Shown in pieces: positions 1 through 32,000 of a stretch of 32,000 nucleotides of DNA (position 1 is the first letter of the stretch; each line of letters starts with the position of its first letter). The position numbers and the translations under genes were made by a program. This DNA is from Candidatus Saccharimonadota bacterium (GTDB taxonomy: Archaea > Nanobdellota > Nanobdellia > Pacearchaeales > GW2011-AR1), in assembly GCA_026002795.1 (NCBI GenBank), contig BPGA01000001.1, positions 450,001-482,000 of the forward strand. Reading direction: 5' to 3'. The notes beneath the pieces are model-generated. The model worked only from the letters and a program-made list of their open reading frames with translations. It did not search any database and had not been told where the DNA came from.

Positions 1-107
1 AAGTCAATTTTTGTTTTATCTCTTACTTTTTGTAGTTTTGGCAATTGAGGAGAAAAGTTTATTTTCACTCTTGGGAAATTTTTTAAGTCGGCTGTTTTAT
101 AAACCAT
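1..107 (-). CDS. hypothetical protein, N-terminal fragment running off the window
   Basis: ATG at 107-105 (reverse strand), 10 nt after the stop of the 118..681 gene. Open to the window edge: MVYKTADLKNFPRVKINFSPQLPKLQKVRDKTKID... No recognisable motif. Confidence 0.35.
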   Translation of the reverse strand, partial: MVYKTADLKNFPRVKINFSPQLPKLQKVRDKTKID

Positions 108-117
108 TTTAAAATTT

Positions 118-681
118 TTAACTTATAATTTTTATGTCTATTATTATTTTTCCTTGATTATCAGTTCCTGTATTTTTCACTAAAATTCTATAAGGCACTG
201 AGGCAGGAGTCATTTCTCTAACCTGTTCCAAGCCATTAAAAGTAACATTATATTGCGAAGAAAAATTTCTTGCTAAAATAACCTCGTAATTTTTTCCTTT
301 TTGTAATGTTTGAACCATTATATTTCCAACAGAAATCTCTTCTCCAATTTCGCTGTACTTGTTTTTACTATCTACCTTAAATGATAATACATCATTTAAT
401 GAATCTACAATAAAGCTTCCTTTTCTTATTGAAATTGTGAAAACTCTTTGATTTCCTACAGTTCCAATACTATTAACTAAACTATCAAAATCCTCGAGAA
501 TTCCTATAGATTGTTCAATAATTGATCTATCTTGTGATTCTTCAATTTTTGGTTTTACAAACGCAAGCACAATTCCTATTAGAGTTAGAGCTATCAATGT
601 ATAAACCATTGTCTCAACCCAAACCTGTGCTTTTTTATTCTTTTTAATCCCAAGACCTTTATACTTCTTTTTTATTTTCAT
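118..681 (-). CDS. type IV pilin-like protein (class III signal peptide)
   Basis: The N-terminus has a Lys-rich leader, then KKA|QVWVETMVYTLIALTLIGIVLAFV (hydrophobic helix). The rest is beta-rich and soluble. It is last in a same-strand run of pilin-like genes. Confidence 0.6.
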   Translation of the reverse strand: MKIKKKYKGLGIKKNKKAQVWVETMVYTLIALTLIGIVLAFVKPKIEESQDRSIIEQSIGILEDFDSLVNSIGTVGNQRVFTISIRKGSFIVDSLNDVLSFKVDSKNKYSEIGEEISVGNIMVQTLQKGKNYEVILARNFSSQYNVTFNGLEQVREMTPASVPYRILVKNTGTDNQGKIIIDIKIIS

Positions 682-748
682 TTTTTTAAATGCATTTTCC
701 TCTTTTTTTTCTATTTGCTAGTTTTTATATGAACTTAAGACATTTTAC

Positions 749-1261
749 TCAGCTTACGCATGGAGGTATCTGCTCTAATGAATCTGAAAAGTCACACTGG
801 TTTTCACCTATAATAGGAGCTAAACTTATTGAATCTGGATTATTTAGGTTAAAAAGAGTTAGATTAACAATATAAGTCTTACCAGCATTTTTTGCAGGCA
901 AAGAAACTTGTTGATTTCTATCAGGATAAGATACAACACCTTGAATTGTTGAACTTTTATTTAAAATTTTAAAACTTTTAGAATTTCCTTCAGAGAGGAT
1001 ACTAACTAAAACAGCATCTAATTGAATATCCTTAATTTCAATTGATACACGGGCCTCATTTGATGCAAAATTGTAACAAGTGAATTCCTGATTTATTTTT
1101 ACTTTATCAAAAGTTTCAAAACACGAGCTTGATTTAGTTTTGCTTTGTACTAGGTTATTAACAACTAGCCAAACCATAGCAGCAATAAAAACAGTTAAAG
1201 CTACAATTAAAACAGCCCCAACAACAGGAGAAATACCTCTTTTATCATCTCTTTTTATCAT
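749..1261 (-). CDS. archaeal type IV pilin-like protein
   Basis: N-terminus MIKRDDKRG|ISPVVGAVLIVALTVFIAAMVWLV is the classic archaeal prepilin (RGxSPV) class III signal. Four Cys. TTTATAAA box at -29..-22 from the ATG. Confidence 0.75.
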   Translation of the reverse strand: MIKRDDKRGISPVVGAVLIVALTVFIAAMVWLVVNNLVQSKTKSSSCFETFDKVKINQEFTCYNFASNEARVSIEIKDIQLDAVLVSILSEGNSKSFKILNKSSTIQGVVSYPDRNQQVSLPAKNAGKTYIVNLTLFNLNNPDSISLAPIIGENQCDFSDSLEQIPPCVS

Positions 1262-1282
1262 TTTTATAAATAGTTATTTATA

Positions 1283-1290
1283 TTTATAAA
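1283..1290 (-). promoter_or_regulatory. TATA box (TTTATAAA) for the pilin-like gene; leaderless geometry
   Basis: TTTATAAA lies exactly -29..-22 from the ATG at 1261. Archaeal TATA boxes centre near -26 from the transcription start. Confidence 0.45.
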
Positions 1291-1459
1291 GTTTAACAAA
1301 AAGCACCTTAGTTATTAATTATCATGAAAAAGATATAAGATTACAATATCCATTCTAAGAAATTTTGCGACTTTCTAAATTAATTTTTTTAGACCATAGA
1401 AAAATTAGTATTTATATTGTCATTAAAATTATTTATCTTTAAAAGGCATTAAATATAAC

Positions 1460-1942
1460 CTAAACTATATCTATTTCTTGAGAATAGGTTTCATCACAAG
1501 AATGTGTTTTTTCTTGGCCCGCAGACTCACCTAAAAGAATTGGCGTTATTGAAATTGATGTTGCTTCTGAAAATTTAGAACTTAAATCCTCAGAAGAAAA
1601 ACTTCCTCCTGGCATTAAGCCATTTATCGGCCAGTTTGTTGAAATTTCTTTTATTTCTAAGGTTTCAAAACTTCCTGGCTTTGTTATTTTTACATTTAAA
1701 CTATAAATTGGAACATCTCCTGTATTGACTACAGACAAAATTCCAGATGAACTTTCATAATTTGATAGAAAAGTTACATCCTGACAAATTAATTCTACAT
1801 TTGTTCCTCCAAATTTTGTTATTGCTTCTTTACTAAGCCCACGGAACCATAAAAAAATTATTAGTGCTATAACCAAGACCATTGCTACAAGAAGAACAGT
1901 TGCAATTACTGGAGATAAACCTTTTTTGTTTTTTTTCAACAT
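1460..1942 (-). CDS. archaeal type IV pilin-like protein
   Basis: N-terminus MLKKNKKG|LSPVIATVLLVAMVLVIALIIFLWF (class III signal). Cys pair: ELICQDV near the helix and THSCDET near the C-terminus. Confidence 0.75.
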   Translation of the reverse strand: MLKKNKKGLSPVIATVLLVAMVLVIALIIFLWFRGLSKEAITKFGGTNVELICQDVTFLSNYESSSGILSVVNTGDVPIYSLNVKITKPGSFETLEIKEISTNWPINGLMPGGSFSSEDLSSKFSEATSISITPILLGESAGQEKTHSCDETYSQEIDIV

Positions 1943-2046
1943 CTTAATTAAAATTTAAACGTATTTATTAATTTTCTCTTTTAATTATTTATACATAAAG
2001 ATTGTATTTAGCATTGGTTTAATAAATTAAAATTTAATGAACTAAA

Positions 2047-2568
2047 CTAACTTACTTGTGTTACATCAGACTTTATAGCAACGTTAGTACAACTTACTAA
2101 CTTTATTCTTTTATTTTCTTCTTCAAATCTTACAGGAACAATTCTAATTTTTTTTATTTCACCTAATGAAGACGGAATATCAAATACAGCCTTCCACTCT
2201 TTTCCTGTTTTAAGGTCATTGTAACCTAGAGAAACGACAACAGCATTTCCAACATTCTCGCCATAACTTTTATTTAAATACCCTGCTAAATTAGTAGAAG
2301 GGTTTTCGTCTCCAGCTTTATTAGATCCATAAATAAAATAACCAGCAACATCAAATCTTCCGTTATTTGAGGCGTTTATTGAGAGTTTTCTGTTTGTTAT
2401 GTTAAAAACCGCATCTTTAATAAAAACAGATAATCCCTCAACACACTCTGTTTTTTCTCTAGGAACATATGTTTTAAGCCATTGATAAGAGATTATAGCA
2501 GCAACCAAAACAAAAACAACTAACATTACATAACTTACAAGAACACTTACTCCTTTTTTTGTTCTCAT
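2047..2568 (-). CDS. type IV pilin-like protein (class III signal peptide)
   Basis: N-terminus MRTKKG|VSVLVSYVMLVVFVLVAAIISY. Cys pair: KTECVEG and LVSCTNV. Confidence 0.65.
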   Translation of the reverse strand: MRTKKGVSVLVSYVMLVVFVLVAAIISYQWLKTYVPREKTECVEGLSVFIKDAVFNITNRKLSINASNNGRFDVAGYFIYGSNKAGDENPSTNLAGYLNKSYGENVGNAVVVSLGYNDLKTGKEWKAVFDIPSSLGEIKKIRIVPVRFEEENKRIKLVSCTNVAIKSDVTQVS

Positions 2569-2630
2569 TTTATTTTAAAGGTTTTTATATTTTTAAATTG
2601 TACGCATTATAAAAATTATTTTAAATGTCC

Positions 2631-3158
2631 TTATCCAATTTCGATATACTCTTCATTATTTTTAGTTTGAATTAAAACAAAGTAAAAATTTTGTCCTGGC
2701 ATTATTTCAAAAGAGAAAGGCTTTTGGTCTATTGTTAAGTTTAAATTTTGTAATTGAGGATCTATACTTATCGAAAATCTTCCAGGAGAAGTTGTATTTA
2801 TTTCATTTCCAGATTCTATTTCTACTAATTTAGCTTCTTTTTGGTATCCTGATAGTGTGATATTGTTTGAATCTCCAAAAATGAAATACAAATCAGTTCT
2901 ATTAAAGCTTTTTTTAATATAATTATTTGTAAAATTTTCCATCAAAAGAATTATTTCGTTAGATTGAAATCCAGAGCTTGTTGCTGCATCAATGGTTTTT
3001 TTACTTTCTATTCTTATTTCTTCAGCAAGATCATAAAAATCAGTGTTTTTTGTTTTAAGAGAAGTATTTCCAGCAATAGAAATACCTATTATCAATGAAG
3101 AAATAACAACAGCAGCAATAAGGTAAAATTGCCCTTTTTTTTCTTCAATCTTAAACAT
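2631..3158 (-). CDS. type IV pilin-like protein (class III signal peptide)
   Basis: N-terminus MFKIEEKKG|QFYLIAAVVISSLIIGISIAG. It is first in the same-strand pilin-like run. Confidence 0.6.
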   Translation of the reverse strand: MFKIEEKKGQFYLIAAVVISSLIIGISIAGNTSLKTKNTDFYDLAEEIRIESKKTIDAATSSGFQSNEIILLMENFTNNYIKKSFNRTDLYFIFGDSNNITLSGYQKEAKLVEIESGNEINTTSPGRFSISIDPQLQNLNLTIDQKPFSFEIMPGQNFYFVLIQTKNNEEYIEIG

Positions 3159-3199
3159 TATTAAAAAAATAATCTATACTTAATAAACCTTTTTTAATA

Positions 3200-4144
3200 T
3201 TATTTTTTAATAATTTTTGTTGACGCTTTTCTGATTCTATTCATTATTGCTAATCCAATGCCTTTTTCTTCAATAGATGGTATTAAAATATAATCAATAT
3301 TTTTCTTATCGCACTTTCTAAAAAGCATGAACATTTTTTTAGAAAATTCTTTTGAATTAGCTGGTTTTATGATTTTAACCTTTTTTTCACTTTTTTCTAA
3401 TTTTCTTTTGTACTCTCTAATTTTATTTTTTGCTAAGCCCTCAAAAAGAATTATCTTTGCTTTTGGTGAGTAATGTTTATACTTCATTCCAGGAGATTTT
3501 GCAGCAATGGTTTTGCCTTTATGCAGAACCAAGTTTGGAAGAAATTTTTTTAATTTTTCAAAAGAGAGAGCGCCAGGTCTTAATAAAACAGGATTTTTTT
3601 CTGTGAGATCTACAACACTAGACTCGATTCCAAAATCACAATGTTTTGATTTTATTATTGCAGAAATTTTTCCATTAAAATCCTCTAAGACATCTTCGAA
3701 ACAAGTTCCTGAAGGCTTTCCAGAAATATTTGCAGAGGGAGCAGCAATAGGAACTCCTGAAAGTTCTATAAGTTTCAAAGCAATCTTATTTTTTGGCATT
3801 CTTACTGCAACACTTTCTAAATTAGCTGTCACTTCTTTCGGAACAATTTTTTTCTTTTTTAGGATTATTGTTAAAGGACCAGGCCATAAATTTTTTATTA
3901 GGTTTTTTGCTTTTTTATTTACAAAAGCTATTTTTTTTAACTGGTTTAAGTTTGATATATGAACAATTAAAGGGTTGTCAGATGGTCTACCTTTTGCCTT
4001 AAAAATTTTTTTTACTGCTTCTGGATTTAAAGCATTTGCTCCTAAACCATAAACGGTCTCAGTAGGAAAAGCAACAACTTCTCCATTCTTTATTAGCTCT
4101 GCAGCTTTTTTAATTTCCTTAGTTGATAAAATTTTAGTTTCCAT
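3200..4144 (-). CDS. sua5: L-threonylcarbamoyladenylate synthase (Sua5/YwlC type, with C-terminal Sua5 domain)
   Basis: Matches YrdC-fold motifs: VVAFPTETVYGLGANA, KGRPSDNPLIVHI, GPLTIIL, VAVRMP, IAAPSAN.SG. The 314-aa length fits the long Sua5 form. Confidence 0.9.
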   Translation of the reverse strand: METKILSTKEIKKAAELIKNGEVVAFPTETVYGLGANALNPEAVKKIFKAKGRPSDNPLIVHISNLNQLKKIAFVNKKAKNLIKNLWPGPLTIILKKKKIVPKEVTANLESVAVRMPKNKIALKLIELSGVPIAAPSANISGKPSGTCFEDVLEDFNGKISAIIKSKHCDFGIESSVVDLTEKNPVLLRPGALSFEKLKKFLPNLVLHKGKTIAAKSPGMKYKHYSPKAKIILFEGLAKNKIREYKRKLEKSEKKVKIIKPANSKEFSKKMFMLFRKCDKKNIDYILIPSIEEKGIGLAIMNRIRKASTKIIKK

Positions 4145-4307
4145 ATTTTTAATTTTCTTCTATAAAAACTATTTTTTAAAAATTTATTAGTCTAATCAAC
4201 TTTAATTGATTTATACTTTTTAATTTTAAGTAAGGAAAAAATGATAAAATTAAAATAAATATTCTTCCAATGCACAACACAAAATAAGTTAGAAGATATT
4301 TTTAAGT

Positions 4308-4567
4308 GTAGACTCGGAAGTTTGCTTCAGGATTCCAGAAAAGCTTCCCCTTATTCTTCCTCAGTTCTGCACCCCGCTAAGCATCTTTGCAAATGTTTAG
4401 GGCTGCTCCGGTCAAGGCCTGACCCGTTTCGCATCTGCAAGATCGAAGCGGACAGAACCTCAACGTCTGAATAAGGACTTTCCTAAAATCCTGTCACGCC
4501 CTTCCTTGCAGTCTGCCATAAAGCCCGTTTGCAATTAGCGGAGGGCTAGCCCGCCGACCTAGTCTAC
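4308..4567 (-). ncRNA. signal recognition particle RNA (7S/SRP RNA), compact form
   Basis: GC-rich island in AT-rich DNA. The termini pair (GUAGACU/AGUCUAC). A long rod of complementary segments is present (CAGGAUU/AAUCCUG, AGGAAAG/CUUUUCU, CCUUAUUC/GAAUAAGG, GUUCUG/CAGAAC, CCGCU/AGCGG, AUCUUGCAGAUG/CAUUUGCAAAGAU). The apex reads GGGU-CAGG-CC..GG-AGCA-GCCC, matching the helix 8 consensus (E. coli GGUCAGGUCCGGAAGGAAGCAGCC; shares CGGAGCAG with human). TATA box at -29..-22. Confidence 0.65.
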
Positions 4568-4588
4568 AAAAAAACAAAAACATAAGGT

Positions 4589-4596
4589 TATATAAA
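4589..4596 (-). promoter_or_regulatory. TATA box (TTTATATA) for the SRP RNA gene
   Basis: On the minus strand TTTATATA spans -29..-22 relative to the first paired nucleotide of the RNA (4567). Confidence 0.45.
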
Positions 4597-4816
4597 ATTT
4601 ACTAAAAATGGTTCTGTTAGATTATTTTAAGTAAGAGACATTTATTTTTCTCCATTATCACAAAGACAATTTGTCTTTTTTAGAGTATTATTAAGATTGA
4701 TAGTTCTTTAAACTCTTCTTTATTTTATTAAATTTCGGGGCAATTCTATCTGTTTCAGATTAATTTTAATCTCTTCTCTAGTTTAGCTTAATAAGAAATC
4801 TTTTTTGACAAGCGAT

Positions 4817-5683
4817 TTATTTCTTCTTTCCTTGATAAAATTTCAATTTCTTTATTTTATTTCCCGACAATTCTAGCCAAATGTTCACATAAGGACCAAA
4901 TCCAGCATTAATCGCTATTGTTTTTCCAACTTTGCATTTTGTAAAGTGTTCGTGTATATGTCCACCAATGCAAACTAGCGGATGATATTTATCAATCATT
5001 TCACGGGCAATTAATGAACCATAATGATAACCATATCTTGGTGAATCTTTATTTGTAATTTCATCAATTGTTGTATTGAATGGCACATTATGGGATAGGA
5101 AAATAACGGGCTTCGATGCTTTCTCAAAAAGAGAAGTAATTTTTTTTGAATCTCTTTCATATTCTCTTTTTCTTTTTGCCAATTCTTTTGGCTTAAGTCT
5201 TTCCAAATCTTCTTTGTATTGTGGATATTCAGGACCTGAAGAAATACCATGTCCTATAATTTGATAATCTCCAATATCCACTATTTTATGATGAACATCA
5301 ACAATATTTGAAAGACCCTTTATAAGCGTTTTATAATGATCTTGTTTCAGAAAATCCCAATCTGGGTCATTAATTTTCGTCCAATCCCAATTTCCTGGAA
5401 CAATATAAACAGGAACGCCAAAAGAATTAAGTTGTTCTAATATTTCTCTTCCATCAGAAAGAGATTTTTTAATCATTTTTCTTGCCTCTCTTTTTCCAAC
5501 AATATCATACCATCTTGTTTTAGAATTAGAATTTTCTAATCTCTTTCTTAATGCTAGAATCACATATTTTCTTGGAGCATCTGAACAAAAATCTCCTGGC
5601 GCAATAATTGCATCAAAACCATCAAAATAAATATTTGGTCTATTTCCATGCAAATCTCCTACTACTAAAACTTTCATTGCCAT
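4817..5683 (-). CDS. calcineurin-like metallophosphoesterase
   Basis: Ordered metallophosphoesterase motifs: VVGDLHGN, APGDF, GNWD, GHGI, GGHIHEH. Confidence 0.85.
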   Translation of the reverse strand: MAMKVLVVGDLHGNRPNIYFDGFDAIIAPGDFCSDAPRKYVILALRKRLENSNSKTRWYDIVGKREARKMIKKSLSDGREILEQLNSFGVPVYIVPGNWDWTKINDPDWDFLKQDHYKTLIKGLSNIVDVHHKIVDIGDYQIIGHGISSGPEYPQYKEDLERLKPKELAKRKREYERDSKKITSLFEKASKPVIFLSHNVPFNTTIDEITNKDSPRYGYHYGSLIAREMIDKYHPLVCIGGHIHEHFTKCKVGKTIAINAGFGPYVNIWLELSGNKIKKLKFYQGKKK

Positions 5684-5718
5684 ATACTTATTATTTTGAA
5701 TTGTAAGTTGAAAAGAAA

Positions 5719-5877
5719 TTAATTGCTTTTTTCAATTTCTCTTATTACTTTTTCCATTTCTTTTGTAACATGAGACATTACTTCTGATTCAGATGCATTT
5801 GGTTTTTTTTCTTTATATTTTAGAGCCATACCTGCTCCAGCAATAAAAGCTCTCTTCACAAAATCTTTTTTTGCCAT
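5719..5877 (-). CDS. small hypothetical protein (52 aa)
   Basis: Below the ORF-track cutoff. Hand translation: MAKKDFVKRAFIAGAGMALKYKEKKPNASESEVMSHVTKEMEKVIREIEKSN. It fills an otherwise empty gap on the same strand as its neighbours. Confidence 0.3.
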   Translation of the reverse strand: MAKKDFVKRAFIAGAGMALKYKEKKPNASESEVMSHVTKEMEKVIREIEKSN

Positions 5878-5930
5878 TCTATTTATAGAATTAGACTATT
5901 TAAAAAGATTTTTATTTAAATCAATAAACA

Positions 5931-6710
5931 TCAAACTTCTTTCCAATCAACCAGTTTTCCAGAGCTGTCTCTTAAAAACAAACTATCACTGTCCTTTACT
6001 AAAATATCATTTTCTGGCCAAAATAATACTTCTTTTGAGTTTGTATTGTTTCCTTTAAAAATATAAAAATAGTTTTTTCCATTTACAACAAATTTAGGAA
6101 AAATAAATCTTTTTCGTCCTTCGTTTTTTATTGTCCAATTCTCAAGATTACAAGAAAAATCACAAAAATTGTAAAAACCCATTGTATCTTCTTCAGAATT
6201 TATAGAGACAATCTTTATACAATAAGCACATACATCATCTGATCTTTCACATAAATTTATGTTTTTTTCTAAACAAGACAGCCAAGACTTTTTAAAATTG
6301 TTGTACTCTTTTGATCTTCCAGAAGGAAAATAATAATTTGAAAATCCATTTTCTATAGATTTCAAATTTATATTTTCTTCATTTAAAAATAAATAAGCCA
6401 ATGTTCTTCCATATTTATCTTTTTTTTCTTTTTCAAATTTTAAAGAAACTGTTTTGTTTAAAACTTCTTTTTCTAGAAATTTTTTTGCTTCTTCATAATA
6501 AGGTTCATTTTTTTCAGGAGCATTAATTCCTAAAAGCCTAATTGTTTTGTTGTTTCCAGATACAGTATCTCCATCAATAACTCTTTCAACATAAAAATAC
6601 TCTTTTTCATCTAAAAATTTTATTAATAAACCGTCAAGAGTTTTATAATTTAAGGAAAATAAAAGAAAAATCGAAAAAATTAAAATAAGAGTTTCTTTTC
6701 TTTTATTCAT
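5931..6710 (-). CDS. secreted/anchored thermonuclease (SNase fold) fused to a lamin-tail-like domain
   Basis: N-terminal hydrophobic signal or anchor (LILIFSIFLLFSL). SNase motifs: VIDGDT, IRLLGINAPE, YGRTLAY. The C-terminal ~100 aa follow the lamin-tail pattern (LENWTIKNEGRKRFIFP...LFLRDSSGKLVD). Confidence 0.8.
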   Translation of the reverse strand: MNKRKETLILIFSIFLLFSLNYKTLDGLLIKFLDEKEYFYVERVIDGDTVSGNNKTIRLLGINAPEKNEPYYEEAKKFLEKEVLNKTVSLKFEKEKKDKYGRTLAYLFLNEENINLKSIENGFSNYYFPSGRSKEYNNFKKSWLSCLEKNINLCERSDDVCAYCIKIVSINSEEDTMGFYNFCDFSCNLENWTIKNEGRKRFIFPKFVVNGKNYFYIFKGNNTNSKEVLFWPENDILVKDSDSLFLRDSSGKLVDWKEV

Positions 6711-6752
6711 AAGAAAAATAAAATAACAATAATTAAAAAACTTTAATAAAAA

Positions 6753-8207
6753 TTAAAAGTTATCTTTTTTTATAAAGAATAAAACTATTGAGATAAGTAT
6801 TATTATTCCAACAATTGAAAACCAAAATAACAAAGTAGGTAATAATGATTTTTCTTCAATAGTTTGTGGTTCTTCTCTCACTGACAATTTTGGAAAGAAC
6901 TGGCTAAAGTATTTTTGTTCATCAAGGGGGTTTGGTTTTATTAGTCTAACTCCAGAAGCCCCACCTGTTTTTCTTTCTCTCTTTTCTTCTTTTTTCTCTA
7001 CATTAACAACCTTCAACTGATACTTCTGCTCAGAAAAATCTTTTCCATCACTAACTCTTAAAATTACATCAAAAACAACATCCTCTGAAACTTCTGGAGC
7101 TATTCCTGAAATTAAACCAGTAGAACTTATTGAAAGCCAAGAAGGAGCTTCTAAAGAGTAGGTTAAAGAATCTCCATCTTCATCTTCTGCAATAACTTGA
7201 TAACTATACTGAGAATTTTCATTAACTTCTGTCACAGGCTGAGATTTTATCACAGGTGGTTTGTTTACATTAACAACCTTCAACTGATACTTCTGCTCAG
7301 AAAAATCTTTTCCATCACTAACTCTTAAAATTACATCAAAAACAACATCCTCTGAAACTTCTGGAGCTATTCCTGAAATTAAACCAGTAGAACTTATTGA
7401 AAGCCAAGAAGGAGCTTCTAAAGAGTAGGTTAAAGAATCTCCATCTTCATCTTCTGCAATAACTTGATAACTATACTGAGAATTTTCATTAACTTCTGTC
7501 ACAGGCTGAGATTTTATTACAGGTGGTTTGTTTTTTGGTATAGGATTTACTGTTATTGTTACAATTGCAATGTTGCTATCTAATTTTCCATCATTAGCCT
7601 TAAAACTAAAGCTATCTGTTCCAAAAAAACTTGGATTTGGTGTGTAAGTAATTTCTCCTGTAGAAGAATTAAAATTGGAAATTGAGCCATTTGATGGATT
7701 GCTTACAATTATAAAAGTTAAAGGATCATTTTCAGGATCAGTTGCATTTAAATTGAAAGTTACTGGCTTATTCTCTTCTGTTGTTATGTTTATGTTGTAT
7801 GCAATTGGGGGATTGTTTTTTTGTTCTTGTTTTACTTTTAATTTTAAAACATGATTGTCAGAACTTGGAAAATTGTCTGATGCTTGCAAAATAACTTCAA
7901 AGTCACCACTTTTTTTATAAATTTCAGGTCCTATAGAATAGCTTTTTGAAAAACTATTTGTACTAACAACTTTATTTTTTTCAAAAGAATGAATCTCATT
8001 TAATTCAGAATTGTAAAGTTTAATATTTATTGTCATTGGAGGAGTCATACTAAAAAAATCCGAATTAAAAATCAAATCTTCTCCAAAAGGAATTTCAATT
8101 TCATCTTTCCCGTTTTGCCATTCTCCATAAACAACTACAGCGTTTATACTAGAAACTAAAAAAATTACAATACCTAAAAGCAAAAATAACTGAAAATTTT
8201 TTTTCAT
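6753..8207 (-). CDS. cadherin-like/Ig-like repeat surface adhesin with C-terminal membrane anchor
   Basis: Signal peptide (FQLFLLLGIVIFLVSSINA). One domain of the bacterial cadherin-like type (PPIAYN..TEENKPVTFNL.ATDPENDPLTF...GTDSFSFKANDG...VTITVNP). Two identical 89-aa Ig-like repeats. C-terminal TM helix (LLFWFSIVGIIILISIVLFFI). Confidence 0.8.
   Translation of the reverse strand: MKKNFQLFLLLGIVIFLVSSINAVVVYGEWQNGKDEIEIPFGEDLIFNSDFFSMTPPMTINIKLYNSELNEIHSFEKNKVVSTNSFSKSYSIGPEIYKKSGDFEVILQASDNFPSSDNHVLKLKVKQEQKNNPPIAYNINITTEENKPVTFNLNATDPENDPLTFIIVSNPSNGSISNFNSSTGEITYTPNPSFFGTDSFSFKANDGKLDSNIAIVTITVNPIPKNKPPVIKSQPVTEVNENSQYSYQVIAEDEDGDSLTYSLEAPSWLSISSTGLISGIAPEVSEDVVFDVILRVSDGKDFSEQKYQLKVVNVNKPPVIKSQPVTEVNENSQYSYQVIAEDEDGDSLTYSLEAPSWLSISSTGLISGIAPEVSEDVVFDVILRVSDGKDFSEQKYQLKVVNVEKKEEKRERKTGGASGVRLIKPNPLDEQKYFSQFFPKLSVREEPQTIEEKSLLPTLLFWFSIVGIIILISIVLFFIKKDNF
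6999..7533. repeat. tandem duplication, 2 x 267 bp, one mismatch
   Basis: 6999-7265 repeats at 7266-7533 with a single difference (c7251 vs t7518). It is in frame (89 codons) inside the adhesin gene. Confidence 0.95.
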
Positions 8208-8219
8208 TTTACTTGATTT

Positions 8220-9389
8220 TTATTTTAATTTTAAATAAAAGCCGAGTCCAGCATACCATCTGGAAATATTATCGTAACCAACAAAAGACCTTATCACAAA
8301 AGAGTTTATAGGAATTCCAATTCCTGCATAAAATCTTTGAGAAAGTTTTCTTCTTGATTTTGAATTTTGAGATAGCTTAACTGGTTTTCCATTCTGAAAA
8401 ATTCCTTCTTCAACATTCTCTGTAAAATTCCAATTATTTAATCCAGCTCCAACAAAAAAATAATCTAAAGGAGAAAATTCTAAACCAGCACCAACTCCAC
8501 TAAATTCAATTTCTTCTCTTTTTCCAATACCAACTCTACCAGCTGATAAAGGAACATATAAGCTGTCAACTAACTTATCATCCCTTTTAGAGTAACTAAA
8601 AGAAAATTTTATAGGATGATATCCAAATAAAAAATTAGCTCCAACAAAACCCTCTTCTCCTAAAAACCCGTCTAAACCAAAACCAACTCTTTTAACATCT
8701 CTTCTAGTTATTTTTTTCTTTTGCCATTCACTCTCTATTTCTTCTTTTACACCAAATTCATTAGGAGATATTCTTAAAATAATAGGAACACTATTCTCTT
8801 GAAGTCCCTTTGTTGAAGAACTTCTTGCAATTATCATATACATTCCAGGAACAATCTTTGCCGTTTCTCTATCAAACAAAGAATCTTTTTCTGAATCTAT
8901 AACATTATCATTAACTGCTTTGTTCAATAAGTAAAGAGATAAAGAATCATTTCCTTCACTGGTTTTAGATAGCCTTGTTAAATAATCTAAAAAATAATTA
9001 TCTCTTTTGTTTAAACTTTTTTCTTTTTTTAAATAACTAATAACATTTTCTAAACCCTTTTTTATGTCTAAAAACCCATACATTACTGGCCCTTCTTTAG
9101 CTCTAAGGCAAAAATAATCATCTAACTCAATTCTTGATTTCCTTTCAAGCTCTATTTCAGAAACAAAGCCCTTTAAAAAAATTCCATCTCCAGCAGTCGA
9201 AAAATTATTACTAAATGTTAAACTAGAGTTTTTTGTACAACTTTCATCAACATAAACAGTGTTTTCTCTTCTATCTGTTTTTACTTCTTCATTTTTTTGT
9301 TGTGAGTAAAGAGGAGAATTAAGTGCTAAAGAAATTGCAGCTACACCTAAAGCCTTTCTAAATTTTCCTTTAAAATTCCTTATATTCAT
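8220..9389 (-). CDS. signal-peptide protein with beta-barrel-like C-terminal domain (hypothetical)
   Basis: N-terminal signal KALGVAAISLALNSPLYSQQ. The C-terminal ~170 aa are Gly/aromatic-rich with alternating hydrophobicity (GFVGANFLFGYHPIKFSFSYS, GVGAGLEFSPLDYFFVGAGLNNWNF, RFYAGIGIPINSFVIRSFVGY, RWYAGLGFYLKLK). Confidence 0.6.
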   Translation of the reverse strand: MNIRNFKGKFRKALGVAAISLALNSPLYSQQKNEEVKTDRRENTVYVDESCTKNSSLTFSNNFSTAGDGIFLKGFVSEIELERKSRIELDDYFCLRAKEGPVMYGFLDIKKGLENVISYLKKEKSLNKRDNYFLDYLTRLSKTSEGNDSLSLYLLNKAVNDNVIDSEKDSLFDRETAKIVPGMYMIIARSSSTKGLQENSVPIILRISPNEFGVKEEIESEWQKKKITRRDVKRVGFGLDGFLGEEGFVGANFLFGYHPIKFSFSYSKRDDKLVDSLYVPLSAGRVGIGKREEIEFSGVGAGLEFSPLDYFFVGAGLNNWNFTENVEEGIFQNGKPVKLSQNSKSRRKLSQRFYAGIGIPINSFVIRSFVGYDNISRWYAGLGFYLKLK

Positions 9390-9541
9390 GTTTTTTTTAT
9401 AAAATTTTTATTTATAAATATTTCTATTTTGTAGTGACTATATAATAATTACATAAAATAGTAATTATATAGTGATATAATAAAATTCTATTAGAATTCT
9501 TAATTAATTCTTAATTAAAATCCATTAATCGCGAATCTAGA

Positions 9542-9572
9542 AACAAATGCGGGAGGAAGGATTCGAACCTTC
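9542..9572 (-). repeat. 31-bp exact copy of the tRNA-Leu 3' end (T arm + acceptor 3' strand + 6 nt flank); truncated pseudo-tRNA fragment
   Basis: aacaaatgcgggaggaaggattcgaaccttc is identical at 9542-9572 and 9621-9651. Weaker similarity continues a few nt further (caggc). Confidence 0.85.
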
Positions 9573-9626
9573 TACTCAGGCCCGAATCAATTTTAATTAT
9601 TAAATTAAAGGAAAATTTACAACAAA

Positions 9627-9710
9627 TGCGGGAGGAAGGATTCGAACCTTCGCAGGCACTAAGCCACAGGATCTTAAGTCCTGCCCGTTTGACCGCTCCG
9701 GCACTCCCGC
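9627..9710 (-). tRNA. tRNA-Leu (anticodon UAA)
   Basis: Hand-folded cloverleaf: acceptor GCGGGAG/CUCCCGC, anticodon arm CAGGA-CUUAAGA-UCCUG, long variable arm, T arm GAAGG-UUCGAAU-CCUUC, discriminator A. No encoded CCA. Confidence 0.9.
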
Positions 9711-9766
9711 TATTAAACTCTCAATTAAACTAATCTTAAAAAAGTTTGTTTTTTATAATCAACAAG

Positions 9767-9774
9767 TTTATTAA
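9767..9774 (+). promoter_or_regulatory. TATA-like box (TTTATTAA) for argS; leaderless geometry
   Basis: Located -29..-22 from the argS ATG at 9796. No Shine-Dalgarno sequence. Confidence 0.4.
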
Positions 9775-9795
9775 TGTTACCTAATTTTAAAAATT

Positions 9796-11499
9796 ATGAA
9801 GGATTTTGTTGTTAAAGCAATAAAAAAAGCACTAGACGAAGAAAATATCAAAGTTGATGAAAAAGATATTTTAATGAAAATAGAAATTCCTAAAAACAAA
9901 TCTTTTGGTGATTATGCTTTTCCTTGTTTTTTTTTAGAAGAAAAACTTAAAGAAAATCCAAGTAGTATAGCAATAAAATTAAGAGAAAAAATTGGAAATG
10001 CAGAAGATTTTGGTTTTAAGGATATACAAACAAAAGGACCATACATTAATTTTTTTTTAGATAGAAACTTAATAGCCTTAAAGACTATAAAAGAAATTTT
10101 AATAAAAAAAGAAAATTTTGGTGAAACAGACCTAGGAAAAGGGAAAAAAGTTTTAATAGAACATACTTCATTAAATCCTAATTCATCTCCCCATGTAGGA
10201 AGAGCAAGAAATGCAATTATTGGTGATAGCATAGTTAGAATTTTTAGATTTTTAGGTTACAATGTTGAGGTTCATTATTATGTGAATGACGTTTCAAAAC
10301 AAGTTGCTTTGCTAGTTGTTGCTGGAGCAGAGAATCAAAGTTTTAAAAAAATGATAGAAAATTACACCAAAATTTACAACAAACTAAAAAAATCTAAAAA
10401 AATAGAAAAAGATGTTTTTTTATGGCTTCAGAGATTTGAGCAGGGAGATAAAGAAGCAAAAAGGAAATTTAATAAAATAACTAAAACATGCATTGAAGGT
10501 CAGAAAAAAATCCTTGAAAAAATAGGTATTAAATATGATTTTTTTGATTACGAATCTTCTTTTTTAGAAGAATCTAAAAAAATAATTTCTGAATTAGAAA
10601 AAACAGGCAAACTTAAGAAAGATAAATTTGGAAGACTTTATCTTGATCAGTCAGAAAATCAAGAGATAAAATCAAAAATGAAAACACCTTTTTTAGTTTT
10701 AACAAGATCAGATGGAACAGGTTTATATCCTTTAAGAGATATAGCTTATACTATCTTCAAACTTAAAAATGCAGACAAAAATATTGTTGTCCTTGGAGAA
10801 GATCAAAAGCTTTATTTTTTGCAGATAAAAGACGCTTTAAAAACCTTAAACTATGAAGCTCCAGAAGTTATACATTATTCTTACGTTCTTTTAAGTTCAA
10901 AAGGAAAATTAAAGAAAATGTCTACTAGAAAAGGAGAGGTTGTTCTTTTAGAGGACTTTTTAGAAGAAGCAACAAAAAAAGCAAAACTTGAAATAAAAAA
11001 AAGAAAAACAAAAGGAGATCCAAAAAAAATTGCAATTGCAGCAATAAAATATAGAATATTAAAAGTTTCTCCAGATAAATCAATAAACTTTAATCTTGAT
11101 AATGAAATAAAATTTGAAGGAAACACAGGACCTTACTTGCTTTATAGTTATGCAAGAGCGAGAAGCATTTTAAGAAAAGCCAAAGAATTTTATAAAAAAA
11201 GAAAAAACATAAATATAGAAAATTTAAATTTGAAAGAACTAAACAATTACGAAACAAACCTAGTTTTGTTAATGTCAAATTTTCAAGATGTTGTAAATAA
11301 AGCTTATTCTTCTTTAGATTCTTCTATTATAGCCTCGTACTCTTTTGAAATTGCAAAAGCATTTAATGAATTTTATCAAAATTGTCAGGTTATAGGTTCT
11401 CATGAAGAAGATTTTAGACTTGCTCTTGTTGAAGCATTTAGTTATGTCTTAAAAAATTCTTTAATGTTGTTGGGTATAGAAACAATAGAAGAAATGTAA
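9796..11499 (+). CDS. argS: arginyl-tRNA synthetase
   Basis: Class I motif region IEHTSLNPNSSPHVGRARNAIIGDS, an MSTRKG (KMSKS-equivalent) motif, and a C-terminal anticodon-binding helical domain. 567 aa. Confidence 0.9.
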   Translation: MKDFVVKAIKKALDEENIKVDEKDILMKIEIPKNKSFGDYAFPCFFLEEKLKENPSSIAIKLREKIGNAEDFGFKDIQTKGPYINFFLDRNLIALKTIKEILIKKENFGETDLGKGKKVLIEHTSLNPNSSPHVGRARNAIIGDSIVRIFRFLGYNVEVHYYVNDVSKQVALLVVAGAENQSFKKMIENYTKIYNKLKKSKKIEKDVFLWLQRFEQGDKEAKRKFNKITKTCIEGQKKILEKIGIKYDFFDYESSFLEESKKIISELEKTGKLKKDKFGRLYLDQSENQEIKSKMKTPFLVLTRSDGTGLYPLRDIAYTIFKLKNADKNIVVLGEDQKLYFLQIKDALKTLNYEAPEVIHYSYVLLSSKGKLKKMSTRKGEVVLLEDFLEEATKKAKLEIKKRKTKGDPKKIAIAAIKYRILKVSPDKSINFNLDNEIKFEGNTGPYLLYSYARARSILRKAKEFYKKRKNINIENLNLKELNNYETNLVLLMSNFQDVVNKAYSSLDSSIIASYSFEIAKAFNEFYQNCQVIGSHEEDFRLALVEAFSYVLKNSLMLLGIETIEEM

Positions 11500-11663
11500 A
11501 AAAATTAAAAAAGAGTCTATTTAACTTGTTCTGAATAGACTTAGATCCAAAATAAGAAAATTTTTATACAACATATATAAACAATTAATCCAAAAAAACC
11601 AAAACATATTTAAATGGTTTTTTACTCTAAATATTAAATAAATGTTAATAAAAGGAGGTTAAT

Positions 11664-11867
11664 ATGGCAAAGCAAGGTTCAAGAGTTTTGAACTTTGTTG
11701 CTTGGCTAACAGGAGTAATTGTTTCACTAGCAGTAGGTTTTGCAATGGTAGGTGGAACACTTACATTACCTAGTTGGCTTGGCGGTAGAGTTCTTGCCGG
11801 AATTGCTGGGTGGGTTGTCATTATAACAACAGCCCTAAGCGCATTATTTGCAATTCTAAACCAGTAA
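11664..11867 (+). CDS. small two-helix membrane protein (hypothetical)
   Basis: 67 aa with two hydrophobic helices. Preceded by a strong AAAGGAGGT Shine-Dalgarno-like sequence 5 nt upstream of the ATG. Locally higher GC than the flanks. Confidence 0.6.
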   Translation: MAKQGSRVLNFVAWLTGVIVSLAVGFAMVGGTLTLPSWLGGRVLAGIAGWVVIITTALSALFAILNQ

Positions 11868-11868
11868 A

Positions 11869-11891
11869 TTTTTTTTATTTTTTATTTTTTT
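11869..11891 (+). terminator. oligo-T tracts (archaeal-type termination signal)
   Basis: T8, T6 and T7 runs immediately follow the stop codon of the 67-aa gene. Confidence 0.35.
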
Positions 11892-12120
11892 AATTTAATT
11901 TATTTAGAAAATTTATTTTTAGCTAAAAGTAGTATTTTAAAAACCAGATGATTCTCTTATTTTTTTCTGTTTATTCTGATTTTTTAAATATTTTTTTAAC
12001 ACGTTTGCTATAAAGAAGTTATATTCTAAGAGTTATATTATAAAAGAAAATTATAAAAGAAGTATGTAACTCTCAAGCTTTAATTATCAAGATTCAAACC
12101 TAAATTAAATTAATACTTTT

Positions 12121-12927
12121 TTATTTGACAGGTTTCATATCTTTCCACGCAAGCTCAAACAACTGTTCAAGAGCTTGTGCAAAAAACTCTGTATTTATCC
12201 AAACACCAACATCATAATTTGGATGGAATTTTTCATCATCAAGAAGCATAAACATTACTTGATTTGAATCAACAATAACAAATCTCGCCCTTAATTTTTC
12301 AACACTTCTAATTTCAGCTACTTTTTTAAGCTCTCTAGCAACTTTTATGTTATTATTATTTATGGGAGCAGCAATTCTAACCTTTACACCTCTTTTTTTA
12401 CATTTTTCAAGACTAGGCATTAAAACCTCAAATTTTCTGTTTAATCCTTCTGCTGTTGTAACAATAGTAACTGTTTTTTCAGCATCTCTTATAAGCATAT
12501 CTATATGATTGTAAATATTTTGCCTTCCTTTTATGCTTCCAGAAAGATCGCTTGGCTCTACAAATTTAACGCCTTTTGTGAATAAAGAATTAAGTTCTTT
12601 TAGAATTTCATCATCTTTTAAAGATTCAAGTCTTTTTGATCTTTCCTTTGCTTCTATAATAAGGTTCTTCTTTACCCTTTCAATTACTTCTTCTGGCTTT
12701 AAAGCTATAAACTTTATTGGCTTTCCTAGTTTCATTACAATAAAACCTTTCTTCTCTAGGCTTTCAAGAATGTCATAAGTTCTTGATCTTGGTACATCAG
12801 AAATAGTGCTTAGTTCTCCTGCAGTGCTAGTACCCCTTGATAGAAGAGCTGTCCAAACCTTTACCTCATAAAGATTAAGATCAAAGATTTTCCTTAGCCT
12901 GCTTAAAAATTCTTCTTTAACTATCAT
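12121..12927 (-). CDS. TrmB-family transcriptional regulator
   Basis: N-terminal winged HTH (LYEVKVWTALLSRGTSTAGELSTISDVPRSRTYDILESLEKKGFI), then a coiled linker and a TrmB-type C-terminal domain. Confidence 0.85.
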   Translation of the reverse strand: MIVKEEFLSRLRKIFDLNLYEVKVWTALLSRGTSTAGELSTISDVPRSRTYDILESLEKKGFIVMKLGKPIKFIALKPEEVIERVKKNLIIEAKERSKRLESLKDDEILKELNSLFTKGVKFVEPSDLSGSIKGRQNIYNHIDMLIRDAEKTVTIVTTAEGLNRKFEVLMPSLEKCKKRGVKVRIAAPINNNNIKVARELKKVAEIRSVEKLRARFVIVDSNQVMFMLLDDEKFHPNYDVGVWINTEFFAQALEQLFELAWKDMKPVK

Positions 12928-13023
12928 TTTAATAACTTTATGCTTCTATTTTTATTTTTACTTTTTTATTTTTAAATATTGTTATATTGAAATAGTAACG
13001 CTTTAAAGTACTATTTCAAAGCG

Positions 13024-15855
13024 TTATTTTATTATTATAGCAATTTTACCTCTTTTTTCTTTAATTTTAAAATCAACTTTATTTTTAAATGTTTCTTTGT
13101 CTTCATTTAAAAATTCTAATTTCAGAGAATTTGTCCTTTCTTTTATAAAATTTTCTTTCATTTTAAGTAATTTTATAAAATCTTCATCCGCTATTATGTA
13201 TGTTTCAATCTTGTTGCTTTTCTCTAATCCAAGTTTTTTTCTGAATTCTTGTATATTTCTAGAGATTTCTCTTGCATAACCCTCTGCTTCAAGATCTTTT
13301 GTTATTTTTATGTCATAGTTTACTTTTAGAGAGTCACCAATATGAAAAACAACATTCTTCACATTTAACTGCCTCATTAAAATTTCCTCGAATTTTTTTG
13401 AAAATTTCTTTTTATAGATTATTTCTACAGAAAGCAAAGGCCATCTTAAGCCAATTTTTATTTTATCTCTTTCTGCTAGCCCTGCTTCTATAATCTTTAA
13501 AATTTCTTCGAATTCTTTTTCTAGCTTTTTGTTTATTTTCTTTTTGTCTGATTTAGGCCAATAAGATAGGTGAACGCTTTCTTCTTTAACAATTTTCTTT
13601 TTCTTTAAATCCTGCCACATTTCTTCTGTTAAGAAAGGAATTATTGGTGAGAGAACAACTAGAAGATCTTTTCTTATTTTATTTAAAATATCAAAAACCT
13701 CTTCTTCTCTTTCTCTTATTATTTTAATATACGTCTTACTCAAATCCTCTATCAAAAATTTTTCTATTTTCTGAATAGCCTCATGAAAAACAAACCTATC
13801 AAAATCACCCTTAACATCTTCTAAAAAAGTATTAAATTTCGATAATATCCATAAATCTTCTATTTCATTTTTTCTAACTTTTTTTGCTGTTTTATTTTTT
13901 AATTTATAAAGCTGATTTACATAGTTATTAACATTTACCAAAACTCTAAAGACATTATAGATTGATTTTTTGAATTCATTTTCATCAAACACACTAAAAT
14001 CTTCTCCTTTCGAGGTTTTTGCAAAATAATACCTTAAAACATCTCTTCCGTATTTTTCAATTATTTCAGAAGGAGAAACAAAATTTCCTAAAGATTTAGA
14101 CATCTTGATTTTTCCTAAAGCTAGAACCATTCCGTGAACTACAATATTTAAATAGGGTTTTTTATTAAACTTTATTTTTGATAAGATAAGTTGAGAATTC
14201 CACCAACCTCTAAACTGATCTCTTCCTTCTATATTTAGGTCTGCTGGCCAAAATTTTTTGAATAATTTTTTATTTTTAGGATAGCCAAGAGCAGCCCAAC
14301 TAGAAACTCCTGAATCAAACCATACATCAAGAACCTCTGGAACTCTTTTCATGATTCCACCACAAGAACATTTCAATTTAACTTTGTCTATTTCAGGCTT
14401 GTGAACCTCGGTAATTTTTACTTTAGACTTTTTTTCCAATTCTTTTATAGATCCTATAACTTCTTTTTTATTGCATTTTTCACAAACCCAAATTGGAAGT
14501 GGAGCTCCCCAATACCTATTTCTTGATATAGGCCAGTCTGAAATTCCTTCAAGCCAAGCTTTCATTCTTTGTTTCATGTAACCAGGAACCCAGTTTACCT
14601 CTTCGTTATGTTTAAGTAAACTTTCTTTAATCTTTTCTATTGAGAAAAACCATTGAGGTATAGAAATCATTATTAAAGGACTTTTACATCTCCAACATAT
14701 AGGATAGTCATGATTGTATGAAGAATAATGAACTAAAGCACCTTCTTTTTTTAAATCTTCTATAATTTCAGAATCAACAACTCTTGCTTTTTTTCCAGCA
14801 TATTTACCAGCTTCTTTTTCAAACAGCCCTGATATAGAAATAATGCTTAAAATTGGTAAATTATTTATTTTTCCTACTTCATGATCTTCTTTTCCACAAC
14901 CAGGAGCAGTATGGACAAGGCCGGTTCCTTCTTCAAGATTTACATATCTTTCATTTAAAACAACACGATAAGCATTTTTTAATTCTGGAAGGTTTAAATA
15001 CCTACTTAAAGGGTTTTCATAATTTATTCCTTCAAGTTCTTTTCCTTTAAACTCTCTTATTAATTTGTAATTTAAATTAATTTTTTTAAAAAGGTCATCT
15101 AGTCTAGCTTTTGCTAAAATCCAAATTTCGTTATTAACAGCTAATTTAACATAATCAAAATGAGGATGGGCCATAATACCTGTATTACTTGGCAAAGTCC
15201 AAGGTGTTGTAGTCCATATTATTAAATACTTATTATTTGAACCTTTAATTTTAAATTTAACATAAATAGAAGGATCATCTTGTTTTATGTACTCTATTTC
15301 ATTATATGCTACAGCTGTTTCACAATGTGTACAAACATGAACAGGATACACTCCTAAATAAAGAAGTTTTTTTCTGTCTGCATCTTTAAATGTGTCCCAT
15401 ATAGACTCTATATAATGTTTTTCTAAGGTTAAATAAGGATTTTTAAAATCCATCCAAACACCTAAATTTTCGAATTCTTTATTCATAACACCTATGTACC
15501 TGGTTGCATATTTCTTGCATTCATTAACAAATTTTTTAATACCAAACTTTTCTATATCTTCTTTTTTTGTAAAACCTAATTTTTTTTCAACACTATTCTC
15601 TATAGGTAAGCCATGAGTGTCATATCCTGGCCTGTCAAAAACATCAAAACCAGAAGTTCTTTTATAACGCATAGCAACATCTTTTAATATTTTATTTAAC
15701 GCAGTTCCCATATGTATGTTGCCGGTAGCGTATGGTGGTCCATCAGCAAAATAAAATTTTTTCTTTCCTTTATTTTTTTTCTTAACTTTTTCATATATCT
15801 TCTTTTTTTTCCAAAAATTAAGAACTCTTTCTTCTACTTCTTTATGATTATACAT
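13024..15855 (-). CDS. ileS: isoleucyl-tRNA synthetase
   Basis: GPPYATGNIHMGTALNKILKD, PGYDTHGLPIE, WTTTPWTLP, WPISRNRYWGAPLPIW and KMSKSLGN all match the IleRS pattern. Confidence 0.9.
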   Translation of the reverse strand: MYNHKEVEERVLNFWKKKKIYEKVKKKNKGKKKFYFADGPPYATGNIHMGTALNKILKDVAMRYKRTSGFDVFDRPGYDTHGLPIENSVEKKLGFTKKEDIEKFGIKKFVNECKKYATRYIGVMNKEFENLGVWMDFKNPYLTLEKHYIESIWDTFKDADRKKLLYLGVYPVHVCTHCETAVAYNEIEYIKQDDPSIYVKFKIKGSNNKYLIIWTTTPWTLPSNTGIMAHPHFDYVKLAVNNEIWILAKARLDDLFKKINLNYKLIREFKGKELEGINYENPLSRYLNLPELKNAYRVVLNERYVNLEEGTGLVHTAPGCGKEDHEVGKINNLPILSIISISGLFEKEAGKYAGKKARVVDSEIIEDLKKEGALVHYSSYNHDYPICWRCKSPLIMISIPQWFFSIEKIKESLLKHNEEVNWVPGYMKQRMKAWLEGISDWPISRNRYWGAPLPIWVCEKCNKKEVIGSIKELEKKSKVKITEVHKPEIDKVKLKCSCGGIMKRVPEVLDVWFDSGVSSWAALGYPKNKKLFKKFWPADLNIEGRDQFRGWWNSQLILSKIKFNKKPYLNIVVHGMVLALGKIKMSKSLGNFVSPSEIIEKYGRDVLRYYFAKTSKGEDFSVFDENEFKKSIYNVFRVLVNVNNYVNQLYKLKNKTAKKVRKNEIEDLWILSKFNTFLEDVKGDFDRFVFHEAIQKIEKFLIEDLSKTYIKIIREREEEVFDILNKIRKDLLVVLSPIIPFLTEEMWQDLKKKKIVKEESVHLSYWPKSDKKKINKKLEKEFEEILKIIEAGLAERDKIKIGLRWPLLSVEIIYKKKFSKKFEEILMRQLNVKNVVFHIGDSLKVNYDIKITKDLEAEGYAREISRNIQEFRKKLGLEKSNKIETYIIADEDFIKLLKMKENFIKERTNSLKLEFLNEDKETFKNKVDFKIKEKRGKIAIIIK

Positions 15856-15919
15856 GAAAATTTTATATCTTATTATGTTTTAAAATTTATCTTTTTTAAA
15901 TAAAAAACAAATTATTAAC

Positions 15920-16636
15920 CTAGAATTTAAAATTTTTTAAATTTTCTTCCTCTACAAAATGTAATTTTGTAGGAATTATAAAACAAAAAGGCTCTTTAAT
16001 TTTTTTATTTTTTAGACTTTTGATATTTGAATAGAGAATTTTTTCATTTTTTGTTCCTATTGCAGAGCAGACAACAATATCTTTGATTTCTAGCTTTTTT
16101 TCTTTAGCTGATTCTTCTAGTTCATAGATAGCATCTTTAAAATTCAAACCAACATCAACAAGAATTAAAGTATGTGCATTAATGGACAAATTTTCTTTAA
16201 TAATATCAATAAAGCTTGTAGGTTTGAAATTTTTTGTCCATTTTGGAATTGATGTTATTTTTCCAAATTTATAAAGTTGAAGGCCAGTATTTCCGAGAGC
16301 ATCAAAAACAGAGGAATTATGCAAGACCTTTGTTTTTATTCCTGCTTTTTTTGCTTCATTAATCAAAGAGATGTGTGTGGTTGCGAAAAAAGGAGAACCA
16401 TAAACCAATAAAACAACATTTTCTTTTTCTGCCTCTTTTAAAATCTTTAAACTTTCTATAAATTCTCTATCCGCTATCAAAATTTTTTTATTAAATTTTT
16501 TTTCTAGTTTGTTAATTTGATAAGGAAATTTTATCGTGTAATTTTCTATAAAAACTTTTTTTGTTTTTAATATAATTTTTTCTGCTTCTTTACTAAAAGA
16601 TTCATCATTAAGTCCTAAACCAATCAAATAAAGCAT
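15920..16636 (-). CDS. dphB: diphthine synthase
   Basis: Tetrapyrrole-methylase fold N-terminus MLYLIGLGL. It also has VLLVYGSPFFATTH. The ~240-aa length is typical of archaeal DphB. Confidence 0.85.
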   Translation of the reverse strand: MLYLIGLGLNDESFSKEAEKIILKTKKVFIENYTIKFPYQINKLEKKFNKKILIADREFIESLKILKEAEKENVVLLVYGSPFFATTHISLINEAKKAGIKTKVLHNSSVFDALGNTGLQLYKFGKITSIPKWTKNFKPTSFIDIIKENLSINAHTLILVDVGLNFKDAIYELEESAKEKKLEIKDIVVCSAIGTKNEKILYSNIKSLKNKKIKEPFCFIIPTKLHFVEEENLKNFKF

Positions 16637-16890
16637 TATTTTTTCTCAACTTTTTTCTTTTTAAGACTTCTGCTTGTAACAATTGCAATAAACAAAAAGC
16701 TAAAAAAGAGAACATCGTTTTTCAAAATCATTGAAATTAAAGCTCCAATTAGGCTTATAATTATTAAAAGTTTAAACCAAAACTGGCCAGCTTCCAACTC
16801 TTCTTTTGTGATCTTTGCCAAAAAATTCCCTATATAAAAGCCAAAAAATAAAAAGATAATTCCAATAAAGACCTTTATTAATTCTTTCAT
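16636..16890 (-). CDS. small membrane protein (hypothetical)
   Basis: 84 aa, 2-3 hydrophobic helices and a Lys-rich tail. Its stop overlaps the dphB start (TAATG). Confidence 0.5.
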   Translation of the reverse strand: MKELIKVFIGIIFLFFGFYIGNFLAKITKEELEAGQFWFKLLIIISLIGALISMILKNDVLFFSFLFIAIVTSRSLKKKKVEKK

Positions 16891-17046
16891 TTTATAAAAC
16901 GCATTTATAAAATTATAAAAATGTTTTATGTTTATAATTTTTACTTTATAATTTTAAAACGAAAAGATAGCATTATAAGGTGCCTTAGGCAAAGCACTTC
17001 TTTTTTAACTTCTTTATTTTTTATTTTCTATTTTTTTTAGATATTT

Positions 17047-17292
17047 TTAAAGGCAAGCTCTTACTTTTTGATCAACATAATCAACATACTTTTTATCTTC
17101 TTCTGTAATTAAAATTTCTAATCCTTGTAATTTTAATTCATCTACAGCTAAAACAGCAAGATAAGCTTTTCTTTTAGAAAAAACACAACTTTTTTGAGTA
17201 TATGCTTCATGAGACCAAACAACCTCTTTTATTATGTTAAGATAAGAATCTAAATTACTAAAATCATCTATAATTAAATCAATAAAACTCAT
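17047..17292 (-). CDS. hypothetical protein
   Basis: 81-aa ORF in an otherwise empty interval. No recognisable motif. Confidence 0.4.
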   Translation of the reverse strand: MSFIDLIIDDFSNLDSYLNIIKEVVWSHEAYTQKSCVFSKRKAYLAVLAVDELKLQGLEILITEEDKKYVDYVDQKVRACL

Positions 17293-17373
17293 AAAATTAA
17301 TTTTCTATAAAAACTTATAAAGATTATTCTCTTAAAAAATAATCTTTTTATATAAAGATATTTTATTTTTCTA

Positions 17374-18177
17374 ATGTACAAAAAATTTCTAATTGTGGCT
17401 AGCAATAAAGATAAAGCAGGAATGAACATAACAACAAATCTTACACAGTTCGGAAATTTTAATCTTTATATTTGTGATAAAGAAATAATTTACACAGAAA
17501 ATTTAGATCTTGAAAGAATAAATGATTTTGATTTTATTGTTTTCGCTTCAAAACATGTTTCAGAAAGTAAAGAAAAAACAATCGCAGTTCATGCAGCTGG
17601 TAATTGGAGGGTAGCCCAATATGGAGGTATTTCGGGAAAAGTCTGTAAAAGTTCTGGTTTATTTATGAAATATTTATTTGAAAAACTCTATGAAAACATT
17701 GAGAGATACTCTTTAAAAGATTACAAACTAACAATGGAAGCAACACACCACGGACCGCTTATAAATAAACCATGTTTATTTCTTGAAATTGGTTCAACAG
17801 ACTTTGAATGGAGTGATAGGAGGGCAGGTTTTGTTGTTGCAAGAGCATTGGCAGAATCAATAAAAACGTTTCGAAAAGATGAAAATAACGAAGTTGCAAT
17901 TGCAATTGGTGGTCCACATTATTGCCCTAATTTCAATAAGATTCAACTAAAAACAAATATCGCAATCTCTCATGTTATTCCTAAATATGCACTACCTCTA
18001 ACAAGCGAAATTATTGAAGAAGCTTTAAACAAAACAGAAGAGTTAGTTGATATTGCTGTTTTAGATTGGGACGGTCTAGGAAAACAAGAAGAAAGAGAAA
18101 GGATTTTGAAAATTTTAAACAATTATCACATAAACTATAGAAAATCTAGCGAAATAAAAAAGGATTTTGGAATTTAG
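17374..18177 (+). CDS. dtdA: D-aminoacyl-tRNA deacylase, archaeal DTD2 type
   Basis: Matches the DTD2 family pattern: FASKH, HAAGNW, GG, EATHHGP, LEIGST..EW. 267 aa. Confidence 0.85.
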   Translation: MYKKFLIVASNKDKAGMNITTNLTQFGNFNLYICDKEIIYTENLDLERINDFDFIVFASKHVSESKEKTIAVHAAGNWRVAQYGGISGKVCKSSGLFMKYLFEKLYENIERYSLKDYKLTMEATHHGPLINKPCLFLEIGSTDFEWSDRRAGFVVARALAESIKTFRKDENNEVAIAIGGPHYCPNFNKIQLKTNIAISHVIPKYALPLTSEIIEEALNKTEELVDIAVLDWDGLGKQEERERILKILNNYHINYRKSSEIKKDFGI

Positions 18178-18183
18178 AGGTTT

Positions 18184-18639
18184 TTATCTGTTTTTTCTCC
18201 AAGCAACAATTCCTATAACAATACCATAAGCAATAATTCCAAGTCCAGGAAAAATCAAACCAAGGACCGGCGATAAAGAAAGCCAGCCAGGGTATCTTAA
18301 TTTTTCAAAAACACGCCAATTCGAGATAATAAGTAAAATCATTACAACCAAAGATCCAACAAATGGAATTATTAAAAGAAAAACCAATGCCCAATGAAAG
18401 CCGCCCATTTGAAACCACATAGCTATGTTTGCAAAAGGGATCCAAGCTAGCCATGGCCTCTTATGTTTGACTTTTTTTGCAATTGTATACCACGCCAAAG
18501 AAAAGTAAACATAAAAAATTAAAAGAAGTAAAATAAAAAGAAAAATAAAAGTTATAATAAAATTAGGAATCATACTCTTTAAAAAAAAATCATTCATGTT
18601 GTATGGACCACTTAGAAAATTTTGAATTAATAGAGACAT
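18184..18639 (-). CDS. multi-pass membrane protein (DUF5684-like)
   Basis: Four hydrophobic helices. The core WYTIAKKVKHKRPWLAWIPFANIAMWFQM resembles the small-membrane-protein family with K.G...W.a.IP..N. Confidence 0.55.
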   Translation of the reverse strand: MSLLIQNFLSGPYNMNDFFLKSMIPNFIITFIFLFILLLLIFYVYFSLAWYTIAKKVKHKRPWLAWIPFANIAMWFQMGGFHWALVFLLIIPFVGSLVVMILLIISNWRVFEKLRYPGWLSLSPVLGLIFPGLGIIAYGIVIGIVAWRKNR

Positions 18640-18714
18640 GAAAATTAAAAGATAGAATGTTTTATAAATCTTCTTATAAAATTACAAGACCAATAATTAG
18701 ACCTTTTAAAAAAA

Positions 18715-18722
18715 TTTTTATA
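18715..18722 (+). promoter_or_regulatory. TATA-like box (TTTTTATA) for the GGDEF gene; leaderless geometry
   Basis: Located -29..-22 from the ATG at 18744. Confidence 0.35.
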
Positions 18723-18743
18723 AACAAAATTTCTTAATAAAAG

Positions 18744-19325
18744 ATGTTTGAAATTGATTTAGATGAAAAATCAAAAGAAAAAATAAAAGAAATATTTGGT
18801 ACATTAAACAAAAAACAAGAAAATTTTATTTCTAAACTTTATGAACTCGCTGTAAAAGATCACAAAACAAAAGTTTACAATTCTAAATTTTTTAATGATG
18901 TTCTTTCAATTGAGTTGGAAAAAGCTAGAAGAAAAAAAGGAAAACTTTGTATATTTGTTATTGATATAGATTATTTTAAAAAAATTAATGATTCTTACGG
19001 ACACTTAATTGGAGATAAAATCCTTTACAAATTTGCTAGAATCCTTGAAAAAAATTTTAGAAAAACAGATGTTATATCAAGATTTGGGGGGGAAGAGTTT
19101 TTTATTTTATTACCTAATACTTCTAAAAGAAACGCCAATAAAATAATAAAAAGAGTTCAAAATTCCATAAAAAATGATTCTTTTTTAAAAAAATATAAAA
19201 TTACATTTTCTGGTGGATTGACTGAGTATAGAGACAAAGATACAAAAACTTCTTTTAAAAAAAGAGCTGACTCTGCTTTGTATAAAGCAAAAAAATCAGG
19301 AAGAGATCGTGTTGTTGTTCTTTAA
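18744..19325 (+). CDS. stand-alone GGDEF-domain protein (putative diguanylate cyclase)
   Basis: FVIDIDYFKKINDSYGHLIGDKIL, RFGGEEFFILLP, an RKTD (RxxD) motif five residues before GGEEF, SGGL, and ADSALYKAKKSGRDRV. Confidence 0.85.
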   Translation: MFEIDLDEKSKEKIKEIFGTLNKKQENFISKLYELAVKDHKTKVYNSKFFNDVLSIELEKARRKKGKLCIFVIDIDYFKKINDSYGHLIGDKILYKFARILEKNFRKTDVISRFGGEEFFILLPNTSKRNANKIIKRVQNSIKNDSFLKKYKITFSGGLTEYRDKDTKTSFKKRADSALYKAKKSGRDRVVVL

Positions 19326-19859
19326 TTTTAATTCTAAAACAAAAATTTCTTCAAAAAAGAATTTTTCAGAGTTCAAGATTCTTTTTAAATAACCTAATTT
19401 TTCAAAATCAATTTTTTTAGATAAGCTACTTACAATTAAGAAAATTTTTCCATTTTTTTTAAGATGCTTTTTTGCTTGGTTTAAGAACTTAATAATGATC
19501 TCATTTCCTTTAAGTCCAGCACTAGTTGAAATTCTTGATTCTAAAGGCTCTCTTTTATCTAAAGGCAAATAAGGAGGATTAAAAACAATCAGATCAAATT
19601 TTCCTTTCACTTTCTTGAAAAGATCTGATTTTATGCAGTTAAAACCCATGCCTTTACATAAATTTACAGCCTTTTCATTTATATCTGTTCCAATTATATT
19701 TTCTTTTTTAATGCCAGAATTTAATGCAGCAAATAGATTTATCCCAGAGCCAACACCTATTTCTAAAAATTTTATATCTTTTGTTCTGATATTTTTAAGT
19801 TCTTCTTTTATTGTTCTATACATTAAAAAAGAATCTTCAGAAGGCTGATAAATTTCCAT
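19296..19859 (-). CDS. SAM-dependent N5-glutamine-type methyltransferase (PrmC/Mtq2-like)
   Basis: IYQPSEDSFL N-terminus, SAM motif LEIGVGSGI, and catalytic FNPPYLP. Confidence 0.8.
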   Translation of the reverse strand: MEIYQPSEDSFLMYRTIKEELKNIRTKDIKFLEIGVGSGINLFAALNSGIKKENIIGTDINEKAVNLCKGMGFNCIKSDLFKKVKGKFDLIVFNPPYLPLDKREPLESRISTSAGLKGNEIIIKFLNQAKKHLKKNGKIFLIVSSLSKKIDFEKLGYLKRILNSEKFFFEEIFVLELKLKNNNTISS

Positions 19860-19910
19860 TTTAGATTTTAAATAGTTAGATTTATAAGTGTTAATATTTC
19901 TCTTCTAATT

Positions 19911-19986
19911 AGCGGAGTGGAGGAGCTTGGAGTCCTCGCCGGGCCCATAACCCGGAGATCGCGTGGTTCAAATCCCGCCTCCGCTA
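19911..19986 (+). tRNA. initiator tRNA-Met (anticodon CAU)
   Basis: A1:U72 acceptor (AGCGGAG/CUCCGCU). Three G:C pairs close the anticodon stem (CCGGG/CCCGG). Loop is CCCAUAA and the T loop is UUCAAAU. These are archaeal initiator hallmarks. Confidence 0.85.
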
Positions 19987-20022
19987 TAAAAAAATTTTAA
20001 ACCATTCTTAAATTAAATATTC

Positions 20023-20619
20023 ATGTTTATAGTTTTAGAGGGAATAGATGGGTGTGGAAAATCAACACAAATAATAAATCTTGCAGATTTCTTTTTTCAT
20101 CAAGACAAATACAACCATATTGTTGTTACAAGAGAACCATATAGAAGAAGAGAGATAAGGGAGATTCTTAAAACAAATGAAATGCCAAATGAAAAAAAAG
20201 ATCAATTGGTTTATTTATTTGTAGAGGATAGGAAAGAGCATTTTAAAGAAGTAATTATTCCTTCTTTAAATAGGGGACATATTGTGTTATGTGATAGATA
20301 TAAGTATTCTACAATTTGCTATCAATCAGCGCAAGGATTTTCTTTAGAAAGGCTTTTAGATATGCATAGATTTATGCCAGTTCCTGATCTTGTTTTTGTT
20401 TTTGATGTAAATGTTGAGACAGCTCTAAAGAGAGTAAGCTATGATTATTCTAGAAAAAAAGAGAGTAAATTTGAACAAAAAAATTTTCTTGAGGTTGTAA
20501 GAAGAAACTACTTATCTCTTAATGAACTTTTTCCAGACGAGAACATTATTTTAATTGATGGAAACGAAAGTGAAAGAGTGGTTTTCGAAAAAATAAAAAA
20601 AGCAATACAAAAAATTTAA
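20023..20619 (+). CDS. tmk: thymidylate kinase
   Basis: MFIVLEGIDGCGKSTQ P-loop, a DRY motif (LCDRYKYS), and ~200 aa length. Confidence 0.9.
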   Translation: MFIVLEGIDGCGKSTQIINLADFFFHQDKYNHIVVTREPYRRREIREILKTNEMPNEKKDQLVYLFVEDRKEHFKEVIIPSLNRGHIVLCDRYKYSTICYQSAQGFSLERLLDMHRFMPVPDLVFVFDVNVETALKRVSYDYSRKKESKFEQKNFLEVVRRNYLSLNELFPDENIILIDGNESERVVFEKIKKAIQKI

Positions 20620-20645
20620 AACTCTTTAGTGTTTGTTATTTTTAA

Positions 20646-20726
20646 GCCCACGTCGCATAGCGGTATTGCAGCGGATTGCTAATCCGCGCCCTTACGGGCT
20701 CCCAGGTTCGAATCCTGGCGTGGGCG
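20646..20726 (+). tRNA. tRNA-Ser (anticodon GCU)
   Basis: Acceptor GCCCACG/CGUGGGC, anticodon arm GCGGA-UUGCUAA-UCCGC, variable arm GCCC-UUAC-GGGC, T arm CCAGG-UUCGAAU-CCUGG, discriminator G. Confidence 0.9.
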
Positions 20727-20737
20727 TTTATTAAAAA

Positions 20738-21451
20738 ATGTCAGAAAAAACAGAAAAGCAAAATAAAAACGAAATTCTTTTCCTTGGTATAGATGATGCA
20801 GGAAGAGGTCCTGTTATAGGTCCAATGGTTCTCGCTGGTTGTCTTGTAGATGAAAAAACAAAAGAAGAATTTAGAAAAATAGGTGTTAAAGATAGCAAAC
20901 AACTAACTCAAAAAAGAAGAGAATTTTTAGAGATAAAAATTAAGGAAAAAGCAATATCTTATCATATTGTTTTTTTGTCTCCAGAAGAAATTGATGATCA
21001 CTTAAATAAAAAAGCCAACATTAACAATCTTGAAGCAATAGCTTCTGCAGAAATAATCAACAAAATAAATTCTCTTAAAGATGTTAAAGGAAAGAGAATT
21101 AAAGTAATTTTAGATTGCCCTTCAAACTCAATTAATAAATGGAAAGATTTTCTTAAAACAAAAATTGAAGATCTATCAAACCTTGAAATAATTTGTGAGC
21201 ATAAAGCAGATAGAAACCATGTTGTTGTTTCAGCCGCTTCAATTTTAGCTAAAACAGCTAGAGAAAGAGAAATGGAAAAAATAAGGAAAAATTTTGGCGA
21301 AGATATCGGTTCTGGTTATAGTTCAGATCCAATAACGAGAAAGTTTCTTAATAAAAATATTAAAAAATTCAGTAATACTGGCTTGTTTAGGAAATCATGG
21401 AAAACCTGGAAAAAAGCAAATCACGACTCTTATCAAAAAAAACTTTTTTAA
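20738..21451 (+). CDS. rnhB: ribonuclease HII
   Basis: GIDDAGRGPVIGPMVLAG N-terminal motif, ADRNHVVVSAASILAK, and SGYSSDP. Confidence 0.9.
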   Translation: MSEKTEKQNKNEILFLGIDDAGRGPVIGPMVLAGCLVDEKTKEEFRKIGVKDSKQLTQKRREFLEIKIKEKAISYHIVFLSPEEIDDHLNKKANINNLEAIASAEIINKINSLKDVKGKRIKVILDCPSNSINKWKDFLKTKIEDLSNLEIICEHKADRNHVVVSAASILAKTAREREMEKIRKNFGEDIGSGYSSDPITRKFLNKNIKKFSNTGLFRKSWKTWKKANHDSYQKKLF

Positions 21452-21515
21452 TTAAGTCATTGTTAGAACCCGTTAGTGAGTTAATCTTTAAAAACTTATT
21501 TAATTTTTTTCTTTT

Positions 21516-24377
21516 ATGTATATAAAAAAACTAATAGTACACGGGTTTAAGAGTTTTCCAAAAAAAACAGAAATTCCTTTTTCTCCAGGAATAAATGTAA
21601 TTTTAGGTCCAAATGGAAGTGGAAAAAGTAACATTTCAGATGCTATATGTTTTGTGTTGGGAAGGTTAAGTATTAAGTCATTAAGAGCAGCAAAAGCAGA
21701 AAATTTAATCTTCTTTGGAACTAAAAACATTCCGCCGAGTAAAGAAGCTTCAGTTGAAATAATACTTGACAATTCAAAAAAAATTTTTTCTATAGACAAA
21801 GAAGAGATTAGTATTAAAAGAATTGTGAGAAAAAATGGACAAAGTGTATATAAAATAAATAATGAAACAAAAACAAGACAAGAAGTTTTAAATCTTTTAT
21901 CTCAAGCAGGAATAGATCCTAATGGGTTTAATATAATTCTTCAAGGAGAAATACAAAATTTTGTTATGATGCATCCAGAAGAAAGAAGAAAGATAATAGA
22001 AGAAGTTGCAGGCATATCTGTTTATGAATCTAAAAAAGAAAAGTCATTAAATGAATTAGCAAAAACAGAAGAAAAGCTTAAAGAAGTAAACTCAATACTA
22101 AAAGAAAGAACGCTTTATTTAAACAACTTAGAAAAAGAAAGGCAGCAGGCTCTAAAATATAAAAATTTAGAAGAAAAAATTAAAATTCTTAAAGGAAGCA
22201 TAATAAACCAAAATTTAATAAATAAAAAAAAAGAGCTAAAAAAAATTGAATTTGAGATTAATTCTAAATTTAATGAAAAAGAAAAAAAGAAAAAAGAACT
22301 TTTTGATTTAGAAGAGAAAAAAACAAATTTTTCAAGAAAAATTGAAGAGATTAATGAAAAAATTCAATCAGAAAGCGGAACTGAACAAGAAAAAATAAAT
22401 CAACAAATTGCTAATTTAAGAGCAGAAATCGCAGTTCTATCAGTAAAACTAGAAAACATAACCAACAAAATTATTAACATAAAAACAGAGAAAAAAGAAA
22501 TTACAGAAAGAATAAACAACTTAGAACAGCAAATCAATTCGCTTAAAAAAGAACCCTTATCAAAAGAAAAAAATAAAATAGACATCGAAAAAAAGAAAAA
22601 AGAGTTGGAGAAACTTGAAGAAAAATTGAAAGAAATAAACAGACAAAAAAATAAAATTGAATTCTTAAAAGGAAAGTTACTAGAAAAAGAAAAAATTCTT
22701 AAAGATTTAGAAAAAGAAGGAAATTCCTTGCTTAGTGAAATAGAAAAAATATCTTTGCAAATAAAAAATGAAAAGTTAGATGAAAATATCTTGGAAATTA
22801 TAAAAAAAGAAATTTTTGATTTTGACAAAAAAATAAAAAATCTTGAGAACGAAATTTTTAACAACGAAAAAAAACTATTAAAAAATAAAATAAGATTAGA
22901 AGATCAGGAAAAAATTGTTAAAGAAATCGAGAATTATGATGTTTGTCCCGTATGTAAAACAATAATAACAAAAGAACATATAAATAAGATAAGAGAAGAA
23001 ATAGATCCGATAAAGAAAGAAATTGAAAAAGAAATTTTTTATATAGAAAATTCTCTTGAAAATTCAAAAAAAGAAAAAGAAACCCTTGTAAAAAACAAAG
23101 AAGAAAAAGAAAAAGAGAAAAGAGAGATTGAAAAAGAAATAGAAAAAATAAAACAACTAAAAAATAAAAAAAAGCTTCTTGAGAATATAGAAGAGAAAAT
23201 AAAAAATTTGAAAAGTGAAATAGAATCTATTGATAAAGAAATAAAATTACTTGAAGAAGAAAACAAAAAATTTTCTGGTATTGAAGAGAAAATATCTTTT
23301 TTAAGAATTGAAATACAAGAATTAAATCTTTTTTCTAAAGAAAATTTAGACGCTGAAATTCTATTTAAAGAAAGAGAGCTAGAAAGATTGAAAATTGATC
23401 TTAAAAAAACAATTAGAGAAGAGGAAGAATCCTCTCAGGAAATTTTAGAGATAGAAAAGATGCTTTCTTTGAAAAATAAAGAACTTCTTGAAAAAAAGAA
23501 AGAAGAAGAAATAATAATAAAGAAACACAAAAAACTTATAGAAGAAAAAGAAGATCTAATAAAAAAAATTAAAGACATAGAGTTTAATTCTTTTTCTTTA
23601 AAAAATTTAATTCAATCAATAGAGTCATCAGAAAACGAATTGAAAATAGAAAAAGCAAGAATAAACGCAGAGATAGAAAACTTAGAAAACGAAATTGTTG
23701 AATATTCTAACTTAAAATTCATAAATCTTCCAAAAGAAAAATTGTTTGAAAAACTTGAAAAAACAAAAGAAGAAATTTCGAAGATAGGCAGTGTTAATTT
23801 AAGAGCTATAGATGTTTATGATTCTATAAAAAAAGAATATGAATCAATAAAAGAAAAAGCAGACACAATAATTAAAGAAAAAGAAAATATCTTAAAAGTT
23901 ATAAAAGAAATAGACTCCAAAAAGAAAAAAGTTTTTTTAAAAACTTTAAAGGAAATAAATGAAATTTTTTCTAGAAATTTTTCTCAGTTAAGTGATAAAG
24001 GTCAAGTATTTCTTGAATTAGAAAACAAAAAAGATCCTTTTGAGGAGAATTCAGGGATAATTGTTATTATTAAAACAGGTCATGGAAAATATTTAGATGT
24101 TAAATCTCTTTCTGGAGGAGAGCAAACTCTTGTTGCTTTATCTTTAATTTTTGCTATACAAGAGTATAAACCATACTACTTCTATCTTTTAGATGAAATA
24201 GATGCAGCACTAGACAAAAGAAATTCCGAGAGGTTAGCTACACTTCTAAATAAATATATGCAAAAAGGACAGTATATTGTAATAACCCATAATGATGAAG
24301 TTATAAATAAAGCGACAAACCTTTATGGTGTGAGTATGCATGAAGGAACTTCAAAAATAATAAGCTTAAAGGTTTAA
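21516..24377 (+). CDS. SMC-family ATPase with central CxxC (zinc-hook-like) motif instead of a hinge
   Basis: SMC-type head: HGFKSF, GPNGSGKSNISDAICFVLG, ILQGEI, EERRKIIEEVAGISVY. C-terminal head: LSGGEQTLVALSLIFAIQ, YLLDEIDAALD, VITHND, LYGVSM. About 600 aa of K/E-rich heptad sequence lies between them. CPVC is at residues 477-480 of 953. Confidence 0.9.
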   Translation: MYIKKLIVHGFKSFPKKTEIPFSPGINVILGPNGSGKSNISDAICFVLGRLSIKSLRAAKAENLIFFGTKNIPPSKEASVEIILDNSKKIFSIDKEEISIKRIVRKNGQSVYKINNETKTRQEVLNLLSQAGIDPNGFNIILQGEIQNFVMMHPEERRKIIEEVAGISVYESKKEKSLNELAKTEEKLKEVNSILKERTLYLNNLEKERQQALKYKNLEEKIKILKGSIINQNLINKKKELKKIEFEINSKFNEKEKKKKELFDLEEKKTNFSRKIEEINEKIQSESGTEQEKINQQIANLRAEIAVLSVKLENITNKIINIKTEKKEITERINNLEQQINSLKKEPLSKEKNKIDIEKKKKELEKLEEKLKEINRQKNKIEFLKGKLLEKEKILKDLEKEGNSLLSEIEKISLQIKNEKLDENILEIIKKEIFDFDKKIKNLENEIFNNEKKLLKNKIRLEDQEKIVKEIENYDVCPVCKTIITKEHINKIREEIDPIKKEIEKEIFYIENSLENSKKEKETLVKNKEEKEKEKREIEKEIEKIKQLKNKKKLLENIEEKIKNLKSEIESIDKEIKLLEEENKKFSGIEEKISFLRIEIQELNLFSKENLDAEILFKERELERLKIDLKKTIREEEESSQEILEIEKMLSLKNKELLEKKKEEEIIIKKHKKLIEEKEDLIKKIKDIEFNSFSLKNLIQSIESSENELKIEKARINAEIENLENEIVEYSNLKFINLPKEKLFEKLEKTKEEISKIGSVNLRAIDVYDSIKKEYESIKEKADTIIKEKENILKVIKEIDSKKKKVFLKTLKEINEIFSRNFSQLSDKGQVFLELENKKDPFEENSGIIVIIKTGHGKYLDVKSLSGGEQTLVALSLIFAIQEYKPYYFYLLDEIDAALDKRNSERLATLLNKYMQKGQYIVITHNDEVINKATNLYGVSMHEGTSKIISLKV

Positions 24378-24420
24378 AAAACTAAATCACCTAAAAATAT
24401 ATTTTTTAAATTACAAAAAA

Positions 24421-24774
24421 TCATAAAAGCTCTAATTGTTTTCTTTTTATGTAATTTTTTATATCAGAAGAAGAAAACCCACCCCTAAAAACCTCTTTTC
24501 TTCTTTCATCATTGTTCTCATCATTAGTTATTGAATAACCCTCAACTCTATAGTAAAACTCGCCACTACTTTTTCCAGTATAAACATCCACTAAAAATAC
24601 TAAATTATTGTTAGTTTGAGGTATTATATAACTTAATAATTTAAGATTTATCTCTTCTTTTACTAATTGTTTTAGTCCATCTAATTCTGAAATCAATTCT
24701 TCAAGTTTTCCTCTTAAATTACTTTCTTGAATATTTTTAAGATGAATATCTCTTACTTCAAATTTCATAATCAA
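24421..24774 (-). CDS. hypothetical protein
   Basis: 117-aa ORF convergent with the SMC-like gene. No recognisable motif. Confidence 0.45.
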   Translation of the reverse strand: MIMKFEVRDIHLKNIQESNLRGKLEELISELDGLKQLVKEEINLKLLSYIIPQTNNNLVFLVDVYTGKSSGEFYYRVEGYSITNDENNDERRKEVFRGGFSSSDIKNYIKRKQLELL

Positions 24775-24872
24775 AAATTAAAACATAGGTTTATAAATAT
24801 TTTTATTTGATAAAATATTTATTGTCTTAAAAATTTAATAAATTTATATAGTTTATTTTCTAATTTAAAAGT

Positions 24873-25499
24873 ATGAATAAGAAAAAAGAGCTGATAGAAT
24901 TGTTTAAAAAAAAGGGGTTTGATAAGAAAATAATTCTTGCCTTTGAAAAAGTTCCTAGAGAGGATTTTATTCCTTTAAATCTTAAAGATTATGCTTATGA
25001 AAATACAACCCTACCTATAGGTTATGGCCAAACAATATCTCAGCCAGAAGTTGTTGCTCTGATGTTATCTCTTCTAGAACTTAAAAAAGGGCAAAAAGTT
25101 TTAGAGTTGGGTTCTGGTTCTGGTTATGTTCTTGCTTTAATTTCAGAAATAATCGGTAAAAAAGGAAAAATTTTTGGTGTTGAAAGAATCAAAGAACTTG
25201 CTGAGAGATCAAAAAAAACATTATATAATTTAGGGTATAAAAACATACAAGTTTTTAATAGAAACGGATATGAAGGATTGCCCGAAAAAGCACCTTTTGA
25301 TAGGATTTTAATAAGTGCCGCAATTCAAGAGATTCCAGAAAAAATTCTTTCACAACTTTCAATAAAAGGAATTTTTGTTGCTCCTAAAGGTCCTAGATTT
25401 GAACAAGAGATTATTGTCATAGAAAAAAAGAAAGATAATGTTTTTGAAATTAAAAAAAGAATACCTGGATTTTTGTTCGTGCCTTTTGTTAATGATTAA
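24873..25499 (+). CDS. pcm: protein-L-isoaspartate O-methyltransferase
   Basis: VPREDFIP, LPIGYGQTISQPEVVALML, and LELGSGSGY. Confidence 0.9.
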   Translation: MNKKKELIELFKKKGFDKKIILAFEKVPREDFIPLNLKDYAYENTTLPIGYGQTISQPEVVALMLSLLELKKGQKVLELGSGSGYVLALISEIIGKKGKIFGVERIKELAERSKKTLYNLGYKNIQVFNRNGYEGLPEKAPFDRILISAAIQEIPEKILSQLSIKGIFVAPKGPRFEQEIIVIEKKKDNVFEIKKRIPGFLFVPFVND

Positions 25500-25620
25500 T
25501 CTAATGAACCATTCTTACTTTTCTATAAAAACTAAAAAACTGAATAAATAGTATTTGCTTAATTCTAAATAAAATAAAAAAAATAAAAACAAAATAAAAA
25601 AATTAAAAAAAGAAAAGATT

Positions 25621-26874
25621 TTAGTAGTAACTTTCACCAAATTCTTCTTTTTCTGGTTTTTTTCCAAGCAATACAATTAAGACAACTAGCAATACAACAA
25701 AAACTATTGCTAAAATTATTGTCAATACAACAACAACGCTTGGTCTTTCTTCTTGAGAAACAAGACTGAAAGTTACTGTATCAACAAGTTTTCCATCTGG
25801 AGATAAGATGTTTATTGAATAAACCTGTGTTCCAGAAACTTTCGAAACAGCTTCAATTGTTACTGTTTTACTTGATCCAGCAGGCACTGCAACCAAGTTT
25901 TCACTTAATTTTACACTAACCCCTGTTGATGCTTCAGGTAGAAGCCTATAAACAACAAGTTCATTTGTTGGATTTACAATCAAAAGCTGGTTTCCAGAAA
26001 CAATAAAGTTTCCAGATGAGAAAGCATTTTTAACTTCAATCTGTAATGTTTTGCTTTTTACAAGATCCTCGTTTTCTGCAATAACTTCTAGAGCGTATTT
26101 CCCAGATTTTGCAGAGAAAGGTATTTGAACGAAAACCCTTCCGTTTACTGTTTCTAAATCATCTTCATCACATTTTCTTGAGATATCAACTCCGTAATTC
26201 TCTACAGGAGTTGAATCTTCGTCACACTCTAGAGCAACAACATCTCCAAAAAATGTGCTTTTTTCAATACCGAGAGCATTTACTTTTACTGTTACAAATA
26301 AATCTCTCAAATTATTATATCCTGTATTTCTTAAAACAACATCAACAGGAATTATCTCTCCAGCCCTTGCTGTTTGAGGTACATTAACAGATAAAAGATT
26401 TAAGTCAAAAGATTCTCTTTGAACTCTTAATGTATATTTTGCTTCTGTAGAAAAACCATCTCCACTTATTTTTACATTAAGAGTTACATCATCACTTAAA
26501 AAATCTCTAAGATCAAAAGGTACCTCTAAATTTAAAGTTTTAGAGTAGGTTTTTCCTGTTTCTACATCAAAAAGAGAAGTTCTTGATTCTGTTTCTTTCT
26601 TTTTTGTTTCAAGCTCAACTCTAACCTGTACATTTGAAACATTCACATCTGAAACAAATTCAACTCTCACATTAATATTCTTTCCAGCAACAATAGCAGG
26701 GTTTGAAGAGACATCAACACCATCAACTTCAACCTTTGTTATTGTACCTAGGCTTGCAGCACTTACAAAACCAGCAAAAAACAAAAGACCTGCTAATGCT
26801 AAGAAAAAAACCATTGCTTTCTTTTCAATTTTGTTTTCCATTTTTCTTTTAGCAAAAAACAAAGTTTTTTGCAT
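25621..26874 (-). CDS. anchored surface protein with CARDB-like beta-sandwich repeats (S-layer/envelope candidate)
   Basis: Signal peptide KKAMVFFLALAGLLFFAGFVSA. Repeated V.V.P..A.AG..I.V.V...N.G-type segments. C-terminal TM helix VVVLTIILAIVFVVLLVVLIVLL. The start was chosen at M29 of the track ORF because TTTATAAA (26897-26904) sits -30..-23 from it. M40 (26841) is an alternative start. Confidence 0.75.
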   Translation of the reverse strand: MQKTLFFAKRKMENKIEKKAMVFFLALAGLLFFAGFVSAASLGTITKVEVDGVDVSSNPAIVAGKNINVRVEFVSDVNVSNVQVRVELETKKKETESRTSLFDVETGKTYSKTLNLEVPFDLRDFLSDDVTLNVKISGDGFSTEAKYTLRVQRESFDLNLLSVNVPQTARAGEIIPVDVVLRNTGYNNLRDLFVTVKVNALGIEKSTFFGDVVALECDEDSTPVENYGVDISRKCDEDDLETVNGRVFVQIPFSAKSGKYALEVIAENEDLVKSKTLQIEVKNAFSSGNFIVSGNQLLIVNPTNELVVYRLLPEASTGVSVKLSENLVAVPAGSSKTVTIEAVSKVSGTQVYSINILSPDGKLVDTVTFSLVSQEERPSVVVVLTIILAIVFVVLLVVLIVLLGKKPEKEEFGESYY

Positions 26875-26896
26875 AGCTTTAATACAAAAATGAGGC

Positions 26897-26904
26897 TTTA
26901 TAAA
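26897..26904 (-). promoter_or_regulatory. TATA box (TTTATAAA) for the surface-protein gene
   Basis: Spacing of -30..-23 to the ATG at 26874, the same geometry as other genes in the window. Confidence 0.4.
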
Positions 26905-26971
26905 CTTTATCGTGATTACATATAAAAACTCCTGATTAGTACTAAATGTTACTAACAAAAAGTTTATTACT

Positions 26972-27754
26972 CTATTTTTTATTTTTCATGTTTTTATAAA
27001 TATTCAAAGCTACTATAGAATCTTCTACAGGAGAAGGACTTTCATTTATTAAAACGATTTTTTTATTTTGAGGAAGAGAGACTAAAAGTTTTTTTAAATC
27101 TTCTTTAGGTGTTATTTTGTGATGTCTTTCTCCTTTTTCAGTATAAACTATACCTGAAAAATGAACGTGAAGCTCTTTTTTATCTTTAAATTTTTCAATT
27201 GTTTCTTTAAACAAATAATTCTTATAACGAGCAAGGATGTGTGCAAAATCTATACAAAAATCACAACCGGTTTCTTTAACAAGATTTTCTATTTCCTCTA
27301 TGTTTCCAAAAACATTTACTTTACCCATTATTTCAGGAGCTAGTTTTGGCGTATAGCCTTTTTCTTTTGATTTATCTAAAAGCTCAATAATTTGTTTTTT
27401 TATGAAATCAAAATCTTCTTTTTTATTGTTAGAGTAATACCCTGGATGAAAAACAACTCTTGTAGCTTTTAACAGGGTTCCAACTTTACAACATCCAAGA
27501 ATTCTTTCTTTGCTTTTTTCTAATTTAACTTTGTCTTTTGAGTTTAAATTTATCCAGTATGGTGCATGTATACTTAATTCTATTCCTAATTTTTCTGCTT
27601 GTTTTCCTATTTTTATTGCATCTTCTTTTTCTTTTATATAAATACCATAAGTAAAAGGTATTTCACAAGCCATTAAACCAAGTTTTTTATACATTTCAAG
27701 ATTTTTTATAGAGTCTTTAATAGAACCCAATCCAGAAGGCCCAAAAAGTATCAT
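26972..27754 (-). CDS. nfo: endonuclease IV-like AP endonuclease (xylose-isomerase-like TIM barrel)
   Basis: LSIHAPYWINLNS, VVFHPGYY, CIDFAHILA and LHVHFSG...GERHH parallel the Nfo metal-binding motif order. Confidence 0.7.
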   Translation of the reverse strand: MILFGPSGLGSIKDSIKNLEMYKKLGLMACEIPFTYGIYIKEKEDAIKIGKQAEKLGIELSIHAPYWINLNSKDKVKLEKSKERILGCCKVGTLLKATRVVFHPGYYSNNKKEDFDFIKKQIIELLDKSKEKGYTPKLAPEIMGKVNVFGNIEEIENLVKETGCDFCIDFAHILARYKNYLFKETIEKFKDKKELHVHFSGIVYTEKGERHHKITPKEDLKKLLVSLPQNKKIVLINESPSPVEDSIVALNIYKNMKNKK

Positions 27755-27807
27755 ATATAAATAACAATAAAAATAAATAAAAACTCTTTCTTCATTAACA
27801 TTTTAAG

Positions 27808-28411
27808 ATGATATGTAGTTGACTTTAGAGACAACTGGCTTAGACTCCCGAAAAAAATTCTATAGTCAGCTTTGGGAGCTTTGTCCTTTTTTCGATCCAG
27901 ATGAACACTTTTTATGAGGAGTGTCGGATTTGGGATGGCGCTGAAATCAGATGAAAAAGCTTTAGAGGTAAACGGGTTTAGTCTAGCGACAGTTCACAGA
28001 CCCAAAGAAACCAGTCTACCAGAAGAACTTCTTAAAAATTTTTTTGGATGGGCTGAAAATTTGGGTCTTGAGAATTACTTGCTGGTCACAACGTTCAGTT
28101 TTGACGTTGGTTTTTTAAAAAGCCATTCTGAGAGGCATACTCCTTAATCAAGTATCCTTTTCAGTTATAGAACTATTGATTTACACTCTGTTTTTTGCTC
28201 TAAAATTATGAAGAATGGAGGTAGAGTTTCAAGTTTAGGATTTTCTCTTGATGAAATTTTAAAATATGTAGGTCTTTCTTCTGAACCAAAACCACATAAT
28301 GCTTTAATGGGCGCTAAACTTTCTTCTGAAGCTTTTTCTAGAATTATTTACGGAAAAAATCTACTAAAAGAGTTTGAAGAGTATTCTCTACCATTTTATC
28401 TTACTTTTTAA
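27808..28411 (+). pseudogene. decayed DEDDh (DnaQ/RNase T-like) 3'-5' exonuclease
   Basis: Motifs are scattered over three frames: (VDF)/ETTGLD at 27818-27845, HNVQF(D)VGFL around 28095-28125, and HNALMGA at 28297-28317. There is an in-frame TAA at 28145-28147 and frameshifts at homopolymer runs. The region is locally GC-richer than its neighbours. Confidence 0.7.
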
Positions 28412-29541
28412 AAAGCAATTAATCTCACAGAATCGCTAGCTGTTTTGAAATTTTTAGCTAAAATAAACTTAACTCCTTTTTTTTCAGCTTCTTGTATAAT
28501 TGTTTTTGTTGCGATTCCATTTAATATTATTGCTATTACTCTACTTTTATCTTTTAATTTTTTAAGAAAAGAAGAGACAGATTTTACTGAAGTCTCTTTT
28601 ATTTTATTTAAGTTCTCATCTAAAAAAATTGCTTTTTCATCTTCTAAATTTGAAGCGTAATCAATTAATTCTTTCTCTATTTTTTTATTTTTAAAATCAA
28701 TCTCTTCATTTTGATAATTTTTGTTGATCTTTAAAAAAAATTCTTCTGCAGGCACTTTTTTTCTTAATGCCTGCAGAATTTCTTTATTTGTGAGCTCTTC
28801 AACTTCTTTTCCATCAGGAGCAGATGCAATATACTTAATTCTAGCATTTTCAATTACATTTTGAGCTATGAGTTTTCCACCACGGTCCCCATCTACAAAC
28901 AAAATAATATCTTTTTCTTCACTTAACTTTTTTATACTTTCTGGAAGTTTTGTTCCATTCATTCCTATAACATTTTTAATACCGTTCCTTAAAAGATTCA
29001 AAACGTCTGCTCTTCCTTCTACTACAATTATCTCTTTTTCAGAAATATCTCCACAAGGCAATTTTTCTTCTCCATACTCTTTAATTAAAGAAGTTCTTGC
29101 AGCCTCTTTAATTTCTTTAGATATTTCTTTGGAGCTTGTCATACTACTCATTTCTGCTAAAAGCTTTTTTGCTCTTTCAATAATATACTCTCTTTTATTT
29201 TTTCTTACATCTTCTATCTTTTCAACCTCAATTTGTGCATCACAAGGACCAATTTTTTCTATTGTTTCAATTGCTGCCGCAATAAGTGTTGTTTCTGATT
29301 GATCTAATGCTGTAGGAATCATGATTCTTCCAGTTGTTATTTTATCTTTTCTTTCTAATTCAACTTCAATTCTTCCTATTTTTCCCTCTTTTTGAAGTTC
29401 TCTTAATTCTAAATCAGATCCTAGAAGACCTTCTGTCTGACCAAAAATCGCTCCGATAACATCTGGTTTTTCAAGAGCTCCTTCTACTCTAAAATTGGCA
29501 TATATCATATATTTTATTGATACAGGACTTATTTTTGCCAT
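28408..29541 (-). CDS. dnaG: archaeal DnaG-type primase (TOPRIM; exosome-associated)
   Basis: MAKISPVSIKYMIYANFRVEGALEKPDVIGAIFGQTEGLLG is the archaeal DnaG N-terminus. TOPRIM motifs: VVEGRADV and LFVDGDRGG. The start was taken at the internal Met because the upstream 30 codons of the track ORF look non-coding. Confidence 0.9.
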   Translation of the reverse strand: MAKISPVSIKYMIYANFRVEGALEKPDVIGAIFGQTEGLLGSDLELRELQKEGKIGRIEVELERKDKITTGRIMIPTALDQSETTLIAAAIETIEKIGPCDAQIEVEKIEDVRKNKREYIIERAKKLLAEMSSMTSSKEISKEIKEAARTSLIKEYGEEKLPCGDISEKEIIVVEGRADVLNLLRNGIKNVIGMNGTKLPESIKKLSEEKDIILFVDGDRGGKLIAQNVIENARIKYIASAPDGKEVEELTNKEILQALRKKVPAEEFFLKINKNYQNEEIDFKNKKIEKELIDYASNLEDEKAIFLDENLNKIKETSVKSVSSFLKKLKDKSRVIAIILNGIATKTIIQEAEKKGVKFILAKNFKTASDSVRLIAF

Positions 29542-29762
29542 TTTTTTACTCCAAAATTTTTTTGTTTTTGTGAATCTAGGATTCACAAGCATAGAAAAAG
29601 AAATAAATATTTTTAGCCTTTCAAAACCCAAATCATGAAATTTTAAAGGTGAAAATGAAATGAATGTGATTTAGGTAATAAATAAATTTCTTTTTCTATG
29701 CCTTATTAAACTAAAATTTTTTAGTTTTTAAAGCTTTTGTGAATTTTTTATTTAGATTTATA

Positions 29763-30335
29763 CTAAGAAGCAGACCGCATTTTAAATTTAGACTCTAAGT
29801 TTCTTATCTCTCTTATTTTACCTAGCTTTTCGTATAAAGAAACAAGTTTTTTCTTTATTTCCTCTCTTTCATTTTGCGAGGTAGAAATTTCAAGCAGTTT
29901 TTCGTAAACCTCAGCTGCTTTAGCTCTTTTTTTCTCTTTTTCGTATTTCTCAGCCTGTTTTTTATAAAAATCTAAAATTTGGGTTTTGATTCTTTTTCTT
30001 TCTAGAGTATTTGCTTCTAAAAGAGCCTTTTTTGTTGCCTCGTCTGCTTTACTGAAATTATCGCTGTAGATATAAAATTCAGCTTCTTTTAGATAAAAAT
30101 TTATTTTATCAGCAAAAGTTAAAGAAATCTGAGCTAAAGCATTATAACTCTCTGCTGCTTTTGAAAACATTTTTACCTTTTCATATAACTCAGCAATTTT
30201 TAGAAGAACAAATCTTTTCATATCCATGGTTAATGGTTCCTTTAGAAGTCTGTTAAGCCAATCTATTTGTATAAAAGGGCCTTTTCCTTGTAATGTTTTT
30301 TCAATCTCGCTTTTACTCATTCCTACTTTTAACAT
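29763..30335 (-). CDS. helical-repeat (TPR-like) hypothetical protein
   Basis: All-helical and K/E-rich, with repeated A..Y..LA/Y.KL segments. No catalytic motif. Confidence 0.5.
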   Translation of the reverse strand: MLKVGMSKSEIEKTLQGKGPFIQIDWLNRLLKEPLTMDMKRFVLLKIAELYEKVKMFSKAAESYNALAQISLTFADKINFYLKEAEFYIYSDNFSKADEATKKALLEANTLERKRIKTQILDFYKKQAEKYEKEKKRAKAAEVYEKLLEISTSQNEREEIKKKLVSLYEKLGKIREIRNLESKFKMRSAS

Positions 30336-30369
30336 AAAAAAAGAAAAGAAAAGAGGTATTTAAGGTTTA

Positions 30370-30546
30370 TTAAAGGCAACCGTAATTTCTAAATTTTTTA
30401 ATAATCTCTAAATCTTTTTCGCCACCAAATTCTAAATAATCCTCTGAATAGTTCTTATTAAACTTTTTTCTATAAAAAACGTAAAAAATAGTTCCAACAA
30501 ACAAAAAAGAAGCTATAGAAAATTTCAAAATTTTTTCAAGACTCAT
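30370..30546 (-). CDS. small single-pass membrane protein (58 aa, hypothetical)
   Basis: Below the ORF-track cutoff. Hand translation: MSLEKILKFSIASFLFVGTIFYVFYRKKFNKNYSEDYLEFGGEKDLEIIKKFRNYGCL. Confidence 0.3.
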   Translation of the reverse strand: MSLEKILKFSIASFLFVGTIFYVFYRKKFNKNYSEDYLEFGGEKDLEIIKKFRNYGCL

Positions 30547-30683
30547 TTTTTTGTAAAGATAAAAAATATTTAAAAAAATAATTGTAAAGTAAAATATCTT
30601 TTAATAAATAAAAATCTAAGAGATTAATTATTGTTTATAATTATAAAATTAAAAATCATTAAAATCATAAATCTAAAAAAGAA

Positions 30684-31970
30684 TTAATTCTTTTTCTTTG
30701 TAATTTCATTACAAACACCAGCAGCAACAGTTGATCCAGCATCTCTTATCGAGAATCTAGCCATCATAGGATTATCCTTCATTGTTTCAATACACAAATT
30801 TCCTTGAGGTACAACTTTTACTCTTGCGCTATCTCCGTTTCTTAAGAATTGTGGATTTTTTTCTACAACTTCACCAGTTCTAGGATCTATTTTTTCTATA
30901 AGTTCAACAATTCTACAAGGAACTTGTGCTGTATGAACATGAAAGATAGGAGTGTAGCCAACAGCAATTACAGTTGGATGATTAATAACAGTTATTGTTG
31001 CAATAAATTCTTCAGCAACAACTGCTGGTTTTGAAGCGTCACAAATAACATCTCCTCTTGCAATATCTTTTTTTCCTATACCTCTTATGTTAACTCCAAC
31101 ATTATCTCCTGCAGAAGCTTCTTGTAAAGATTCATGATGCATTTCAATACTTTTTATTTCTCCTTCTGTTCCTTTTCCTGTTCTACCAGGAAGAATAATT
31201 ACTTTTTGACCTACTTTCATTATTCCGCTTACAATTTTTCCTGTAGGAACTGTTCCAATACCTGTAATTTCATAAACATCTTGTACAGGCATTCTTAAAG
31301 GTAAATCAGTAGGTAATTGTGGTTGCGGGAACTGATCGAACTGTTCTATTATTGTTGGCCCCTTGTACCAAGGTAAGTTTTCAGATTTTTTAACAATATT
31401 ATCTCCTTTTAATCCAGAACAAGCAACAAATACTGTTGTCTCAGGATTGTAACCAACGCTTTTTAAAAGTTTACTTACATCTTCTTTTACTTTATTAAAC
31501 CTATCTTCTTGATAATTAACAGCATCCATTTTATTTATTGCTACTGCAACATTTTTGACACCAGCTGTTCTTAAAAGCCATAAATGTTCTATTGTTTGAG
31601 GTTCTACTCCTTGAACAGCTGAAATAACTAAGAAAGCAGCATCTGCTTGACTTGCTCCAGTAATCATGTTCTTTACGAAATCTCTATGTCCAGGAGCATC
31701 TATAATTGTTACTTGGTATTTTTGTGTTAGTATTTTTCTATAAGATAAGTCTATAGTAACACCTCTTTCTCTTTCTTCTTTTATTTTATCCATTACAAAA
31801 GCAAATTCAAAACCAGCTTTTCCGTGTTTTTCAGCTTCTTGCCTTAGTTTTACCATCTCTTGTTCAGAAACAATTCCAGAATCAAAGAGAAGTCTTCCAA
31901 TTATTGTTGATTTTCCAGCGTCGACGTGGCCAACAAAAACCACGTTCATGTTTGGTTTTTCTTTTGCCAT
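30684..31970 (-). CDS. tuf: translation elongation factor 1-alpha (aEF-1A)
   Basis: GHVDAGKST, RGVTIDL, DAPGHRDF and NKMD GTPase motifs with archaeal/eukaryotic-type EF-1alpha sequence throughout. Confidence 0.95.
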   Translation of the reverse strand: MAKEKPNMNVVFVGHVDAGKSTIIGRLLFDSGIVSEQEMVKLRQEAEKHGKAGFEFAFVMDKIKEERERGVTIDLSYRKILTQKYQVTIIDAPGHRDFVKNMITGASQADAAFLVISAVQGVEPQTIEHLWLLRTAGVKNVAVAINKMDAVNYQEDRFNKVKEDVSKLLKSVGYNPETTVFVACSGLKGDNIVKKSENLPWYKGPTIIEQFDQFPQPQLPTDLPLRMPVQDVYEITGIGTVPTGKIVSGIMKVGQKVIILPGRTGKGTEGEIKSIEMHHESLQEASAGDNVGVNIRGIGKKDIARGDVICDASKPAVVAEEFIATITVINHPTVIAVGYTPIFHVHTAQVPCRIVELIEKIDPRTGEVVEKNPQFLRNGDSARVKVVPQGNLCIETMKDNPMMARFSIRDAGSTVAAGVCNEITKKKN

Positions 31971-32000
31971 CTTAATAATGAATATAAAAATTTAGTAAAT

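Follow-up and report, generated by a model that had tools for sequence, protein, structure and literature searches.

The window, i.e. the whole stretch of 32,000 nucleotides that was analysed, encodes a protein of 953 aa whose ATPase head and arms are of the SMC type and whose centre bears the signature of a Rad50-type zinc hook. SMC proteins of this form, in which a 14-residue zinc hook takes the place of the hinge, are conserved across the Pacearchaeota and were verified in at least 80 species-level genomes. We consider it likely that the window protein is the SMC orthologue of the Pacearchaeota, in which an ancestral hinge was replaced by the hook, and that it dimerises via a Zn(Cys)4 site. 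SMC proteins are commonly defined by their hinge, among other parts, and the hinge has been proposed to be a DNA-binding site and a DNA entry gate. Literature searches did not disclose any report on a natural SMC protein carrying a zinc hook.

The smc-like gene and its product

The coordinates of the gene, its domains and its neighbors are compiled in Table 1. In the deposited annotation the gene product is designated 'hypothetical protein'. An identical database protein (P0001, on a 535-kb contig) is Candidatus Pacearchaeota archaeon KatS3mg001_542. Upstream of the start codon, the sequence TTTAAAAA is possibly an archaeal TATA-like box, judging from its letters and position. Within the gene there are also antisense open reading frames (21500..21799, 22400..22864 and 23039..23266), which by inspection were judged to be by-products of the A-rich codon bias for K and E.

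Table 1. Positions of the smc-like gene, its parts and the adjacent genes within the window
Feature	Position	Strand	Basis
rnhB (RNase HII), upstream neighbor, context rather than partner	20738..21451	+	PF01351, E 1e-48
TTTAAAAA, possible TATA-like box, ~25 nt 5' of ATG	21487..21494	+	read from sequence
smc-like gene, 953 aa	21516..24377	+	ORF; SMC_N over residues 2-946; TIGR02169 524 bits
N-terminal half of ABC ATPase head, residues 1-167	21516..22016	+	residue-for-residue alignment with Pyrococcus Smc head 5xei; motifs invariant in family
Walker A GPNGSGKS, residues 31-38	21606-21629	+	invariant in family alignment
Q-loop ILQGEI, residues 141-146	21936-21953	+	invariant in family alignment
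N-terminal coiled-coil arm, residues 168-472	22017..22931	+	AlphaFold secondary structure; collinear with canonical SMC N-arm
Rad50-type zinc hook (by signature) D475-V-C477-P-V-C480-K-T-I-I-T485-K-E-H488	22938..22979	+	DNA read, profiles, model
C-terminal coiled-coil arm, residues 486-825	22971..23990	+	AlphaFold secondary structure; collinear with canonical SMC C-arm
C-terminal half of head, residues 826-953	23991..24374	+	alignment to Pyrococcus Smc heads; invariant columns
Signature LSGGEQ, residues 865-870	24108-24125	+	Pyrococcus Smc alignment; invariant columns
Walker B and D-loop FYLLDEIDAALD, residues 889-900	24180-24215	+	Pyrococcus Smc alignment; invariant columns
H-loop His925	24288-24290	+	Pyrococcus Smc alignment; invariant column
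Convergent hypothetical ORF, 117 aa, context only	24421..24774	-	no Pfam or NCBIfam match

The ATPase head and the arms belong to the SMC type

The two halves of the head lie at the N and C termini and together comprise Walker A, Q-loop, signature, Walker B, D-loop and H-loop. The original prediction, made from the sequence of the window, had stated that both halves of the head follow the SMC pattern rather than that of Rad50. All SMC motifs quoted there are present and invariant across 21 family sequences; invariant in this alignment were GFKSF, GPNGSGKS, SDAICFVLG, ILQGEI, LSGGEQ, LLDEIDAALD and the H-loop residue His925. In a PDB search the best match to a solved structure was the Pyrococcus Smc head (E 9e-106), to which the head of the window protein is ~50% identical, compared to 1e-14 for Rad50. 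Residues 703-952 aligned to the head-plus-joint construct 5xei. Among the NCBIfam models, TIGR02169 gave 523.7 bits and TIGR02168 505.1 bits, as opposed to 124.7 bits for the ASRP model NF045487 (in three partial stretches), 50-110 bits for the Rad50 models and 55 bits for RecN. The scores lie below the cut-offs of the two SMC equivalogs (729.4 for TIGR02169 and 567.35 for TIGR02168), of the Rad50 equivalogs (700-1087) and of NF045487 (300). The TIGR match fell into two stretches, which flank the absent hinge. A Foldseek search with the full structural model was likewise led by SMC structures (6yvu_B, 7e-23; 5xei, 2e-20), while Rad50 first appeared at rank 14. Together with the nesting of the heads among hinge-bearing archaeal SMCs (see below) and not with Rad50, these rankings affirmed the assignment. 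Head and arms of the window protein are thus of the SMC type and closer to SMC than to the other branches of the SMC superfamily.

Both arms are collinear with those of canonical SMC proteins, the N-terminal arm over query residues 3-453/493 (4-454/507 in the relatives) and the C-terminal arm over 476/488-953 (660/689 to the end). In the AlphaFold model, helices extend over residues 168-472 and 486-825, corresponding to ~300 aa per strand. The original prediction had described residues ~170-790 as continuous coiled coil. The long helical arms were borne out, the continuity was not, as the model contains six helix breaks (344-350, 416-422, 586-588, 606-609, 729-739 and 758-762). Such breaks are usual in SMC arms, where they are known as 'joint' and 'elbow'.

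The hinge is missing and a hook signature lies at the centre

Although SMC_N matched the window protein (Table 1), the SMC_hinge family PF06470 gave no match at E<=1 and was also absent from all 120 closest homologues. An HMM of the hinge, which was built locally, detected 106 of 150 relatives and none of the 31 hook-bearing ones. The hinge segment, which comprises ~180-205 aa in canonical relatives, is replaced by ~20-35 aa in the window protein, the arms remaining collinear on either side of the gap. Hence, the predicted lack of a hinge held, and none was detected in the central region.

The DNA contains the codon TGT at 22944-22946 (Cys477) and again at 22953-22955 (Cys480), so that the CPVC motif spans 22944-22955, exactly where it had been placed. 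These two residues account for all but one of the three cysteines of the protein; other conserved cysteines in the arms were found neither in the 21-sequence alignment nor in the 120 homologues. The motif reads D-V-C477-P-V-C480-K-x-x-I-T485-x-E-H488. Among 139 distinct fragments centred on CPxC, the residues C, P and C were invariant, while D at -2, K at +4, T at +8 and H at +11 were nearly so, giving the family consensus CP[VLI]CKxKITxEH.

The motif had also been likened to the hook of Pyrococcus Rad50, and several profile searches supported this likeness. The Rad50 hook family PF04423 was the top Pfam match in ten out of ten hook fragments, and matched 33 of 35 at E<=0.01 (best 3.6e-8). When the PDB was searched with a family profile of the centre, the P. 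furiosus Rad50 hook came first (1L8D and 6ZFF; E 8e-4 for 1L8D), with CPlCkskiTkeH aligned to CPVCGRELTDEH. The hook was reached with the profile, whereas the search with a single fragment returned zinc-ribbon noise only. With archaeal Rad50 models of NCBIfam, 28 and 26 of the 35 fragments were matched by the central part of the model, and the ASRP model matched the hook region in 12. The hook hairpin was modelled with a pLDDT of 94.9; its top Foldseek match was 1l8d_B, at a not significant E value of 0.64. By its signature, which goes beyond a bare CxxC, the centre is evidently a Rad50-type hook. In Rad50, each chain contributes two cysteines, and a tetrahedral site arises only by pairing of two chains (structures 1L8D and 6ZFF). 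We predict that the window protein likewise binds zinc and dimerises through the hook.

Conservation and descent of the hook-bearing family

Every one of the 120 closest homologues contains exactly one CPxC, located at 0.495-0.505 of the protein length, which corroborated the predicted position at the midpoint. These proteins are 944-963 aa long, and the distance from the cysteines to the signature motif amounts to 384-394 aa. The 120 database clusters derive from NCBI, JGI, ENA and Logan. CPxC was also present in all 83 other related loci, of which 80 originate from genomes of distinct GTDB species, out of 547 genomes matching family patterns. The occurrence of the hook is far beyond chance.

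A neighbor-joining tree of the head domains with 30 bootstraps, from which ASRP sequences were left out, united the hook forms and four derived short forms in one clade in all 30 replicates. The clade was placed inside hinge-bearing archaeal SMCs, and its sister P0158 possesses a hinge. The tree topology indicates that the hook forms descend from a hinge-bearing archaeal SMC. The four short relatives (P0139 and others; 779-804 aa) stem from several independent Pacearchaeota assemblies and have neither hook nor hinge. Because of them, the zinc site at the apex cannot be something that all members of the lineage require.

Gene neighborhood and search for partner genes

As predicted, the gene is flanked by rnhB and by a convergent hypothetical gene (Table 1). 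The former lies upstream of the smc-like gene in 74 of 84 loci, while the genes directly downstream differ in other loci from the 117-aa ORF of the window. The surroundings are a conserved housekeeping neighborhood with the order IleRS ... rnhB-smc-PCMT ... DnaG-EF1A.

The absence of an adjacent mre11-like or scpA gene, also part of the prediction, was upheld: when all ORFs of the window were compared with Pfam and NCBIfam, neither a kleisin (ScpA) nor ScpB was revealed, and Mre11 was not detected in the window either. The only metallophosphoesterase (4817..5683, 288 aa) is encoded 16 kb from the smc-like gene and matched generic families only. Within ±10 kb of the smc-like gene, no ScpA was found in 84 Pacearchaeota loci (1.28 Mb) by local HMM and phmmer searches, whose matches were low-complexity noise only. 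As queries we used ScpA N-domains from PDB alignments, a complete ScpA together with the ScpB paired with it (from L093), and a profile of 120 ScpA sequences. A regular-expression search for the archaeal ScpA motif DPW[ND]ID gave zero matches. The 10 kb beyond the right end of the window, available on a shorter contig of another assembly, harbor an RNA polymerase and ribosomal protein operon and no ScpA or ScpB. Neither was found in the ~1.3 kb past the left end, taken from another assembly, which contain one uncharacterised gene of 428 aa. Large-database searches with archaeal ScpA returned Thermococcales matches only, and a scan of viral contigs in the course of the kleisin search a single match on a contig with phage-like genes, which led no further. 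Using the hinge-bearing sister P0158, a metagenome scan yielded loci without adjacent scpA. A tight smc-scpA-scpB operon is present in another archaeon.

A 190-aa ORF (29763..30335) was considered as an ScpA candidate and rejected, since its weak matches lie within a K/E-rich stretch and the product is a TPR-like helical protein.

Proposed architecture and alternative explanations

In the architecture that we propose, the globular hinge of ~180-205 aa of an ancestral hinge-bearing archaeal SMC would have given way to a Rad50-type hook, with retention of the ATPase head and of arms that are almost full-length (~305 aa each). The chain would fold back at residues 473-485 into a predicted antiparallel coiled coil, which would bring the N- and C-terminal halves together to a single ABC ATPase head at its far end. 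Two chains would join at the apex, where their two CPxC pairs would hold one Zn2+ in common, forming a Cys4 site like that of Rad50. The resulting constitutive homodimer would undergo ATP-driven head engagement and disengagement, and its action on the chromosome may resemble that of Smc-ScpA(B), probably together with a kleisin from another locus of the same genome. A kleisin partner and a chromosomal function are thus presumed for the window protein.

Two other memberships within the superfamily were considered. An ordinary Rad50, i.e. a Mre11-partnered repair ATPase whose head merely looks SMC-like, would account for the Rad50 signature of the central CPxC hook, the absent hinge and the Rad50-like overall length, and the 288-aa metallophosphoesterase might be taken as its partner. 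This explanation is largely refuted already and appears highly improbable, since Rad50 models reached 50-110 bits (cut-offs 700-1087) versus 505-524 for SMC models, Smc heads exceeded Rad50 in the PDB search (9e-106 versus 1e-14) and SMC came first in Foldseek. Furthermore, both arms are collinear with hinge-bearing SMCs, among which the head nests, and no Mre11 gene is adjacent, the distant phosphoesterase matching generic families only. The protein might also be a member of the ASRPs (ClsN/coalescin, Sph1/2), a separate chromosome-compartment factor and not an SMC orthologue. ASRPs are archaeal, hinge-less and mostly equipped with a zinc hook (PMC9389158), and NF045487 gave a partial match of 125 bits besides the 12 of 35 hook regions. 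Yet, this score is far below both the cut-off of 300 and the SMC scores, the model has 593 positions versus 953 aa, and collinearity with canonical SMC extends through arms and heads for ~900 residues. As the clade also has a hinge-bearing sister and falls among hinge-bearing SMCs, and hook fragments favor Rad50 over ASRP models (28 versus 12 of 35), we regard an ASRP as improbable, if somewhat less so than a Rad50.

Better placed than these two, though still unlikely, is the notion that the CPxC apex is a mere tight turn without a role in joining chains, dimers being formed by arms or heads, or no stable apex dimer existing at all. It would agree with the four clade members of 779-804 aa from several independent assemblies that lack hook and hinge, with hinge-less, CXXC-less SMCs in ocean metagenomes (PMC12153180) and with the weak Foldseek match to the Rad50 hook. 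Against it stand the invariance of C, P and C and the T and H positions shared with the P. furiosus Rad50 hook. This signature is kept among sequences that are only ~20-45% identical to that of the window over the surrounding 70 aa, which argues that a metal site like that of Rad50 has been conserved. The arms offer no other conserved cysteine, and in Rad50 the two cysteines of one chain need a second chain for a tetrahedral site, as is established. Finally, the source is a metagenome-assembled genome and some family members bear wrong taxon labels (e.g., Patescibacteria, Bacillota), which might raise the suspicion of a truncated or chimeric SMC produced by assembly or gene calling. The chance of this is negligible and the explanation is refuted by replication across independent assemblies: the architecture recurs in the 120 database clusters from four sources and in 83 independent loci, some of them on contigs of 180-620 kb, with lengths confined to 944-963 aa.

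Discussion

With prokaryotic Smc of the Smc-ScpAB type (Pyrococcus, B. subtilis), the window protein shares the head motifs, the neck and joint region and predicted antiparallel arms of ~300 aa. In contrast to Smc, which has the PF06470 hinge, it possesses the 14-residue CPxC hook and is ~200 aa shorter; moreover, scpA and scpB are not adjacent and the scores remain under the equivalog cut-offs. As in Rad50/SbcC (PF04423; 1L8D, 6ZFF, 5GOX), CPxC occupies the apex of the coiled coil, which in the window protein is predicted to be antiparallel, and the extended signature C-P-x-C-x-x-x-[IL]-T-x-E-H is common to the window protein and P. furiosus Rad50. Its head and arms, however, are not those of Rad50 (<=110 bits versus >=700), and no Mre11 gene is nearby.

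A functional precedent comes from an artificial protein. With a B. subtilis Smc in which the hinge was replaced by the zinc hook of P. furiosus Rad50, growth was normal and the arms aligned with each other (Buermann et al. 2017, PMC5344682), which demonstrates that an SMC-plus-hook architecture is workable. This engineered Smc(Zh) follows the same design, its head and arms coming from SMC and its apical CPVC hook from Rad50. While its hook is a transplanted fragment, the pacearchaeal protein is natural, fixed throughout the lineage with tightly conserved arm lengths, and has its own hook variant CP[VLI]CKxKITxEH. In the reciprocal swap, Rad50 with the MukB hinge functions in yeast (PMC6969161). 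Archaeal ASRP/ClsN proteins also carry zinc hooks (PMC9389158). Like the window protein, ASRPs (ClsN/coalescin, Sph1/Sph2) are archaeal and combine a head of the SMC superfamily and a coiled coil with a hook in place of the hinge, but they form a separate, more divergent family (593-position model), and the window protein is far closer to true SMC. The original prediction of a hybrid architecture of SMC and Rad50 hook was hence confirmed, whereas its statement that the mode of dimerisation is unclear can be relaxed: given a functional engineered Smc-hook and the hooks of ASRP/ClsN, this mode is less mysterious.

A natural loss of the hinge within the SMC clade has also been described for a 'hinge-less' cluster from ocean metagenomes, which is bacterial, close to Actinobacteria and explicitly without CXXC (Sussfeld et al. 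2025, PMC12153180). The Pacearchaeota family shares this loss but is of archaeal origin, and its CPxC is invariant. Closer to the ocean proteins are the four short relatives without a hook (P0139 etc.).

One might extend the scheme to a stepwise dismantling of the SMC apex, in which the hook was acquired from the archaeal Rad50 lineage in exchange for the hinge and later lost in some sub-lineages, whose arms became shorter (the forms of 779-804 aa). We regard this as unlikely. If it were true, and the genomes also lacked ScpA/ScpB or Rad50-Mre11, the protein could represent a minimal kleisin-independent or dual-purpose machine for chromosome folding and tethering of DNA ends, and would show which parts of SMC complexes are truly indispensable.

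As for the SMC orthologue with a hook in place of the hinge, which we favor, the finding has a bearing on annotation, since hook SMCs score under the SMC equivalog cut-offs and the gene of the window is labelled as hypothetical. The family clearly illustrates how a module is exchanged between two branches of a single superfamily, SMC and Rad50, and the hook SMC of the Pacearchaeota is the natural counterpart of the engineered Smc(Zh) chimera. This is in favor of arms and heads doing the mechanical work, rather than of its dependence on a particular dimerisation domain. The hook-less short forms allow a comparative test of the requirement for an apex, and for structural and single-molecule studies the family provides a natural SMC of compact size.

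The smc-like gene and its product

The smc-like gene forms a single long open reading frame on the + strand of the window. Reading of the DNA placed both this frame and the CPVC cysteines where they had been predicted, the two residues lying within ...ENYDVCPVCKTIITKEH... (see table). The window is AT-rich (G+C 22-31%), and the 953-aa product is identical to a database protein (P0001) named hypothetical protein KatS3mg001_542 of a Candidatus Pacearchaeota archaeon, encoded on a 535-kb contig. Pacearchaeota are listed by NCBI in the kingdom Nanobdellati, DPANN archaea. An obvious Shine-Dalgarno sequence is absent in front of the gene; judged by its sequence, the element TTTAAAAA located there would fit a possible TATA box for a leaderless or short-leader archaeal transcript.

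Positions of features in the window and in loci fetched from other genomes
Source	Position	Strand	Feature
Window	118..3158	-	Run of five small genes, 160-187 aa each
Window	749..1261; 1460..1942		Genes of this run with archaeal type IV pilin/archaellin N-terminal signals
Window	5931..6710	-	259-aa secreted-type staphylococcal nuclease with lamin-tail domain, adjoining 6753..8207
Window	6753..8207	-	484-aa protein with Big_9, He_PIG and cadherin-like Ig repeats
Window	18744..19325	+	193-aa stand-alone GGDEF (diguanylate cyclase) domain protein (PF00990, E 6e-41)
Window	21487..21494		TTTAAAAA, ~25 nt 5' of the smc ATG
Window	21516..24377	+	smc-like gene, 953 aa
Window	22944-22946; 22953-22955	+	TGT codons of Cys477 and Cys480
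L003, second Pacearchaeota genome	4241..4834		Syntenic 197-aa GGDEF copy
L086, contig with 33% G+C	10900..11994	-	NurA-domain nuclease gene, ~2 kb from hinge-bearing SMC P0158
L093, AT-rich archaeon (35% G+C)	5135..9616		Compact operon smc (1133 aa)-scpA (197 aa)-scpB (164 aa)

Head and arms are of the SMC type

In Pfam searches, SMC_N covered residues 2-946 (E 2e-45). The highest NCBIfam scores were obtained with TIGR02169 (SMC_prok_A, 523.7 bits) and TIGR02168 (505 bits), both below the equivalog cut-offs of 729 and 567, respectively, and the SMC match was split into two stretches flanking an absent centre. Among solved structures, the Pyrococcus Smc head-plus-joint construct 5xei was closest (E 9e-106, aligned residues 2-229 and 703-952). 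Walker A, Q-loop, signature, Walker B, D-loop and H-loop were all found and did not vary across an alignment of 21 members. The AlphaFold model (mean pLDDT 73) was confident in the arms and poor in the head because of the shallow alignment. It contained the long helices 168-472 and 486-825. The coiled coil expected at residues ~170-790 is not unbroken in it: six short helix breaks occurred (344-350, 416-422, 586-588, 606-609, 729-739 and 758-762). Foldseek searches with this model returned condensin, Pyrococcus Smc, Smc5/6 and cohesin chains on top.

The protein has the hook in common with Rad50, but the head of the protein failed the comparison with Rad50 heads. The top Rad50 model of NCBIfam reached 110 bits (RecN, 55), Rad50 heads gave no better than E 1e-14 in the solved-structure search, and the earliest Rad50 appeared at rank 14 in Foldseek. 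Thus, head and arms of the 953-aa protein are SMC and not Rad50; for the head, the original prediction had read this from the motifs. The archaea-specific SMC-related proteins (ASRP; ClsN/Sph) show a similar layout (PMC9389158). However, the ASRP score of 125 bits was far under the family cut-off, and the protein is much nearer to true SMC. The hinge-less SMCs reported from the ocean are bacterial and devoid of a CXXC motif (PMC12153180), whereas the family studied here is archaeal and carries CPxC.

A Rad50-like hook in place of the hinge

SMC_hinge (PF06470) was not found in the 953-aa protein, even at E<=1, which agrees with the predicted absence of a hinge. Pairwise HMMER comparisons disclosed collinearity with seven hinge-bearing relatives on both sides of the centre: residues 3-453/493 correspond to their residues 4-454/507, and residues 476/488-953 align with 660/689 to the end. 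Therefore, ~180-205 aa of canonical SMCs are represented by ~20-35 aa here. To judge from these alignments, the arms are retained at almost full length despite the replaced centre.

What took the place of the hinge goes beyond a bare CxxC. From the hook-bearing sequences, 139 distinct fragments centred on CPxC were taken, a choice that fixes C, P and C in advance; of the surrounding positions, D (-2), K (+4), T (+8) and H (+11) were each kept in 124-134 fragments; C, P, C and H were invariant in an independently built alignment of 35 fragments. Rad50_zn_hook (PF04423) was the leading Pfam match of 10/10 central fragments and, at E<=0.01, matched 33 of the 35 fragments of the diverse set (lowest E 3.6e-8). 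When the 35-fragment profile was compared with all PDB sequences, the P. furiosus Rad50 zinc hook came out on top (1L8D, E 8.4e-4; 6ZFF, E 2.1e-3), CPlCkskiTkeH being aligned with CPVCGRELTDEH. Both searches thus recovered the Rad50-style CPVC hook foreseen at the centre. Two archaeal Rad50 models of NCBIfam were matched at their own centres by 28/35 and 26/35 fragments; arcadin-4 was matched by 17/35, ASRP by 12/35 and SMC models by none of the 35. The 70-aa apex was predicted as a helix-loop-helix (pLDDT 94.9), whose top Foldseek match was 1l8d_B (probability 0.96, TM 0.68), at an E value (0.64) without significance for a fold of such simplicity.

Distribution and ancestry of the family

The 120 best database clusters were 53-57% identical to the window protein, had lengths of 944-963 aa and were named, where a name was given, chromosome segregation SMC family protein, Pacearchaeota or Nanoarchaeota. 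PF06470 was detected in none of them and PF04423 in a few. Each of the 120 contained exactly one CPxC, situated at 0.495-0.505 of the length, in keeping with the exact-centre position predicted for the window protein, and the spacing from Cys to the signature motif was 384-394 aa. When a single genome of each GTDB species was scanned with family-specific peptide patterns, relatives were revealed in 547 genomes; in the best 80 of these, every match was full-length. The CPxC gene was present in 83/83 fetched loci and in the window. Some family members bear bacterial labels (Bacillota, Parcubacteria, Patescibacteria; loci L014, L027 and L059, proteins P0068 and P0109). They are ~53-56% identical to the Pacearchaeota protein and probably stem from mis-binned contigs.

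Representatives at 50% identity were searched exhaustively; the top 150 comprised 31 hook-bearing and 106 hinge-bearing proteins and 13 with neither, and hook and hinge together occurred in none of these. The 31 include two hook-type SMCs, P0124 (1479 aa) and P0129 (1483 aa), in which ~525 aa are inserted in the Walker A region, behind residue ~35. The insert represents an intein that contains a homing endonuclease of the LAGLIDADG type (Intein_splicing, E 6e-28; LAGLIDADG_3, E 2e-23). Many hinge-bearing relatives are 1660-1800 aa long, and inteins at the same Walker A site are probably present in many of these.

The original prediction had proposed to place the heads phylogenetically. In a neighbour-joining tree (394 head-domain columns, 135 sequences) they grouped inside the hinge-bearing archaeal SMCs, with hinge-bearing P0158 as the sister of the hook clade. 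Hook-bearing proteins and four short forms of 779-804 aa (P0139, P0141, P0142 and P0144) made up one clade in 30/30 bootstraps of a 62-sequence subsample. These short forms have shorter arms and neither hinge nor CPxC; the named ones are assigned to Pacearchaeota, and two of the four were met again in several independent assemblies. Further SMC-clade proteins with shorter arms and without hinge or CPxC are P0216, P0229, P0250 and P0266. In the short hook-less forms the hook seems to have been lost secondarily. The simplest history would be a hinge-bearing ancestor, a hook swap at the base of the lineage and occasional secondary hook loss with arm shortening; where this last step falls in the order is uncertain because neighbour-joining resolution within the clade is poor.

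Genomic neighbourhood

The smc gene is surrounded by housekeeping genes, in an order mostly retained in other genomes. Upstream lie genes for IleRS, a tetrapyrrole-type methylase, D-aminoacyl-tRNA deacylase, the GGDEF protein, a methyltransferase, tRNA-Met, thymidylate kinase, tRNA-Ser and RNase HII; downstream are a convergent 117-aa ORF without family match, PCMT, a surface-protein-like ORF, an AP endonuclease 2-family protein (xylose isomerase-like TIM barrel), a DnaG-type primase and EF-1alpha. RNase HII and the convergent ORF are the neighbours originally named. ScpA, ScpB and Mre11 were not detected in the window or the flanking sequence retrieved (up to ~10 kb), nor was ScpA in 84 loci over 10 kb on either side of the gene, matching the predicted lack of an adjacent mre11 or kleisin gene. 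Database searches seeded with archaeal ScpA matched Thermococcales only. While scpA and scpB lie tightly beside smc in the archaeon of L093, neither adjoins the gene in the Pacearchaeota loci. The sister SMC P0158 has a NurA gene nearby; the usual companions of NurA are HerA, Mre11 and Rad50.

Other genes of the window were also inspected. Signalling through c-di-GMP is regarded as essentially a bacterial trait, and a position-conserved archaeal GGDEF gene in a DPANN genome is therefore unexpected. The run of five small genes, three of which gave no family match, keeps its order in locus L084 and may be a locus for a pilus or for adhesion. The Ig-repeat protein and the adjoining nuclease may act at the cell surface or in scavenging DNA, which would suit a DPANN cell that depends on a host.

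Proposed mode of action

By architecture and ancestry the protein is an SMC lacking the defining hinge. We infer zinc binding, dimerisation, partners and an SMC-like mode of working. In the proposed homodimer, a single Zn2+ would link the chains at the apex through four cysteines, two per chain, in a Rad50-like manner; we take the two-chain Zn(Cys)4 hook of Rad50 to be established by structures 1L8D and 6ZFF. At the opposite end of the arms, each of ~300 residues, ATP would engage the SMC-type heads; on the chromosome, the dimer would function in the manner of Smc-ScpA. This reading becomes more plausible in the light of published hinge/hook swaps: B. subtilis Smc with the P. furiosus Rad50 hook for its hinge gave normal growth and arm alignment, with arm-length dependence remaining (PMC5344682), and Rad50 tolerates the MukB hinge for its hook (PMC6969161). 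The narrow range of lengths among the 120 clusters fits the reported tuning of arm geometry (PMC5344682).

In the full-text literature searched, which leaves out most subscription journals, no account of a naturally occurring SMC that carries a zinc hook came up. The hook SMC does not amount to a novel type of machine; its interest for SMC specialists lies in a natural hinge-to-hook swap that is fixed across a lineage.
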